From an uncultured Armatimonadia bacterium (GTDB lineage Bacteria > Armatimonadota > Zipacnadia > CAVVLO01), in the NCBI GenBank assembly GCA_963749155.1, contig CAVVLO010000003.1, positions 256,001 through 320,000 on the forward strand: 64,000 nucleotides of DNA. The letters are read 5' to 3'. Positions 1 to 64,000 of the stretch are shown here, piece after piece. The translations under genes and the position numbers were made by a program. Numbering within the stretch: the stretch's first letter is position 1; the number at the start of each line of letters is the position of its first letter. Below the pieces are notes generated by a model. That model ran no database searches, was not told the origin of the DNA, and saw nothing but the letters and a program-made list of their open reading frames with translations.

Positions 1-705
1 GAGTTCAATATGGAGTTCAACCGCGACCTGGAGCCAATGGTAGGCGGTTACCGAGATAACTATTACTGGCAGTTCGTCGCCGAGATGAGGAAGTATAAGG
101 GTATGGCGCCCCCGCCTGCGCCTTCTGAGCCCACGACCCTCCTGGTCGATGGCAAATTCGAGGACTGGCAAGGCGTGACTCCCCTCTACAAGGACGTGAC
201 GGGCGACACCGCCTGGCGCGACTGGGCAGGCAATCCTGCCGGCGTCCACTACATCAACCAGTCAGGCCGCAACGACCTGGCTGAGGCGCAGGTCGCGCGA
301 GATGAGAAGTCGGTCTACTTCCACATCAAGACGGCCCAGCCGCTTACCTCTGCCGAGGACTCTCAGTGGATGTGGCTGCTGATTGATACCGATAACGACG
401 CGAAGACGGGCTGGGAGGGCTACGACCTGCTGGTGAACAGGCAGCGCAAGCCGGGCCAGGCCAGTATCGAAGTCAATACAGAAGGCGAGTGGCAGTGGGA
501 CGCAGTCGCAGGCGCGCCGCTCGCGGTCGGCGAGGGCGAGCTGGAGCTAGCCTTACCGCGAGGCTACTTCGGCCCCGAGGGAAAGCCGCTGGACTTCGCC
601 TTCAAGTGGGTGGACAACTGCCCTCAGGCGCCCGATGTGATGGATTTCTACACCCAGGGCGATGCCGCGCCTGATGCGCGCTGGAACTGGCTCTACTCGG
701 AATAA
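1..705 (+). CDS. 3' part of a probable secreted glycoside-hydrolase-like protein with a C-terminal CBM9/DOMON-like beta-sandwich (5' end outside the window)
   Basis: Frame open from base 1 (EFNMEFNRDLEPMVGG...). VDGKFEDW and WLLIDTDNDAKTGW are DOMON/CBM9-like motifs. Confidence 0.6.
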   Translation, partial: EFNMEFNRDLEPMVGGYRDNYYWQFVAEMRKYKGMAPPPAPSEPTTLLVDGKFEDWQGVTPLYKDVTGDTAWRDWAGNPAGVHYINQSGRNDLAEAQVARDEKSVYFHIKTAQPLTSAEDSQWMWLLIDTDNDAKTGWEGYDLLVNRQRKPGQASIEVNTEGEWQWDAVAGAPLAVGEGELELALPRGYFGPEGKPLDFAFKWVDNCPQAPDVMDFYTQGDAAPDARWNWLYSE

Positions 706-1157
706 CCGAGCTGCTTGCCGGTAAGCTCTGTGACGCGCACCTGGATCACCAGAGTGCGCGCGAGGGCTTTCTCATCGAAGTGATAAGGGCCTGGGGTGAA
801 CTTGCTCATCAGGCACTCAAGCCCTTTGAGCTTCTCGGCCGGGTCTTAATGAGTCGGGCGATGCCCTTCCCCATTACGCTCCGGTAGCGCATTGTCCAGC
901 GGCAAGCGGGCTCGCCAGGCACAAGCTCCTGCTCAGCGACGACTGGCAAAGCCGACCTCGGGATTTTTCTTCAGCAAGTCTACCTTCTTGCCTTCGAGGG
1001 CCGAATGAAGCCACAAGGATTCGCCATCCCAACCGAAGGTCAGCGGCACAACGTAAGGGCCGGACTCATCCTGCATTGAGAGGAAGACCGTAGGCGCCTG
1101 CCTCATCAGGGCATCCAACAGCTCAGGAGCTGTTATCGCGCGGTCAGCTCTGCGCAC
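693..1157 (-). CDS. Pyridoxamine 5'-phosphate oxidase-like (NimA/NimC-type) flavin-binding protein; two apparent frameshifts (~945, ~847)
   Basis: MRRADRAIT...PYVVPLTFG...LHSALEGKKVDLLKKNPEVGF continues in other frames as ACRWTMRYRSVMGKG and DPAEKLKGLECLM...VTELTGKQLGYSE*. Confidence 0.8.
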
Positions 1158-2499
1158 TGGCTTCCTCCAGCAGCGCCATCGTTTTCTGGTGGTGAGGGTT
1201 GGTCACCGCGCCCTGAAGCAGCGGATCGTCGGTCTCCTTCATCCAGGCGAAGAGCCTGGCGGCCAGCTTGCGCTTGATGGCCTGGTACTCGGGCTTCTCG
1301 GAAACGTTCTCAAGCTCCCACGGGTCGCGCGTAAGGTCGTAGACTTCAAGGTAATCGGTATACGACATCGCCTGATTCACGGGACTGACAGGATCGGAGA
1401 GAGGCCTCCAGCGCTGGGAGGGGTCCATAAAGGCCCGGCAGGTTGAGAAGTCGGCAATCAGCTTGTGGGTCTCCGTCCGGATAGCCCTGCGCGGGTCGTA
1501 ATGGTCGTGGTAGGTCAGCTCGGTGAAGACTTCGCGCCGCGGCTCGTAGGCCTCGCCATCAAGCAGCGGGCGGAAGGAACGCCCCTGGAGGTTCGATGGC
1601 ACTGGGAGCCCGACCACTTCCAGCAGTGTTGGCAGCACGTCGATATTCTGCACCAGATAATAGTGGGTGGCCCCGCCGTTCCAGCCGGCGCGGGTGGGCA
1701 TCCGCATCAGCAAAGCGACGGAGACCCCTGGCTCAAACAGGCTGCACTTGCTATGCGGCATCGCGATGCCGTGGTCGGTGGTGAAGATAATCAGCGTATT
1801 GTCCTCGATACCCAGCTCCTGCACCTTGCGCCAGATACGCCCGAACTGCTCGTCCACGTGTTTGACCGCGCCTTGCAGCCCGGCAAGCTCCTTGCGCGCC
1901 CCTTCGGTGTCCTGCAGGTAGCCTGGCACCTCGACACCGAGTTCAGAGTCGGGCTCGAGATGATTGCCAGGATAGCTGCAATCGCCAGGGGTATCTTCCA
2001 GGTCGGCCTCGGCCAGGCGATGGGGCTCGATACTGCCAACGCAAAGGAAGAAGGGCTGGTCTGGAGTCTCGGCATATTCCTCAAGCAGCGCGAGGGTCTG
2101 GTCAGCCATATCTTTTGCGAAAACTCCGCCATAATAGCGCTGATAGCCGCATCGCTCAGGGCGAGAGGCGGTCTCGTGGATGATCCCAACCGCCGCCGTC
2201 GAGTAACCGGCGTCCCTTAGGTACTGCGCGAGGTGTACTTCCTCGGGATGGAGATCCCAGGCAAATTTCGCGTGAGTAAGGCCCATAACGCCGTTGCTGT
2301 GAGGATAACGCCCCGTGAACAGCGCCGCGCGGGAAGGGCTGCAAGAGGGCGTCGTGCAGAAGCTATTGGCGAAGCGCACCCCCTGGGTGGCGAACTCGTC
2401 GAGGTTGGGGGTCTGCACGGTCGCGACCCCGTAACAATGGAGATACTGTCCCAGGTCATGGCAGTGGACGATGAGGATGTTCGGGCGATTCGAGGCCAT
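1144..2499 (-). CDS. Sulfatase (formylglycine-dependent, sulfamidase-like)
   Basis: RPNILIVHCHDLG N-terminus; C-x-P-x-R motif in SCSPSRAALFTGRY; TTDHG metal ligand. Confidence 0.92.
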   Translation of the reverse strand: MASNRPNILIVHCHDLGQYLHCYGVATVQTPNLDEFATQGVRFANSFCTTPSCSPSRAALFTGRYPHSNGVMGLTHAKFAWDLHPEEVHLAQYLRDAGYSTAAVGIIHETASRPERCGYQRYYGGVFAKDMADQTLALLEEYAETPDQPFFLCVGSIEPHRLAEADLEDTPGDCSYPGNHLEPDSELGVEVPGYLQDTEGARKELAGLQGAVKHVDEQFGRIWRKVQELGIEDNTLIIFTTDHGIAMPHSKCSLFEPGVSVALLMRMPTRAGWNGGATHYYLVQNIDVLPTLLEVVGLPVPSNLQGRSFRPLLDGEAYEPRREVFTELTYHDHYDPRRAIRTETHKLIADFSTCRAFMDPSQRWRPLSDPVSPVNQAMSYTDYLEVYDLTRDPWELENVSEKPEYQAIKRKLAARLFAWMKETDDPLLQGAVTNPHHQKTMALLEEASAQS

Positions 2500-2531
2500 C
2501 AGGCTCCCTCCGGATTCAGGCTGAGAGGGGA

Positions 2532-2585
2532 TTCGGCGCCCGCAAGAAGCCTCCTGCCGGCAGGAAGCAAGCCTCTGACAGGGAA
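2532..2585. promoter_or_regulatory. Back-to-back pair of GCAGGA-N17-GAA promoter-like motifs (minus 2532-2557, plus 2560-2585)
   Basis: Palindrome TCCTGCCGGCAGGA between the divergent sulfatase and GH2 genes; both arms have GAA exactly 17 nt downstream. Confidence 0.6.
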
Positions 2586-2614
2586 AGAGAAGCTAATTCC
2601 AGCGAGGTGGTCTT

Positions 2615-5117
2615 ATGTACAGGTTTTTGCTTCTGCTTCTACTACTAGGCGCTCTGGCCGGGACTGCTTGCGCGGGGCCGCGCCAGGTGATGTCGCTGGA
2701 TGGCCTCTGGCAGCTTGCCGAGGGCTCGATGGAAGCACCGAAAAGCGATTTCTCGACCACGGCGCCAGTGCCGGGCCTCGTGGATATGGCCGACCCCTAT
2801 CTGCCCGATGTAGGGGTAGAAGCCAGCACTCAGCGGCGAGAAGCTTTTTGGTATCGCCGCACCTTCAGCCTGCCTGGCGCAGTGCCCGAGGTCGCCTTGC
2901 TGAAGGTTAACAAGGCCTGCTACACCACGCGCGTCTTCCTCAATGGGCAGCTTGTCGGCGACCATGTCGGCAGCTTCACGCCTGGCTGGTTCGATCTGAA
3001 GCCGGCCCTGAAAGGCGACGGCGCCGAGAACGAGTTGTTGATTCGCGTGGGCGCGTGGCGCCATTTTATGCTTTCCGGCGTACCGGACGGCTACGATGGG
3101 GAGCGAATCAAATATATACCGGGTATCTACGATTCCGTCAGCCTCATCCTGACGGGCAGTCCTTTTATTGTGCGCGCGCAAGTCGTGCCCCAGCTTGAAA
3201 ACAATTCTGCTCGCGTGGTCACAGTCGTGAAGAACGTCGGTCCTGCGGAGGAGGTCGTCCTCACTGGACGCGTGCGAGAGGCCAGGACTGGCCGTATGGT
3301 CGGGCTGATGAAACTACGCCCCGAACGCGATTGCCGCCGGTGAAGAGCTGACTTTCGACTTCAGCGTGCCCCTCCGGGACTGCAAGCTGTGGACGCCAGA
3401 AGACCCCTTCCTCTACAGGCTGGAGCTTTCGACAGGAGCAGATGAATACTCGACCCGGTTCGGGATGCGCACCTTCGCCTTCGACCGCAAGCGAGGCTGC
3501 GCGCTGCTCAACGGCAAGCCCTATCCCCTGCGCGGCACCAATGTGTGCATCTTCCGCTTCTTCGAAGATCCGCTGCGCGAGAACAAGCCCTGGGATGCGG
3601 ACTGGGTGCGCAAGCTGCACGAGGCTTTCCGCTCGATGCACTGGAATAGTATCCGCTATTGCATCGGCTTCCCGCCCGAAGCCTGGTACGACATCGCCGA
3701 TGAGGTCGGCCTGCTGCTTCAGGACGAATATCCAATCTGGGGCATCGGCGTGCCCGAGCTAGTCACAATCGAGGCCCTGACCCAGGAATACACCGAGTGG
3801 CTCGAGGAACACTGGAACCACCCTTCGGTGGCTATCTGGGATGCCCAGAACGAGACCCAATGCGAGGTGACCGGGCAGGGCAATCGCCGCGGTGCGCCAT
3901 CTCGACCTGTCTGACCGGCCCTGGGACAATGGCTGGTCGCCCCCCGACAGGCCGACCGACGTCTTTGAAGCGCATCCCTATGCTTTCATCAACCCCGCTT
4001 TCGAGATGGCGGCTTTTGAGCGGCTGCCGGGCGGGCCTCGGCCAGGCGGGCTATCGGGCAACCCTATGCCCTACAACGGCAACCCGGTCATCATCAACGA
4101 GTATGGCTGGCTGTGGCTCAACCGCGATGCGACCCTGTCAGGCATCTCGCAGGGCTATGGTATTTACAATCGTTTCCTTGGAGCGGATTCGACCGCCGAC
4201 CAGCGACGCAACCTGTATGCGCGACTGCTTGCGGCCAAGACCGAGTTCTGGCGCGCCAAACGCGAGGTCGCCGGGGTGCTGCATTTCTGTGGGCTTCGGC
4301 TATTCCAGGCCCGGCGGAGCGACCAGCGACAACTTTGTGGATATCGAGCAGCTAGAGTTCGACCCGTATTTCTGGCGCTATGTGCGCGACGCTTTCGCCC
4401 CGGTCGGTCTGATGGTGGACTTCTGGCGCGAGGAGGCCCAGGGCGGCAAGCGCGAGGTAAAAGTCTGGGTGACCAATGACCTGCCGCACCGAGTGGAAGG
4501 GCGAGGTGACACTCAGCCTGCTGTCAGGGGAAACGGTGCTCTCCACTTCGACAAGGCATGTGAAGGTCGACGCCTGGCAGGCCAGTCCGTTTGCTTTTGT
4601 GGTCGACTTCCCTAAAGCACCGGGCAGTTACCAGCTTGTTGCAGAACTGACCGGTCAGGACGGAAAACCAGTCCGCAGCCTGCGCGATTTTGCCGTGCTG
4701 ACCGAGCAGGAACGGCTCGAGAAGTATGGCTACACCAAGGGCATAACTGCAAAAGCGTCTTCTGAGATCTTCATCTCGGATCAGCACTATCCCGCCAAAT
4801 ATGCCGTCGATGGGGATCCCACCACCCGCTGGTCGAGTGAGTTCGCCGATCCTCAGTGGCTTGAGCTGGACCTTGGAAAGCCGCAGACCTTCAGCCGAGT
4901 GGAACTCCAATGGGAGGTTGCTTGCGGCAAGGCCTATACGCTAAGCGTCTCTGATGACGGCCAGGACTGGAAGCAGGCCTACGCTACAAGCGCCAGCCCA
5001 GGCGGACTCGAGAAGATAAGCTTCGCACCTGTCACCGGGCGCTATCTGCGTTTCGATTTCACAGAGCGCGCAACGCGCTTTGGTTATTCGCTGTGGGAAG
5101 TGAAGGTGCTCCCATGA
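2615..5117 (+). CDS. Secreted GH2-family glycoside hydrolase with C-terminal F5/8 type C (CBM32-like) domain; about 4 apparent frameshifts
   Basis: Signal peptide, MSLDGLW, WYRRTF, LWTPEDPFLY, FGMRTF, WNHPSVAIWDAQNE, INEYGW, then AVDGDPTTRWSS...WLELDLG. Pieces: 2615-3343, 3366-3914, 3892-4479, 3797-4615, 4476-5117. Confidence 0.85.
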
Positions 5118-7691
5118 GGAGGCTCTTGATGCTTTGTTTCACTCTTATGCTGCTTCTGCTTGCGATTATCCCCGCAAGGGCGGGCATCACTGGCGACCAT
5201 CTGAGGCCGCCGGCTGTGCCGCTGGTCACGCACGACCCCTTCTTTAGCGTCTGGTCGCCCGCTGACAAGCTGACCGAGGCCGACTCAGTCCACTGGACGC
5301 GCCACGCGCATCCACTGCGCAGCCTCATCCGGGTGGATGGCGCTACCTTCCGCCTGCTGGGGGCTGAACCTGTAGCGATTCCAGCCTTCGAGCAGACAGG
5401 TCTCGAAGTGCGCCCAACGACCACGCTGGCCACCTTCGAGGGGCAGGGCGTGAGGGTGGAACTGTCCTTCTGCTCGCCGCTGCTGCCGGATGATTTGGAT
5501 GTGCTTTCGCGGCCTGTTACTTACATAACGTGGAAGGTCGCCTCGCTTGACAGCCAAGAACACTCGGTCCAGCTTTATTTCGAGGCCTCTCCCCTCCTGA
5601 CAGTCAACCAGCCCGACGAAGCGGTTGTTTGGGAGCGCGCCGAGGCAAAAGGGCTGGTGGCCTTGAAGACCGGCACCGAGACCCAGGCAGTGCTCGCTTC
5701 CAAAGGAGACGACCACCGCATCAACTGGGGGTATCTCTACCTGGCCGCGCCAAAAGAAGCTAGCCTGGCTTCTGCACTGACATCTGGGCCTCAGGCGAGA
5801 GAGCAGTTCAAGCAGTCTGGCGCTCTTCTGGCCAGGGACGATGAGCATCAGCCTCGACCTGCCAAGGCTGAGGAGCCGGTGCTGGCGCTGGCTTTCGACC
5901 TCGGCGATGTGACAGAGGTAGTGGAGCGCCATGCGCTGCTTGCATATGATGAAGAGTGGGCCGTCACTTATTTTGGACAGAGGCTGCGACCCTACTGGCG
6001 GCGCACCGGCAAGGACGCCGTCTGGTTGCTCGAACAGGCGGAAAAAGACCGTGAGGACCTTCTCGCGCGCTGCGAGCGGTTCGACACCGAGTTGATGGCC
6101 GACCTCACTGCCGCCGCGAGCGCCCAATATGCCGACATCGCGACGCTCTCCTACCGCCAGGCGCTGGCAGGTTGCGGGCTGGTTGCCGATTCGGCTGGCA
6201 AGCCGTTGCTCTTTCCGAAGGAGAACACCAGCAACGGGTGTATGGGCACGGTGGATGTCTTCTATCCTGCCGCCCCGCTGATGCTGGCGCTCTCCCCCGC
6301 GCTTGCGCGCGCGATGCTGGTGCCACTGCTCGACTACAGCGCCTCGGAGCGCTGGCCCTGGCCTTATGCGCCTCACGATATTGGGGTCTATCCCCTCGGC
6401 GAGGGGCAGGTATACGGGGGTGGAGAACGCACTGAAGAGGGCCAGATGCCGGTTGAAGAGAGCGCCAATATGCTGCTTTTGGTGGCGGCGACTTGCCGGG
6501 CCGAGGGCAGCGGCGCTTTCGCCAAAGAGTGGTGGCCAATCCTCTCCGAGTGGGCAGCCTACCTGCGCGAGAAGGGGTTCGACCCCGCCCATCAGCTTTG
6601 CACTGACGACTTCGCTGGGCCCTTCGCGCACAACGTGAACCTCTCGCTGAAGGCCATCCTGGCCCTGGGCGCGTATGCCCAGCTGGCCCAGCTCGTCGGC
6701 GATGAGTCCGAAGCGGTGGCTTCGCGCAATCTGGCCGAGCGTTTCGCCAAGAGGTGGCTGAAAGAGGCGGACGAGGGCGACCATTATCGCCTGGCCTTCG
6801 ACCAGCCTGGCACCTGGAGCACGAAATATAATCTCATCTGGGACGGTATCCTCGGTCTGGGGCTTTTCCCGCCCGAAGTCGCGGCGAAGGAAACCACGTG
6901 GTATCGTCAGGTCGCCCACGAGTATGGCACCTCACTGGACAGCCGCAATGAGTTCGCGAAGACCGATTGGGCGCTTTGGGCGGCTTCGCTTGCGCCCGAT
7001 GAGGAGACCTTCAGCGCGCTGGTAGACCCAATCTGGCGCTTCCTGAACCAGGTACCCGAACGCAATCCCATCACCGACCTCTACTGGGTCAAGACCGGTC
7101 ACGAGGCCGCAATGCACGCGCGGCCAGTGATGGGCGGCGCCTTCGTCAGACTGCTGCAGGAGCCGGCCCTCTGGGCCAAGTGGGCCGGGCAGGGCGAAAA
7201 GGAACTCGGCCCCTGGGCGCCCTTCCCGAAGCCGCGCAAGTGGCAGCCGCTCGTGCCGACAGCAGAGCAGGAGCCACTGCGTCTGGCGCTACACCACCGA
7301 GCAGCCGGCAGAGGGCTGGTGGAAGCCAGATTTTGATGATTCTGCCTGGGCAGAGGGCCCCGCAGGCTTCGGAGTGCCAGGCACGCCCGGGGCTATCGTG
7401 GGCACAGAGTGGCGCACGCCTGACCTCTGGATTCGCCGAGTTTTCGATGCGCCCAGGCCCAGGGGAGAGCTGGCCCTGCGGATGCACCACGATGAGGACG
7501 CCGAAGTGTATCTCAACGGCGCGCTGATTGCCCGCCTGCCAAGTTATACCTTCGACTATGAGAACGTCGCGCTGACTGAGAAGACTCGCAAGTTGCTGCG
7601 CGAGGGGGCCAATCTGCTGGCTATCCACTGCCGCCAGACCGCAGGTGGACAGTATATAGACGCGGGCTTCTCCGAGTGGCTGGAGGACTGA
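5114..7691 (+). CDS. Secreted glutaminase A (GtaA)-like / DUF4965-DUF5127 protein with C-terminal beta-sandwich; frameshift near 7280
   Basis: LRPPAVPLVTHDPFFSVWS, KENTSNGCMGTVDVFYP, APHDIGVYP, MPVEESANM, QLCTDDFAG, TWSTKYNLIWD. ATGA overlap with the GH2 stop. Confidence 0.85.
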
Positions 7692-7695
7692 GTTT

Positions 7696-8832
7696 TTGCC
7701 AGACTATCCCACTGCAGCAGCCAAAGCACAGCTCTGGGCGGATTATTCTCTCCGCCAGAATCGCCGGGTGCCCTTCCTCTTCTCGGTGGACGAGGCAGTC
7801 TGGACGCAGGTCGCAGGCAGCAGCTTCAAGCGTTTCTATCTCGATCCGCAAGAGCATCTGCGAGTACAACTTGAGGGACTGGCCTGGATGGCGGAGCAGC
7901 TTCCGGGCGATCAGGCGGGCGGGCTGCCGGACCGGTGGACAGTGGGCGTCCGCGACTGGATGGAGGAAAACACCGCTTTCGGCTGCCAGGTTATCTACCA
8001 GGAGGATGACTACGCCTGGGGTTTGCCACTGTCCCTCGGCCAGGACGCACTACTCGGTCATCTGACCGACCTTGATATGGAAGACCAGGTGCGCCGGCAT
8101 CCGTCCCTGCGCCTGTGGGAGGGGCTTTGCGAGCTGACGGACGGGCTGACCTTCCGGGACCGGCCGGTCGAGGTAGCCCCGCCGCTCTTCGGTACGCACG
8201 GGCTCTTCACCAAGGCGGCCGAGTTGCGCGGGCTGGAGCAGCTTTGTCTGGACCTGGTGGACGCGCCGGCCTTCGCGGAGGAGTATCTGAGGTTGTTTAC
8301 CGAGAAGACTCTGGAGCGGATGCGCGCCTGGCATCGCGTTACGCTTGGGACGGAGCCCGACTGGCCGAATCCTTATGGCTATGGATTCGCGGACGACTCG
8401 TTGCAGTTGCTCTCACCGGCTCTCTACCAGCAGTTCGTGCTGCCCTGTCATGAGCATTTTTACAAGGCGCTAACCACGGGGGCGCGTTCGATGCACCTCT
8501 GCGGGTACGCAGAGCAACACTTTGAGGCCTTGCGCTGGCAGCTTGGCATCACGCTGCTGGATGGCCCCGGCCCGTTTGTGCATCATGCGAAGTGGCTGGC
8601 CCGGCTTGGGCCGGACTTCGCCTTCAACGCGCAGGTGGACCATTCCGTGCTGATGGAAGGCACCCCCTCGCAGGTCCGAGAGCATGTTCGACAGTTGCTT
8701 GCGCCGGGGGCGAAGCTACCAGGGCGGTTTCAGGTGCTTGGTTATCTGGTCCGCCAGACGCCACTTGCCAACGCCTGGGCCTGTTATGAAGCGGGGCTGG
8801 ATTTTGGAAGCTGTGAGGAGGCGCCCCTATGA
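7696..8832 (+). CDS. Uroporphyrinogen decarboxylase / MtaA-CmuA-like TIM-barrel family protein
   Basis: GLFTKAAELRGLEQLCLDLVDAP, FADDSLQLLSPALYQQFVLP, MHLCG, TPLANAWA. Confidence 0.8.
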   Translation: MPDYPTAAAKAQLWADYSLRQNRRVPFLFSVDEAVWTQVAGSSFKRFYLDPQEHLRVQLEGLAWMAEQLPGDQAGGLPDRWTVGVRDWMEENTAFGCQVIYQEDDYAWGLPLSLGQDALLGHLTDLDMEDQVRRHPSLRLWEGLCELTDGLTFRDRPVEVAPPLFGTHGLFTKAAELRGLEQLCLDLVDAPAFAEEYLRLFTEKTLERMRAWHRVTLGTEPDWPNPYGYGFADDSLQLLSPALYQQFVLPCHEHFYKALTTGARSMHLCGYAEQHFEALRWQLGITLLDGPGPFVHHAKWLARLGPDFAFNAQVDHSVLMEGTPSQVREHVRQLLAPGAKLPGRFQVLGYLVRQTPLANAWACYEAGLDFGSCEEAPL

Positions 8833-11225
8833 AGTTAGTGCTAGCAACCGGGATTTTGATAGCCCTGGCATTGCCCCTCTTCGCAGCCGAACGGCTGGCC
8901 GGCTCTGACCACGACCTCGTGGCTGACCAGGGCGAAATTGTAACCCTGGAGGCCTCGAATTTCCTTGAGCTGCGCGAAAGTTCCAGTTGCTCCTGGCAGC
9001 AAGTCCGCGGGCCGGACCTCATGGAGAGGCTGACCGCTTTCCAGATTCCAACAGACTGGGGCGAAGAGTATGGCACCCGGTTGCGCGGCTGGTTGCTGCC
9101 GCCTGCGACTGGCGAATACACTTTCTGGATTGCCTCCGACGATGAGAGCGAGCTTTGGCTGTCCACCGATACCGGCCCGAGCAACCGCGATTTGATAGCT
9201 TCGGTGCCTTATTACACGGCACCGGAAGAATGGGAAGCCTTCTCCACCCAGCGCAGCAAGCCATTAAGGCTGGAGGCCGGCAAGCGATATTACGTCGAGG
9301 CGCTGCAGAAAGAGGGCGGGGGCGGAGATCATCTGGCTGTCGCCTGGCAGGGCCCTGGCATCGCAAGACAGGTTATTGCCGGCAAGCATCTGGCGGCCAC
9401 TCAAGACGGAGAGGTCGGAACAATCTCCCGCGAGGTCTGGACGGGTGTGGCAGGTTCGCGCCTCGAAGACCTGCGCAGCAGTCCCAAGTTTACTGGCGGG
9501 CCACAAGCCAGACTCGAGGGCGCTGACTCCCCCACCGCGACCTTCAGGGCTGAGAAGCCAGGCAGCTATGACTTGCGGCTTACTGTCACCTCCCAAGGTA
9601 AATCCGAAGAGATCACCTTCCGGGTGCTTGTCACCGACCAGTTCGTTAACGGGGATTTCGAACTCGCTGAGGGTGATTTACCGGCTGGTTGGGAAGCAAG
9701 CGGTGAAAGCGCGACCTTGCTCTGGCAGCCAACAGGCGGAGTGGCTGACTCCGCCTGCGCCCGTCTTGCTTCAGAGCAGCCTGCCAGTGCTTCCCTCCTG
9801 CAGCACCTTCAGCTTGCCCCCTACACCCCTTATACACTGAAAGGCTATATCAGAGGAGAGGGCTTGAAAGGGTTGGGGCGCCGTCCCGCGACCATCGGGG
9901 TCAGCGAGTGGAAGATGGAGAACGGCCCTGAGCGCGAGGTCAGCGAACTGGACTGGACCTCCTTCCAGGTGGATTTCGCAACCGGCCCTTCGGGTCAGGT
10001 GGATGTCGCCTGCAAGCTGGGTTCTTACTGGGAGGCTGGAAGTGGCGCCGTCTGGTTCGACAACCTGACACTTGAGCGCAATACCGGCACTCGGCGATTC
10101 GAGAGCAAGTACCTGGTGCTCAATCTCTACAAGGATGAAGTCACAGAGGCCACCCCCGAGGGCGTCGAGGAGATGCTGGCCAAGGTGGACAGGATGTGCG
10201 AGGCCTATACCGAGCTTACCGGTTATACGCCTGGCACGACGAAGCAGTCGGCCTGGTCTACGAAGACCCATGACATCGAGGCTCTGGGCTGGAGTGGCAA
10301 TCCGGTGCTCTGGAGCGCCTCTCCCGAGCTGATGCGAGAGTGGCGTAATCCGGATTTCCTCGCCGAGATCTTCTTGCACGAATATGCCCACAACTGGGAC
10401 AACGACAGGTGGACTTTTCACGTTCATTTCAATGAACTGAAGATGTATTACGCCCTGGAACAACTTGATCTAGGCATCTACGAGGACGGCTGGACCAAAG
10501 GCCCCGGCACCCTTAACCGCTGGATTGTGCGTTCGCATAGCCAGCGCGAGCAAGGCCGATGCGATGAGGTCGTGCAGGAATACCGCAATATGCTCCTGGC
10601 GCGCGAGGTCGGCTGGGAGCCCTTCAAAAAGACTTACCGCTATTTCCTGGAGCTGCCTGCCGAAGAAGTGCCGAAGGACGCCTGGAGCAAGTTTGAACTG
10701 TGGCATCAGAAGCTCTCGGAGTTCTCGGGCCAGGACGCTTTCGCCATCTACGAACCTGGTGAGCTGGACTTCGTTCGGGCCTACTACGCGCCTCGGCCCG
10801 AGCTACGCGAGCTGGCGGGTATACCGGCCACTCAGGCGAAGGTCGAACTCACCGATGTGAGATGGGAGGCAGCCGAAGTTGGCTGGGAAGAACCGGCTTA
10901 TCGTATATGTGGCACCAGCGCCAACTGGTACCCGAATTCCATCTACGCTCATGCCCCTTCGCGCTACGTTTATGCGCCTGAGGGCAAGTGGAAACGCTTT
11001 ACTTCGTTCTATGCCCTCGACAAGGGCAACCTTGGATCGGTTGTTTTCGTGGTAAAGGGCGATGGAAGAGAGCTCTTCCGGTCCGAGCTTGTCACCAATT
11101 CTGATGAACGCTCGTGCGAATTAGACCTGACCGGTGTAAACCAGCTCGAACTCCTCGTCGAAGAGGGCCCAGATGGCCGCAACAGCGACCACGGTTGCTG
11201 GTTTGCCCCAACTCTTGAGCGCTAG
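8829..11225 (+). CDS. Secreted modular protein: PKD/Ig-like domain with inserted permuted PA14, CBM4/9-like domain, HExxH (M60-like) metallopeptidase, NPCBM domain
   Basis: PPATGEYTFWIASDD (PA14), FVNGDFE...VWFDNL (CBM), FLHEYAHNW...FNE (zincin), SIYAHAPS...GSVVFVVKGDG...DGRNSDHGCW (NPCBM). Confidence 0.8.
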   Translation: MKLVLATGILIALALPLFAAERLAGSDHDLVADQGEIVTLEASNFLELRESSSCSWQQVRGPDLMERLTAFQIPTDWGEEYGTRLRGWLLPPATGEYTFWIASDDESELWLSTDTGPSNRDLIASVPYYTAPEEWEAFSTQRSKPLRLEAGKRYYVEALQKEGGGGDHLAVAWQGPGIARQVIAGKHLAATQDGEVGTISREVWTGVAGSRLEDLRSSPKFTGGPQARLEGADSPTATFRAEKPGSYDLRLTVTSQGKSEEITFRVLVTDQFVNGDFELAEGDLPAGWEASGESATLLWQPTGGVADSACARLASEQPASASLLQHLQLAPYTPYTLKGYIRGEGLKGLGRRPATIGVSEWKMENGPEREVSELDWTSFQVDFATGPSGQVDVACKLGSYWEAGSGAVWFDNLTLERNTGTRRFESKYLVLNLYKDEVTEATPEGVEEMLAKVDRMCEAYTELTGYTPGTTKQSAWSTKTHDIEALGWSGNPVLWSASPELMREWRNPDFLAEIFLHEYAHNWDNDRWTFHVHFNELKMYYALEQLDLGIYEDGWTKGPGTLNRWIVRSHSQREQGRCDEVVQEYRNMLLAREVGWEPFKKTYRYFLELPAEEVPKDAWSKFELWHQKLSEFSGQDAFAIYEPGELDFVRAYYAPRPELRELAGIPATQAKVELTDVRWEAAEVGWEEPAYRICGTSANWYPNSIYAHAPSRYVYAPEGKWKRFTSFYALDKGNLGSVVFVVKGDGRELFRSELVTNSDERSCELDLTGVNQLELLVEEGPDGRNSDHGCWFAPTLER

Positions 11226-11289
11226 GGCAGGAAGCGACCTGTCGAGGGCGTAGATTGTCTAACTTGGAAAGCTATACAGGAGGTCGCAT

Positions 11290-14200
11290 ATGCGTCCCTT
11301 AGTGTTGGTAGTGGTTTTTCTCAGTCTGCTCCTCGCGCTGGAGGCGAGTGCCGTGCTTACTCCCCAGGTCATCGACACCAAATTTTCCACCGACGATGTC
11401 GTTATCGCTTCGCTGGTGGTGCAGCCGCCGGCCGACAGGCATGACAACGCTGGGCCGATGCTGCAAGCAGCTATCGATCAGGTGGCTACCGAGGGTGGAG
11501 GGGTAATCTTCCTGCCCGCTGGCATCTACCACATCGCCACTCCGCTGCTGGTGAAGGAGCGCGTAATACTGCGCGGTGACTGGGCGCCCCCTGGCAAAGC
11601 GAAGCCAGGCGAGACGACTGTGCTTGCCATCACGGCCAACAGAGGAGAAGTCGACGGACCCGCTGCGCTTGCCACCGAATTTGGCTCGGGCGTGCGCGAG
11701 GTCACCGTCTGGTATCCCGAGCAAGAACCTGCGGCGATTGTGCCTTACCCCTTCACCTTCGCCACAATACCCTCTGCTAGCGTAGACAACACTTCCATCT
11801 ACAACGTCACGCTCGTAAACGCGTATCAGGGCATCAAGAGCGGCCCCCACAGCAACGAGCTTCATACGCTGCGTAATATCTACGGCACGCCCCTCAAATG
11901 CGGTATCTGGGTGGACACCTGTACCGATATTGGACGGCAGATCCACGTAGATTTCGCCCCGCATTACTGGGTAGAAAGCGGTCTGCCTGGCGCTCCAGAG
12001 TCCCCTTCGGCTGTAGCCGCGCTCGAAGACTGGCTGCTGCACGAGGCTATCGGGGTAGATATGGGTCGCAGCGACTGGGAATATATCTACGACGTGCGTG
12101 TCACTGGCTATCAACAGGGCTTCAAGTTCCACTCAGGGCAGGCGGGCACAACCAATGCGGTGATGTTCGGCTGCGAGACCAAGGGCTGCGATATTGGCAT
12201 CCAGCTTGATGCCCTGAACGGCATCGGCCTGTCTGTAACCGCAAGCAAGCTGGAGGGCCTGACCGCGGCAGTGAGAGGGATGACCAGCTTCGACACGACG
12301 GCCCAATTCCACACTACCGAACTCACCAGCCCCACCGGCGCCTGCGTGTTGCTCGAAGGCAGAGGCCTGCTAAGCTTCCAGCACTGCACTTTCGATGCCT
12401 GGGATGAACTTGCACTAGATGCCCTTGCCGGGCAAGTGAACGCGCTCGATTGCGATTTCAACCAGCGCGGTCTGGCCATAAGGCTTGGGGCCGATGTGCT
12501 TCGCGCGCGCATACTCAGCAACCGGTTCGCCGGTGAGCCAGTCGTGGTCAATTTTAGCGAGGGTGATATCGAGATCGCCCATACGCCAATCGAGTTCGAA
12601 GTGCCCAGTCCAAAGCTGCAGCCAGTGATTCCTGACCCAAGGCCTGCTACAAATAAACTTTTCGTAGTGACCGATTATGGGGCGCTTTCCGGCGGCGCGG
12701 ACTGCACCGCGGCTTTCCAGCGCGCTCTAGACGAGGCTGGAGCGGCAGGCGGCGGTACTGTCTATGTGCCACCTGGCTATTGGTATTTCGATGGCGTGAT
12801 TTCGGTGCCGACGGGAGTGGAGCTGCGAGGTATGTTCGATGTGCCTCATCACACCAGTTCGGCCGGCAGCGTGCTGATGGTGAAGGCCGGCAAGGGCGAT
12901 GAGGCCGGGACGCCCTTCGTGCGCCTTGGCAGCAAATCCGGCCTGCGCGGGCTGACCTTCTGGTATCCCGAGCAAGACCTTACCAACCTTTCGCCCTATC
13001 CCTGGACCATCCAGTCCACCGGCCAGGTAGCTGGATGCTGGATGTAACCTGCGGCAACTCTTATCAGGGCGCCGATTTCTGGACCTACGACAGCACCGGC
13101 CACCTTATCCGGTATTTCGCGGGTTGCTACCTCCGGCGCGGCCTGTTCATCAGCAAATCAGATGGGCCCGGGTATACCGAAGATGTTATGTACAACCCCC
13201 ATTTCAGCGCCCGCTTGCCCAAGGGCATCGTAAAGGCCTGGGAGGGCGACGCCTGGGGGCCGACCATCGACTTCATCTGGCGCAACCAGGAGGGCATCGT
13301 CTTCGGGCGCTGCGATGAAGAATGGGTAGCCCGGACTTTCCTGTTTGCCTCTTATGCGGGGATGAAGTTCGCTGACGATAACGGCGGGATGAGAGGCCAG
13401 GTTGTAAACCATGGTACCGACGCGGGCAGTGTCGGGGTGCTTTTCGAAGCGACCTCTGAGGAGGGAGTAGATCTCTACAACACCCAACTCGTGCATTTTG
13501 GACCCGTCCAGAAGTGCGCCATCGAGACCTCACCCGAGCTTCAACGGGACGGCCAGACTCTTCAACAGCCAGCTCTGGGCAGGCCCGACAAGCGGAATAA
13601 TCGCCGGCCCGGGCAAGTTGCTGCTGCAACAGATGAACACCCTCACAGGGCCCTTCTACGTCGAGGGGGGCGACTTTACCCTTGAGAACTGCCACTTCAC
13701 CAATGAGCTGACGCCGCATGTCACCCTCGGCGAGAACGTGAAATCAGCCCGGATGCTCGCCAATGTTTCGGGTGGCGTGTTCAAAGTTGAGAACAACGCG
13801 GGTGACCGGTCTGTGGCAACTTGGCAGCTCGGCCGTTACAGCGCCCAACCTCGGTACCGGAGGCGCCCCGTATACCTTCGCTTCAGGCTTCGAGCCGGCC
13901 GATATCCAGCCCTTCACCGATACCATCCAGATGGAAGGCGGCGGGACTCGAGCGGTTGATAATCCGGTCTGCCAGCTTGTGGCAGGGGCCGGGCGCGAGG
14001 GGGGCACTGCTCTGCGCGTAGCAGGCCTGTCAACTGACGCCAGCTACTCCTTCGTCTATTATCGCGTCTTCGCGACGCCTCTGGCTATCGCAAGCGACAC
14101 CAAACTCACTTACTGGATAAACCCCGAAGATGAAGAAGGCCGCAAGATTGCGGTTGATTTGCTGTTTGCCGGTGGCGGATATATGCGCGATATGGGCATC

Positions 14201-14665
14201 GCGAACAGTCAGGGGCAATCTTCTCGCCCAGGTGGCAATGCGGGCGATCCCGGCGAGTGGCATCAGATAACTGTGCCGCTCGGTTCCTTAACCGGCAAGA
14301 CCATCTCGGTCATAATGTTCGCGTATGATTCTCGCACCGCTGGCAAGCCTTTCTCGGCCCTGATTGATGACATAAGTCTGACTTCGGATGTCGCTACTTC
14401 TCCCTGGAAGGTAGAAACCGACCCGGCTGAGGGCCAACTCGAAGTCGGTATGCCTCTGAGGCTTGCCAGTACCGCTCCGGGCATCCGTTACACACTGGAT
14501 GGGTCCAATCCAACCGGTGACTCGCCCCTTTACACTGGGCCTATTGTGCCGACCAAGCCAGGCCTGCTGGAAGTCCGTTTCACCACTATAAAAGAAGACG
14601 GTGTGCCAGGTTCGCTCATCTTCAGCAGGCTGTTCGATGTGCTGCCCCAGGGAGGCGCCGAATGA
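11290..14665 (+). CDS. Secreted double right-handed beta-helix protein (pectate lyase 3 / GH55-GH87-like) with C-terminal CBM-like and CHB_HEX_C-like domains; about 3 frameshifts
   Basis: Two GGGxx(F/Y)xPxGxY motifs (LQAAIDQVATEGGGVIFLPAGIY; AFQRALDEAGAAGGGTVYVPPGYW); C-terminal IRYTLDGSNPTGDSPLYTGPI. Confidence 0.75.
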
Positions 14666-15735
14666 GAAGACTGGCCCCCAGTGATTTACCCTCTCGCCCG
14701 CAGTTGCCGGAGGTTCTGGAGTTTCTCGATGGGCGCAACGTGATAACTCAGGCCGACTGGGCAGAGCGCCGAGAGGAATTGAAATCACTGATTCTGACTT
14801 ACGAATACGGCAGTATGCCTCCGGCCAGGCCTGTAGAGCTGGATGCCACCCTGTCAGAGGGGCCAGCCGAGGGGGCTGAAGGCTTCACGCGCGCGCTGGA
14901 GCTTCGGTTTGGCGGTCAGCTTTGGGCCAAGGTTGACCTGAGCCTGCCCGCTTATGCGCCCTGGCCCGCGCCTGTCATTGTGCGTATTGGGCCAGGCTGC
15001 CCTGACCTTGAGGCTACCCTCGACCGCGGCTATGCCTTCTGCGCGCTGCATAATCAGGATCTCGAGCCCGACAAGACCGGCGAGCAATACGAGGGGCCAG
15101 CCCAGGAGGCCTTCCCCGGCTATGAATGGGGCTGTCTTGCGGCCTGGGCCTGGGGCGCGAGTCGCGTCCTCGACTGGCTGGAAAGCGTGCCGGAGATAGA
15201 TGCCACCAAAGCTATCATCACTGGCCATTCTCGCACCGGTAAGGCGGCGCTGCTGGCAGGGGCGCTCGATGAGCGTTTCGCTCTCGTCGTGCCCAATGGT
15301 TCGGGCTGCGGCGGAGCAGCGACTTATCGTATTTATGGCAAGGGCTGTGAGACGCTGGAGGCTATCACTCGCCCTGACCGCTTCAAGGCCTGGTTCAAGG
15401 AGGACTTCGGCGAGTTCGCCGGCCACGAAGACCGCCTTCCCTTCGACCAGCACTCTCTGCGCGCGCTGGTTGCGCCGCGCCCTGTGCTTGCGACCGAGGC
15501 GCTTGACGATGCCTGGGCTAATCTCCTCGGTACTCAAGCCGCCTGGGAAGCCGCTCAGCCTGTCTTCGACTGGCTGGGCGCCCCGCAGGCCAACGCGGTC
15601 CATTACCGGGAAGGCACTCACAACCAGCTTGCTGAGGATTTCGCCTGCCTGCTGGATTTCGCAGATTGGCATCTCAAGGGCGCCCCCTGGCCCGAGCGCT
15701 TGAACAACGCTCCCTTCCCCTCGCCGCTTGGCTAG
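14662..15735 (+). CDS. CE15 glucuronoyl esterase-like protein
   Basis: AAWAWGASRVLD, GHSRTGK nucleophile motif, SGCGGAA, LPFDQH, ALVAPRP. Confidence 0.88.
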   Translation: MRRLAPSDLPSRPQLPEVLEFLDGRNVITQADWAERREELKSLILTYEYGSMPPARPVELDATLSEGPAEGAEGFTRALELRFGGQLWAKVDLSLPAYAPWPAPVIVRIGPGCPDLEATLDRGYAFCALHNQDLEPDKTGEQYEGPAQEAFPGYEWGCLAAWAWGASRVLDWLESVPEIDATKAIITGHSRTGKAALLAGALDERFALVVPNGSGCGGAATYRIYGKGCETLEAITRPDRFKAWFKEDFGEFAGHEDRLPFDQHSLRALVAPRPVLATEALDDAWANLLGTQAAWEAAQPVFDWLGAPQANAVHYREGTHNQLAEDFACLLDFADWHLKGAPWPERLNNAPFPSPLG

Positions 15736-15756
15736 TACAACCGAGGAGACTTGAGT

Positions 15757-18235
15757 ATGGAGAAGCTAGTTGTCCTGCTTCTGCTTGCGATGGCGGCAAT
15801 GGTCAGCGCGCAGACCAACTTCCTCATCGCCGGCGATTTCGAGGGGACCGAGGCGCGCGAGGCCTGGGGTGGCGCTGAGCTTGTTCAGTTAGTTGGGCCG
15901 ACGGGCCAGCAGACCACCGGGCTGCGTTCCCAGACCGCCACCATCACCTGGGCAATGGCAGGTCAGAGCTTGCGCCTGCCCGCTGGGGCGGTCACCTTGC
16001 GGCTTGCGGGCTGGGCCAGGGGCGAGGCGCTTACTCCCTCTGAGGCTGAGCCCTACTATCGCGCGCAGCTCCAGGTGGGCTTCTTTGGCGGAGGCGGCGA
16101 GCAACTCGGCAACTGGGAAAGCGCCAATCTGCCGAGTGGCGATTCTGACTGGACTTTCTATGAGGGCCAGTGGCCAGTGCCCGAGGGCGCCTGGCGCGCG
16201 CAGATATATCTGGGCAACAACCACGTCACCGGGACTTCCTGGTTCGATAACGTAGTGGTGGAAGTGCTTGACGAGAGCGGCGCGGCGCTCCAGCCTGTCA
16301 CCGAGCAGCACACCGATGTCACTGGGTGGTATCCACTGGCTTCGCCAGATGTCTCGCCTGACGCTGGCAGCCCGCTTGACCTGTCGTGGCTTAATGAGAA
16401 GCCCGCTGGTTCGCACGGCTTCATCACTGCGCAAGGGCGATGAGTTCGTTTTCGAGGACGGCACCCCAGTGAAGTTCTGGGGCACCAACTGCGTCGCGGG
16501 CGCGGCCTTTCCCGACCACGCACTGGCCGAGCAAGTCGCTGGGATGATCGCCCGCAGCGGTTTCAATCTGGTGCGTTTTCATCATATGGACGCCGACTGG
16601 GCTGCGCCCAATATCTTCGACATCGCCGGCAGCACCTACGACAAGCCGACGCGCCAGCTTTCCGCCGAGAGCCTCGACAGGCTGGACTACTTCATCGCGC
16701 AGCTCAAGCAGCACGGCGTCTACGTGATGCTGGACCTGCTGGTGCATCGTCGGTTCAACCAGGAAGATCTGCGCGGGCAGCCTGACCCCGACCGGGGCGC
16801 GAAAGAGGCTGCGATGTTCGACCCGGTGCTGTGGGACCTGCAGTGTGAATATGCCACCCAGCTTCTCACTCACGAGAACCCCTATACGGGCAACCGGTAC
16901 GTGGATGAGCCTGCCCTGGTGCTGTCCGAGTGCATCAACGAGAGCAGCCTCTTCTATCCCTGGGGCCTCAGCTCGATGAAGCAGGACCGGCCCTACTACT
17001 ATGACGAGCTGGTCGGCCTGCTCGAAGGCTGGTGTCAGGAGCAGAACCAGCCTCTGCCAGAGGGTGACCTGGCCGACCTCTTGCAAAGTGGCAATACTGT
17101 CGTCCTGGAGTTCCTCTACGAGACACAAACGGCCTACTTCCAGCGGCTGCGAGAGTTCTTGAGAGGGCTAGGCTACCGCGTGCCAATCACTGGCAGCAAC
17201 CACTGGGAGCGTCACGTCGGTGATCTACGCTCCAACGCCATGCTGGACTGGATTGACACCCACAATTACTGGGACCACCCCCAGGGCGGCTATTCGCCGA
17301 CCAACAACTTCGGCAATTCCAGCACGCTAAAGGGAAGAGGGACCAATCTGGCCTCTTACCTGGCGATTATGCAGGTGGTCGACAAGCCACTTACCATCAG
17401 CGAGTGGAACTGTGTCTGGCCCAACGAATACATCATCGAAGGGCCACTGTTGATGGCCGCAACCGGGGCAATCCAGGGCTGGGATGGCCCGATGCAGTTC
17501 TCCTGGGGCGGCTACAGCGCATCACTCGACCATATGGATGGGTGCTTTGAGAACTGGAACAAATCGCACTTTATGGCCGCAGGCTGGGCAGCCGCACTGC
17601 TGTTCCGTCGCGGCGATGTCAAACCCGCCGATTGGGGCTGGGTAGAGCCGCTCTCAGCCGATCCAGCTGCCTATTTCAAAACGCCACTTGCTGCTCTTCC
17701 CGAGGGAGAATACCTGCGCTCTGCGGTCGGCAACTCACTGGATGGTCAGGAATTGTCGAAATCTGGCGAAGCAAACGGCGAGGTAAAGCATGATCCTGAC
17801 CAGGGCGTGCTGGTGCTGGATACCGCAAGCTCCCAAGGCGCAGTCGGCTTCCTCGCGGACAAACTCACCGAGACAAGCCTGCTGGCTATCGAGGTCGAAG
17901 AGACGCCCTTCTGTCAGGTCTTCCTGTCCAGCCTCGACAGCAAGCCACTGGCTGAATCGCAACGGATGGCACTTACAGCGGTCGCGCGCGCCGAAAACAC
18001 AAATCAGGTCTGGAAGCCCTTCCGCAATGGGCTGAAGGACCTCGGCACCGGGCCAGTGCTGATGGAACCCGTGCGCGCGACAGTGACGCTCAAGGGCGCA
18101 AGGTCACTCACCGTGACCGCCCTCGACCAGCATGGCAACCCGACCGGACGCACCATCCCAGTGGATGTCACCACCCTCGGCGCGACCTTCCAGCTCGGGG
18201 AAGGCCAGGCCTTCTGGTATCTGCTGGAACGCTAA
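15757..18235 (+). CDS. Secreted GH5-like (clan GH-A) hydrolase with N-terminal carbohydrate-binding beta-sandwich; frameshift near 16430
   Basis: Signal peptide, PAGSHGFI, VKFWGTN, GFNLVRFHH, LDRLDYFIAQLKQHGVY, HENPYTG, INE, ISEWN. Confidence 0.8.
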
Positions 18236-18260
18236 AGGCGAAAAGCTTCTAGAAGACGAT

Positions 18261-18391
18261 GGTGCAGGGGTTCTACCCCTGTACCTCAAGCTAAAGGATG
18301 AACACCGCAGGGGATAGCATCCCCTGCACCCGCACTAGTTGGCTTCGATGCAACACCGCATGAGGGTGCAGGGGCGACGTATTCGCTGCCC
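18261..18391. repeat. Cluster of three REP-like family A hairpins (GGTGCAGGGG-loop-CCCCTG)
   Basis: 18261-18285 ggtgcagggg-ttcta-cccctgtacc. 18301-18350 is identical to 23298-23347 and 25070-25119. A degenerate third copy starts at 18364. Confidence 0.75.
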
Positions 18392-18452
18392 AAAATAGCA
18401 TATCCACCTTGAGGTACAGCAGTCTGGACTTGTGTCAGGGAGGAGTACCCGG

Positions 18453-21400
18453 ATGGAAAGGTTCTGTTTACTACTTGTATTGCTGGCACTGGGCGCCCTG
18501 GTGGCGCGCGGAGGGGCTGAGCCTGCCCTGCAGCGGCTATTCCCCCCCAGCCTTCCCACTGCGACCTGGACAGAATTCTCCTCTCCTGGCTACAAAGCCC
18601 CCGTGACAGGACTAATCTACCGCGCCAGGGAGCTGCGCCCTGTCTGCGGGGTTCCCCTTGGCGCGCTGGCCACCGGCTGCCTGGACATCGAGGCAAGCGG
18701 TGCGCTCGGTTATAGCTCGATTTTTAACGACCAGTCGCCAAGAGGCGGCCCGGTGAATATGCCTTTCCTGGGGCTCTCTGTTGGCGACCGTACCTGGGTA
18801 CTCTGCACCGGTCAGATCAAACACTATGATGCTGGCAACATCCCCCCGCTGCCAGATCCGCGCGTGGTGGTCATCGGCGAGGGTGAGGGTCGTCTGCTTG
18901 CCAGGTACGATACCCACTGGCAGAATCTGGGCGAGGCGCTGGCCGTCGATGAAGACCAGTTCCCGGTCGTATTCCGCACTTCAGTCGATCAGTTGATCTT
19001 CAAGGCCGGCGACTTCGGCGGCCACACGCCCGCCCTTTCTCCGGCAAGTACCTATTCCGACTATTCGTGGGTCAAGTGGACTGCGCCAGTCGCTGCTACC
19101 GTGCGGCTGAGGGGAGGCGCCTGGTCCAACTTCGATGGGCGCACCTGTGACTTCGCCCTCCGTCATAACGGCCGCGATCTGTTCGGTGGATTTGCAGACG
19201 GCGTCCTGGGCAGGCTGACGCTTGGCGCGGATTTTACCTCGGAGAATCCCCTCACTTTCGACCTTCCAGAAGTTGAGGTGGCCCAAGGCGATGAACTGCT
19301 GTTTGCCTTTCGCACCAACGGCACCAGTCAGCATCCCGATATGGGCACCTTCTTTGGCCTAAGGGCGGAGGTGCTGGGCCCGGACCGGATCGGAGAAGAT
19401 CCTGTATTCGGCAGGTTGCCGTCAGCGGACTGGGTGCTCGCCAGGGATTTCCGACCCCAGATCAATCCCGATGGCGCCTGGTCGTATGGCAGCACCCAGG
19501 TCACCAGCGTCCCCCCGCCCGCGGACCTGAACTTCGATGGCTGTCAGCAGGCAACCGAAATCGAATACTGGGGCCACTATCCGGTGCTTGACCTGGAGTT
19601 CAAGACCAGTGCGCCTGTCGAAGTCGGCGCCCGCCTCTGGTCGCCTCTACTGCCCGGCGACACGCCCACCTCCAACACTCCGGGGGCCTTGTTCGAGGTC
19701 CACCTGAGGAACGTCTCCAACGAGCCGCAGCAGGGACGGCTGCTATTCAGCTTCCCGGGCTTCCGAGAGCACCAGTCCAAAAATCGCGCCACGGGCTTTC
19801 CAAATCTGGCCGCTGTGCCTTCGCTGCCCCCTTCACAGCTCCAGAGAACTACTCTCGACGAACCGGGGCTTACAGGGGTGACCGTTAGCGATCCTGGTTG
19901 GAAGGTCGCCTACTCCCTGGGCGCTATTAATGAGCCCTCAACCGAGTCCGGAGCATGCCTGCTGGCCGAGGGCGAGCGCTGGGCTGAGGCAGCGACAGGG
20001 CTGCGCGCGCCCCTCTTCTCTGAGGATGGCACCGCGCTTGCCGTTCCCTACGAACTGCCGGCCGGCGCCGAACGTGTGGTGCGTTTCGTCCTGGCCTGGT
20101 ACGCGCCCGACTGGAACGGCAACGGCACACCCGGCACTGGCGGGGAGAGCTATACCCATATGTACGCCTCGCGTTACACGGGGGCAGCTGATGTCGCGCG
20201 CTTCCTGGCCGCTAACCACGAGACCTTGCTGGCTCGGATATTAAACTGGCAGCAGGTGCTGTACAGCGCGCCTGAACTACCTGGTTGGCTCGCTGACTCG
20301 CTTATAAACAACCTCTATCTGCTGCCCGAGACCAGCACGTGGGCGCAAGCAAAGCCGCCGATTGGTGACTGGTGTCGCCTGGAGGATGGCATCTACGCCC
20401 ATAACGAGTCTCCGCGAAGCTGTCCGCAGACTCCGTGCCTGCCTTGCGATGCCATCAGCGGAATGGTGCCGATGGTCTACTTCTACCCCGAGACCGTCCG
20501 CGCGCTCGCTCGCACGTGGAAGGCCTACCAGTTGCCAAGTGGCCAGATGAAATTTAACTTCGGGCTATATTGGGATTTGACCCACCCGATGGCCGAGGGC
20601 AACCAGGAGGTAATGAACGGCGCTAATTATCTGGTCATCCTGGACCGGTATTACCTGCTAACCCAGGATGAGGACTTCCTGAGAGAGTTTTATGACTCGG
20701 CCAAGCGCGCCTGTCAGTTTTCTTTTAGCCAGCGACCTGCGTACGGGCTTGATCAGATTGTGGCGATGCCAGCGCCGGTTGAGGGCTCCTATAACTACCG
20801 CGAGTGGTTCGAAGATCGGGAGTGGAAGGGCTACGTCGTCCATCCAGGTGGCTACCGGATGGCCCAGGCTCAGATGATGAAACGCTGGGCGCTGGCGGTA
20901 GGTGATGTAGACTATGTCACAGAGCTTGACCAGTTGCTCGAAGCGGGCGCGAGGGCGCTGGAGGAGCAGCTCTGGAATGGCCGCTTCTATGCCGCTTCAT
21001 CTGAGCCCGAGACAGGCTTCAAACAGGATTTCTGGTTTAGCATCCAGCTCAATGGGCAACTCTATGCCCGCTCGGCAGGGCTGCCAGGCGTCTTCCCGCC
21101 GGAGCGCATCCAGAGCGTACTCGACTGTGTGCCCAAGGTCGCCTCGATCAGCAAACTTGGCATACCCCCTACCCTTGCCAATGCCGACTTCACGCCCTTC
21201 CTGCGGGAGAAATATGATAACACCGTCATCGGCGCCGGGTATCTCTCGGGCGCCTACAACTATACCACCCATCTGGAATACCAACTCGCGCAGACCTGTA
21301 TGTATGAAGGGCGTAAAGAGCTGGGACTCGACCTGTTGAAACGCACGCTGGAGGTCTCGGCCTGCACCTGGGGCAACACCTGGGAGGCCTGGAACGCTTG

Positions 21401-21563
21401 CAGTGTCAAAGCCGACGACGGCAGCAGGGGGTATGGGATGGATTACTTCCACAACCTGTGCCTGTGGAACACGCCTGCGGCACTTATGGGGCAAGACCTG
21501 GCAGGGCCAGCGCGGCCTGGTGGGCTTATCCAGCGACTGCTGCAGGCGGCCAAAGCCCCCTGA
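18453..21563 (+). CDS. Secreted GH116-like (non-lysosomal glucosylceramidase family) glycosidase with an inserted, permuted beta-sandwich
   Basis: CGVPLGALATG, YWGHYP, WSPLLPGD..SNTPG, RFVLAWYAP, LPGWLADSLINNL, LWNGRFY. AGGAG RBS before ATG 18453. Confidence 0.8.
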   Translation: MERFCLLLVLLALGALVARGGAEPALQRLFPPSLPTATWTEFSSPGYKAPVTGLIYRARELRPVCGVPLGALATGCLDIEASGALGYSSIFNDQSPRGGPVNMPFLGLSVGDRTWVLCTGQIKHYDAGNIPPLPDPRVVVIGEGEGRLLARYDTHWQNLGEALAVDEDQFPVVFRTSVDQLIFKAGDFGGHTPALSPASTYSDYSWVKWTAPVAATVRLRGGAWSNFDGRTCDFALRHNGRDLFGGFADGVLGRLTLGADFTSENPLTFDLPEVEVAQGDELLFAFRTNGTSQHPDMGTFFGLRAEVLGPDRIGEDPVFGRLPSADWVLARDFRPQINPDGAWSYGSTQVTSVPPPADLNFDGCQQATEIEYWGHYPVLDLEFKTSAPVEVGARLWSPLLPGDTPTSNTPGALFEVHLRNVSNEPQQGRLLFSFPGFREHQSKNRATGFPNLAAVPSLPPSQLQRTTLDEPGLTGVTVSDPGWKVAYSLGAINEPSTESGACLLAEGERWAEAATGLRAPLFSEDGTALAVPYELPAGAERVVRFVLAWYAPDWNGNGTPGTGGESYTHMYASRYTGAADVARFLAANHETLLARILNWQQVLYSAPELPGWLADSLINNLYLLPETSTWAQAKPPIGDWCRLEDGIYAHNESPRSCPQTPCLPCDAISGMVPMVYFYPETVRALARTWKAYQLPSGQMKFNFGLYWDLTHPMAEGNQEVMNGANYLVILDRYYLLTQDEDFLREFYDSAKRACQFSFSQRPAYGLDQIVAMPAPVEGSYNYREWFEDREWKGYVVHPGGYRMAQAQMMKRWALAVGDVDYVTELDQLLEAGARALEEQLWNGRFYAASSEPETGFKQDFWFSIQLNGQLYARSAGLPGVFPPERIQSVLDCVPKVASISKLGIPPTLANADFTPFLREKYDNTVIGAGYLSGAYNYTTHLEYQLAQTCMYEGRKELGLDLLKRTLEVSACTWGNTWEAWNACSVKADDGSRGYGMDYFHNLCLWNTPAALMGQDLAGPARPGGLIQRLLQAAKAP

Positions 21564-21592
21564 GCCGGCGAGTTGGTTGTTGTCATATAAGT

Positions 21593-21634
21593 GGTGCAGG
21601 GGCGACCTGTGAGTTTCGCTCACGCCGCCCCTGC
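21593..21634. repeat. REP-like family A hairpin with internal GTGAG-TTTCG-CTCAC stem, between convergent genes
   Basis: ggtgcaggggcgacctgtgagtttcgctcacgccgcccctgc; close relative at 28532-28576. Confidence 0.65.
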
Positions 21635-21646
21635 GAAGTGGAGCCT

Positions 21647-23278
21647 TTACTCGAATTCGAACCAGTAGAGCTTCGCCTGGTTCAGCTTGACCTTCAGCAC
21701 GACCGCTTCGCCTTCGCCTGCGCCGAGGTCCTCCCCGCCCGCCCACTTGACCGGGGCGTTGTGCAGATCGCCAATCAACGGAGTGCAGTCACCGAAGTCT
21801 CTGCCCCCAAAAGGCGCGCGCCCGATATTGCAGGCGGCAATCTGGAGGCTTCCCCCGCGCTTCGTCACTGCGTTGATCTTGAGTTTCTTGCCGGGTGGGA
21901 TGAAGGCCACGGTCGAGAATTCGCCAAGCTGCTCGGCTTCGAGCCCCACGAGCCGGCCCTTAGGCCAGATGGCCATCCCGATATCGTAGGCCCAGGCGCC
22001 GCGTGGATACTTGTGGGGGAAGGCATATCCAGTATAGGGCAGTGCGAAATCGCCACTGGGCAGTTCGACCAGGTTGGGAGCGGCGAATACAGTGCCGCCG
22101 TCGAACTCGCCGAATTCGCCGGTCTCGAAGAGAGTGCCGTTCGGCAGCCAGTCCCAGTAGCGGCTGTCGGTGCTGCTCGCAAGCACGATGCGGGTGGAGT
22201 CCGAAGCCATATCCCACACCGCCGGGAACATCAGCCTGGCCTCGGGCGCGCCTGGATAAGTGCCGTAGCAGTTGGTGTAGAGCACTTCGCTGGGCAGCAT
22301 ATCGGGGGGGGAGTGCAAGACAATCTCCGACAGCGGAAACTGGTCGAAAGTGGCGGCTTCGCTACGCCCAATGGAGCGCCTGCCCACCATATACCAGGGC
22401 TGACCTTGCCCCTCGGCATAGCCCGGGGCGCGCTCGGACAGCCACCAGTTGCGCGTCCAAAGCACATATTTGCCAAGCAGCGCATCCCAGCAACCGATGT
22501 TCTGCGTGTCGGCGTGTTCGACCGCCAACGGTTCGGGGACGTCGGTCCAGTGATAACCATCTGGCGAATAGGCGCCGAACAACGCAAAGGCTACTCCCAC
22601 ATCAGCCCGCCAGGCGCGCGGTTCGCACCGGTCGGGATATTTCGCGCACAGCTCATCATAGCGCTCTTTGGTCAGGTCACGTGTCCCAACTGCCTTATAA
22701 CGTTGCTCTGGAGGGGCTGTAGGGTCTAGAAAGATGGCCCCCGGCAGCCCGAGCAGGACATTATTCTCGGTCTCGCCGCCCCAATCCACCAGCTTGAGAT
22801 TGGGCCTTTCCCACACCAGGCCGTCTGTGGACTCGAAATAGACCTCATGGCCAGCGCCCTGGTCATCCTGGCAGCCTGCCCAAAGCCGATATTTGTCGCC
22901 GTCCTTAAGCAGAGTGCCAGCGCTGAGGCCCATCGCGACCAGCGGCCTGTCGCGCTCTATTATCGGGCCGCGCTTCTCGGCGCGTTCGACCACGAACTTG
23001 ATGCCGCGCGGCATATCTTCGGTGACAAACCGCGCATCCCATGGGCCAGCTTTTACGGCGCGACTGGTGGCTATCCCGTTGCCCTGGGCATCCAGCCAGT
23101 TGTGAGCGCCTGGCCTGACGTAGAGCCAGTCCACGAAAGTCATACGAGCACCGGGCAGCACGTATGGCTCACCGGTCGTGGCGCCAGGCAGCGCGCCTCC
23201 CCCTACGATATTGGTTGGCATCTGCGCGCAGCACAACGTTGCGATCAAAAGCACCAGCAACACAAGTACCGGTAACAT
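21647..23278 (-). CDS. Secreted putative five-bladed beta-propeller glycosidase (GH32/43/130-like clan), paralog 1
   Basis: Signal peptide after GGAGG RBS; Asp-box-like YFESTDGLVW and YSPDGYHW; C-terminal LKINA beta-sandwich. Confidence 0.65.
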   Translation of the reverse strand: MLPVLVLLVLLIATLCCAQMPTNIVGGGALPGATTGEPYVLPGARMTFVDWLYVRPGAHNWLDAQGNGIATSRAVKAGPWDARFVTEDMPRGIKFVVERAEKRGPIIERDRPLVAMGLSAGTLLKDGDKYRLWAGCQDDQGAGHEVYFESTDGLVWERPNLKLVDWGGETENNVLLGLPGAIFLDPTAPPEQRYKAVGTRDLTKERYDELCAKYPDRCEPRAWRADVGVAFALFGAYSPDGYHWTDVPEPLAVEHADTQNIGCWDALLGKYVLWTRNWWLSERAPGYAEGQGQPWYMVGRRSIGRSEAATFDQFPLSEIVLHSPPDMLPSEVLYTNCYGTYPGAPEARLMFPAVWDMASDSTRIVLASSTDSRYWDWLPNGTLFETGEFGEFDGGTVFAAPNLVELPSGDFALPYTGYAFPHKYPRGAWAYDIGMAIWPKGRLVGLEAEQLGEFSTVAFIPPGKKLKINAVTKRGGSLQIAACNIGRAPFGGRDFGDCTPLIGDLHNAPVKWAGGEDLGAGEGEAVVLKVKLNQAKLYWFEFE

Positions 23279-23404
23279 ATGAGACCTCCCAAGAACAAAC
23301 ACCGCAGGGGATAGCATCCCCTGCACCCGCACTAGTTGGCTTCGATGTGAACTCTTCCGGATATATCGGGTTCCTGACCGAAGGTCAGGCCTCTGCTCCC
23401 GATA
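23274..23404 (-). repeat. About 130-nt structured leader, near-identical to 25046-25178 (family B hairpin + family A hairpin + RBS)
   Basis: Identical run aacatatgagacctcccaagaac...gtgaactcttc and tcgggttcctgaccgaaggtcaggcctctgctcccga in both copies. Confidence 0.85.
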
Positions 23405-23407
23405 CTC

Positions 23408-25050
23408 CTACTCGAACTCGAACCAGTACAGCTTCGCCTGATTCAGTTTCACCTTCAAGATTAGCGCTTCGCCCTCGGCAAGGCCCAGGTCTTCTCCACC
23501 GGTCCACTTAACGGAAGCGTTGTTCGAGATCGCCAATCAGGGGCGCGCAGTCATCGAAGCCGCGCCCAGGCAGAGGCTGCCGACCGATATTGCAGGCCGC
23601 AATCTGGATACTTCCCCCTCGCTTCGTCACTGCGTTGATTTTCAACTTCTTGCCTGGCGGGACGAAACCTACAGTCGTGAACTCTCCAAGCTGCTCTGCT
23701 TCGAGGCCCATCATCCGCCCCTTGGGCCAGAGGGCATAAGCAGTATCGAGCTGCAGCAAGCCGCGCGGATACTTGTGAGGAAGGCTCCACGCCGCGTAGG
23801 GCAGCGCCAGATCGCCGTTGGGCAATTCCACCAGGTTAGGCTGGGGGAAGATGCACCCGCCATCGAACTCGCCGAAGGCGCCGGTATCGAGCACCGTGCC
23901 GCCCGGCAGCCAGTCCCATACCCGGCCGTCACTGCTGCCTGCGATCTCGATGCGCGTGGTGTCGGAGTCCATATTCCAGATGGCAGGGAACATCAACCGA
24001 GCCTCAGGCGCTTTCGGGAAGACCGTATAGCAGTTGGTGTAGAGCACTTCACTCGGCAGCATATCGGGGGGAGAGTGCAAGACGAGCTCTGACAGCGGAA
24101 ATTGCTCGAAATTGGCGCTCTCGGTGCGCCCTATAGACCGCCTGCCTACCACCCACCAGGGTTCTCCCTGCCCCTCCGGATAGCCTGGCGCGCGCTGGGC
24201 AAGCCACCAGTTGCGCGTGTAGAGGACATATTTACCGAGCAGCGCATCATAGCAGCCAGTATTGCTGAGCGTATCGGCATGCTCGATGTTGAGCGGCTCT
24301 GGTAGCTCCGTCCAGTGCAGTCCATCAGGAGACGTGGCGCCAAATAGTCCGAAGACGACCCCAACATCGGAGCGCCACGCGAGCGGATCCCAGCGGTCAG
24401 GATATTTCGCCGAGAAGGCATCATAATCAGCCTTGGACATACCCTCAAGGCTGACCGACTTGAATCTGGCTCTCGGCAGGCGCGCCGGCATCGAGAAAGA
24501 CCATCGCCTCCGGGCCTGGCAAGCCCTCGATAAAGTTGTTTTCTTTCGAACCCTCTACCTCGACCAGCCCGAGGCTCGGGCGATTCCAGTACAAGCCGTC
24601 CAGCGATTCGAAATAGCAATAACGCTGCTTGCCGTCTTCAGCCTGAGCCAGCGCCCAAAACTTATAAGTATCGCCGTCCTGAAGCAGCGCCACGGGCCTC
24701 AGTTGCATTGCCTCATAAGGGGCCTGTCGCTGGATAATCGGGCCACTCTTGACGGCCTGCTCCAGGCAGAACTTGATGCCGCGTGGCATATCCTGCGTCG
24801 CGAAGTTGGCGCCCAAGGGGCCAGCTTTCAGATCTTTCTTCGCAGTTATGGTGCCTTGCTCGTTGTACCAGTTCAGTGCCCCAGGCCTGATATAGAGCCA
24901 ATCCACGAAGACCATCCGCTGGCCTGGCAGCACGTACGGCTCTCCTTTTGTCTGACCGGGCAGCGCCCCGCCGCCTGGCAAGTTAGACGGGAGCTGGGCA
25001 CAGGCCAGCGTTGCAATTAAAAGTACCACCAGCACCAGAACAGGCAACAT
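23408..25050 (-). CDS. Secreted putative beta-propeller glycosidase, paralog 2 (tandem duplicate of 21647-23278); frameshifts near 24480 and 23520
   Basis: Shares MLPVLVL.VLLIATL, EPYVLPG, VLHSPPDMLPSEVLYTNCY and the C-terminal LNQAKLYWFEFE*. Confidence 0.75.
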
Positions 25051-25178
25051 ATGAGACCTCCCAAGAACAAACACCGCAGGGGATAGCATCCCCTGCACCC
25101 GCACTAGTTGGCTTCGATGTGAACTCTTCTGCGTGTTTCGGGTTCCTGACCGAAGGTCAGGCCTCTGCTCCCGAAACC
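25046..25178 (-). repeat. Second copy of the structured leader, upstream of paralog 2
   Basis: See 23274-23404. Outer stem is GTTTCGGG/CCCGAAAC here versus TATCGGG/CCCGATA in the other copy. Confidence 0.85.
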
Positions 25179-25278
25179 TGCTTGCATCGCAGGGCTGAGT
25201 ATTCCCTCGCTCTACTTCCCTTTCCTGCCAGCGGAAGTGCTGATGATGCGTCGAAATCTTCGTCAGGGAGGGATTCTG

Positions 25279-27696
25279 ATGCCACTTGTATTCTGTCTGC
25301 TCTGTTTGCTTCTGGTCACTGGACTTGCCAACGCCGCCCTGGCGCCACTCAATGCTGCCGAGGAAGCTGCGCTGGCACGGCCTGCTTTCTCGATCACCGA
25401 TCCTCCCGGCTACGTCAGCGACGAGGAAGAAAAGCAGCAGCAACGAGAAGCCTGGCAAAAGCTGGAAGGCGATCTTAAAACCGCAATCGCATCAGGTCAG
25501 CACGACTTCACTGTCCCCCCTGGCGAGTACCGTTTCCCCAGTGCGACGGGCTTTGTGCTGGCGGATGTCTCCGATTTCACACTTCACGCGACAGGCGCCT
25601 ATTTCTGGTCAGAGCGTCCTGAGGCTGACCTGCTGGGCAATCCACAGGGGCTCAACCTCCTCCGCTGCCACAACGTGACAATCGAAGGGCTTACGCTCGA
25701 TTTCGACCCGGCACTCTGGGTGCAGGGTCAGATCACCTCCCTCGACCTTGCCGCCAACACAGTGGATATCGCGCCGGATCCGGACTTCCCTTCACCGGCC
25801 GGCTTTGGCGGAGGGCAGCTCTTCTTCTTCCGTCCGGATGGGCGCTTGCTTAGGCAAGGAGTGCCCTTCCACGAGGGGCTTGAGGCCCTGCCCGACGCAG
25901 GATTGCGCGTACACGTGCGCCCAGGTCAGCTTCAGTGGATGAACGAAGACAAGGGCGTGCAGGCTGCTTTCGGAGGCGCCTCCACCGTCCAGGTTGGCGA
26001 CTGGGTTGTCGCGCCCTTCCGACGGGGTCATGCCATCCGGATGGAACTGTGCGAGAGCTGCTCGCTTGTGGGCTGCACCGTATATGCCTCACCGGGCGCG
26101 GGCATCGTCGAACTAGGCGGCGCTGGCGGCAACCGTTATGTGGGACATAAACTGATCCGCAAGCCCGGCGCCAGGCGCCTGTGGGCGTCTACTGCGGACG
26201 CCTTCTTTTCGGCGCTGGTCGATCGCGGTCCCACACTCGAGGGTTGCGAGTTCAGCTTCACTGCCGATGATCTGTTCAATCTGCACGGTTATTTCGCCCT
26301 GGTAACCCACAGGCTGGCACCCAACCAGATCATCGTGATGCCTATGAATTACGAGCCTTTCGCCCCCGGTGGCAAGCTGACTTTCTACGACTGGCGCTCT
26401 TGCGAGCAGCTTGGCGAGGCGACAATCACTGCTGTGGAAAAGGTCACAGACGAGGCGGTCATCGATGAGGCCAGGGCCTTCCCCGGTCAGGTTGGACTAC
26501 TGAGCTATTCCGGCGCGCCCTTTTTGCTGACTCTCGATAACCCAGTAGAACTTGCCCCAGGCGCAATCGTAGACACTCACAACGCCAACGACGCGGGGTT
26601 TGTCATACAGGATTGCTACTTCCACGATTCGACCGCGCGCTGCGGCCTAATCAGTGGCGCCTCCAACGGCCTTATCGAGCACAATGTCTGGCGCGACCTG
26701 GGTGGTGGGCTGTCCCTCTATATGGAGTCCTGGTTCTATAATGAAGGCCCGATGCCCCATGATGTCACCGTGCGCGGCAACCGCTTCCTGGATATCCTGC
26801 TGGACCCGCGTAGCGCAGATGCCCCAGTAGCAGGATTGCTCTATACGGGGATGGTGCCACCTGGCAACTACCTGCGAACCGTTGCCCCGCTGACCAACCT
26901 TGTGTTCGAGGACAACCTCATAGACCCCTCGCCCGGCCCGGCGCTCGTGATGGCCTATGTGAAGGGCGGCGCGGTGAGGAACAACACCTTCCGCAGGCCT
27001 TTCAGCTTCATCGGGAAGGCTGGCGGCGAGGTCAGTCCCGAATACTACGGCAAGTCGCTGGATATGCCCCTCTACTTTACCGTATGCGAGGATATAGAGG
27101 TCTCCGGCAACGTCGTGGAGGACCCCGAGGGCTTCTGCGAGTCCGGCGCTGTCGGCCTCGGGCCCCTCTGCAAGGCCATCATTCTGGACGGCGACGCGCG
27201 ACAAAGCAGCGATTCGGACTATGTCGCCGAGGCGCTGACGGGATTTTCCAACCTGCAGGGCGCTCGAGGCTGGAGTTATGGCTACTGGATCGAACAGGGA
27301 GAGTACTCGACCGAAGGTTTCTGCCCGATGGACGAGTTCGGGGGCATCTGGTGGCGCGTTGCTGGCCAGGCTTTTCCCTTCATACGGGCAGTCTCAATAC
27401 ATCCAGGTGACTGGGACGGCCAACCTGTTGCGGCCATCCGGCGTTGGACAAGCAGCGTTGATGGCTCGGTAGAGGTCTTTGGAGAGCTACACGGCTCTGG
27501 CGCAGGCAATGGGACGCTCGCGCGTATCTTCGTGGACGGGAAAGAAGCTTTCCGAGTCGATTTGACCGACGGAGAACCTCACGGATATTCCACACACCTG
27601 CAGGAGCTTAGAGAAGGCTCTCTGGTAGATTTCGTCCTTACTTCGAAGGGCGACCTGAACAGCGACGCCACCCGGTGGACCATCGAGCTAAGGTGA
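25279..27696 (+). CDS. Secreted right-handed beta-helix protein (GH110-like) with C-terminal WSYG/WT(S/A) beta-sandwich
   Basis: TVPPGEYRF, CHNVTIEGLTLDFDP, STADAF, GPTLEGCEFSFTADDLFNLHG; C-terminal FSNLQGARGWSYGY...IHPG...RRWTS...DFVL...NSDAT. Confidence 0.7.
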   Translation: MPLVFCLLCLLLVTGLANAALAPLNAAEEAALARPAFSITDPPGYVSDEEEKQQQREAWQKLEGDLKTAIASGQHDFTVPPGEYRFPSATGFVLADVSDFTLHATGAYFWSERPEADLLGNPQGLNLLRCHNVTIEGLTLDFDPALWVQGQITSLDLAANTVDIAPDPDFPSPAGFGGGQLFFFRPDGRLLRQGVPFHEGLEALPDAGLRVHVRPGQLQWMNEDKGVQAAFGGASTVQVGDWVVAPFRRGHAIRMELCESCSLVGCTVYASPGAGIVELGGAGGNRYVGHKLIRKPGARRLWASTADAFFSALVDRGPTLEGCEFSFTADDLFNLHGYFALVTHRLAPNQIIVMPMNYEPFAPGGKLTFYDWRSCEQLGEATITAVEKVTDEAVIDEARAFPGQVGLLSYSGAPFLLTLDNPVELAPGAIVDTHNANDAGFVIQDCYFHDSTARCGLISGASNGLIEHNVWRDLGGGLSLYMESWFYNEGPMPHDVTVRGNRFLDILLDPRSADAPVAGLLYTGMVPPGNYLRTVAPLTNLVFEDNLIDPSPGPALVMAYVKGGAVRNNTFRRPFSFIGKAGGEVSPEYYGKSLDMPLYFTVCEDIEVSGNVVEDPEGFCESGAVGLGPLCKAIILDGDARQSSDSDYVAEALTGFSNLQGARGWSYGYWIEQGEYSTEGFCPMDEFGGIWWRVAGQAFPFIRAVSIHPGDWDGQPVAAIRRWTSSVDGSVEVFGELHGSGAGNGTLARIFVDGKEAFRVDLTDGEPHGYSTHLQELREGSLVDFVLTSKGDLNSDATRWTIELR

Positions 27697-27718
27697 AAAT
27701 CAGAGGATCGAGCCGCCC

Positions 27719-28418
27719 CTACCAGACCCCCGGCACGAGGCGCCATCTGACGCGCTGGGCGTATTCCGCATCAGCCGGCCAGTTCTGCGTGAAGGGTGCG
27801 ATCTTCGAGGGCAGTGCGAATTACGAGGGCGATAACTGCCACTCCCGCCGGCACGAGCGCCCAGGGAGTCGCGCCCATCGCGCCTGTCCCAACTATCCAG
27901 AAAAAAGCCCCAAAATAGCCCGGATGGCGGATCCACTGGTAAGGGCCGCTGGTCTGGACGCTGTGACCCCGCTCTGACTGGATGCGCACGAGCGCCGAGA
28001 AATAGCGGTTGCAATACATTGCCCACGTCGTAAAACCGAGCCCCGCCGCCGAGACCACCAGGCCCGTCCACTGCAGCCAGCCAGGCAGCAGCGGTTGCCA
28101 GTCGAAACGAAGCGCTGAGGCGCCGATTATCATCGAGATAAGCGGCGGATGCGCCATCAGTGGCGCAAGCAGTAAGTCCCACTTCTTTACGCCCTGTTGC
28201 AAGCCGGAGCGCTCGGAGAGCAACTCCGGGTTGGTCGGCAGCAGCATCCAGGTGGTGATGAGGACCGAGAGGGTCATCACCACGAGGAAGCCCCAACCCA
28301 TCGCCCAGCGCACGGTGCCGGCGCAGACAAAGAGGGCCATAGCAACGAGGGGCATACCGATCAGCAGCTTTGTGTTCCAGCGCCTGATGCCCTTGCGAGT
28401 CCACTCGTCCTGGCTCAT
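27719..28418 (-). CDS. Isoprenylcysteine carboxyl methyltransferase (ICMT/Ste14) family membrane protein; frameshift near 27770
   Basis: NRYFSALVRIQSERGHSVQTSGPYQWIRHPGY, RTALEDRTLHAELAG, then AEYAQRVRWRLVPGVW* in the next frame. Confidence 0.85.
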
Positions 28419-28470
28419 CCAGTCACCTTCCGACCGGCTGTCTGAGTGTTTCCTGGAAGGCCGAATACGG

Positions 28471-28576
28471 AAACCGCGGGGGCAAGTTGCCCCCGCACCC
28501 CCCAGACTTGGCCTGCGGCGCGAAGCGAGAAGGGGGTGCAGGGGTCACTCGTGAGCTTCGCTCACGGCGCTCCTGC
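28471..28576. repeat. Oppositely oriented pair of family A REP-like hairpins
   Basis: gcgggggcaagttgcccccgcacccccc (28471-28503) and gggggtgcagggg...gtgagcttcgctcac...tcctgc (28532-28576). Confidence 0.6.
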
Positions 28577-28591
28577 GACTTTCGCCCTGAT

Positions 28592-29392
28592 CTAAGCTTT
28601 GCGTGCCCAGCCAAGTCCCTCAAGCCAGTCACCCGACAGGCCGCTCCAGGTCGCGATATGCGCATCACCAGGCACGAGGCCCAGCCCATGCGCGCCGTGG
28701 GGATAGACATGCAGCTCGAAGGTCCCGCCCGCCTGCCGGATTGCCGTGGCGAACCTCAGCGAGTTTTCCACCGGCACCGCCTGGTCGTCCGAGGTGCTCC
28801 ACATAAAGGTCGGAGCGGTCTCCGGCGTCACGTGGAGGTCGAGCTGCGTCAGCCAGCGTCCAGCCGCGGTCGGCTCAGGCCCCAGCAGATTTGTAATCGA
28901 GCCTTGATGCCCGCCCGGCCCCCCGCCGATGACCGCATAACACAGGAGGAGCGCGTTCGGCTCGTTGGTGAAAGCGCCAAGCGGCCCCTCGTCCGCGCAG
29001 AAGTGCATATCCCAGTGGACCCCCAGGCTGGCAGCTAGATGGCCTCCGGCGGAGAATCCAAGCACCGCGAGCTTGTCCGGCGCGACTTTCCACTCACTGG
29101 CCCTGCTGCGCACCAGCCGAAAAGCCCGCGAGACGTCCCGGAGGGGCTGGGGATGCAGGCGCGGATTCACGCTGTAATGGCACACGAAGGCATGATAGCC
29201 CAGCTCGTTGTAGCGACGCGCAATCGGCTCTGCCTCGTGGTCAGCTCGCCCCGCATAACCTCCTCCGGGGCAAACGATGACCGCTCCGAGGGGCTCGGTT
29301 GTGTCCAGCAGATAGGTCTCAAGCCAGGGCGCGAAGCCATCGCCGACGGTGTCAGTCCACTCCGCATCAGTCCAAAGCGCAAGCTTCTCCAT
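28592..29392 (-). CDS. Alpha/beta hydrolase (acetyl/feruloyl esterase-like, BD-FAE type)
   Basis: VIVCPGGGY, GFSAGGHLA, DQAVPVENS, HVYPHGAHGLG. Confidence 0.9.
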   Translation of the reverse strand: MEKLALWTDAEWTDTVGDGFAPWLETYLLDTTEPLGAVIVCPGGGYAGRADHEAEPIARRYNELGYHAFVCHYSVNPRLHPQPLRDVSRAFRLVRSRASEWKVAPDKLAVLGFSAGGHLAASLGVHWDMHFCADEGPLGAFTNEPNALLLCYAVIGGGPGGHQGSITNLLGPEPTAAGRWLTQLDLHVTPETAPTFMWSTSDDQAVPVENSLRFATAIRQAGGTFELHVYPHGAHGLGLVPGDAHIATWSGLSGDWLEGLGWARKA

Positions 29393-29402
29393 TTTGCTCT
29401 CC

Positions 29403-30503
29403 TTACTCGCGCCAGGCGAGTTCTTCCGACAGGTCGAGATAGCGTTTGATGGCTTCTCCGGGGATGTCCCAGGGGATATGGTTGCCGATGCACATCATAT
29501 AGCCGCCTGACATCCTGCCTGTCTCGACCATACTCTCGACCATCTGGCGGATCTCGGCGGGGTCGTTGCGCTTGAGCACCCGGTTGTCGCCTTCACCCGC
29601 GATGAAGCAGTTCTCGTGCCTCCGCGCGATGGCCTTGTAGTCAGTATACGGCTCGCTTATGATGCCGCGCGCCCCGCAGGCCATCACATCGTCGGCATAG
29701 GCGTCCATACAGCCATCGGACATAAACAGCACTTCCTTGCCGGCGGCTTTGAGGATGGACCAAAACTCCTCATACCTGGGGAAGACGTGCTTCTTCATCC
29801 AGGCGGGCGAGCAGACCGGCCCTCGCGTGATGACGATGTCATCATGGCAGACGACGAAGTTGACGGGCAGCCGCGCGAAGGTGCGGAAGACCCGCCTGTT
29901 GATTTCGGCGAATTCCTCCAGCACTGGCTCGAAACGCTCATCCAGGGAGCACTCAAGGAACAGCTCCCACCCGAAGGTAAGCAGTGGCCACATAAAGAAG
30001 GTGTTGTAGAAGCCGCAACTTGCCGCGCTGCCCTCAGGGGCCTTGTCCCCCCATTCGGCGGGATAAGCAGGGCGCAGCATATTGTAAAGCCCCTCTTCAC
30101 TGCTGAAGTCCCAGGCGTTTACCACATGGCCCCAGTCGCGGAAGTCGCCCTTCGCAAGCGGGCTGAAGGCAAATACCTCCTCCGTCGAAGGAAAATACGC
30201 CTCTCCATGCTGATAAGTGCCTGTCTCAGTGTCGCCCCAGCGCACCGAGTGGTGGTCTGGGTCTGAGCTGCACTGGCCCTCAGCAAGTCCCAGCCGAGGC
30301 CTTGGGATGGGATTATCGCTCGCTGGGATACCGAGTCCGAGTTGCGGGTACAACTCTCGCAGCCTCAGTCGGCACTCGCGCGGGTGCTCATAATAATCAA
30401 TCCCCGTCAAATAAGTCTCGGCGTCAGGGTCGGACCAGTGTTCCCAGTGCTGCATCCGCCTGGGGCCAAGGCCCATATAGCTTTCGTAGATGGGATCTGC
30501 CAT
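29403..30503 (-). CDS. Uroporphyrinogen decarboxylase-like family protein
   Basis: CHDDIVITRGPVCSPAWMKKHVFPRY, VLFMSDG, GGYMMCIGNHIPWDIP. Confidence 0.75.
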   Translation of the reverse strand: MADPIYESYMGLGPRRMQHWEHWSDPDAETYLTGIDYYEHPRECRLRLRELYPQLGLGIPASDNPIPRPRLGLAEGQCSSDPDHHSVRWGDTETGTYQHGEAYFPSTEEVFAFSPLAKGDFRDWGHVVNAWDFSSEEGLYNMLRPAYPAEWGDKAPEGSAASCGFYNTFFMWPLLTFGWELFLECSLDERFEPVLEEFAEINRRVFRTFARLPVNFVVCHDDIVITRGPVCSPAWMKKHVFPRYEEFWSILKAAGKEVLFMSDGCMDAYADDVMACGARGIISEPYTDYKAIARRHENCFIAGEGDNRVLKRNDPAEIRQMVESMVETGRMSGGYMMCIGNHIPWDIPGEAIKRYLDLSEELAWRE

Positions 30504-30508
30504 AAAGT

Positions 30509-32845
30509 CTAGTCTACTCCTTCTTCAGGTTCGAAGCGGAAAGTCGCACCCTCCGCAAGCGTTATCTTATACTGTGTACCGGCATAACCAAATGTCAGGG
30601 GCTGTCCGGCCAGAGAGGTAATCTCCGCCCTTTCAAGGGCGCCACCATGCCATTTCAGGCTTACCTCGAAGCCCCCTCTTGCCCTTAAGCCTCGCGCCCA
30701 TCCGGAAGGCCATTCCGAAGGCAGCGCGGGAAGCAGCTCGAGGACGCCGTTTTGGCTCTGCAGCAAGGCTTCCGCCATTCCCGCCGCCCCTCCGAAATTG
30801 CCGTCAATCTGGAAGGGAGGATGATTGTCAAGCAGATTAGGCAAAGTGGACTTGCCAAGCAGCGCGTTCACGTTCTCGGCGACCTTCTCGCCGTCCCGGA
30901 GTCGCGCCCAGAAGCAGATAATCCACGCCCTGCTCCACCCGGTATGGCCCCCGCCGTTGGCCAGGCGCCGCTCAAGGCTCTTCCTTGCGGCCTCATACAG
31001 CTCCGGCTGCCGCTCGGGGGTGAACTGACTGCCTGGGAAGAGAGGCCACAGGTGCGACATATGGCGATGGCCTGGCTCAGGCTCGTCGAAATCCTCGAGC
31101 CATTCCTGCAATTGGCCGTATTTGCCAATTTGATAGGGCGCGAGCCTCTCCAGCACTGCCTCTAACTGCCTGGCGAAGGCCTCGTCCTTCTTCAGCACCT
31201 GCGTCGCCTGGATACAGTTGGCAAAAAGTTCGCGGAGGATGCCCAAATCCATTGTCGGGCCGGCGCAGACCCAGCCTTCCTGCCCATCTGGCGCACGGAA
31301 GCGGTTCTCCGGGCTGGCCGAAGGCGCAGTAACGAGCCAGCCGTGGGTTGGCTCCTCCACGAGAAAGTCCAGCAGAAACTCGGCCGCGCCCTTCATCACC
31401 GGCCAGGCCTTGCGCAGGAAGGGCTCATCCTGAGTGAAGGCATAATGCTCGAAGATATGGGTCGCCAGCCACGCGCCTTCAGTCGGCGTGATGCCCCAGG
31501 GCCCATCGACCGGCGCGGCGCCGCGCCACAGGTCGGTGTTGTGGTGAAGCACCCATCCGCCACAACCATAGTGCTCCCTGGCCACGCGCCCGCCTGTCTC
31601 GGAGAGATCCGCGAGCATCGAAAAGAGCGGCTCGTGGCACTCCGGGAGCGCAGCGACCTCAGGAAGCCAGTAGTTCATCTCGGTGTTGATGTTGACCGTA
31701 TACTTGCTGCCCCAGGGCGGACTGGTGGATTCATTCCAAAGCCCCTGCAGGTTGGCGGGCTGGTCGCCTGGGCGGCTGGAAGAGAGCATCAGATAGCGCC
31801 CATACTGGAAGTAAAGCGCCGCGAGCGCCGGGTCGCTTTGCCCCTCAGCCACGCGCCTCAGGCGCTGGTCGGTCGGCACGGAGTCATCTCCAGGCCCAAG
31901 TGAGAGCGCCACTCGGTCGAACAGCGACTTGTAGTCGGCGATGTGGCGGTCGCGTAACTCGTAGTAGGAGTGCTGCCGCGCGGCGTCGAGGTAGGCCTTG
32001 CACTTGGCGCTCGCGTCACCGGATATATCATCATACCGCACGAAGCTGGTGGCGGCCGAGATCAGCAGTGTCACCGTCACGGCCCGCTCGATATGCAGCC
32101 CTTCCTCATCCGCCGTGACCGTGCCCTCCTCCGGAATAGCCAGCAAACGCAGCTCGAAGCGCAGTCCGCCGCCCTCGACAGGAGCGGTCAGCTCCCCGCC
32201 CTGACTCGTACCAAGCCATTGGCCCGTCAGCACCAACTGGTCGTTGCCCTCGGCCCTCACCTGGTGCGGATGCGGACAAGCCAGCCTGGCGTCAAAGTGC
32301 AGGTAGCCAGCCTTCACATCAGTAAGCCGGACCACCAGCACCTGGTCAGGCTGGGAACTGAAGTACTCCCTGCGCTGACAGTTGCCATGGCCCTCGCGCC
32401 AGACCACGGTGCTAGCCAATCCGTCAGCCAGGTCAAGCTCTCGTTTGATGCCAACTAGTTTGCCTCTGGCGGGATATGAGAGCAGCAAGTCACCAAGCGG
32501 CTGGTAGGACTGCTGAAACTTAGGGTCGCCCATCAGGTGCTCGTCGGTCAGCGCATTGGCGTCGGCGTAGCGCCCCTCGAAGAGGGCCTTCTGCACCTCA
32601 GGCACCCATCTCGCGGCCTCGGGGTTGGCATAATCGTGGGGGAAGCCCGACCAGAGGGTGTCTTCGTTGAGCTGGAGGCGTTCTTCTTCCACGCCGCCGA
32701 AGACCATTGCGCCCAGCCGGCCGTTGCCGATTGGCAGCGCCTCGTTCCAGTTCTCGGCCGGCCGGTCATACCAAAGACTGAGCGGAGCCGCCTCGACAAC
32801 GCAGACAATTATCAGCAACATGGCAAGCAAAAGGGTGGCGTTCAC
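30509..32845 (-). CDS. GH95 alpha-1,2-L-fucosidase
   Basis: EALPIGNGRLGAMVFGG, QLNEDTLW, FQYGRYL, ANLQGLWN, NINTEMNYW, HRHMSHL, PFQIDGNFG. Confidence 0.95.
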   Translation of the reverse strand: MNATLLLAMLLIIVCVVEAAPLSLWYDRPAENWNEALPIGNGRLGAMVFGGVEEERLQLNEDTLWSGFPHDYANPEAARWVPEVQKALFEGRYADANALTDEHLMGDPKFQQSYQPLGDLLLSYPARGKLVGIKRELDLADGLASTVVWREGHGNCQRREYFSSQPDQVLVVRLTDVKAGYLHFDARLACPHPHQVRAEGNDQLVLTGQWLGTSQGGELTAPVEGGGLRFELRLLAIPEEGTVTADEEGLHIERAVTVTLLISAATSFVRYDDISGDASAKCKAYLDAARQHSYYELRDRHIADYKSLFDRVALSLGPGDDSVPTDQRLRRVAEGQSDPALAALYFQYGRYLMLSSSRPGDQPANLQGLWNESTSPPWGSKYTVNINTEMNYWLPEVAALPECHEPLFSMLADLSETGGRVAREHYGCGGWVLHHNTDLWRGAAPVDGPWGITPTEGAWLATHIFEHYAFTQDEPFLRKAWPVMKGAAEFLLDFLVEEPTHGWLVTAPSASPENRFRAPDGQEGWVCAGPTMDLGILRELFANCIQATQVLKKDEAFARQLEAVLERLAPYQIGKYGQLQEWLEDFDEPEPGHRHMSHLWPLFPGSQFTPERQPELYEAARKSLERRLANGGGHTGWSRAWIICFWARLRDGEKVAENVNALLGKSTLPNLLDNHPPFQIDGNFGGAAGMAEALLQSQNGVLELLPALPSEWPSGWARGLRARGGFEVSLKWHGGALERAEITSLAGQPLTFGYAGTQYKITLAEGATFRFEPEEGVD

Positions 32846-32910
32846 TCTGACCTCCGAAACTCCAACTGGAAAGTCTCAGAAGGTTGGCCATCCAGAGGGC
32901 ATCCCCTGCC

Positions 32911-32950
32911 AAAACAAAGGGAGAGGCCCTTGAAGGCGCCTCTCCCCAAA
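32911..32950 (-). terminator. Rho-independent terminator downstream of the Rrf2 gene
   Basis: Minus strand GGGAGAGGC-loop-GCCTCTCCC followed by TTTGTTTT. Confidence 0.65.
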
Positions 32951-32969
32951 ATTATCAGCTTGCACTAGC

Positions 32970-33368
32970 CTATTTGGATGCGAGTTCGGCAATAGTGACC
33001 TTGGAAAGCTCTGTGCGCACCGCATCTGTAACGGCGATCCATAAGCTAGAGGTCGGACAAGATTCGATCCTGCTGCAATGGGCTTCGCCTTTGACACAAG
33101 GCACAAGCGAGAGGCCCTCTTCCAGCACCAACACCGCATCTGCTGCGGTCATCTCGGAGGCTGGCTTCGCAAGCCGGTAACCTCCAGCTGCTCCGTGCAC
33201 TGCTTCGATAAGCCTGGCTCGCCTGAGCGATGAAAGAATTGCGTCGAGATACTTCTTCGAAATACCCTCTTCTGCAGCGAGGGTCTCTGCCGGTACGACC
33301 TGCCCTTCATGCCTGGCCAGTGCAGCAAGGGCCCTGAGTCCATAACGTGATCTCGTAGAAAGCTTCAT
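32970..33368 (-). CDS. Rrf2-family transcriptional regulator (IscR/CymR-like, three Cys)
   Basis: MKLSTRSRYGLRAL, ISKKYL, GAAGGYRLAKP, LVPCV..C....C. Confidence 0.93.
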   Translation of the reverse strand: MKLSTRSRYGLRALAALARHEGQVVPAETLAAEEGISKKYLDAILSSLRRARLIEAVHGAAGGYRLAKPASEMTAADAVLVLEEGLSLVPCVKGEAHCSRIESCPTSSLWIAVTDAVRTELSKVTIAELASK

Positions 33369-33388
33369 TCTTCCACGGTAGTTACCTC

Positions 33389-33491
33389 ATGGTAGACACG
33401 TAAATATCCTTCAGTCAAGTAGATATTCGCATTTTTCAGGTATTTCCGCAAGAAAGATTTTCTTGACGCCTTCTGAAGTCAGTGATAGTCT
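33389..33491. promoter_or_regulatory. Divergent sigma70-like promoters
   Basis: Minus: TTGACT(33418-33413)-N18-TACCAT(33394-33389). Plus: TTGACG(33463)-N17-TAGTCT(33486), with TG extension. Confidence 0.5.
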
Positions 33492-33535
33492 GATAATGTT
33501 TCCTTCGCGACTTTACTGCTCTAATACGGGGGGAT

Positions 33536-35056
33536 TTGCCTTGTCTCCAAATCGAATCAGAAGCCGAGGATGCCCAGGATCGCTTCCTTCTCACGCTGGC
33601 CTTTCGTCTTGCCGGCACGATGTATTACGAAGCCCAGTGCAAGGCAGGCGAGCAGGTGTTCTTCAACCGCGAACCTGCCAACAAGTATGATGAACGCGCT
33701 ATTGGTATCCAGAACGAAGATTTCCAAAAAGCTGGCTATGTACCACGCGAGGAAGCTTACTGGCTGGCGCCCCTGCTCGATGCAGGCCAGATAAGGCTCA
33801 CAGGGCGTATCGCTTTGCCCGAGACCCCACCCAATCCTGATTCAGAACTCGAGATCAGCCTCTATCTCACCCCAAAGGGCGAAGTCCTGCTTGACCCCTT
33901 CCCCACCCCCGCGACAGAAGAAGAAGCCTTGCACAACCTGCTGCTTGAGGCCTGGAAGCAGAGCGAGGAGGCTGGTCTGCCCAAAGTCGCAAAACGGCTT
34001 GCAAGCCGGCTTAAGTCTCTCCTCAATCGCGATAGCCTGCCCCAGTCGCAGCTTGCTCTCCAACTGATTGCGCAGTCGGGCCTGGCAGCAGCGCGCAAGC
34101 GGGCCGAAGCTAGCGCCCTCATCACCACCGAGTGGCTGCGCGAACTGGAAACAGGCCAGCCTGTCAGCGCGCACGGGCTTTCGCTCTTCCCGTTATTTGC
34201 AAAACATCAGGTAGGCCAGGACTATCTGCTGCTCGAGCAGGCACTCGAACTCGGCGCGCTAGAGCTAGGTGAGGTCTCCGAATCCGGTTCGGTGCCTGAG
34301 CTTATGGTTGTGAACAAGGGCGACCTGGCCGTGCTGCTGCCCGAGGGGCAAGTGGTGATGGGCGGCAAGCAAAACCGCGTCATCAATCTTTCAGTTATCG
34401 TAGAAGCCCACACCGAATACAGGCTGCCTGTAAGCTGCGTTGAACAGGGGCGCTGGTCCTCGGCGAAGGAAGCCTTCCGGGCAGCCAGCTTCGCGCCAAC
34501 CGAGTTGAGAGCGCGCAAGACGGCTTCTGCCAATCAGAATCTTCGCGAACGCGGTGTTGCGGAAAGCGACCAGGGGCAAGTCTGGGCTGATGTCCACGCC
34601 TGCCTTGCCGCCTCTGATATCGCCTCTCCAACAGGCGACCTGTCCGCCAGTTTTGGGCGTCGCACAAGCTCGATTAGCGAGCTGTACGAGCAGCTTCCTC
34701 TTGCCGAAGGGGCCGTTGGGTTTTTCTTTGCGCAGGGCGATAATCTGCTTGGAGGCGAAGTGTTCGACAATCCCAAGACCTTGAGGACACTCTGGCCCCG
34801 CCTTTGTGAAACCTATTTCGTCCGCGCTTTGCTTGCCTCCGAGATCGAAGGTGAAACCAGCTCCGAGACCGTCAGCGCCTTTCTGGCCTTGCTCTCGGAT
34901 GGAGTAACCGCGCCCCGGCCAGGCGAAGATACCTTCGACCGGCCAGAGCTTGCACTTGCTGGTTTCATTGGCTCCGCGCTTGTCTGGCGTGGCGCTGTCA
35001 GGCAGCTCACAGTGCTTGAACTTACCGAGACTTTCGGCTTTCCTTTCGAACGCTGA
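33536..35056 (+). CDS. HIRAN domain fused to ARPP-1 (DUF6569-like) domain
   Basis: N-terminal LAGTMYY...REPANKYDERAI...GYVPR (HIRAN); C-terminal EVSESGSVPEL.V.N...GGKQNR...PVSCVEQGRW...QGQVW (ARPP-1). Confidence 0.8.
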   Translation: MPCLQIESEAEDAQDRFLLTLAFRLAGTMYYEAQCKAGEQVFFNREPANKYDERAIGIQNEDFQKAGYVPREEAYWLAPLLDAGQIRLTGRIALPETPPNPDSELEISLYLTPKGEVLLDPFPTPATEEEALHNLLLEAWKQSEEAGLPKVAKRLASRLKSLLNRDSLPQSQLALQLIAQSGLAAARKRAEASALITTEWLRELETGQPVSAHGLSLFPLFAKHQVGQDYLLLEQALELGALELGEVSESGSVPELMVVNKGDLAVLLPEGQVVMGGKQNRVINLSVIVEAHTEYRLPVSCVEQGRWSSAKEAFRAASFAPTELRARKTASANQNLRERGVAESDQGQVWADVHACLAASDIASPTGDLSASFGRRTSSISELYEQLPLAEGAVGFFFAQGDNLLGGEVFDNPKTLRTLWPRLCETYFVRALLASEIEGETSSETVSAFLALLSDGVTAPRPGEDTFDRPELALAGFIGSALVWRGAVRQLTVLELTETFGFPFER

Positions 35057-35147
35057 GCTGCCGCTTTTCATTAATAACTACGAGGACGTGGCAAATTGTG
35101 GTGATTTCGTGATATGCTACCCTCAGGTACGCTGAGGAGGCTCCTGC

Positions 35148-36635
35148 GTGCAATCGAGTGTAGCTGACACAACCAGAGCAGAGCCAGGTGCACTTCCTTT
35201 GCGCTGGTTCGCTTTTATTGCCTGGCTTCTCTGCGTGAGCGTTTTAGCCTGGCGCCATGAGCCTTGGGCCGATGAAGCCCAGGCCTGGCTGATTGCCAAA
35301 GATAGTTCGGTCCTGAATCTCTTCCTCAACCAGCTACGCTACGAAAGCACCCCTGGCCTGTGGCATCTGCTGCTTATGCCTTTCGCCAAGCTGGGAGCGC
35401 CTTATTGGACGATGGCAGCGCTGTCAATCGCCTCGGTTGCCTTTGGGGTATGGCTACTGCTCTTCAAGACCAGGCTTCCCCTCCCCCTGGCAATGATATT
35501 GCCCTTCACTTTCTGGTTCTTCTATTACTATCCAGTTGTGGCGCGCAATTACTGTTTGCTGCTTCCACTTGGCTTGCTCATCGCTCTGGCGTATCCCAGT
35601 CGTTTCACCCATCCCTGGCGCTGGTTCCTCGTCCTGGCGCTCTTCGCCAATGTCTCCTTCCATGCGCTGCTTATTGCCACCGGGATTGTGCTGGGAGAGC
35701 TCCTGGTTACGCTTCCCTCTGAAGCACCAGGGGTAGCCAGTTATAAGCGCGCGCGCCTGACACTCGCGTTCTGTTGGCTGGTGCTGCTGATTGGGGTTGG
35801 GTATGCGCTGAAGCCTGCGTCCGATTACGTAATGCTTGCGCAGGCTGGAATCCGACCGCTCAAGGCGCTTGATGCTCTGCTTGGAGCCTTTGCTTACGAC
35901 AGTCTCGATGGTCCCTGGGCGCCCATCTCTATTTTTACCGGTTTTCTGTCGCTCTTTACTCTGGCGGGCTTGTTACGATTTTTCGCCAAAAGAGGGGTGC
36001 TCAGGTTTGCCCTCTTCAGCACGCTGCCGGTGTTGCTCTATTTTTGCATCTATCCCTTGAAATTCTGGCATAGTGGCATCCTTGTCTGTTGGCTTGTTGC
36101 GCTGGCGGTAAGGGCAGCCCACAACGCTCCTGCCTGTGCCAGGCCAAAAATGAGCTTCGTCACCAGGGGCCTTGTGGCGCTGTGTCTGACTTTCCAATTA
36201 GGGTGGGCGCTTGCATCCAGCGCTTACGACCTGAACAATTCCTACTGGCCCTCCAAGGACGGTCTCCAACATATTGAGGCCCATCTGCAGGCAGGCGAGA
36301 CCCTGGATTCGGTGGGCTGGTCGGTTATCTCGGTGCTGCCTTTCCTCGAAGAGAACCCCTTCCTCGCAATGAAGGAAAGCCAGTCTTATGATTACTGGCG
36401 CTGGTCCAGAGCTAATCCGCTGCTGAACTACACTCTGGAGCAGGCTGCCCAGCGCGGCGCCGATTGTATTATGTTTCAACTGGAATACGATCGCCTGCAT
36501 CCAGCCAATAATGTCCTGCCCAAAGCTCCGGCGGGCTATCAACTGACTGAGGTGGTCTCAGGCTTTATGATGTTCAAGCATAAACTCATTGGCGGCGCCT
36601 GGTACGCTTTCTACTGCAAAGTAGACCCTCGCTAG
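35148..36635 (+). CDS. Polytopic membrane GT-C-fold glycosyltransferase-like protein
   Basis: HEPWADEAQAWLIA acidic first loop, YESTPGLW, YYYPVVARNY; about 11 hydrophobic segments. Confidence 0.7.
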   Translation: MQSSVADTTRAEPGALPLRWFAFIAWLLCVSVLAWRHEPWADEAQAWLIAKDSSVLNLFLNQLRYESTPGLWHLLLMPFAKLGAPYWTMAALSIASVAFGVWLLLFKTRLPLPLAMILPFTFWFFYYYPVVARNYCLLLPLGLLIALAYPSRFTHPWRWFLVLALFANVSFHALLIATGIVLGELLVTLPSEAPGVASYKRARLTLAFCWLVLLIGVGYALKPASDYVMLAQAGIRPLKALDALLGAFAYDSLDGPWAPISIFTGFLSLFTLAGLLRFFAKRGVLRFALFSTLPVLLYFCIYPLKFWHSGILVCWLVALAVRAAHNAPACARPKMSFVTRGLVALCLTFQLGWALASSAYDLNNSYWPSKDGLQHIEAHLQAGETLDSVGWSVISVLPFLEENPFLAMKESQSYDYWRWSRANPLLNYTLEQAAQRGADCIMFQLEYDRLHPANNVLPKAPAGYQLTEVVSGFMMFKHKLIGGAWYAFYCKVDPR

Positions 36636-37705
36636 AGCGGTTTGCTCGTAATCAGCCCTATCCCGCGGCCCTTGTCGCCGACTGCGTTGTAGAAGAGATA
36701 GAAAGTCTCGTTCTTCGGATTCCACACGATTGAAGTTTTGTGCGCGTATTGGCGGTCGAGGCCGCTCGGGTTGCCGCCCGCCAGGTACAGTGGCTCGGGG
36801 TCTTTGGTCCAGTGGTAGAGGTCGCGGCTGAAGGCCACCATAATATGCGCCCCGCCCTTCCCCACGCCGAAGTAGAACATAACATAGTGGTCGCCATCTC
36901 GGTAGACCTTCGGGTCGGAGCAGAACGCCTCGTCGTAGCCACCCGGCGTGTTGCGCACGATGGGGTTGGCCGTGTACCGCCGCCAGCTCAAGAGGTCGTG
37001 ACTGGTCGCAAGGCCCGTCTGCTCGATACCGCCGTTGGCCGCGTTGTAGAAGTTGAAGTAGCGCCCGTTCGCCTCAACGAGCCAGGGCTGATAGATGCAG
37101 CTCTGCTCCCACTCGCCGCAGGTGACATCATAGACCGAGAGGATAGGCTCCTCCTGCGCGCGCCGCCAGGTGAGGCCATCCTCGCTTAGGGCGACGCCCT
37201 CATAGCCAGGCCGCAGCTCGTAGCCGCCCTGCAAGGGATAGGCGCCGTAGAGAGTCCAAAAGTGACCGTCCAGCCGCTTCAGCACGCGCGGCGCGGCTAG
37301 GTCGTAGCTCTCGTAGAGATAGGCTCCGAGCACGCGTCCGCCGTGGTCGAAGCTCCCCTCAGGCCCGAATCCGAAGGCCAGGCGATAGTTGCTCCAGTGG
37401 ACGAGATCGTCCGACTCCGCGACGAAGGACTGATACCCGCGCCCATCGAAGCCGATGAAACTCATATACCACTTCTCATCGCCCGGAAGCTGGAAGACGG
37501 TCGGGCAGTCGGTCATATGCAACTCAGGGAAGCCGGGGATGTTCGGCTCCGAGCTGATGACATGGTCAGGCCAGTAGTGCCACCCTCGCAGCTCTGCCGA
37601 CCACCCTTTCACAGTCGCCTCGTCGATTGAGCCCTCATCGCCCGAGCACGCAGCGGTTAGAAGGACGACGGTAACAAGACACAGCAAGACGAAAATCATC
37701 TTCAT
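36632..37705 (-). CDS. Lipoprotein, five-bladed beta-propeller glycosidase (GH32/43/130-like)
   Basis: Lipobox LTAAC; repeated ESDDLVHW, SEDGLTW, SHDLLSW, SRDLYHW; TDCP and SDPK motifs. Confidence 0.75.
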   Translation of the reverse strand: MKMIFVLLCLVTVVLLTAACSGDEGSIDEATVKGWSAELRGWHYWPDHVISSEPNIPGFPELHMTDCPTVFQLPGDEKWYMSFIGFDGRGYQSFVAESDDLVHWSNYRLAFGFGPEGSFDHGGRVLGAYLYESYDLAAPRVLKRLDGHFWTLYGAYPLQGGYELRPGYEGVALSEDGLTWRRAQEEPILSVYDVTCGEWEQSCIYQPWLVEANGRYFNFYNAANGGIEQTGLATSHDLLSWRRYTANPIVRNTPGGYDEAFCSDPKVYRDGDHYVMFYFGVGKGGAHIMVAFSRDLYHWTKDPEPLYLAGGNPSGLDRQYAHKTSIVWNPKNETFYLFYNAVGDKGRGIGLITSKPL

Positions 37706-37770
37706 CCTGGCTCCAAACGGATACTTATTGATGCGAACTGACACTTGAACGCTCTCCGCGAACGATGACC

Positions 37771-37998
37771 CCAACGTACAGGGGTAGAACCCCTGTACGA
37801 TCGTTCTAGAGTTCGATGGCGCAAAGGCCCTCTGGAATACGATGGCACCAACGTACAGGGGTAGAACCCCTGTACGATCGTTCTAGAGGTTCGATGGCGT
37901 AAAGGCCCTCTGGAATACGATGGCACCAACGTACAGGGGTAGAACCCCTGTACGATCGTTCTAGAGTTCGATGGTGCAAGGGTTCTACCCTTGCACCC
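37771..37998. repeat. Tandem array of about 2.7 x 77-78 bp units, each with a perfect 10-bp hairpin, capped by an oppositely oriented copy (BIME-like)
   Basis: Units start at 37771, 37848 and 37926: ccaa-cgtacagggg-tagaa-cccctgtacg-atcgttctagag...; final ggtgcaaggg-ttcta-cccttgcacc. Confidence 0.9.
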
Positions 37999-38040
37999 TT
38001 GGCCAGAAAGGGTTCACCCTTCTCACGCCCCCTCCTCCAA

Positions 38041-38066
38041 GCAGGAAAGGCACGCCCCAGCAAGAA
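38041..38066 (+). promoter_or_regulatory. GCAGGA-N17-GAA promoter-like motif
   Basis: Exact motif ending 10 nt before ATG 38077. Confidence 0.5.
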
Positions 38067-38076
38067 GGCCCCACCT

Positions 38077-38643
38077 ATGCCCGAACTGGAAGACAAGCCG
38101 CCCGTCAGATGGACGCCCGCCCGCTATAACGCTTGGGCGCTCGATGTGCTGATTCTCGCAGCGGGGCTGCTTGGACTCATCGCGCTGTTCTATCCGAAGT
38201 CGCTCTTCTGGAATACCGAGGGCTGGAAGCAGAGTGGACTGCCGCTCTCAACAATACTGGCTCTCGGCCTTGTGCTCTATCTGCTGGTCTTAGGCACAAT
38301 CGCCACACGGGAGGGAGACTTCCCCAAGTGGCGAGTCCTTGGCGCAGTAACAGTGCTTCTATGTGCCGTCACGGCTGCGGCGACACCGCTCGCCGTCCTG
38401 GGGCTCGTGATGAACCTGCAACCAGACCAATGGGCCGCCTGGCGCAGCTGGTATGGCGATGCCGGGGGCGTGATGTGGGCACGCGTGCTGGCCCTTCCAG
38501 GCCTGCTCTTCGTGTTGGGCCCAGCCCTTACTCTTCATCTGCCTTTGCCGCTCACGCTCTATCTTCTCCTGTTGCTGGCGGCCTTCTGGCTCCTCCCTGC
38601 CCTGACGGAGAGCTACGACAGAGACGACAAAAGCCAGCGTTGA
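38077..38643 (+). CDS. Hypothetical integral membrane protein
   Basis: About 5 hydrophobic helices; first gene of a plus-strand run. Confidence 0.65.
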   Translation: MPELEDKPPVRWTPARYNAWALDVLILAAGLLGLIALFYPKSLFWNTEGWKQSGLPLSTILALGLVLYLLVLGTIATREGDFPKWRVLGAVTVLLCAVTAAATPLAVLGLVMNLQPDQWAAWRSWYGDAGGVMWARVLALPGLLFVLGPALTLHLPLPLTLYLLLLLAAFWLLPALTESYDRDDKSQR

Positions 38644-38666
38644 TTCCTTACTTATAGGTGATCCAA

Positions 38667-39947
38667 ATGACTCCGCTCCGCGTATCGCATAGCAAACGGT
38701 ATCTCGTCCGGGCCTCTGGGGAGCCTTTCCTCTGGCTTGGAGATACCGCCTGGGAGCTTTTCCACCGCTTGAGCCGCGAGGAGGCCGACTTCTACCTCAC
38801 CACGCGCGCCAGGCAACGCTTCACCCTTATCCAGGCGGTGGCTCTGGCGGAGTTCGACGGCCTGCACCTCCCCAACGCCTATGGTGAAGTGCCCCTGGAA
38901 GACGACGACCCCGCGCGCCCGCGCGAGGCCTACTTCCAGCATGTGGACTGGATTGTCCGCCGGGCCAACGAACTCGGCCTGGTAATGGGCTTCCTGCCCA
39001 CCTGGGGCGACAAAGTCGGTCCGAAAGTCTGGGGCGTCGGCCCGGAGGTCTTCAATCCCGAGAACGCGCTTGCTTACGGGCGTTTCCTCGGCGCGCGATA
39101 CAAAGACGCAGATCTCGTGTGGATACTCGGCGGTGACCGCGGCGCTGAGACTCCCGAGCAGCTTGCCATCTGGCGCGCGCTGGCTCAGGGCCTGGCCGAG
39201 GGTGATGGCGGAATCCATCTTATGACCTACCACCCCTGGGGAGGGCGTTCTTCCTCCGAGTATGTCGGCGGCGAGGCCTGGCTTGATATCAATATGCTGC
39301 AGTCCGGCCACGGCGCGCGCGACATCGCCAACTGGGAGATGGTTCAGCGAGATTACAATCTGACCCCGGCCAAACCAACCCTCGACGGCGAGCCGCGTTA
39401 TGAAGATCACGCGGTCAACTGGGACGCGAACAACGGCTACTTCGATGAGGTGGACGTGCGGCAGGGGCTGTACTGGGGGCTGCTCGCGGGCGGTTGCGGC
39501 ATCACCTACGGGTGCCATCCCATCTGGCAGTTTTGGCAGCCGCCGATGGAGCCTGTCACCCAGGCGCGCACGCCCTGGCGGCAGGCGCTGGAACTGCCGG
39601 GAGCGAATCAGATTCGCCATCTGAGGGCTCTCTACGAGTCGCGAGGCTTCTTCAAGCTGGTGCCGGATAACTCCGTCATCGCCGAGGGGCAGGGAGAGGG
39701 CGCCGACCACGTGCAGGCCGCGCGCGACCTCGATGGGCGCTTCCTCTACGCCTATGTCCCGACCGGGAAAGCCCTCTCGGTGCGCACCGAGGTGCTCTCA
39801 GGCACGCGAATCAAGGCGGAATGGTTCGATCCGAGGACCGGCGAGAGAGCCGATATCGGCTCCTGGCCCGCAAGCGACACGCGCGCCTTCGAACCGCCAA
39901 CCTCCGGCCGCGGCTCGGACTGGGTGCTGGTTGTGGAAGGGGCATGA
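38667..39947 (+). CDS. GH140 apiosidase-like (DUF4038) protein with C-terminal putative collagen-binding domain
   Basis: PFLWLGDTAWELFHRL, LPTWGDK, WILGGD, MTYHP, QSGH, KPTLDGEPRYED, WFDPRTG, DWVLV. Confidence 0.9.
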   Translation: MTPLRVSHSKRYLVRASGEPFLWLGDTAWELFHRLSREEADFYLTTRARQRFTLIQAVALAEFDGLHLPNAYGEVPLEDDDPARPREAYFQHVDWIVRRANELGLVMGFLPTWGDKVGPKVWGVGPEVFNPENALAYGRFLGARYKDADLVWILGGDRGAETPEQLAIWRALAQGLAEGDGGIHLMTYHPWGGRSSSEYVGGEAWLDINMLQSGHGARDIANWEMVQRDYNLTPAKPTLDGEPRYEDHAVNWDANNGYFDEVDVRQGLYWGLLAGGCGITYGCHPIWQFWQPPMEPVTQARTPWRQALELPGANQIRHLRALYESRGFFKLVPDNSVIAEGQGEGADHVQAARDLDGRFLYAYVPTGKALSVRTEVLSGTRIKAEWFDPRTGERADIGSWPASDTRAFEPPTSGRGSDWVLVVEGA

Positions 39948-39969
39948 GCCAGCGTGGGAGGAACCAGCG

Positions 39970-40723
39970 ATGGAACAAGCAACCGACTCGAAACCGAATC
40001 CGGCCTTCGAACTGCTAGCCGTTGGCTTAGATGCCCTGGTTCTCTTCGGCACGGTGGCGGTGCTCTACACCCAGGGAGGGCCAGCCCTCCTCCGCACGGT
40101 CGTGCTGATTCTCCTCCTGGCCCCGGCGGTGGGGCAACTGGTGGCCTTCCTCACAACTGGTGGCAAGCGGTTCGACTTGCTACGGATGGGCGTTGGCACC
40201 GCACTTGCCGCGATCGGTCTCTATCTGTGGGAGCCAGAAGGTTGGACCTGGGCTCTGCCCTTGGTCGGGGCCTGCGCGGTCTGGATCGTATCCATCAAGA
40301 GCGCGGCTTCCCAACTTGCCGTGAGGCGCCACGGCCGCAGTGCACCGACAGAAGAGCAGCCGCCCCAACTCTCCTACACTCACCGCACGATTCTTTGGCC
40401 TGACGTCGCCCTGCTCTGTCTGTGGCTCCTACCCCTGGCAGGCACGGTCGTCTGGCTGCTTTGGCCTGCCGGGCGGGAGTATGTTGAGGCTACCAAGGAG
40501 TTCAACTGGCTCTTTTCTGACGGCTCTCGCTTGGGATGTGGTCTTCGTCGCCTTCTGGGGCTGGTCGCTGCTCGATTGCTGGCGGCGGAAGAACCTCTGC
40601 GACAATGCGAGGCTGGTGTGGCTGCTCTTCATCTTCGCGGGCTGGACGATCGGACTGACCTGCTATTATCTCTTCGTGAAACGTCCCGAGCTGGTCGGCC
40701 CAAAGAGTGCCGTCTCTTCGTAG
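39970..40723 (+). CDS. Membrane protein with C-terminal PLDc_N-like hairpin; frameshift near 40525
   Basis: Hydrophobic N-terminal part; second frame gives FWGWSLLDCWRRK...ARLVWLLFIFAGWTIGLTCYYLFVKRP. Confidence 0.6.
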
Positions 40724-40836
40724 GGGCGGGGCTAAGACTCGCCCAGCCAAGCGGCTCCTGTGTTTCGGGAGTCTACGCTCCCGAAACCTTAAACCCGCGG
40801 GGGTACTACCTCCGCCCCCCCCCACTAGTGGCTTCG
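40720..40836. repeat. Cluster of three REP-like hairpins (GTAG-type, family B, family A)
   Basis: gtaggggcggggctaagactcgccc (40720-40744); tgtttcgggagtctacgctcccgaaacc (40761-40788); aaacccgcgggggtactacctccgc...actagtggcttcg (40791-40836). Confidence 0.7.
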
Positions 40837-41455
40837 CCCAGCCTGGCTGCGCGAGGTAGGAGACGATCTTCGACTGTATATACCCCTCCCAGCATCAAGG
40901 ACTATCATCCTCAGCCAGCTCTTCTTCAACTGGACTAGCTCGTTGCACAAGTTTGGATTTATCGGCGCGCGGAGCTACAGGTTGTGGCGTCGGCATATCC
41001 AAAGCCCAACTCCCCGTCTTCGTCTTCCCACACAAGGAGCACTTGGCTTTTCCGCGTTGCGACAGCCCTCTGTCGTAGAGGAATCTGGACACCGTATTAG
41101 CTTGTGGGCGCTGTGTTAGCTTTGCTGTTTCAGTTAGACAGTCATCACAAAGGGGTGCCTGCAACTCTCCGAGGAGTTTCAGCACTCTGTCTGCGGTAGT
41201 TCCCGCGCGAATTTTGGCTTTTACGATTGTCGCAGGCAGATCCTTTATGGAATTCACCAGTAACAACTTCCGGCAGATGCGGCAAATCCCAAGGCCGCGT
41301 TGTATTTGCCCGTCGTCGGATAGCGCACAGCATGCCATACTCGTATGAGAAGGGTACTTCAAGCCTGAAAGGGCAATCAGGCATCTATCGCAGATGGGCT
41401 TCCCTTCGCTACGAAGTGACGCCAGTATTCGCTCTTTCGCTGATTTTTGTGGCAT
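40830..41455 (-). pseudogene. Truncated gene: two tandem CxxC...CxxC wHTH-like repeats, followed after an in-frame TGA by the start of a probable PD-(D/E)XK nuclease domain
   Basis: AAAGGAGG RBS; CDRC...CRIC and CDDC...CSLC repeats; read-through of the TGA at 40895-40897 gives CWEGYIQSKIVSYLAQPGW before running into a REP. Confidence 0.6.
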
Positions 41456-41529
41456 CACTTCCTCCTTTCGAGAACTCACATCCTGCAAGTCCTGGTTCAG
41501 AACCTGCTCAGCCTTCCCTGATCGCAGGC

Positions 41530-41566
41530 AACCCCGCGGGGGTACTACCCCCGCCCCCCGACTAGT
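41530..41566. repeat. Family A REP-like hairpin, same orientation as 40791-40829
   Basis: aaccccgcgggggtactacccccgccccccgactagt; its ACTAG overlaps the stop codon of 41562-42948. Confidence 0.7.
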
Positions 41567-42948
41567 TTACAGAGAGCCAGAGGACCGCGCTGGATTCCCC
41601 AAACGGCGAGGTCAGAGCGCGTTTGGCGCCCCCTTCCACCGTCAGAGGGACGCGTTCGGTCGTCTGCGAGTTGAACCACTCCCCCGAGAGTGTTCCCGAG
41701 GCCGCCAAGAGGTCGAGTTCCAGGTTCGGGCCTTGCTCGAGATAGACGAGGTACTGCTTCCCCTCGACCGCGAGGCACCAGCCACTCGAAGCAAGCTGCG
41801 GCAGAGGCCGCGCCTTCTTCAGGTCAAGCTTCTCGACATACTCGCGCGCGTAGCCAAGGCTTTTGCGGATCGGCTCCCACTGCGGGTCGAAGGGCCTTCC
41901 CAGCACGAGGCCATCGTAAGGGTCCATAAATATGGGATTCAGCCCCGCACAGGCGCTCTTCCACACCCACGGCTCGTTGCCGCCGATGCCCCAGAGATGG
42001 TCAGTATCGTTCAAAATGACTTTCTTCCCGTCCGAGGCAGGCGGCTTGTCGCGGAATCCCCACTGGGCATTGGGCGAGACCCAGTCCGCGGGGCTATCGA
42101 AGAGCTGCTGGTTGGTGCCGCCCTGGAGGGGCGCATCGGCATATTGGAAAGTCATCCCCACCGGATGCTGCTTTGGACGCTTGGCCTCTTCGGCCTTGAT
42201 GAAGTTGATGAGATGGTACTGCCATTCGGTCGAGGAGAGTGGTGTCTCGTTGCTGATCTCCCACAGGAGGTTGTCGAGGTCGCCGACCGTCGCAATTGCC
42301 TTGCGGACATAGGCCTCCTGGATGGCCAGCACCTCGGGCATATCGAGGGTATGCGTCTCGGTGCCCACGCCGTCTCCATCCGGGTCGCCGTTGATGCCGT
42401 TGCTGTTGTTGGCTGATGTTGAAGGGATGACTGACCCATCCGGAGGGGTCCATAGTCGCGCCCCAGCCGCAGAAGAGCATCACCGACACGTAGATGCCCT
42501 CTCGCCCGGCCTCCTTCACCAGCTTGCGCAGACGATTGAAGTATTCCTCATCAAAGCGCGACAGGTCGAACTTCGGCTTCCCGTCGGCGGCCAGGCCAGG
42601 CCCAGTGCGCGGCCAGGGCTGAGAGGAAACCCAAAAAGGCTTTTCGCCCCACGGATGTACATTGGGCATATAACTGGCCTCGAACCGCCACAGTCTGATG
42701 AAGTTGTGGCCATAACCTTTCATCCACTTCAGGTAGGCAGTATGGTCGAAGGGGGGCGGTGGATCCGACGGCCCCATATCCTGCAGGTTGGACCAGGTGT
42801 GGGAGCCTGTCAGATAGACAGGATTGCCTTTGTCGTCCTGGAAGTAGCGCGGATTGTCCGGGCAGACAGTCAGCGGCCCGCGCGCCCGCGCGCCGAAGGC
42901 CAGTGTAGCCAAGACCATACAAAGGGCCAATACTAGCAATCTAGCCAC
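41562..42948 (-). CDS. Secreted DUF4038/DUF6298-like TIM-barrel glycosidase with C-terminal collagen-binding-like domain; frameshift near 42415
   Basis: GPLTVCPDNPRYF, YLTGSHTW, NFIRLW, KFDLSRFDEEYF, WEISNE, ILNDTDHLWG. Confidence 0.7.
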
Positions 42949-44320
42949 CGCTTTCCTCCGCTTCCAGCACTCCAGTTTTCAGCCAGGTAGCCAGGTCGTT
43001 TATCACTTCAATCGCCACGTGACTGGGTATTTTGTACTCGCTTGGGTTAGGAGCGCCCTCGCCAGTCATAAAAAGATGGTTGAGGCTCGGATACAGTTTG
43101 AAGGTGACGTTCTCGTGACCTTTTAGTGATACCTTCCAGTCTTCAAATTCAGGCACTGTCACCTGATAATCGCGTCCGCCCTGCAGCACCAGCAGTGGTT
43201 TTGTGATGGCCTTCACCGCCTCGGCAGGTACATAGCCGCGCAGGTCCAGCCAGTATGCAGCATGCGCCCCGCCCAGGTTCTCTGGATCATCCGGCGAGAG
43301 GTCTGGCGACTTTACCTTCGCGGCCAGCGCCTTCAGCTCGTCGATCGCCGCCTGCTCAGCCTCATCAATCGTCCCATCCAGGCCCAGGATGTATTCAGTC
43401 TGTTCTACCATCGCCTCTTCGAGCGGCCGGTTCGGCGCCGAGAGCGCAATATAGGCCTTCACCTCGGGCGTTACCGCGGCGATGCGCGGCATCAGCAGCG
43501 CGCCCAGGCTGTGACCCAGCACGAACACCTGCTGTGGATCGACCTCCGGCCGCGATTTTATCAGCGCCACCGCCGCCACGACGTCGTCGATGGTCTCTTC
43601 TTTCACTGTCAGAGTATGGCCGGCTTCCCCTGCAAGCTGGCTGTTATATGCCTTGGTGCGCTTCTCATACCGCAGCACCGCGATGCCCTGGCTTGCCAGC
43701 CCCCAGGCGATGTCTTTGAAGACCTTCTGCGGCCCGATGGACTCGTCCCGGTCGTTCGGGCCTGACCCGTGTACCAGCACCACAGCGGGGAACGGTCCCT
43801 CGCCTGCGGGTATCGTCAGCGTCCCGGGCAGCTTCCACTCGCCCTGCCCAACGGTTACGCCCTCTTCGGTGAATTTGCTCTCATCGGCGTAAGTGGGCGG
43901 CTCCCAGGGCGCGTTGGGCTTCCCAGGCTCGATGAAGAACCCCGCCACCTTGTTCTCCTTGTCGAAAACGAACTTCAGACCCGCCGTCTGGTCGGCGAAT
44001 TCGCATACCGCGATGACGATGAGATACTGCTGATAGGGCGCCGTGCCGTATTCGGCGATGCGCTGCAGCGCGCCGTACTGTGCCTCGATGGCCTCCCAGG
44101 TCTCTTTCAGCTTCTCGGCCGGCATCAGTGAGGCGACGGTCGGATCGAAGTGCGCAACCACTCCCTCATAGTCCCCTGCCTGAAGCAGCCCAATAAGCTG
44201 CTCTGCGAGCGCGACCTGAGGCGACTCGGCCGCGGTAGTTGGCACAAGCTCGGGCTCCTGCGCGCAGCCAGCCGTCATAAGCAAACCCGAGAGCAGCATT
44301 ATCAGGAAAGCGTTTTTCAC
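42941..44320 (-). CDS. Lipoprotein: DUF3887 domain + alpha/beta hydrolase (paralog A)
   Basis: Lipobox TAGC; LPGTLTIP, VHGSGPNDRD, GHSLG, QGGRDYQV, YPSLNHLF. GTG start inferred. Confidence 0.88.
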   Translation of the reverse strand: MKNAFLIMLLSGLLMTAGCAQEPELVPTTAAESPQVALAEQLIGLLQAGDYEGVVAHFDPTVASLMPAEKLKETWEAIEAQYGALQRIAEYGTAPYQQYLIVIAVCEFADQTAGLKFVFDKENKVAGFFIEPGKPNAPWEPPTYADESKFTEEGVTVGQGEWKLPGTLTIPAGEGPFPAVVLVHGSGPNDRDESIGPQKVFKDIAWGLASQGIAVLRYEKRTKAYNSQLAGEAGHTLTVKEETIDDVVAAVALIKSRPEVDPQQVFVLGHSLGALLMPRIAAVTPEVKAYIALSAPNRPLEEAMVEQTEYILGLDGTIDEAEQAAIDELKALAAKVKSPDLSPDDPENLGGAHAAYWLDLRGYVPAEAVKAITKPLLVLQGGRDYQVTVPEFEDWKVSLKGHENVTFKLYPSLNHLFMTGEGAPNPSEYKIPSHVAIEVINDLATWLKTGVLEAEESGG

Positions 44321-44360
44321 AGTTGATATTCCCCCTTCAGACAACCTCTTGGGAGTCTCT

Positions 44361-44386
44361 TTCCCCGCAGACTGGGCTGCTCCTGC
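44361..44386 (-). promoter_or_regulatory. GCAGGA-N17-GAA promoter-like motif
   Basis: Exact motif about 40 nt upstream of GTG 44320. Confidence 0.5.
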
Positions 44387-44520
44387 AGGAAACGTTTTTC
44401 TTAAGTCCGCCGAAGAGCAATCAAGCCAACCCCTATTATTGACAATCCCGATGGATAGACGGATTCAACGAAGAGGTTTGGACTCCAGAGCCTTCTCTTC
44501 GGGTAAACTTTTGCAACATT

Positions 44521-44555
44521 TGTTATAATTCTTGGTAACAATGCCCCCCCCCCCC
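44521..44555 (+). promoter_or_regulatory. Extended -10 element (TGnTATAAT) followed by a C12 homopolymer
   Basis: TGTTATAAT at 44521-44529; C12 at 44544-44555. Confidence 0.5.
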
Positions 44556-44632
44556 GCAAAGTATGATATGGTTAAAGTGGTGACTCCGGAGTCGGATGCC
44601 TCACATCCTTGCCCCACCAGGAGACGAGAGCT

Positions 44633-44782
44633 ATGCGATGCACAAAAGCCCCACCGCACCGACTCACCCCGCTCTTGCTCGTGTTCGTGCTGCTCTGCCT
44701 CACCGCCATCCTGGACGCCTTCCTCTTCGACAACCGCCTTCGCCACTCTCAGCGCGCCCGCACCTGTTCAGGAGGCTGTTAG
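44633..44782 (+). CDS. Small 49-aa single-TM protein (below the ORF-track cutoff)
   Basis: AGGAG about 10 nt upstream; MRCTKAPPHRLTPLLLVFVLLCLTAILDAFLFDNRLRHSQRARTCSGGC*; stop 3 nt before the next ATG. Confidence 0.5.
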   Translation: MRCTKAPPHRLTPLLLVFVLLCLTAILDAFLFDNRLRHSQRARTCSGGC

Positions 44783-44785
44783 CCT

Positions 44786-45899
44786 ATGAGACTCCGAATC
44801 GTGGCCTATGTCTTTTTCTTCGCCTTGTTAGCTGTTGGTCTGATGGTCGTACTGGCTTGGGCCGCCCAGCTCTCACTAAGGGGTACTGTCGACTACCAAT
44901 ACCTCACCCCGCCGGGGCGCAACGAGGCAGCGGTGCTCCCCGATGCGCCGAAGGACGGCAGGCTCGCTCTCCCAGGCCCGACCGCGTGCCAGTTCGCGAC
45001 TTATACGTCTTCGCATCAGTGGTGGCTAGACACGCTCTTGGGAGGCGGCGCCCCTCTGCTCGCAGCCCGGCCTGCCGTTCAGCCGTTGCGCTGCACAGCC
45101 TCCTATACGCGCGTCGGCCACTGTGGCTCGGAGTTCGCCGAGACCGAGGCCGGCCAACTGAGCTACGTCGTATTCCGCACCGACACCCGTGCCTCGCTCA
45201 CGCGGGTCGACATCGCCGACATCACGGCCACAGGCGTGGTGCGCACCGATCCGAAGCGCCATGGCGAGGCGGAGATCGACCTCGAAGCTATCGTCTGGGA
45301 CTTCGCGAAGGAGCCCTGGCCCCTACGCGCTGGGATCCTTCCTGCGCCCCTCGAACGCGCGCCGGCTGGCGCTGATCAGCAACGACGACGCGAGCCCTAA
45401 CGGCTTCCACTGGCGATCGGCCGAAGGGCGAGCCCCTCTCCTGCTGCACGATCATACATGGCAGGCTTCGGGTAGCCCCAAGCGCTGGGACGGCGCGCCT
45501 TACCAGTTGCTGCCGAACCAGCTCTACGCCGTCGGTGTGCTGCTTCACACGCGAGTCTCCTCGCTTCCGGTCCCGAGCCGATCTCGTCGCCGACTTCTCA
45601 GGCTCCTCGGAGGCAAGCCTGGCGGCGTGAGCGTCGGCGAGATAACCGATCCAATACGGGCCGCCGAGTTCTCCATCGCCCTACGAGTGAGCCGCACACC
45701 TCTCAGCCATTTGTTTGTCCGGTTTCGACAAACAAACGAGCCCGCTTGCCCTCAAGGGCAGCGAGCTCGCTTGGTAGATTCCAGGACAGTGGACCTTATT
45801 TACCCCGAGACCCGCCGGGGCGTCCCTGCCCTCCTGGCTTTGACGGCCGCGAAGAGGTCCGACCAGGGCCAGGACGACTCCCGCCCGGCCTTGCGCTAG
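44786..45899 (+). CDS. Hypothetical membrane-anchored protein; probable frameshift near 45330, 3' end uncertain
   Basis: GGAGG RBS and N-terminal TM helix (ORF 44786-45400); ORF 45189-45899 plausibly continues it. Confidence 0.45.
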
Positions 45900-46368
45900 G
45901 CCTGAAAGCAGGCTTGCGTGGAGCCGGAGCGGCATCGCCTTCGCGTGGCTCCCATTTGCGCGCAGGCCGCTCATCGGAGCGCGGAGCAGGCCTGTCATCG
46001 GACCTGCCGCCTTCTGAACGCCGCTCAAACGGCCTCGAGGGCCGGTCTCCCGACCTGCCGCCTTCGGTGCGCCGCTCATACGGGCGAGAGGGGCGGTCTG
46101 GCCTGCCAGCGGGCCGTCCGGCTGGCCTTGCGGGCCTGCTGCTCGGGCTGAAAGTCCTGCCCTCGGTTGGTGCAGACTGCTGCTGACCGCGTTCGGAGAG
46201 CAACTGCCCACCGATGGCGATGCTTTCGGCTGCGGCCTCGTGGATTACTACCGTGATGGCTTCCCTAGGATAACCCAGCGCCGTGTGCACGGCCTCGGTG
46301 AGTTTTTCTGCCAGAACGCGTTTGGCATCGGTACCAAGCCCGGTGCCTTCGTAGACAATAATGGGCAT
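45796..46368 (-). CDS. 4-oxalocrotonate tautomerase (DmpI-like) domain fused to a ~130-aa Arg/Gly/Pro/Ser-rich disordered tail
   Basis: AGGAGG RBS; Pro-1 start MPIIVYEG...ITVVIHE...IAIGGQLLSER; tail with a 17-aa tandem repeat. Confidence 0.8.
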   Translation of the reverse strand: MPIIVYEGTGLGTDAKRVLAEKLTEAVHTALGYPREAITVVIHEAAAESIAIGGQLLSERGQQQSAPTEGRTFSPSSRPARPAGRPAGRPDRPSRPYERRTEGGRSGDRPSRPFERRSEGGRSDDRPAPRSDERPARKWEPREGDAAPAPRKPAFRPSARPGGSRPGPGRTSSRPSKPGGQGRPGGSRGK

Positions 46369-46439
46369 ACAAGCCCCTCCTGATGTAACTTAGTGGAGAG
46401 AGTATACTCTCTTTTCTCCTCCAGCAGCAGGGGGCTGTG

Positions 46440-47783
46440 TTATTCCTCAAGTGCAGGCAGTTCGCCAATCCAGTTGGCGATGTCGGCGATGACCTCCTCG
46501 GGGATATTGCCGGGAATATCATACTCCTCGAGGCTCGAAGGACCCTCTCCAGGCAGGAAGAGATGATTGAGCGAGGGATAAAGCCTGGCCGCAAAGCCCT
46601 TGCTCTCCTCCAAAGCGGCTTTCCAGCGGTTGAATTCTTCTTGACTGACCTGCCAGTCGCGCTCGCCCTGCAGCACAAGCACCGGCCGGTTCAGAGCCTT
46701 GGCCTCCTCGGCTGGCTGGTAGCCGCGCAGGTCCAGCCAGTAGGGGGCATAGTTAGAAAATAGTGGTTGCCTGGCATCTGGCTTCAATTCTGGAGATTTT
46801 ATCTCGGCCACAATATCTGCGATGGCTGCCAAAGACTGCTTTTCAGCCTCATCCACTGTCCCATCCAGCTCGGTCAGATACTTGTTCTGCGCCGTTATGG
46901 CGTCCTCGAGTGGCCTGTCGACCCCCGCCATCACAATAAAACCGCGGATGGCGCCATCCTGGAGGCCAATCCGGGGCACGAGCATCCCACCCAGGCTGTG
47001 ACCCAAAACAAAAAGCCGCCTGGCGTCCAGCTCAGGACGGGTCCTGAGCAGCGCGACCGCGAGCAAGGCATCGTCAACGGTCTCTTCCTTCACCGTCAGA
47101 GTGCGCTCGACATCGCCAATTATCCGTCCCGCGCAGCAATAGGTGCGTTTGTCGTAGCGCAGCACGGCTATCCCGCGACAGGCAAGCCCCCAGGCGAGAT
47201 CTTTGAAGGGCTTGTTCGGGCCGATGGTCTCGTCCCTGTCATGCGCGCCTGAGCCATGCACCAGCACCACCGCAGGGAAAGGCCCCTCTCCCACCGGAAG
47301 CGTCAGCGTGCCTGGGAGTTGCCACTTCCCACTGCCGACGACTACTTCCTCTTCGCGGAATTTGCTCTCGTCCACATAGGCAGGCGTTTCCCAGGGCAGG
47401 GGCTCCTCCCCAGGTTGGAGCATAAGGCCGGCGACCTTCTCGTCGCTGGTGAAGAAGAAGCTGATGCGTACCATGGAGCGCTCAAAGAGGCTCTCAAAAC
47501 GCACTCCGGTTATTCCATCCTGCTGGGCCGTGGTTACTTCGCCTTTTTCTTGAAGCGGCCCGAAATCAGTCTCCAGGCCAATCCAGAGCGCCGTCAATCC
47601 ATCCACAGGCAGAAACTCTGCCATCTGCGCATCAAAATGGCTGGTCACCCCAGCGAAGTCATGCGCCACCAGCAGGTCAACGAGCTGCCCCGCAAGCTCA
47701 ACCGGCTCCGAGAAGGCGACCCCACAGAAAACGGCGCTAATAAGCACCAAAACAAACAAAAGACGCAAATTAGCCCACCTCAA
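46440..47783 (-). CDS. Secreted DUF3887 + alpha/beta hydrolase (paralog B)
   Basis: LPGTLTLP, VHGSGAHDRD, GHSLGG, QGERDWQV, YPSLNHLF. Confidence 0.88.
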   Translation of the reverse strand: MRWANLRLLFVLVLISAVFCGVAFSEPVELAGQLVDLLVAHDFAGVTSHFDAQMAEFLPVDGLTALWIGLETDFGPLQEKGEVTTAQQDGITGVRFESLFERSMVRISFFFTSDEKVAGLMLQPGEEPLPWETPAYVDESKFREEEVVVGSGKWQLPGTLTLPVGEGPFPAVVLVHGSGAHDRDETIGPNKPFKDLAWGLACRGIAVLRYDKRTYCCAGRIIGDVERTLTVKEETVDDALLAVALLRTRPELDARRLFVLGHSLGGMLVPRIGLQDGAIRGFIVMAGVDRPLEDAITAQNKYLTELDGTVDEAEKQSLAAIADIVAEIKSPELKPDARQPLFSNYAPYWLDLRGYQPAEEAKALNRPVLVLQGERDWQVSQEEFNRWKAALEESKGFAARLYPSLNHLFLPGEGPSSLEEYDIPGNIPEEVIADIANWIGELPALEE

Positions 47784-49192
47784 TTAGGGAAGCTCCCTGG
47801 CGGACGAGCTTTGGCAAAGAGAAGGGCCTCTAGCCGTTCTTCCCCGCCTGCTTCAGCGAAGGGTGAATAAAAGCTGACCGCGGGCAAGGGATTGCCGTCC
47901 GGTCCCTGGCCGAGTGAAATCGAATCACAAAGGCACCGATAACCTGGCAGCGCCAGATGCACGCGCCTGTTTCCTGCCGCGTTCGTCCAACTGCGTAGCT
48001 TGAAGTAGTACTCTTCCAGGAAGCGCTCGCGCTCCGCTTGAGGCTTGGCGGCATAACCCGTAATCTCATCGTAACCTGCCTCGCAGACTGCCGAAGGGCC
48101 GCTTGCCCTGCCATAATTGTCTATCTCCAGTAGTATCGGCAAATCATGCGGAAGCTTTAGCAGGTGCTCGATCTCCTCTCCCCCCTGCCTTCCGCCTTCG
48201 GCCTTGAAGGGCGGCCCCATCCGCAATTCGAAGGGTGCCTCGGGCGAGTAGGAAAGCCGCGTGGGCCAGGTCAGATGCGTAAAAAGCGGCTTGCCTTGCC
48301 AATCGCGGGAATCGTAGATGTGGCTTGTGAGCGTTACAGCCTTGCGATAAGCCCTGGCGGTCGCCCACTTGCGCGCAAATTCGCACAGTGTAGCCAGCGC
48401 CGCGTTGTCTTTGTCGCGCGCGCCGGTCAGCATCGTCTGGCCAAACATCACGCCCTCGAAGCCGGCGTCCAGATATTCGGCAAGGAGATAGGCGTAGTAG
48501 AGCTGCGTCTCCAGCATCGTGATGTCAGGGACGCTTTGTTCGTGCTCGCGGTCAGCATACCAAAGACCGACCAGGTGCCTGGGCCAGTCGGGCGCATCCC
48601 GGTCAAACATCCCCTCATAGGAAAAATAGCCTGCCCCGTTTGGTCCAAAGCGTCGCTCAGCCTGTATGCCGAACTCTTCCATCAAAGTGAGCAGCCAGGG
48701 GGGGATCTCGGTTGAGTCCACCTGCTGCCGGCCGATGGCCTCCATAATCCCGCACTCGAAGAGCACATCCGCGCCCCAATCGCTGCCGTGGACTTGATCC
48801 ACAGCCCTTCTCAGCACGCGCCAATCATAGATTGTATATACGCGCACCCAGCCCAGGTCGGCCCAGTGGTTGAACTTGGCCCCTGTTGCGCGCAGATACT
48901 CCAGTCCGCGTTCTCCCCACACCTCGGGCTCGCGCGAATTGCCGCTCATATGGACGACCGCGCGGTCGAGGTAAGCCTCGAGCAGCGATTTGGTAAGCTG
49001 CTCCTGCCCCATAAATTGCAGCGGCCCAGACAGGTCGGCTGGATGGAGCGCCTGACGAGTAAGCGGCTTAAGCTCAGGCTGTGCGATTATGGAATCCGCG
49101 ATACGCAGAATCACGGGCGTCTCCTTCGCCGAGGCAAAACAGGCCAGCGCCAATATGGCCAGCGTTGTCCAGAGAGCTGTTTTATATAACAT
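47780..49192 (-). CDS. Secreted hypothetical protein
   Basis: Signal peptide ending in ASA; 470-aa ORF in operon context. Confidence 0.65.
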   Translation of the reverse strand: MLYKTALWTTLAILALACFASAKETPVILRIADSIIAQPELKPLTRQALHPADLSGPLQFMGQEQLTKSLLEAYLDRAVVHMSGNSREPEVWGERGLEYLRATGAKFNHWADLGWVRVYTIYDWRVLRRAVDQVHGSDWGADVLFECGIMEAIGRQQVDSTEIPPWLLTLMEEFGIQAERRFGPNGAGYFSYEGMFDRDAPDWPRHLVGLWYADREHEQSVPDITMLETQLYYAYLLAEYLDAGFEGVMFGQTMLTGARDKDNAALATLCEFARKWATARAYRKAVTLTSHIYDSRDWQGKPLFTHLTWPTRLSYSPEAPFELRMGPPFKAEGGRQGGEEIEHLLKLPHDLPILLEIDNYGRASGPSAVCEAGYDEITGYAAKPQAERERFLEEYYFKLRSWTNAAGNRRVHLALPGYRCLCDSISLGQGPDGNPLPAVSFYSPFAEAGGEERLEALLFAKARPPGSFPN

Positions 49193-49194
49193 AC

Positions 49195-49392
49195 TTAGTC
49201 CTTCTTGGGCTGCCTGTCACAGAGCAACTCTCCGCCCACGCCAATGCAGTCGGCGGTGTTCTCATGCATTATGACCACGAACGCAGGCGCGGGAATGCCC
49301 ATATTGCGGCTTGCCACTTCGGTAAGCTCCGCAACCAGCTTGCGTTTGGCCTCCTGCTCCATTTTTCCACCTTCAATAGTGATTATCGGCAT
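49195..49392 (-). CDS. 4-oxalocrotonate tautomerase family protein (DmpI-like)
   Basis: MPIITIEGGKMEQEAKRKLVAELTE...VVIMHEN...IGVGGELL; 65 aa with Pro-1. Confidence 0.9.
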   Translation of the reverse strand: MPIITIEGGKMEQEAKRKLVAELTEVASRNMGIPAPAFVVIMHENTADCIGVGGELLCDRQPKKD

Positions 49393-49407
49393 GTTGGCTC
49401 TTCTCCC

Positions 49408-50865
49408 TTACGCTAAAATCGCACTGAATCGGTCGGCCGAAGCTTCGGCGCGTTCGTCCACCGACCTTGGCACCTTATCATATATATAGAGCGCTTTCTG
49501 CCAGTATTCATTGCGTATGCGCGCTCTGTCGGGCTCGGGCCCCGCCAGCTCAAGAAACTTCCGTGCGAACCACAGCAAGTCCTGCCGGTATCTCTCGGCA
49601 TCTGGGAAGAGCGGCAGTTCGCAGCCTGAAACATCGGCCGCCTCCAGGCGCTCAACCAGTTCTCCATACGCTGCCTGCAGGGCAGGTTTGTCCCACTGTC
49701 TTCTTGGATAATGGCCCCATCCCTGCACGACCTCGAAGGCCTCGAAAAGTTCGCCAATCCGCTCATTTTCGGCACCGAAAACTTTGCCGCAGAACTCTCG
49801 CGACACCTGGTCGGGATCGGTCAGGGGCTCGTTGAACAACCTTCCTGACGCATACAAGGTCAGCAGATTGAGTTTCGGCGTCATCGTGTAGTTCATACCG
49901 CCGCTATATGGCGCTGCCGCAAGCTCCTCGCGCCTGCGCGCCGCAATCCGGGGCAGTCGCCAGTGGGGATAGCAAATCAATTCGCCCTCCGAGAGGGAAT
50001 AATCCCAGGTGGTAATCGGCCTCAGCTTTGCCACTTCTCTTGCCCAACCCCGGGCGTCGCCCCCCATCGTGGCATGACAATCAGGATCGAAGCCCAGATT
50101 GATGGCTACCTGGGTATCCTCCGGGAACTCCGGAAGTCGCTTCAAAAGGTACTCCATCGCAGTATTCGCGCGGTCGGGCTTGCCATTCCAGATATGCGCG
50201 GGGGTCTCTGGAGTCGAATACTTCGGGTCAATCAGCATCTCCCAACTGCCATCCCAGCCAGGAATATGCACCAGGTCGTCGCCCCAGCCACTGAAGGGAG
50301 TGCCCCAGGTGCCGACCTCAATTGCCGAAGAGGGGTTGAGTCGCTTTATGAGTGCTGACAAATCAAGAGCCAGGTCTACGAAGGTGCCAGCGTCACAGCC
50401 GTTGCGGTTGCAGCCGCCTGGGTCACCGGGGAAGATGCCGATGAGGTCTGTCCCCTCCAGTTCTCGTAGCCAATGGCTCCAGAGGGCGAAGATGGCCTCT
50501 CGGTCCTCTTTCACCTTGGGGCAGGGGAAATACCATTCCGCCCCCATCACGCCAGGGCTTGCGATGAGCTTGGTCTTCAGACCGACTTCATGCGCCAGCT
50601 CGTTCACCAGCCGCATACGCTCGGTCATCGCGCCCCAGACGCCCTCGCCCGAGAGCGCCCGCTTGTCGAAGAAGGTTGGCGCCAGCCAGTATTCGAAATG
50701 GGAATAGCCAAAAGCCGCAAGCTCCCTTAAAAAAGCGCGCCAGTCTTCCTTACTCCATTGGCAGGGCCCCTCTGGGAAGAGCACATTGGCGTTCCAGTGG
50801 TTGAGCAGATGCTCGGCAAAGTTGACATAACACGCTCGATGGCTGAAAACAGGCTCAGAGGCCAT
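49408..50865 (-). CDS. Hypothetical protein, possible TIM-barrel glycoside hydrolase
   Basis: WSKEDWRAFLRELAAFGYSHFEYW, FPGDPGGC; GGAGG RBS before ATG 50865. Confidence 0.6.
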   Translation of the reverse strand: MASEPVFSHRACYVNFAEHLLNHWNANVLFPEGPCQWSKEDWRAFLRELAAFGYSHFEYWLAPTFFDKRALSGEGVWGAMTERMRLVNELAHEVGLKTKLIASPGVMGAEWYFPCPKVKEDREAIFALWSHWLRELEGTDLIGIFPGDPGGCNRNGCDAGTFVDLALDLSALIKRLNPSSAIEVGTWGTPFSGWGDDLVHIPGWDGSWEMLIDPKYSTPETPAHIWNGKPDRANTAMEYLLKRLPEFPEDTQVAINLGFDPDCHATMGGDARGWAREVAKLRPITTWDYSLSEGELICYPHWRLPRIAARRREELAAAPYSGGMNYTMTPKLNLLTLYASGRLFNEPLTDPDQVSREFCGKVFGAENERIGELFEAFEVVQGWGHYPRRQWDKPALQAAYGELVERLEAADVSGCELPLFPDAERYRQDLLWFARKFLELAGPEPDRARIRNEYWQKALYIYDKVPRSVDERAEASADRFSAILA

Positions 50866-51039
50866 CTCCATCCCTCCCAAACTCGTCTGCCAGTATTGCA
50901 CTCGCTGCCGGATAATCCTGCGAAAGAAACGCAGAACCTAATGTTTTGGCGCTATTTGTTGGTCCTTTGGTCCAAAAACGAAACTTCTGCGCACATTTTT
51001 CGTCTGACAGGTAAGGGGGGATGCAAGGAGGTATACCAA

Positions 51040-51132
51040 ATGACACTCAGCGCGCGGATAGGACCAACGCTTTCTTACAGCGCCATCTTCATCGGCTTCA
51101 CGTTAATCTTCTACGGGCTCACCCGTATCTAG
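51040..51132 (+). CDS. Small 30-aa hydrophobic peptide
   Basis: AAGGAGGT RBS 7 nt upstream; MTLSARIGPTLSYSAIFIGFTLIFYGLTRI*. Confidence 0.5.
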   Translation: MTLSARIGPTLSYSAIFIGFTLIFYGLTRI

Positions 51133-51191
51133 TATGGGCTCACCCATCTGAGGCATTATGCTGGACTACTCGACTGCCAGTTATTTTTTAA

Positions 51192-52452
51192 CTAGCGAGG
51201 CGCGATAAGCAAGCTGGTCGCTGCAAGTGCGAGCAGCGCGCCTAGCGAAAGGACACCCAGCTTGCGTCCACCGAAACTCCACGCATAGATACCTTTCATC
51301 AGGTTGTTGCTGCCAGTCGCAATCAATATCGCCAGCACTGCTACTCCATAAGTTGTGGACAAGCCAGCAGTTTGGGTCAGGGACAAAATAAAGGCATCAA
51401 CATCTGTCACGCCCGTGATTGCCGCCAGGCCGTAGACACCGCTATCGCCTATATAGCGCTCGGCTAGCTCGGGTTGCCACCTGGATTGCCGCGAACATCG
51501 CCGCAAACAGAAAGGCGGTCTGTAACTCAAGCGGGTTGCCTGTGACAGGTTGCTGTTCTACCCCGGTCTGTTCCTGAGGTTTCTCGACGACCTTCGCCAC
51601 GACAAGAGCGCCCAGGGCGCCCGCCAGGCCAAGGCTGACGAGCCGCGCGCCAAGTATCCCGCCAAGTTCTGGATTAAAAAGCCACAGCAACACCGCGATG
51701 CGGATATACATCACACTGCTTGCCAGGATTACCCCACCAGCATGCAGCCACGTTTGGCCTGTGGCGCTGGCGCGTTTGGCCAGGGCGATAGTGGTCGCAG
51801 TGCTGGAATACGTGCCTCCAATTGCCGCGGTCACAAGCACCGAGTGGCTCTGCTTCAGCACGCGCTGCAGCAACCAGCTCGCGTAGGAGATGCCACTCAC
51901 GGCCACCACGATAAGCCAGGTCTTGAAGGGGTTGAGTTCGAAATCGGTATAGCCCTGGTTGGGCAGCACAGGCAGGATGACTACAGCCAAAATCAGGAAC
52001 TGCGCGAAGGTGGCCAGTTCTCCGTGGGGCATCCGCTCGGAGAACTTCCAGAGCGGCGCCTTGGATTGCAGCAACAAAACGGTAGACACGGCTGCGGCGA
52101 CGGCTATCCACAGATGGTCACGAGCAATCAACAGGCCGACGAGATAGGCGATCAGGGCGGCGACTTCGGTCGTAATGCCTGCTTCTTTCAAGGTGAGCTT
52201 GTGGAAGAAGCTGACGGCCATCAATCCGCCTAGCGCGAGAAGACCGACCGCGGGGAGCCAACTGTCAGTGCAAACCTGCGCAAGCCCGTAGCCAAACAGG
52301 CCAAGCAGAGGAAAAGTGCGCACTCCGCCGACGAAATAGCCTTTGTCGGTGGTGCTCTTCTCCTGTCGCTCGATACCCATAAGCAGCGTAAGACCTATCG
52401 CCACAACGACCTCGAAGAGGTCACTTAGGGCGGGATCCCAATTGCCTGGCAA
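51192..52452 (-). CDS. MgtC/SapB family membrane protein with DUF4010; frameshift near 51465
   Basis: LMGIERQ, GGVRTFPL, GITTEVA, ILPVLPN, NPFKTWLIVVAVSGISY, GGTYSSTATT, GVTDVDAFILS. TTG start inferred. Confidence 0.88.
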
Positions 52453-52548
52453 ATCTGTCACCTCTTTAGCCGCTTCCCTTGAATTATACCCTGTGTCGCT
52501 CTCAAAGGAGTTATCGGCATCCCTTCCAGAATACTTTAGGAGGCAGAC

Positions 52549-52581
52549 AGAAGCCCCGAAGCGCGAAGCTCCGGGGCTTTT
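52549..52581. terminator. GC-rich hairpin, probable terminator downstream of 52655-53551
   Basis: agaagccccg-aagcgcgaagctc-cggggctttt. Confidence 0.5.
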
Positions 52582-52610
52582 GGTAAGGAATCGATGGTGC
52601 ACATAAGAAA

Positions 52611-52641
52611 ATCGATGGTGCAGGGGTTCTACCCCCACGCC
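52611..52641. repeat. Family A REP-like copy
   Basis: cgatggtgcaggggttctacccc, shared with 18257-18279. Confidence 0.65.
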
Positions 52642-52654
52642 TTTTATCGTTTTA

Positions 52655-53551
52655 TTACCCGTCGTTGCCCGGCAGAATGTGGATCGCATATAACCGCGAG
52701 TCCCACTCATAACGCAAGCCAAAGAGGGGCGCTACATCTCGCACGGCGACCATCAGCCTTCCGTCAGCGAGCTTGGGGGCTGACGAGAGTTGTATGCTTG
52801 TGTCAGCAATCTTTGCCGTCAGCTTACCTACCGTGAGAGTAACCGTTCCACTCTTATCATCTAGGGTCGCGGTTCGGCTCGTCGCATCCCAGGAGAGGCT
52901 TCTCGGGTCGCGTACTAATGCGCGAACCGGCACATAGACCTCTTCACCTTCGATGAGTGGCTTCCAGTAACCTCCGGACACAAACACGAGAGGCTGCAGT
53001 AAGGACTCGCGACGATCGGTCTGTAATGTTTTCAGTGCCGTGCGCCATTCGACGTAGCCGAAGGGCGATAAAGACATTGCGGCCCCAGATGGTATCAATA
53101 CCTCAACCCAATCTGTCGCAGCCCGAAGGTCACACGCATTTCGGTCGCGTATCCCACGAGCACCAACTGCTTGCGCCCAAAGGTAGCCTGCCTCTACCCA
53201 CCTTACGGCGGGCCACAACTTAGAAGCAGGATTGGTGCGACGCTCTTGCTGGTATGCATCAACACCTTTTGCAGTTGCCAGGTCAAATTTGCTTGCATCC
53301 GGTGGCAGTGTTTCCTGTGACCACCCGGCACCAAATCTGTCGCCATAAGTTGTCACAACTTGCTGCAATCGCTCGACTAACTGATCTAATACAGGATTCT
53401 CTGCAGCCTGTGCTGACGGTTTACCATATAGTATAGGGGCCGCAGCGAAGAGGCTTTGACGTGCCTCTGGTTGCGTCAGCATGACAGGCTGAGCAAAGGC
53501 GACGGAGCTCAGTAACAAGAAGGATACCATGTATAAACATACTCGTTTCAT
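52655..53551 (-). CDS. Secreted protein with C-terminal copper amine oxidase N-terminal (stalk) domain
   Basis: Signal peptide ending in AFA; VYVPVRAL...SWDATSRTAT...TLTVG...APKLADGRLMVAVR...FG..YEWD; lower GC than flanks by eye. Confidence 0.75.
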   Translation of the reverse strand: MKRVCLYMVSFLLLSSVAFAQPVMLTQPEARQSLFAAAPILYGKPSAQAAENPVLDQLVERLQQVVTTYGDRFGAGWSQETLPPDASKFDLATAKGVDAYQQERRTNPASKLWPAVRWVEAGYLWAQAVGARGIRDRNACDLRAATDWVEVLIPSGAAMSLSPFGYVEWRTALKTLQTDRRESLLQPLVFVSGGYWKPLIEGEEVYVPVRALVRDPRSLSWDATSRTATLDDKSGTVTLTVGKLTAKIADTSIQLSSAPKLADGRLMVAVRDVAPLFGLRYEWDSRLYAIHILPGNDG

Positions 53552-54012
53552 CTCTTGTGTCTCCTCTTTTCACTTTATCAACGGAGATAGAAATTGGACT
53601 TTTAGTCCTTGCAGAAGCCAAAGATGAAGGGTAATTGTAGGGGGGTGCAGCAGTTATTCCACTGCGTCTTTCAGGTTTCTGGCGAGAAGATACGCACGGT
53701 CTACAGCTTCGGATCCCACTTATACTCCCGGTAATAGGCAACAGTGATTGAGCAGCACGGAGAGCCATATGACGGGCAACCACTAGCCGCGGGGGGGGGG
53801 GGGCTATTTGGGGCCTTTGTTTCATTGGCAACTCCTCTTGAGTCAAAGATGATGAGTCTTCGCTGCTTAGAGTGTCGCTTCGCCCCGGCCAAAGGGCGAG
53901 TCGTTGGACGTCCAAAAATATCTTATCGCGTAACAATCCAGGTGTCAAGTGCTTAATGTGGTATTTCGTTTTGTGTAATCTGCTTAAGCTTTTGTTTGCA
54001 GTCCGGCAGGCT

Positions 54013-54161
54013 GGTTTCGGCACTGAAGTACCGAAACACCTGCGAAAGGTCAGGGGCAGAGGTTGGTTTCGGGAGCAGAGACTCCCGAAACACCAGCGAA
54101 AGGTAAAGGCGGAGGTTGGTATCGGGAGCAAGCTCCCGATACACGCCAACGAAAGGTCAGG
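54013..54161. repeat. Three tandem ~52-bp family B units with conserved arms and variable hairpin cores
   Basis: Starts at 54013, 54065 and 54118: GGT(T/A)TCGG-variable-CCGA(A/T)ACAC...CGAAAGGT. Confidence 0.8.
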
Positions 54162-54359
54162 TATCAAGCAGCGTGAAACCGGGCGCGAGGGCGTCCCCTC
54201 ACCAGGTTGTAAATAGTGGTGGTATTTACATTATATTAACCTTGCATTCTTTCTTTGGAAACGTGGTATCCTTTTCGATGAATACTAAGGTTTTTCTTGC
54301 CCGTTGATGTACCCGCCTTGTTCGACCTTATGCTCCTGAAAAGCTTGAAGGTGAAGAAC

Positions 54360-54935
54360 ATGAGGAGCCTTAGCTTTGTTGCTCTACTGACTGTGCTTGC
54401 TCTGCTGCTGGTTTGCGGCCTGGCGGGGGCAGATCCCTGGAGCGTCACTTACACAGGCAATGTAGGGACACCTGGCTATGATAATGAGTGGGATCTGAGC
54501 TGGATAATTACCTGGGCGCCTGACAATACGCCAGCCGAAGGTGTCAGTTTCGTCTGGTTCGACGTGCCAGAAAGCCTGCAAAGCGCTGACGTCACCTCCT
54601 GGACGGATGGCAGCACTACAGATTTTATCACTACCAGCGGTCTTCACTACTATGTTGGCGTAGCAAGCGACCCATACGGAGTAACCGAAGGCGACAAGGT
54701 GTTCCTCTGGGCGATAAGCTCAAACTCAGACCACCTGACCCTGACGGCCGTGGTTGTTAATCCTGACAGTTATACCTTCGGGACCATTGATGGAGGGATC
54801 GGGGGCTCCAATCTTATTCCAGGTGGCAGTTACAGCGATTTCTCTACTCTTGGCCTGACCCCTGAGCCTGGCAGCCTGGCGTTATTGCTCTTTGGCCTGG
54901 GCGCGCTAGGTCTGCGGCATCGGCGCAAGCAGTAA
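54360..54935 (+). CDS. PEP-CTERM sorting-domain surface protein
   Basis: Signal peptide; C-terminal TPEPGSLALLLFGLGALGLRHRRKQ. Confidence 0.9.
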   Translation: MRSLSFVALLTVLALLLVCGLAGADPWSVTYTGNVGTPGYDNEWDLSWIITWAPDNTPAEGVSFVWFDVPESLQSADVTSWTDGSTTDFITTSGLHYYVGVASDPYGVTEGDKVFLWAISSNSDHLTLTAVVVNPDSYTFGTIDGGIGGSNLIPGGSYSDFSTLGLTPEPGSLALLLFGLGALGLRHRRKQ

Positions 54936-54940
54936 GCTGC

Positions 54941-54966
54941 GCAGGAAGTCCTCTTCTCGTACAGAA
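54941..54966 (+). promoter_or_regulatory. GCAGGA-N17-GAA promoter-like motif
   Basis: Exact motif ending about 20 nt before GTG 54986. Confidence 0.5.
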
Positions 54967-54985
54967 ACCTTCCCTATTCACGGGG

Positions 54986-56653
54986 GTGGTCTCTGTGCGA
55001 CTTGTTTTGGCGCTGTTGCTCCTTTGCAGCCTGGCCTTGCCTGGCTTTGCCGCCGATACTGCCAGCTCTGACCTCGACTGGTGGCGCGAGGCGCGCTTTG
55101 GGCTTTTCCTCCACTGGGATATGGTCAGTCTGGTGGGCACCGAGATAAGCTGGTCGAGGGGACTTGAGATACCCAATGAGGAGTATGATGCCCTTTACAA
55201 GCGTTTCAACCCCGTAGACTTCGACCCTGACGAGTGGGTCGCCCTCGCCAAAGCCGCTGGTATGAAGTATCTCGTCTTCACCACCAAGCACCACGATGGC
55301 TTCTCGATGTTCGACTCTGCCTGGACAGATTACAAGATAACCAACTCGCCCTATGGGAAGGATATCGTTAAGCAACTGGCCGATGCCTGCCATCGCGGAG
55401 GGCTTAAGCTGGGCTTCTACTACTCGCCCCCCGACTGGTACAGCCCCGATTTTCGCAATCCAATAACCGGCTGGCGTCACACCCGGTTTATCCATCGCCA
55501 ACTGCGCGAGCTGTGCACCAATTACGGCAAGGTGGATATCATCTGGTTCGATGGGCTGGACACGACGGCCGCCGAGAACAGCTCCGAGAAGCTGCTGGCG
55601 ATGATACGGAGGCTTCAGCCGGGCGTCCTCATAAATAACCGCTCAGGCCTGCCCGCCGACTTCGACACGCCCGAGCAGACGGTGGGCGGCTTCAACCGCG
55701 CGCGTCCCTGGGAAAGCTGCATCACCATCGGCAACCAGTGGTCGTATCGTCCAAAAGACACCATAAAATCGCTGGAAGAGTGCCTCGGGACGCTTATCCG
55801 TTGTGCGGGCGGAGACGGGAATCTGCTCTTCAATGTGGGGCCGATGCCGACCGGCCAGATCGAACCTGTTCAGGCGGACAGGCTTCGCGAGATGGGCAAA
55901 TGGCTGGCCCAGTATGGCCAGTCTGTTTACGGTACTCGCGGAGGCCCTTACAAGCCCGCCGACTGGGGCGTAACGACCTGCAAGGGCAAGCGCGTCTTCC
56001 TGCATATCCTCAGTTGGGAGGATATAGGCGATGATGAGGCCGGACTGCCTCTGCTGCCGCCTCTTCCGGCCAAAATCCTCTCTTGCCGCGCTCTTACAGG
56101 CGGATCCGCTACGTGCAGCCAATCGGAAGAGGGCCTGCGCCTCTTCGTCGAGCCCTCTGCCCGTGTTGCGCCGGACACACTGATTGAGCTTGTGCTGGAC
56201 CGCGACGCGGAAACCCTCGAGCCTCTCTCGGCGCCCTCTCGAAGCCTCTCGGTCGGGAAGCCAGCCACCGCCAGCAATGTCTATCAGGGGATGACCTGGG
56301 GCTTCGGGCCCCAGGCCGCCGTGGATGGCAATCTCTCCTCCCGCTGGGCGACTGACTCTGGCACCCTTTCTGCCTGGCTTGAAGTGGATCTCGGCGCGCC
56401 CCTGACCTGCGGGAAGGCCCGGCTCCTCGAGGCGGCGCCTTATGATGGGCGGGTGAAGCGCTTCCGCCTGCTTTACCGAAATGCCCCCGAAGAAGCCTGG
56501 CAAGTGGCTCTCGAAGGGACAGAGCTGCCAAAAACTGCCATCACTTTCACGCCTTTTACCGCTCGCTATGTCAGGCTTGATTTACCCGAAGCCATCGAAG
56601 GCCCAACTATTGCCGATTTTAGCCTTTATCCGCCCTCTGAGGTGACCGACTGA
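54986..56653 (+). CDS. GH29 alpha-L-fucosidase with C-terminal F5/8 type C domain
   Basis: WWREARFGLFLHW, AGMKYLVFTTKHHDGF, YYSPPDW, IIWFDG, INNR, WESC, GNLLFNVGP. Confidence 0.95.
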   Translation: MVSVRLVLALLLLCSLALPGFAADTASSDLDWWREARFGLFLHWDMVSLVGTEISWSRGLEIPNEEYDALYKRFNPVDFDPDEWVALAKAAGMKYLVFTTKHHDGFSMFDSAWTDYKITNSPYGKDIVKQLADACHRGGLKLGFYYSPPDWYSPDFRNPITGWRHTRFIHRQLRELCTNYGKVDIIWFDGLDTTAAENSSEKLLAMIRRLQPGVLINNRSGLPADFDTPEQTVGGFNRARPWESCITIGNQWSYRPKDTIKSLEECLGTLIRCAGGDGNLLFNVGPMPTGQIEPVQADRLREMGKWLAQYGQSVYGTRGGPYKPADWGVTTCKGKRVFLHILSWEDIGDDEAGLPLLPPLPAKILSCRALTGGSATCSQSEEGLRLFVEPSARVAPDTLIELVLDRDAETLEPLSAPSRSLSVGKPATASNVYQGMTWGFGPQAAVDGNLSSRWATDSGTLSAWLEVDLGAPLTCGKARLLEAAPYDGRVKRFRLLYRNAPEEAWQVALEGTELPKTAITFTPFTARYVRLDLPEAIEGPTIADFSLYPPSEVTD

Positions 56654-59614
56654 TGCCCGTCTTTATTGTGCTTGTTATGCTGTTAGTGTTTACCGCACTT
56701 GCTGGCGCCTTCCCCCTTGCGCGCGATGGCCAGCCTGCCGCCACCATCGTGCTTGCCGAGAGGCCAACTCTCTCGGCCCAGTTCGCCGCGGAGGAACTGG
56801 TGCGCCATATCAAAGCTGTAACTGGCGCCACACTGCCGATTGTGACCGACCGGCAGCCGCTCGAAGGCCCCGCCATCTTCGTTGGGGAGTCTCTTGCAAC
56901 CCAGGCGATGGGGCTTCACAGTAGCGATTTTGATGACCAGGAATATCTCATCCAGTGCAGACCGGATCGTCTTCTGCTTCTGGGGAAGGACGACCGGCGC
57001 AAGGTAACAGCCGAAGGGCCTCTGCCCTCTTTTGAGGAAGAGGGCGCCTTTGGCGGCGCGGCGTCTTTCGATGGCAACCAGTGTCTTGGCGTCGAGCCAG
57101 TTCGCTTTGATGATGAGCAAGGCACTTTCGAGCTTTGGGCCTGGCTGCCAGAGGCCTCCGAGCGCGATGAGACCTTCCTCCGGATGGATGGCACTGGCCC
57201 CTGGACCTATCACATCCTCCAGCAACTTGCGGGCTCGATGCAAGTGACATACTGGACCTACGATGGCCAAAATCGTTATGTGGTGGAATCGAGCGAGCTT
57301 GCTCCCGGCTGGCATTACATCGCGGCTACTTATGATGCCGAAAAAGAGCAGATGGAACTCTATATTGATGGCCTGAGTCAGGGCACGGCCCCCTTCCATA
57401 AGACTACTTGTGCTGGCACGGTGATGGGCCTGGGCTCGATGGCTGATGCGGGCGGGTCGCCTTTAGGCAACAGTTTTAGTGGCCTCCTGGATGAGGTGCG
57501 CTATTCGACCGAGGTGCTGCCCATCAGTCCCTCTCGTATGGAAGCAAAGCCTCCGGTAGGGCCTTCCTGCGCCCTCTCTTTCTCTTTTGATGAGGCAAGT
57601 GGCACTTTTGTAGAGGCAATCTCGGGCGCCTCGGTGAATCGCCTTCCCGAACTTTTCGGGTTGAACGGCACACTTTACGCCGTCTATGATTTTCTGGAGC
57701 GAGCCTGCGGGGTGCGCTGGTACGCGCCCACCGACCTTGGCCTGGTCGCGCCGAAGCAGCCTACGCTTGACGTGGCGGAATTCGAGCGGCGGCATAAGCC
57801 TGCGATGCAGTATCGCTGGATTACCCCTACCGCTCTCTATATGCCCGGCCCGCCCGATGCCCTCTCGGCGCGCGAAGTGCAGCTCTGGAAGCTGCGTATG
57901 CGCATCGGAGGGCGCTATTTCTGGGTCTGCCATAGCTTCGGCCATTGGCCCCAACAGTTTCTGGCTGAGCATCCAGAGTGGTTCGCGCAAGGCTATGAGC
58001 ATCCCAGCCAGCCCTGCTACACCAATCCAGGCGCGCTTGACCAGATAACTCGCGAGGCGGAGGCCTGGTTCGACCGAGAGGGCAATCCTGCCTCCTGGGA
58101 TCCGCGCGATGTGTTCGGGATCGTGCCTTCCGATGATGCCAACTGGTGTCAGTGCGATGCGTGCAAAGCGCTGAGAGATGACCCTGAGCCTGGCAACCAG
58201 CAGTTTAATAATCGTCAGGCCAGCCGCTATGTATGGGGCTGCGTCAATGAGGTGGCGCGCCGTGTTCAGGCCAGCCATCCCGATGAGTGGATTGGCGCCC
58301 TTGCCTATTGGGAATATGCCTACTGGCCTGAAGGGTTTGACCTTGAACCCAATGTCTGGGTGCAGACCTGCCTGCACACCCGCAACTGGTGGAGCCCTTC
58401 GATGGAGGCCAATGACCGCCGGGTGCTCTCCGAATGGCGCGAAAATCGCCCTGGCAAGCCTCTTTATGTCTGGCTTTACTACAACTTCCCCGCCCTCAAC
58501 GCCCAGTCTGAGGATTTCGGCTATTTCCCAGGCTTCAATGGCCATCAGGTGGTCGAACAGATGGCCCTCTACAGGGAAAAGGACGTCACCGGTATCTTTA
58601 TGGAGCACTCCAGCGAGTTCGGTCAGAGCTTCCTGATGGACCAGGTCGAGTTCTATGTCAGCCTGAAGCTGGCTGATGACCCGACCCTGGATGGAAAGGC
58701 GCTGATTGACGAGTTCTTCCGCCTTTACTATGGCGCCGCAGCGAAGCCAATGCAAGCGCTTTATGAACGCCATCGAGGACGTTTATACCGATCCGGACAA
58801 CTATCCTGATGAGGTGCGCGCGACCAACAAGCATTATCACCAGAGCGAAGAGTTCGCCTGGGTTTATCTCGGCACGCCCGAGCGGATGGCCGATTATGCC
58901 GTTTTGATGGAGCAAGCCAGGGCTTCGGCCTCGACGCCGCTTGAGCAAGCGCGCGTTGCCGCCTTCGATGAGGGCATCTGGCAGCAGATGGTCGAAGGAA
59001 GGGCGAAATGGGAAGAGAAGAAAGAGGCAAAAGCCCGGCCCGCGCCAGAAGCTGTAGTTCCTGCCACCAAGCCAGCCGGAGGCGACCCGGATGGCGTGGC
59101 TTTCTCTTCTGCAATCGAGCTTGCGCCCTGGTACACCCTCGGGGGGCTGGACACCGAGCGCCAGGTCACGGCGCGCGCGCTGCACGATGGCGAATATCTC
59201 TACCTCCAGCTTGAGGAAGCAGTCGAACTCGCGAGGCTGAAAGAGGGCCCAAGAGTCTGGGACGGCGATGATTTTGAGATATTCCTGGCGACCGAGAAGA
59301 CAGGTCCGGTGCTCCAGGTGATTGTAGGCCCGACCGGGGCGCTGACGGCGGCGCTGAACAACCCAAATCCCCTCGGGGCCAAAACGGCGACTCGAGCGAG
59401 TCTAGCGGCTTCCGACGCGGCCAACTGGCGCGTGAGGTTGGCAATCCCGCTAGCTGAAGTGCCTGGATTCAAGTCCGACTCGACGCGCGACCTGTGGGCC
59501 AACTGCTGCAGGGCCAGCTCAGGCGCAAGCGCCCTGCTTGCCTGGAGCCCCACCCATGTTGGGCGTTTCTGCGAGCCAGCGAAATTCGGCAGATTGACGC
59601 TGGAGGGCGACTAG
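56653..59614 (+). CDS. Secreted DUF4838-type protein with inserted LamG domain and C-terminal CBM9-like domain; frameshift near 58770
   Basis: AQFAAEELVRHI..VTGATLPI, GTLYAVYDFLE..GVRWY, HPEWFA, QPCYTNP, WCQCDAC; LamG motifs WHYIAATYD/LYIDG/DEVRYS; VWDGDDFEIF. Confidence 0.8.
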
Positions 59615-59617
59615 GAG

Positions 59618-60421
59618 ATGCATCCCGCGCTTCTTGAAGCTGAAAGTCGCGTTCGCGCGCGTTGCCAGCAGGACGACCGGTGCCTCGCCTATTATATGAT
59701 TGGCTCCGATGGCGCTGGCACGGCGGATGAATGGTCAGACCTCGACCTGGCAATCATGACCACCGATGAGGGATATGAAGCCTATGTCGAAGAATTGCGA
59801 GACTTGGTAGAAGAATGCTTCGGCCCCATCGTGGCGTGGCTTACCGAAGGCCCGACCGACTTCGGCTGCAACTATGCCTTCCTCTTTCGCCACGCGGAGG
59901 AACTGCTGCTGACTGACCTCTACGTCGGCCGTGAGGGCGCCCCCTACACGCCGCGTCCGACCGCCGTCCTCTTCGACAAGACTGGCCGGCTGCTTGCCCA
60001 ACTGGAAGAGGCACCCCCCTCCCCCGCCGCGCCTGCCAACCTGGAGTGGACCCTCGTCAACTGGTGGGTCTATTGCTATCTGAATGGCAAATATTGGAAG
60101 CGCGGCGACCTGTGGAAGCTGCTTTACGTGCAGCAGGTGCTCTTCTCCACCCACTTTGAGGTGCTGAAAGCCCTCTACCCCGACAAGCAGTGGGTTTGGC
60201 CGGCGCGCGACCTCCACCAACTGCCGCCCGAGCAGGAGCAGCGCTATCTGGCCTACTTCCCCGCCGCCAGTTTCGAGGCCATAAGCGCCTCTCTCCTCGC
60301 CGAGCTGGACCTTTTCAGCGAGGATGCACGCGCCGCCTGCGCAAAACACGGCCTCCCCTATCCCCTTGAGATGGAGGAGGCCGTCAGAAAGCACCTGGAC
60401 CTGATGGTGTTTGGCCTCTAG
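59618..60421 (+). CDS. Pol-beta-superfamily nucleotidyltransferase (aminoglycoside/lincosamide adenylyltransferase-like)
   Basis: IGSDGAGTADEWSDLDL motif plus helical C-terminal domain. Confidence 0.75.
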   Translation: MHPALLEAESRVRARCQQDDRCLAYYMIGSDGAGTADEWSDLDLAIMTTDEGYEAYVEELRDLVEECFGPIVAWLTEGPTDFGCNYAFLFRHAEELLLTDLYVGREGAPYTPRPTAVLFDKTGRLLAQLEEAPPSPAAPANLEWTLVNWWVYCYLNGKYWKRGDLWKLLYVQQVLFSTHFEVLKALYPDKQWVWPARDLHQLPPEQEQRYLAYFPAASFEAISASLLAELDLFSEDARAACAKHGLPYPLEMEEAVRKHLDLMVFGL

Positions 60422-62835
60422 CCGAGTGGCACCACCGTTATCGTGCGGGCAGGCAGCCTCAATATCTGCTTCATCCGCGCAGGACGCGGTGTCCCCTCTG
60501 GGAAGTCGCTTTCGCGATATTCGATGGGGTATTCCAGGTTCTCCGCAGCGGTATTGAAGTACAACAGATAGCCCTCGAAGCGCGAAACCAGCACTCGGTC
60601 GACGCCTGCATCCAGCACTGGGGCATTCCACTCCGGATGGCCAACTTGCGCGCCGGCCTCTTCGCTAAGGGTCTTCACAAGCTCTGCCCTTTGGCGCTCG
60701 GAGAGGGTTGTCGCATCCAGCGTAAGCACCAGCCCCTCGCCCAGCTTGACCGCGCCTTGCTGCCAGAGTGGCGCGGTGTCCCAGTAGAGGTTCACCTTCG
60801 GGAAAGGCGCCAGTTCAGCCTCGGTCGCGTCCAATTCGCGCACGTTAATCTTGCCCACATACACGGTCAGCTCGCGGCCATCGGGGCTGCCCTCCTGTCG
60901 CTGGGAAGGAATCCACGCTGGCCCTTCCAGTCGCAAGGTATGGAAAGCGATTTCCTCACTGGGCGGAGTTGTGATAGTCCATTCCCAGGCAGCCTGCGTG
61001 TTCGGTACAGCTTCGACAGTCTGCCCTTCAAGTGTCATCCGCTGAGGTAAAGCCCATTCTGGTACCCAGCCTGTAAGAGTGATGCGGTAGGTCTTCCCTC
61101 CCGCCAGAGGCAGACTGATGCCCGCCCCGGGGGCCGCCCAGCGCGCGCCAGGCTCGGGGTTGTGCCACAGCCCGGTCAGCGCCGCCTCGTCGGTGTTCGG
61201 GTCGACGGTATAAGCTGCGGGCAAATCTCCGGTCAGCTCAACCTGCAAGCCAGAGGCCGCAATCGGTGGAGTCTCAGGCGCCTGGGCCTCCCATAAAGCA
61301 GTCTCGCCCTCGAGGGTCTGGGCGGGCCGGGCTTGCAGCACAACAAGCACTCCCCCCGCTTTGACCCATTCCTGCACGGCAAGCCAGGCGGCCTCATCCA
61401 GGAAATCCGCCCCCGCAAGCACCAGAGTCCGGAGTTCCCAGTTTGGTCAGCGCGCCATCCAGGAGGAGCCGGTCGTCTACCACTTCATAGACCAGGCAAT
61501 CGCGCAGCGGATCGGAAAGCGCCAGCGTCGCGCCGCTCCAGGGCTGGTCGGGATGCAGCCAGTGTTCCAGCGTCGGATGCCAGAGGGCCACCGGCGTAAT
61601 CGCAGCCTTCCCCGTAAAAAGCTCGCGATAGGTTTCGAAGTAATCGCGCGCGCGGTCCATATTCCCAAGATAGTCGAACCAGGTCTCGACCCCGTTAACG
61701 AGGTCCATATGAAGCCTGTTGAGCTGCCTGTCGCGAGGCACGTCGGAGGGCGGTTCAGTATAGTAAGGCACGCCGTAGAACTTGCAGGCGGTGCTGACTC
61801 GGCGGGTCGGGAAATAGCCGACATCGCCAGGCGTCTGCGCCGAGATGCCAAGCTTTGCCATCTCAGCGACGTGACGCCCCTCGTCATTGCCCGCCTTTAG
61901 CGGCTCCTGCGCATAGCCCAGACTGGCGACAATCTCCTTGCCCGGGAAATGGCGCTGCACGATGGTGGTCGTCTTGCGCAGCGTCTCGCTCCAGGCCTGG
62001 TTATACCAATCGGCGAAATCCACCCAATAGCGCCTGGCTTCGACCGAATCGTAGAGCTTCGGCTGGACGGTCAGCGGCTCGGGAGGCACTAGTTCCTCTG
62101 CCTGGGCAAAGCTCGTGCCCCAGGCGGTGTTGAGCGCCGCCAGGCTGCCATATTTGGCAAGCTGTTTCGCACGGAAATCCGCCAGCGCGTAGTCATCGCC
62201 GCACCAGTAGCCAGGTTTGGCGGTAGGTTGGGGCCGCAGCCAATGGGTCATCCCGAAGCAATACCCCAACTCGCCATATTCCGAGGGCATCGCAAGCCGG
62301 ATAAAACTGATCTGCCCCTCGAGCGCCGTGCTGAGCCGAGAGTAATACCGGTCGTAGACTCCTTCCAGATCAGGCGACCAGAGCGAAAGCTGGGGGATCG
62401 TTTCGCCGGTCTCGAGGTTCTTGTACGGCACAAAGACCGGCGATTCGGCATACCAGTTGGGCGGGAAATGCAGCCAGCAGAAGGGCACATAGCCCAGCCC
62501 GTTGTCGATTATCTTGCGCGCGCCGTTCTGGTAGAGATGCCCAGCGCCATTGACCTTCTTCAGGCTCTGCGTAGACCCAGCACTGATACTCGCACCAGTC
62601 GTCCTGGCCATTGCGAAGTATCTGATCAAGCTGCCCCTGGCCCACCTCGCACCAGTCAGGCGGAGTCATGAGAGATGCCCTTCCAGTAGTCGATGAAGGT
62701 CTGCACGCCCGTCTGGCCCGAGTAGAAGCGTATAGGCATATCGCCAAGCGGCGGGAAAGGCGTTTCCTGTGCGCAACCCACTAACGCGATGCCCAGCAGT
62801 AAACCCGCGATCATCAAACCTGTCATCGTCCTCAT
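60418..62835 (-). CDS. Lipoprotein, GH42/GH14-like TIM-barrel glycosidase with trimerisation-like domain; several frameshifts
   Basis: Lipobox LVGC; FPPNW, LSLWSP, SEYGE, YWCGDDYALADFR...KYGSLAALNTAWGT, WVKAGGVLV. Pieces: 62656-62862, 62370-62747, 61394-62629, 60418-61422. Confidence 0.7.
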
Positions 62836-62885
62836 CCTCGTGCCTCCAGTGCGATATCCCAAACCCCAAGCCTGCCGGGGTGCCA

Positions 62886-62964
62886 GGCGTTGGTGTTTCG
62901 GGGCTTCAGCCCTGAAACCAACGCCCCGGAGCTACACGGGTTTCGGCACTGAAGTACCGAAACA
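62886..62964. repeat. Two family B REP-like hairpins
   Basis: ggtgtttcggggcttcagccctgaaacc; 62939-62964 is identical to 54013-54038. Confidence 0.75.
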
Positions 62965-63044
62965 GCTGTTGAGGCGGTCCAGTGGCAGCTGCGTGAGCGT
63001 TTGGCTCTGAAGACCGACACCCGCTGTAGTCCAGTCCAGCCGCC

Positions 63045-64000
63045 TTAAGCCTCGAGTACCAGCACCCAGTCGTGGACGCAAGGCGCTTTGGGAGGTTTCC
63101 AGTTGCCTTCGGCATCGCCCTCGGCCTCACCGAGTTCGGTCACATCGCCGGTGCGAGTGTCCCAGTACCAGGCCTTGTACACCACGCCAGGCTCCAGCTT
63201 GGCTATAAGCGGCGGCTCCCAGTTGAAGGGCAGATAAACAACCCGGACACGCCCAGGAATACCAACCGCGGTCGAGGCGTTCCACGCCGCCTGGGAGGTG
63301 TCAGGCACCAGCCACTCCGGATGGCGCTCGAATTCCCAAAAGGGGAACCTGCGCCAAAGCTGCGCGCCAAGCCCCACCTGACGTGAGCCCGGTAGCTGGG
63401 CTGCTTCCTGCCAGGGGGTATCCCCCCAGGAGTTGCCGTGCGGCGAGGCCCCGTAAGGCTTGCCTGGCGCGTTGAGCTGCCAGATGCCATTGGCCCCGTA
63501 GGTGAAGCCAGCCGCCCCGTTGATAGTTGTGTGCCAGAAGTCCAGCCGCTGGATGTTCTCGAAGCTGCGCCCGAGGATGCCTTCGTAGTTGACCTCGGAG
63601 TTCACCACCGGCTTGCGCGGCTCTCGCTCGAAGGCCTTGCGCGTCATATCGATGGTCGGCGCGACGGTGTCCATATCGCCATGGCCGGTCTGGAGCATCT
63701 CGAAATCCATCGCTGTATCGTCCGCGACCTCGTGCCGCCCGAAGCCCATCGGGTGGATGGAGAGGGGATTATGGAAGGGATCAGTCGCCTTGAGGTAGCC
63801 CATCACTTCCGTCCAGCCATCCCGCTGCTCTTCCGATGGCTTGGGGAAGCCCTCGACCAGATACCACGGCATCATACTCTCGCCGCACACGCACCAGGCG
63901 ACCGGATAAGCCGAATACCGGGCTATTAGATAACGCCAAAAACGCTTTATCTTCGGCACACCTATGAAGGGCAGATAATAGCCCCACATCCCCACGATAA
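63045..64000 (-). CDS. 3' part of a DUF4038/apiosidase-like glycosidase (5' end outside the window)
   Basis: YLIARYSAYPVAWCVCGE, DPFH..SIHP, MLQTGH, EVNYEG, GFTYGANGIW, WDTRTG, DWVLVL. Confidence 0.8.
   Translation of the reverse strand, partial: IVGMWGYYLPFIGVPKIKRFWRYLIARYSAYPVAWCVCGESMMPWYLVEGFPKPSEEQRDGWTEVMGYLKATDPFHNPLSIHPMGFGRHEVADDTAMDFEMLQTGHGDMDTVAPTIDMTRKAFEREPRKPVVNSEVNYEGILGRSFENIQRLDFWHTTINGAAGFTYGANGIWQLNAPGKPYGASPHGNSWGDTPWQEAAQLPGSRQVGLGAQLWRRFPFWEFERHPEWLVPDTSQAAWNASTAVGIPGRVRVVYLPFNWEPPLIAKLEPGVVYKAWYWDTRTGDVTELGEAEGDAEGNWKPPKAPCVHDWVLVLEA

Follow-up and report, generated by a model that had tools for sequence, protein, structure and literature searches.

The locus lies in a window of 64,000 nucleotides (the whole stretch of DNA that was analysed) from an uncultured Armatimonadia bacterium, and comprises a single open reading frame on the forward strand whose product, here termed P0001, joins several sugar-binding-type modules to a zinc peptidase domain (Table 1). 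We confirm that this frame encodes a circularly permuted PA14 domain of 163 codons lodged within a PKD domain. The boundaries of the insert were set by the residue pattern in seven homologs and may shift by a few codons.

Table 1. Features of the P0001 gene, in coordinates of the window
Feature	Position	Strand	Residues	Basis or remark
Open reading frame of P0001, 798 aa	8829..11225	+		domain order: PKD with nested permuted PA14, CBM-like, M60-like, NPCBM
PKD/Ig-like host, N-terminal half	8886..9008	+	20-60	PKD profile positions 6-44; model 5..253 against 2yrl 10..97
GCGGGCC, copy 1	9007..9013	+	61-62	reads Gly-Pro
Permuted PA14 insert, 163 codons	9009..9497	+	G61-G223	profile, rotation scan, homologs
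PA14 core and last strand	9009..9398	+	61-190	canonical positions ~33-164; PF07691 positions 44-141
Asp-Asp at the PA14 calcium/sugar-binding DcisD place	9138..9143	+	D104-D105	invariant in 7/7 type A proteins; aligned with RsgI PA14 chains
Linker between original PA14 C- and N-termini	9399..9413	+	191-195	best rotation opens here
Original PA14 N-terminal strand and loop, now last	9414..9497	+	196-223	profile positions 8-30
GCGGGCC, copy 2	9496..9502	+	224-225	reads Gly-Pro
PKD host, C-terminal half	9498..9638	+	224-270	opens with PKD-typical Gly-Pro; PF22352 positions 36-82
CBM4/16/22-like beta-sandwich	9639..10082	+	271-418	Z 13-14, rmsd 2.4-2.8 to CBM22-type chains
M60-like zinc peptidase domain	10095..10736	+	HExxH H517-H521, E536	PF13402
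Empty site; sister clade has a differently permuted PA14 here	10650..10670	+	~608-614	family comparison
NPCBM (CBM51-like)	10842..11216	+	672-796	E 4e-23; Z 18-19

Inspection by eye points to a likely signal peptide in residues ~1-20 of P0001. The match of its peptidase domain to PF13402 is marginal (27.5 bits against a cut-off of 25.8), and the homologs P0270 and P0255 fall under the cut-off; the HExxH motif and E536, the third-ligand glutamate, are invariant in the type A proteins, as we call P0001 and the six homologs that share its layout. The NCBIfam profiles returned no match. The closest folds to the predicted peptidase domain are M60 glycopeptidases and M1 aminopeptidases with similar Z-scores (12.7 for M1). 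Like the M60-like glycopeptidases ZmpB of Clostridium perfringens (7js4) and AM0627 of Akkermansia (7yx8; Z 12.0, rmsd 5.6, 247 aligned), P0001 combines HExxH and a downstream glutamate with a CBM51/NPCBM module, but unlike a close relative of either it is distant from them, at 10-17% identity. Another family of the HExxH type (L004, L005, P0272, P0273) has NPCBM domains closely alike that of the window (46-49% identity), a likeness which suggests module exchange between peptidase families. The three sugar-binding-type modules of P0001, taken with neighboring genes for GH2, GH95, GH116 and GH29 enzymes, a sulfatase and a glucuronoyl esterase, indicate that it is likely to be a secreted M60-like zinc peptidase that is targeted to glycans. 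The Asp-Asp motif of its PA14 domain binds calcium and sugar in solved PA14 structures (PMC6852018), and the permuted domain is likely to still bind sugar via calcium, displayed on the PKD domain as a stalk.

Several further features of the window were recorded alongside. A pectate-lyase-like gene is read as three overlapping frames (11290-14665); contigs of two other sequencing runs have one extra base behind 13022, so that at least the break there is likely an assembly error. Several other genes, among them a GH2 gene, a glutaminase-A/DUF5127-like gene, a GH5-like gene and a beta-propeller-like pair, are likewise split over frames (2615-5117, 5093-7691, 15751-18235 and 23508-25458), and such splitting of glycan-related genes suggests further one-base errors. 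On the reverse strand at 21647-25458 lie two adjacent paralogs without a Pfam match, with long similar stretches that include the 5' leader, and the pair looks like a tandem duplication. A HIRAN domain fused to an ARPP-1 domain is encoded at 33536-35056, among the carbohydrate genes.

The permutation of the PA14 domain had been proposed in a preliminary description of the DNA, and it emerges clearly from profile comparisons. Using a profile of 309 PA14 domains from 119 other proteins, seeded only with the core of the insert, we found that the native insert matches as two pieces in reversed order (positions 38-164 at 195.9 bits and 8-30 at 13.9 bits), whereas rotation unites them in a single match over positions 9-164 at 223.5 bits, so that coverage rises from 38-164 as had been anticipated. 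Pfam itself detects the domain (PF07691, 38.9-42.9 bits against a cut-off of 24) from profile position 44 onward only. A scan of all rotations places the best opening at the linker of residues 191-195, which resembles the linkers of tandem PA14 arrays; the original termini are thus joined where the preliminary description had put them (~9390-9420), and the order of parts that it gave for the insert also holds. Rotation gains 20.0-25.7 bits in 7/7 type A inserts, and the best rotation restores the canonical order in all 13 of the permuted inserts in the family, strongly in type A and more weakly, though in a controlled manner, in the type B inserts discussed below. By the profile and the predicted model, all parts of the beta-sandwich including its first strand are present in rotated order, and the relocated block of residues 196-223 is modeled with a strand at fragment residues 180-186 (pLDDT ~90). 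Both the permutation and the split of the PKD domain stand far above chance.

The last segment of the insert might alternatively be read as the stub of a second tandem PA14 domain. This was rejected since no first strand precedes the core and the PKD domain resumes at once. Other permuted copies were sought elsewhere: none was seen among 252 PA14 proteins, where 17 candidates without a first strand looked unpermuted by eye, nor, apart from members of the P0001 family, in 25 loci of the phylum, and the best 150 matches of a profile-free search were multi-PA14 arrays only.

Evidence that the two flanks constitute one PKD domain, as the preliminary description had also claimed, comes from a profile of 12 intact PKD domains collected using C-terminal halves only. 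The joined flanks of P0001 give a single match over positions 6-90 at 54.2 bits, as compared with 34.8 for the C-terminal half by itself and with at most 42.7 when the N-terminal half is replaced by any of 100 shuffled versions. The joined halves exceed all 100 shuffles in 5/7 type A proteins and do not exceed the best shuffle in the other two. Pfam detects the C-terminal half only, with PF22352 at 20.2 bits under a cut-off of 27, and an earlier profile grown from one seed, which is too few, gave 9.7 bits for the joined flanks versus 12.1 for the C-terminal half. A predicted model of residues 20-272 (mean pLDDT 88.8, pTM 0.73; 2/5 models scored under 60) displays a PKD fold that spans the insert, superimposing on the PKD domain 2yrl across model residues 5..253 with Z 10.2 and an rmsd of 1.8 A over 82 aligned residues. 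This model was built on 20 alignment rows, of which 13 are tandem-PA14 proteins picked for the purpose, and on account of these it leans toward the PA14 fold. A full-length model, made from 7 rows without the tandem-PA14 proteins, also unites the flanks (2yhg, Z 10.5, model 22..269); its residues 64-83 and 186-224 are under pLDDT 50, leaving the moved strand unsure. Collectively, the profile and the predicted models support the flanks being one PKD domain with an Ig-like fold.

At both junctions, the residues on each side change identity at the same position. When the type A PA14 domain is rejoined, the spacing from its conserved Trp to Pro is 21 in 7/7 proteins, as it is in all six type B proteins where this region is intact; among canonical PA14 domains the spacing ranges from 16 to 22, with 21 the second commonest value (164 domains) behind 17 (305 domains). 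The rejoined host PKD likewise has a Trp-to-Leu spacing of 10 in 7/7, a value found in 8/28 matched intact PKD domains (range 9-11). Judged by these residue spacings, neither the PA14 nor the PKD domain of type A has lost or gained a residue, and the insert amounts to exactly one unit.

The junctions of P0001 also carry the heptamer GCGGGCC, which the preliminary description took for direct repeats flanking the insert. The two copies are indeed at 9007-9013 and 9496-9502, in frame, 489 nt apart and both reading Gly-Pro. Nevertheless, 408 pairs of exact 7-mers occur within this reading frame, in 61 of which the two copies are in frame at a distance of 300-700 nt, and GCGGGCC occurs 498 times on the forward strand of the 4.17-Mb genome; the 7-nt repeat by itself is not beyond chance. 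Gly-Pro is present at both ends in only 1/7 type A proteins, and the DNA of one homolog's junctions has no such repeat. The residue before the first Pro is Glu in five of the six homologs and Ala in one, both common there in canonical PA14 domains, while Gly is outside the 15 commonest residues at this place among 722 such domains. The second junction has Gly in 5/7 type A proteins, and Gly-Pro is found in 31 of 43 pattern-matched intact PKD domains (of 108). The repeat thus arises at both junctions because of protein motifs, namely the PKD-typical Gly-Pro and the PA14-typical x-Pro. On the strength of these residue frequencies, we interpret the downstream Gly-Pro as the host PKD's own motif and the upstream Gly as likely a later substitution in the P0001 lineage. 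So, the repeat is real at both junctions but is neither conserved nor a target-site duplication or relic of insertion. The shared Pro may have provided two or three matching bases.

These data also bear on the view that a mobile element inserted here recently, GCGGGCC being its target-site duplication, or that the arrangement is an error of assembly. GCGGGCC coincides precisely with the two junctions and at least one likely one-base assembly error is close by; yet the six homologs, at about 50% identity (49-53%), agree in layout and cut point but lack the repeat. The junctions are spanned by contigs of three other runs (X6 8700-9244 and 9365-9677, X2 9381-9565, X3 9388-9570), which contain no joint that skips the insert, and this refutes an assembly artefact. 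A query with the insert found no second PA14 or donor copy in the P0001 genome. We hold this view to be highly improbable. The shared layout of the homologs and the bridging contigs instead point to an old nested architecture, free of assembly error; the insertion event is fixed and not ongoing, and no DNA-level trace of it survives.

The family of P0001 is patchy, being found in 5/401 genomes of the phylum including this one, with two further matches to the NPCBM only. We assembled 20 family proteins: seven of type A, six of type B and seven in which no PA14 is seen. An allele with an intact PKD and without the 163 residues, for which the preliminary description had proposed a search, was not found among these 20, nor in 79 genomes of the class, the 401 of the phylum and the scans of the collection. 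The type B proteins have no PKD domain; their PA14 is inserted in the helical terminal part of the peptidase domain, and its leading segment is the one that normally comes last. The permutation signal is weaker than in type A: rotation gains 2.8-8.3 bits in 6/6, and transferring the 12 leading residues to the end scores above 200/200 random 12-mers in five proteins and 196/200 in one. What follows the type B insert could be host sequence or an eroded end of PA14; the host alignment favors the former. Among type A proteins the linker that closes the unit spans 21 residues in two and 24 in five, and among type B proteins 21 in five and 20 in one (that of P0001 was counted by hand). Compared with the closest relative whose site is empty, the type B insert lacks about one residue of a full unit. 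All type B sequences retain the Asp-Asp motif. Immediately upstream of one type B gene lies a reverse-strand frame (L002:2775-3881) for a very acidic protein with many DxDxDG-type repeats.

In the host tree, types A and B separate at 100/100 support and insert-free proteins nest in both clades (P0267 and P0268, which are incomplete at the start, were entered as having no insert); this nesting likely denotes losses of PA14. One insert-free member of the type B clade, P0271 (L028:1501-3231), retains at the insertion site four residues that resemble the beginning of the PA14 insert, perhaps a remnant of secondary loss. The mean identity between A and B PA14 domains is 49.4%, near the host A-B figure of 44.8%, and the mean identity of canonical domains to B is at most 48.4% (n=722). 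Of these canonical domains, 45 match A as closely as B does, and the set may lack nearer relatives of type B because it was collected from a type A query. Free trees recover no single clade of the 13 permuted domains. When one is forced, the likelihood is 4.69 higher in one set (p-AU 0.575) and 10.73 lower in another (p-AU 0.291). The A-B identities suggest that the type A and type B domains may descend from one PA14.

As for the origin of the insert, any window of one unit laid over the junction of an array is a permutant, which makes a tandem source likely, and we consider it very probable that a tandem PA14 array was the source. Linkers of under 15 residues are found in 141/528 neighboring PA14 junctions, and PKD-PA14 arrays are common, P0064 having the order PKD-PA14-PA14-PKD. 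Separately, P0121, P0124-P0130, P0137 and P0152-P0154, proteins of 1,000-2,600 residues, were seen to carry long arrays in which PKD and PA14 alternate, with up to seven PA14 domains.

How a unit left such an array is a matter on which we are more guarded. A gene with the layout of P0064 could have undergone two successive in-frame deletions, the first PKD half becoming joined to the first PA14 core and the second PA14 N-terminal strand to the second half of the last PKD. The commonness of PKD-PA14 arrays and the very existence of the four-domain layout speak for this, as does the second PA14 of P0064 being the best canonical BLAST match to the P0001 insert (56% identity). However, both deletions must hit the same register in both domains, the intermediate has two broken domains, type B is left unexplained, and the PA14 domains of P0064 belong to a clade (99/98 support) in which no type A or B domain is found; we regard this route as rather improbable.

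The explanation that we place foremost, tentatively and at somewhat less than even confidence, is a DNA circle of one unit derived from a PA14 array and integrated by a single crossover. A head-to-tail PA14 array would be the source of one repeat unit; exactly one unit would pop out of it as a small DNA circle, which would then integrate through a single in-register crossover. As the circle would be openable anywhere, two permuted forms could result. Were it opened in a surface loop, the new termini would lie side by side, so that a loop of the host could accept the insert. The exact type A register in both host and insert is what one reciprocal crossover would give for free. The extended proposition that the same PA14 unit, as a 0.5-kb circle, was opened at two points and inserted in frame at the PKD and peptidase sites of one gene family, with permutation and insertion as one step, we advance with distinctly greater reserve.

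The insert itself codes for PA14 only. Several results speak against the circle: the lack of a conserved junction repeat, the free trees without one permuted clade, the linker span of 24 in five type A proteins, the missing intact-PKD allele, and the 43 scanned frames of the window, among which no recombinase was seen. Selection for a folded product also would yield one-unit inserts, which counts against the circle and underlies a further route that dispenses with it. Here, a window over a tandem PA14 junction would be captured in linear form through template switching or gene conversion. Each capture would involve two switch points, one copy entering the PKD and another, independently, the peptidase, and selection for folding would retain only windows of one unit. 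Tandem arrays with short linkers hold exactly this order of parts, the trees leave a single ancestry of the A and B forms unsettled (p-AU 0.575, 0.291), and the shortfall of about one residue in type B also speaks for such copying. How circular permutations originate is still debated; published accounts invoke either duplication and trimming or fission and fusion, and the former is the one favored in the accessible text of these sources (PMC3320104, PMC13552848). Against linear capture, both loops vary naturally in length, yet in type A the host and the insert both keep their exact lengths; two independent events in one small family are also less economical, given that no permuted copy was seen in the 252 other PA14 proteins or in the other phylum loci. 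We deem this route unlikely, though it is to be taken seriously beside the circle.

Turning to precedents, the insert resembles the tandem PA14 dyads of RsgI (6QE7/6QDI; PMC6852018) in its Asp-Asp motif and in fold (6qe7: Z 13.1, rmsd 2.6, 120 aligned), and also the Marinomonas PA14 6X95 (Z 10.5); unlike these, its order is rotated by ~30 residues and it is nested in another domain. Insertion of PA14 is described for two glycoside hydrolases, KmBglI of GH3 and CjXyl31A of GH31 (cited in PMC4444583), where, as here, the domain lies within another domain of a carbohydrate-related enzyme. Their structures (3abz and 2xvg, respectively) align only to model residues 41-157, i.e. the unpermuted core. 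We take the PA14 domains of both to be in canonical order, whereas the present insert is permuted and its host is a non-catalytic PKD domain or, in the relatives, a peptidase.

A class of 'insertional and circular permutant' domains, to which ours are alike in being both inserted and circularly permuted, has been defined with RNA polymerase inserts as examples (DomainMapper, 10.1101/2022.03.19.484986; PMC13114784). PA14 is absent from the main texts of these two sources and, by name, from three supplements of PMC13114784, and their available portions present no case of two opening points within one gene family. PDZ domains are reported to be often inserted and to have four circularly permuted forms (CIRPIN, PMC13552848); in contrast to that structure-level survey across families, both PA14 forms here occur in sister clades of one gene with the sequence register kept. 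In wine yeast, region B was amplified through a circle with little or no homology at the junctions, and differing opening points at differing sites are treated as the mark of a circular intermediate (PMC3053389). As described there, region B is a eukaryotic segment of 17 kb with several genes, a replication origin and eight forms, whereas the PA14 unit is a bacterial, in-frame, single domain of 0.5 kb in two forms. Our literature search, which covered mainly openly accessible papers, found no permuted PA14, and the CIRPIN and DomainMapper supplements may list such pairs. What is novel here rests mainly on the two PA14 opening points in one family. Permutation between CBM60 and CBM36 is reportedly the subject of a published paper.

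The biology of P0001 by itself, likely that of a glycan-targeted peptidase, is ordinary. The wider import of the locus is in part a warning, in that annotation by profiles reports permuted inserted domains as truncated. The register kept at both junctions and the two opening points found beside empty alleles make this family a small natural test case for permutation and insertion in one step. Moreover, permutation plus insertion is the operation used by protein engineers for building switches, and the family offers two natural cut sites in PA14 together with two tolerant loops, in the PKD and M60-like folds.

Follow-up and report, generated by a model that had tools for sequence, protein, structure and literature searches.

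A circularly permuted, predicted jelly-roll module of an unnamed domain family in a loop of a divergent GH116-like glycoside hydrolase

The stretch of DNA analysed here (64 kb; hereafter the window) contains a gene for a GH116-like glycoside hydrolase whose N-terminal domain is interrupted by a long additional segment, raising the question of what this segment is, whether its parts have been rearranged, how it entered the enzyme and what it might do there. Our overall reading, to which we assign a probability of about 80 %, is that the gene specifies a secreted, divergent GH116 glycosidase in which a loop of ∼35 aa was replaced, in an old event, by a permuted jelly-roll module of ∼225 aa that belongs to an unnamed family and is most likely glycan-binding, with the short repeats at its edges being coincidental.

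A GH116-like enzyme with an interrupted N-terminal domain

The features of the host gene are as follows.

18453-21563, + strand: GH116-like glycoside hydrolase gene (Pfam matches; ORF 18432-21563)
18534-18839, + strand: GH116 N-terminal beta-sandwich, first part, upstream of the insert (aa ∼35-136; alignment A1)
18843-19518, + strand: inserted domain (aa ∼138-362), taking the place of the ∼35 aa loop of insert-free homologues
19548-20225, + strand: GH116 N-terminal domain, remaining part (aa 373-598; Pfam profile positions 75-311)
20406-20408, + strand: Glu659, equivalent of the TxGH116 nucleophile E441 (profile alignment to 7w2s)
20640-21404, + strand: GH116 catalytic (alpha/alpha)6 region, DUF608 (aa 737-991; Pfam)
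20811-20813, + strand: Glu794 (EWFE), equivalent of the TxGH116 acid/base D593 (profile alignment to 7w2s)

The likely start of the ORF is the ATG at 18453, where the database copy of the protein (P0003, 1036 aa) also begins; residue numbers given here are those of P0001, which begins at the GTG at 18432. The hydrophobic N-terminus, MERFCLLLVLLALGALVARGG, resembles a signal peptide and suggests that the enzyme is secreted. In Pfam, P0001 matched both PF12215 (Glyco_hydr_116N; 7e-20, 72.3 bits against a cut-off of 30.2) and PF04685 (DUF608; 7.2e-14, 52.2 bits against a cut-off of 26.3), and the family profile matched TxGH116 (7w2s) with an E-value of 1.3e-50. Using the single sequence, similarity to solved GH116 members reached E-values of only 1e-9 to 1e-11. 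The block RLFP...LGLSVG..TWVL was kept in all 20 homologues of alignment A1, as was E659, which sits within NESPR and is invariant in 20/20 rows. Glu794, at least 90 % conserved in A1, supplies a carboxylate at the acid/base position, but as Glu rather than Asp. As a check on numbering we used the TxGH116 residues E441, D452, H507, T591 and D593 named in PMC10167657. In the profile alignment, the glucose-binding residues D452, H507 and T591 of TxGH116 face Pro, Leu-type and Trp positions in P0001, and as these sugar-binding residues are replaced, the substrate is probably other than a simple beta-glucoside. The changed positions thus point to a different specificity, without placing the protein outside the GH116 fold family, and mark out a divergent subgroup of GH116, set apart from the characterised beta-glucosidases by its sugar-binding residues.

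The additional segment occupies a surface loop of the GH116 N-terminal sandwich, directly before the conserved YWGHYP strand. This loop measures 254 aa in P0001 vs 35-46 aa in P0008, P0009, P0011, P0078, P0084 and others, with the insert segment present in 9 of the 20 homologues aligned in A1; the Pfam GH116N profile, unbroken (1-311) in P0127, is broken at around position 75 in P0001. The limits of the indel as defined by homologues lie a few residues from the splice proposed in a preliminary description of this DNA, which had suggested that a GH116-like enzyme had taken up an extra domain, and the insertion is borne out by this alignment.

Family membership and segment order of the inserted domain

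Four further features are needed here, two within the insert and two within a second gene of the window.

18915-19331, + strand: jelly-roll core of the insert (aa 162-300; canonical family HMM positions 43-181 of 198)
19419-19511, + strand: relocated first-strand block of the insert, ADWVLARDFRPQINPDGAWSYG (aa 330-360; canonical HMM positions 5-35)
25279-27696, + strand: beta-helix protein P0002 (database copy 805 aa; weak PF13229 match)
27229-27693, + strand: canonical-order domain of P0002 (MAFFT, hmmsearch, hhalign and AF2)

A phmmer search with the insert against 1.84 billion representatives yielded 26 matches at E ≤ 1e-3, including small PEP-CTERM and multi-repeat proteins, and a profile search found 148 small proteins in which any Pfam domain present was PEP-CTERM, save for three with unrelated domains. 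The domain is found singly in small proteins with a PEP-CTERM anchor, as repeats in tandem arrays, and as a fusion partner of other carbohydrate-active enzymes. In its canonical order, an N-terminal block (W-x-L-A-x-D-[FW]-S..NP-x-G-x-W-[ST]-Y-G) precedes a core with the motifs H-[TP]-[PG], R-W-T-[AS]-P, G-G-x-W and G-D-x-[IL]-x-F, in that sequence. All of these (NPxGxW[ST]YG, H[TP][PG], RWT[AS]P, GGxW and GDx[IL]xF) were found in the insert, in swapped order: its core carries GGHTP, VKWTAP (19068-19088), GGAW and GDELLF, and the series HTP...KWTAP...VAQGDELLF...DFRPQINPDGAWSYG can be read in ORF 18432-21563 just as it had been described. With a significant profile match over both the core and the N-terminal block, the insert is a member of this widespread but unnamed domain family. 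Pfam and NCBIfam scans of the insert and of the C-terminal domain of P0002 matched no family model, and a literature search of limited coverage found neither a published GH116 enzyme with an inserted domain nor an account of the WSYG/RWTAP family. Our analysis flags a jelly-roll family, abundant amongst PEP-CTERM surface proteins and in carbohydrate-active enzymes, for which Pfam and NCBIfam have no model.

The swapped order was examined using a canonical family HMM of 198 positions built from 41 instances. On P0001, the core came first (HMM positions 43-181 on aa 162-300; hmmsearch i-E 5.4e-15 and 2.9e-17) and the WSYG block second (positions 5-35 on aa 330-360; i-E 8.3e-6 and 4.5e-8). With hhalign, the native insert likewise gave two separate matches to the family, one for the core (E 1.6e-19) and one for the WSYG block (E 9.5e-10), whereas the re-permuted insert gave a single colinear alignment of 176 columns (E 1.5e-28), with a score of 183 vs 127 for the native form. 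Relative to its family, the insert is thus circularly permuted in sequence, as had been proposed. Amongst GH116-type sequences the swapped order was found in 12 of the 123 tested; P0127 bears the permuted domain as an N-terminal fusion, and in P0085 and P0086 the domain is N-terminal and in canonical order.

The window also contains a relative of the insert in the opposite order, which the preliminary description had put forward as an unpermuted counterpart. In ORF 25237-27696, which starts at the ATG at 25279, the motif series FSNLQGARGWSYG...HPG...RWTS...REGSLVDF is present as claimed, with the WSYG block FSNLQGARGWSYG (27238-27288) first and a core (27346-27693) containing HPG, RRWTS and GSLVDF behind it. 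In a MAFFT alignment this domain was colinear with the canonical family, with S, G, W, Y, W, H, W, T and G invariant. In hmmsearch with the core against the family, P0002 alone reached an i-E of only 0.002, vs 3.5e-9 for its homologue P0124, the one relative of the domain returned by a region search in the 450-1434 aa class; a joint P0002 and P0124 profile matched the family in hhalign with a probability of 98.0 and an E-value of 2.5e-13. On these alignments, the P0002 C-terminal domain is a distant family member in canonical order, and this part of the claim stands. Its direct homology to the insert is weaker: BLASTP of one against the other gave no significant match, and direct hhalign comparison gave a probability of 23-46 %. 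The case for homology of the two domains instead lies in their matching the same family profile. In the Atlas, two unnamed clusters lie next to both domains (scores 0.95-0.96).

Predicted structures agree with the proposal that the insert is an all-beta sandwich. The AF2 model of the insert is all-beta, with jelly-roll fold matches, a pLDDT of 72.8 (80-93 in the core) and a strand at E214-218 within the WSYG block (block pLDDT ∼70-75), whilst its first ∼50 residues are poorly modelled; the model of the P0002 domain has a pLDDT of 80.8. Fold matches to 2vmi, 7jrm, 2ygl, 2vng, 4itc and 7ay3 were common to both. For P0002 these reached Z 10.2 to the CBM51 entry 2vmi (rmsd 2.7, 113 aligned) and Z 10.0 to the CBM36 entry 7ay3, and for the insert a best Z of 7.3, with 6.9-7.2 to CBM51 entries. 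Searched against the PDB with Foldseek, the insert model returned nothing at E ≤ 1e-3, and only weak resemblance to CBM6/35, C1q/TNF and capsid jelly rolls. Both domains are therefore predicted to be jelly rolls closest to CBM51/CBM36, although the middling fold matches of the insert make this a generic jelly-roll likeness. In the fold alignments, the P0002 domain spans each chain from its start and the insert core, which lacks the first strand, begins 13-19 residues later, and the two models have the same local pattern of short strand, turn or helix, and WSYG strand. From this we infer that the relocated WSYG strand fills the canonical first-strand position.

In the insert, the canonical C-terminus is joined directly to the canonical N-terminus, with the core first and the WSYG block last. 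Such an arrangement may have arisen by duplication and truncation, in which a piece of about one repeat length was taken out of register from a tandem array, since the breakpoints abut and P0127 has weak extra repeat fragments after its WSYG block (i-E 0.0025 and 0.0081). These same fragments would also fit a reading with no true permutant, in which the insert amounts to a single complete, though degenerate, domain, a segment in the RYDTHWQNLGE region forms its first strand and the WSYG block is a remnant of a second repeat that acts only as a linker. The poorly modelled start of the insert does hold a conserved Trp (insert W27, at least 90 %), and in clade B, one of two clades of carriers described below, the HMM core alignment extends back to canonical positions 31-44. 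In the canonical domain, however, that Trp corresponds to the second of the conserved Trp residues (W77 in A3, W82 in A4), and the N-terminus of the insert has no match to canonical positions 5-35. Furthermore, conservation within the insert peaks in the WSYG block, where N209, P210, G212 and W214 (insert numbering) are invariant in all 14 rows, the full depth of the insert alignment, which would be unexpected for a linker. The WSYG strand is predicted with a pLDDT of ∼70-75 vs <50 for true flanks, and the core consistently starts 13-19 residues into the CBM chains. As such, a degenerate unpermuted domain is an unlikely description, and we retain the circular permutation.

Age and origins of the insertion, and the flanking repeats

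On the host tree, loop-insert carriers accounted for 11 of the 123 sequences and formed two nested clades (A and B) amid insert-free sequences with a uniform 35 aa loop; carriers as a single clade were rejected by an AU test (p 4e-6). The domain tree parts clade A inserts from clade B inserts, but an AU test did not reject a single module origin (p 0.43). Inserts are 29-65 % identical across homologues. By eye, the N-terminal flank of clade B in A1 resembles that of insert-free neighbours rather than that of clade A. The genome from which the window derives encodes a second, insert-bearing paralogue. A related-locus search of genome contigs with P0001 found one distant locus (L007, 37 %). When the single insert sequence was searched at E ≤ 0.001 against 60 same-class genomes, 0/60 matched apart from the window's own genome.

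The insertion is an old event. Alternatively, the long form might be ancestral, the domain having been part of the ancestral protein of this bacterial GH116 group and having been lost by precise deletion many times. A single module origin is compatible with the AU test, and the spacing from WSYG/WTYD to YWGHYP is near-equal, at 28-29 aa in clades A and B alike; both speak for this alternative. Nevertheless, the restriction of carriers to two nested clades within sequences of uniform loop length would require many independent precise deletions, and the insert is missing from solved members of GH116 as well as from the Pfam model; we regard an ancestral long form as improbable. A more tentative extension of insertion into an insert-free loop is that the same permuted module entered the same 35 aa GH116 loop at least twice, whether it was captured independently each time or the insert alone was exchanged between paralogues of the same genome, which would make the loop an insertion hot spot and the module a new carbohydrate-binding family attached in three ways. 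This we consider possible but doubtful. Were it true, it would offer a natural experiment on the interplay of circular permutation and insertion site, given that the domain is attached to GH116 as a canonical N-terminal fusion, a permuted N-terminal fusion and a permuted loop insert.

The edges of the insert carry two short direct repeats.

18841-18849, + strand: left copy of TCCCCCCGC (codons I-P-P, aa 137-139; judged chance)
19510-19518, + strand: right copy of TCCCCCCGC (codons V-P-P-P, aa 360-363; judged chance)

The two copies, 669 nt (223 codons) apart, and the extended match strings CAACATCCCCCCGC and CAGCGTCCCCCCGC are in the sequence as described, but their interpretation as meaningful flanks of the insertion did not survive: their frequency is unremarkable, and the insertion is older than the divergence of proteins that are 30-65 % identical. 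The corresponding scenario is a recent insertion that left behind a 9-nt duplication, either of the target site or of a microhomology, such that excision between the repeats would restore the ancestral enzyme. Indeed, the repeats are exact, in frame and a few residues from the homologue-defined indel limits, the spliced loop would measure 31 aa vs 35 aa in insert-free relatives, and TCCCCCCGC is rare, with 33 copies in the 4.17-Mb genome. In the 64-kb window, however, it occurs three times vs 1.38 expected, a count of at least three being reached in 18 of 100 shuffles, and the two members had an exact 9-mer in common in 496 of 8069 control pairs (6.1 %; 99-nt windows placed 669 nt apart in the genome's long ORFs). 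Three further repeated segments of 9-11 nt lie within the same 1-kb region. Moreover, both copies are Pro-Pro codons (IPP and VPPP) in the two linkers, CCC-CCG makes up 122 of 2612 Pro-Pro codon pairs (4.7 %) in long ORFs, and P0005 and P0126 lack the right-hand Pro run. As the insert is common to GH116 homologues of only 30-65 % identity, across two clades, it is too old for a 9-nt identity to have persisted neutrally, and the repeats are not insertion scars. A recent insertion is accordingly very improbable; the repeats look like chance, that is, coincidental Pro-Pro codons.

Proposed function and comparison with known systems

Genes neighbouring the enzyme include those for a CE15 glucuronyl esterase, a GH5-like protein and a BD-FAE esterase. 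Because of these surrounding carbohydrate-active enzyme genes, the company that the domain keeps elsewhere and its CBM51/CBM36/CBM6-type fold likeness, we consider that the module most likely binds glycan, in which case it would hold the enzyme on, or position it against, a polysaccharide substrate. If it does bind glycans, the module would be a candidate for a new CBM family, and enzyme engineering could make use of the GH116 loop as a site that tolerates insertions.

With TxGH116 beta-glucosidase, human GBA2 and the exo-beta-D-arabinofuranosidase 8ic6, P0001 shares an N-terminal beta-sandwich followed by an (alpha/alpha)6 catalytic domain, and with TxGH116 also the nucleophile Glu (E659) and a carboxylate at the acid/base position (E794); it differs from the latter in the ∼225 aa domain within the N-terminal sandwich and in having Glu, not Asp, at that position. 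The module resembles CBM51, CBM36, CBM6/35 and CBM4 in its predicted jelly-roll fold and in being appended to glycosidases. Unlike those jelly-roll CBMs, the strand order of the insert is permuted and the resemblance is one of fold, at Z values (6.9-10.2) typical of jelly rolls in general, with no match of Pfam NPCBM and CBM models to either the insert or the P0002 C-terminal domain.

The PA14 domain within GH3 beta-glucosidases is a sugar-binding beta-sandwich inserted in a glycosidase. The present case is similar in that a lectin-like beta-sandwich is nested in a glycosidase loop, where it is presumed to shape substrate recognition, but it involves another domain family and another host family, a non-catalytic N-terminal domain as the site, and a circular permutation.

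Natural circular permutations that arose via duplication and truncation include concanavalin A vs favin, the swaposins and DNA methyltransferases. A 2026 survey, CIRPIN, reports many more (PMC13552848). Domain insertion and circular permutation are each known, whilst clear natural cases of both together are few. As in known permutants, the predicted fold of the insert is the same as that of its relatives, its termini have moved, the old ones are joined directly and the new ones lie in a former loop, and the tandem arrays of the WSYG/RWTAP domain are plausible precursors. In contrast to them, the permuted copy here is an insertion inside another domain, and its host family also carries unpermuted (P0085, P0086) and permuted (P0127) N-terminal fusions, so that comparisons can draw on the unpermuted domain, on tandem arrays and on several other ways in which the domain is fused.

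A circularly permuted domain in a loop of the GH116-like enzyme

We searched for homologues of the GH116-like enzyme P0001 at E ≤ 0.001 and examined the best 120 of 142. Among the matches listed, most were 760-850 aa long and covered ∼65 % of P0001, with a few reaching 97-99 % coverage. In a 20-sequence GH116 alignment (A1), the segment at aa ∼138-362 was present in P0004-P0007 (50-63 % overall identity to P0001) and in P0047, P0060, P0071 and P0090 (38-40 %), whilst the remaining sequences had a short loop in its place. The spacing from TWVL to YWGHYP was 254 aa in P0001, 243-247 aa in its clade-mates and 207-209 aa in a second clade; it was 35-55 aa in the insert-free relatives compared, those neighbouring that second clade (clade B) all having 35-36 aa. 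The preliminary description had excised the domain between two nine-nt repeats, a splice that leaves 31 aa and agrees with the homologue-based boundaries to within a few residues; nor does the homologue alignment place the indel away from the repeats.

The motif order previously read in the insert (GGHTP, VKWTAP, VAQGDELLF and then DFRPQINPDGAWSYG) was borne out in the P0001 ORF. A canonical HMM of 198 positions, built from four seeds first and then from 41 full-length instances, matched P0001 as two segments standing in swapped order: HMM 43-181 at aa 162-300 (i-E 5.4e-15 in the genome-plus-hits set, 2.9e-17 in the GH116 set) and HMM 5-35 at aa 330-360 (8.3e-6 and 4.5e-8, respectively). Profile-profile comparison of the native insert (14 rows) aligned insert 33-180 with canonical 57-195 (probability 99.2, E 1.6e-19) and insert 180-211 with canonical 4-35 (probability 96.5, E 9.5e-10). 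When the C-terminal block was moved to the front in silico, the two hits became one alignment of 176 columns, covering canonical 8-196 (probability 99.8, E 1.5e-28), with a profile score of 183 vs 127 for the native insert. The proposed circular permutation therefore holds relative to the family profile, on which this native/re-permuted comparison was run. In both GH116 clades the canonical end (195/196) joins the canonical start (4/5) directly, with no linker, and at the sequence level this joint looks like a tandem-repeat junction. Elsewhere in the source genome, an open frame of 823 aa that weakly matches GH36N (C2:203570-206038, plus strand; L005/L006) has the module directly after the signal peptide and in permuted order (HMM 73-192, then 6-68); thus, the permuted form is not restricted to GH116 loops.

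The nine-nt repeats themselves, taken earlier as meaningful flanks of the insertion, are ordinary chance. Within the window, TCCCCCCGC is found at 18841-18849 and 19510-19518, both in frame within the 1043-codon ORF 18432-21563 (P0001), and again at 61351-61359, distant from the GH116 gene; the extended strings CAACATCCCCCCGC and CAGCGTCCCCCCGC match the window sequence as first spelt. These three copies compare with 1.38 expected by shuffling, and at least three were reached in 18 of 100 shuffles; the source genome contains 33 in 4.17 Mb. As a control, paired 99-nt windows 669 nt apart were slid along every source-genome ORF of ≥ 500 aa, and an exact 9-mer was common to both in 496 of 8069 placements (6.1 %). 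Three more repeated segments, of 9-11 nt each, lie within the same 1-kb region as the pair. The copies encode Pro-Pro at both linkers (IPP and VPPP), and the CCC-CCG codon pair accounts for 122 of 2612 Pro-Pro pairs (4.7 %) in long ORFs. Furthermore, the insert is too old for a DNA scar to have survived.

Separately, a 23-nt stretch at 19116-19138 (an 11-mer, one base and an 11-mer), encoding GAWS/NFDG in the core, recurs split at 19473-19483 and 19530-19540. The first recurring 11-mer lies within the WSYG block (GAWS); 46 nt further on comes the other, in the loop of the host (NFDG), and the second TCCCCCCGC copy falls between the two. Split pairs of this kind are rare, with 20 independent cases in 1.87 million long-ORF positions (several of ten examples coming from one repeat-rich ORF), and NFDG is not kept at the second site, where homologues show ELAG or PLIG. 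The pair possibly reflects micro gene conversion.

The domain family and its canonical-order relative in P0002

The family of the insert has no model in Pfam or NCBIfam. A phmmer search of 1.84 billion representatives with the 230-aa insert gave 26 proteins at E ≤ 1e-3, comprising insert-bearing GH116s, small secreted proteins of 211-266 aa (one of which, P0149, has a Pfam PEP-CTERM match) and large multi-repeat proteins that pair the domain with Ig, CarboxypepD_reg, BACON, FG-GAP, galactose-oxidase or autotransporter domains. A profile of six single-domain members of the family pulled in 148 further proteins (116-466 aa), for which precomputed Pfam annotation comprised PEP-CTERM alone, except for three with unrelated domains. 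In all single-domain proteins, W-D-L-A-A-D-[WF]-S..NPNG.W[ST]YG stands right after the signal peptide and RWTAP ∼80 residues on, which is the canonical order. Tandem arrays of the domain also occur, for example in P0130, P0134, P0137, P0148, P0129 and P0135. In the source genome, a 173-aa open frame (C6:35599-36117, plus strand) matched only mid-HMM positions 52-145 (E 1.4e-8) and could be a fragment or truncated member of the family.

The opposite motif order noted earlier in the C-terminal part of the beta-helix protein P0002 (ORF 25237-27696; database start 25279) was confirmed. Aligned with MAFFT, this domain is colinear with the canonical proteins; invariant positions are S, G, W and Y in the WSYG block, the second Trp, His in HPG, WT in RWT and Gly in GD. 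One homologue, P0124 (35 % identical), turned up in the size class searched; it matched the HMM core at 3.5e-9, and P0002 itself scored 0.002 against that HMM. A P0002 + P0124 profile matched the family with a probability of 98.0 (E 2.5e-13). By these profile matches, the C-terminal domain of P0002 belongs to the family as a distant member of canonical order. Its homology to the insert, proposed from motifs, stands by way of the common family profile; the direct comparison is weak (no BLASTP match; hhalign probability 23-46 %), such that homology is transitive through the family to which both belong. In the Atlas, both domains adjoin the same two unnamed clusters (181 aa/125 members; 175 aa/85 members) at 0.95-0.96, which is a lead toward their kinship, not proof. 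The P0002 C-terminal query also matched (E 3.8e-4) an 863-aa open frame of the source genome (C2:216921-219509, plus strand; L002) with FSDQQGAGGWNYQY...RVWTAP near its N-terminus in canonical order; the domain there is apparently incomplete, and a Pfam scan of part of the frame gave no match.

Distribution and history of the insert

Among 123 GH116-type sequences (P0001, P0004-P0122, P0126, P0127 and the source-genome paralogue C3:50031-52880), the canonical HMM detected the domain in 15, of which 11 have the permuted loop insert. In P0085 and P0086 the module is N-terminal and in canonical order, P0091 is arranged in a further way, and in P0127 a permuted module precedes an unbroken GH116 N-domain (Pfam profile 1-311). 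The P0127 module is flanked on both sides by weak extra repeat fragments, and the domain tree nests it within the inserts of clade A. The paralogue, a 950-aa open frame on the minus strand (L004), has a permuted loop insert, belongs to clade B and is 74 % identical to P0060.

In a FastTree host tree of 121 rows (insert columns taken out; P0006 and P0065 left out for length), the loop-insert carriers formed two separate, well-supported clades. Clade A (P0001, P0004, P0007, P0005 and P0126) has as its sister insert-free P0008 together with P0127; clade B (the paralogue, P0060, P0090, P0047 and P0071) is nested among insert-free sequences with 35-aa loops. An IQ-TREE AU test on a chosen 38-row subset, with the group defined in the light of the first tree, rejected a single carrier clade (delta lnL 409, p 4e-6). 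In a domain-core tree (180 instances, 132 columns), A plus P0127 and B each formed a clade (99 in both cases), and B joined small proteins of canonical order (95); a single domain clade of A, B and P0127 was not rejected by an AU test (68 rows, p 0.43). The host tree thus calls for at least two events, which may be separate gains, movement of the insert alone between paralogues, or repeated loss. The right-hand junction is the same in A and B (28-29 aa from WSYG/WTYD to YWGHYP), and this equal spacing favours a shared origin of the junction. A single insert sequence used as query (E ≤ 0.001) matched none of 60 same-class genomes.

Predicted fold, host enzyme and proposed role

The AF2 model of the insert (14-row alignment; mean pLDDT 72.8, pTM 0.75) is all-beta with jelly-roll likeness, in line with the beta-sandwich proposed earlier. 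Its pLDDT is ∼80-93 at residues 50-180, ∼70-75 in the WSYG strand (E214-218) and < 50 at residues 1-23, 36-40 and 221-230; the P0002 C-terminal model (67 rows) reached pLDDT 80.8 and pTM 0.79. Foldseek gave no PDB match to the insert model at E ≤ 1e-3. In a VIA-align comparison with 48,161 chains, the best Z was 7.3 for the insert model (YPM 1pm4 and 8pvs at the top; CBM51 entries 6.9-7.2), and the canonical P0002 model scored 10.2 with CBM51 2vmi, 10.1 with 7jrm and 10.0 with CBM36 7ay3, values that for these models indicate a generic jelly-roll, CBM-like fold. The canonical model and the insert core span, respectively, 905-1050 and 922-1050 of 2vmi, 1306-1449 and 1323-1452 of 7jrm, 62-228 and 80-232 of 2ygl, 39-204 and 56-208 of 2vng, and 982-1151 and 1001-1153 of 4itc. 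The later starts imply that the insert lacks the first strand at its N-terminal end; the location of the relocated strand in the fold is inferred.

These analyses show a jelly-roll module of an unnamed family nested in the GH116 N-terminal sandwich loop, with its first-strand block relocated to the module C-terminus. We consider it likely (probability about 0.8) that the module adopts the fold of the canonical domain, its relocated strand occupying the original slot, and that it arose from a tandem array, a stretch of which would have been captured in shifted register to give the permuted module. The direct, linker-free joining of the old termini means that they must lie side by side in the fold. 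Insertion of the canonical form would therefore have been feasible as well, and the permutation looks like a product of historical chance, not something that the structure demanded.

The database copy of the host enzyme, P0003, has its start at ATG 18453. In P0001, aa 373-598 matched Pfam Glyco_hydr_116N (profile positions 75-311 only) and aa 737-991 matched DUF608, both above cut-off, and the 20-homologue profile matched TxGH116 at E 1.3e-50. In TxGH116, E441 is the nucleophile and D593 the acid/base, with D452, H507 and T591 as sugar ligands (PMC10167657); the numbering offset of the 842-residue construct was set from the residues named there. On that numbering, E659 of P0001 is the counterpart of E441 (profile alignment; invariant in 20 of 20 rows of A1) and E794 that of D593 (at least 90 % conserved in A1), with Glu instead of Asp across the group. 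Opposite the glucose ligands D452, H507 and T591, the P0001 group has non-equivalent residues. As such, P0001 is, to judge from the alignment, a divergent GH116-like enzyme with its catalytic pair kept as Glu/Glu, and its specificity is probably other than glucoside. The Glu of 'PQxEC', just past the nucleophile motif, varies in some clade A members (Pro in P0001, Ser in P0005 and P0126).

The P0001 gene lies in a CAZyme neighbourhood (14662-18235 plus 28592-29392):

14662-15735, CE15 glucuronyl esterase (PF22244; Pfam 8e-45)
16268-18235, GH5-like ORF (weak match)
28592-29392, minus strand, BD-FAE/alpha-beta-hydrolase esterase

A Pfam scan of several intervening ORFs, among them 21647-23332 and 23508-24491 (both minus strand) gave no match. 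Given this neighbourhood, the CBM-like fold and the company of the module elsewhere (surface-anchored PEP-CTERM proteins, adhesin-like repeat proteins and other glycosidases), it is reasonably probable that the module binds a glycan, and that it thereby anchors the enzyme to, or orients it on, a substrate of polymeric nature.

Neither the domain family nor a GH116 with an inserted domain is described in the literature searched, or in Pfam/NCBIfam. Both circular permutation and the insertion of domains are well established.
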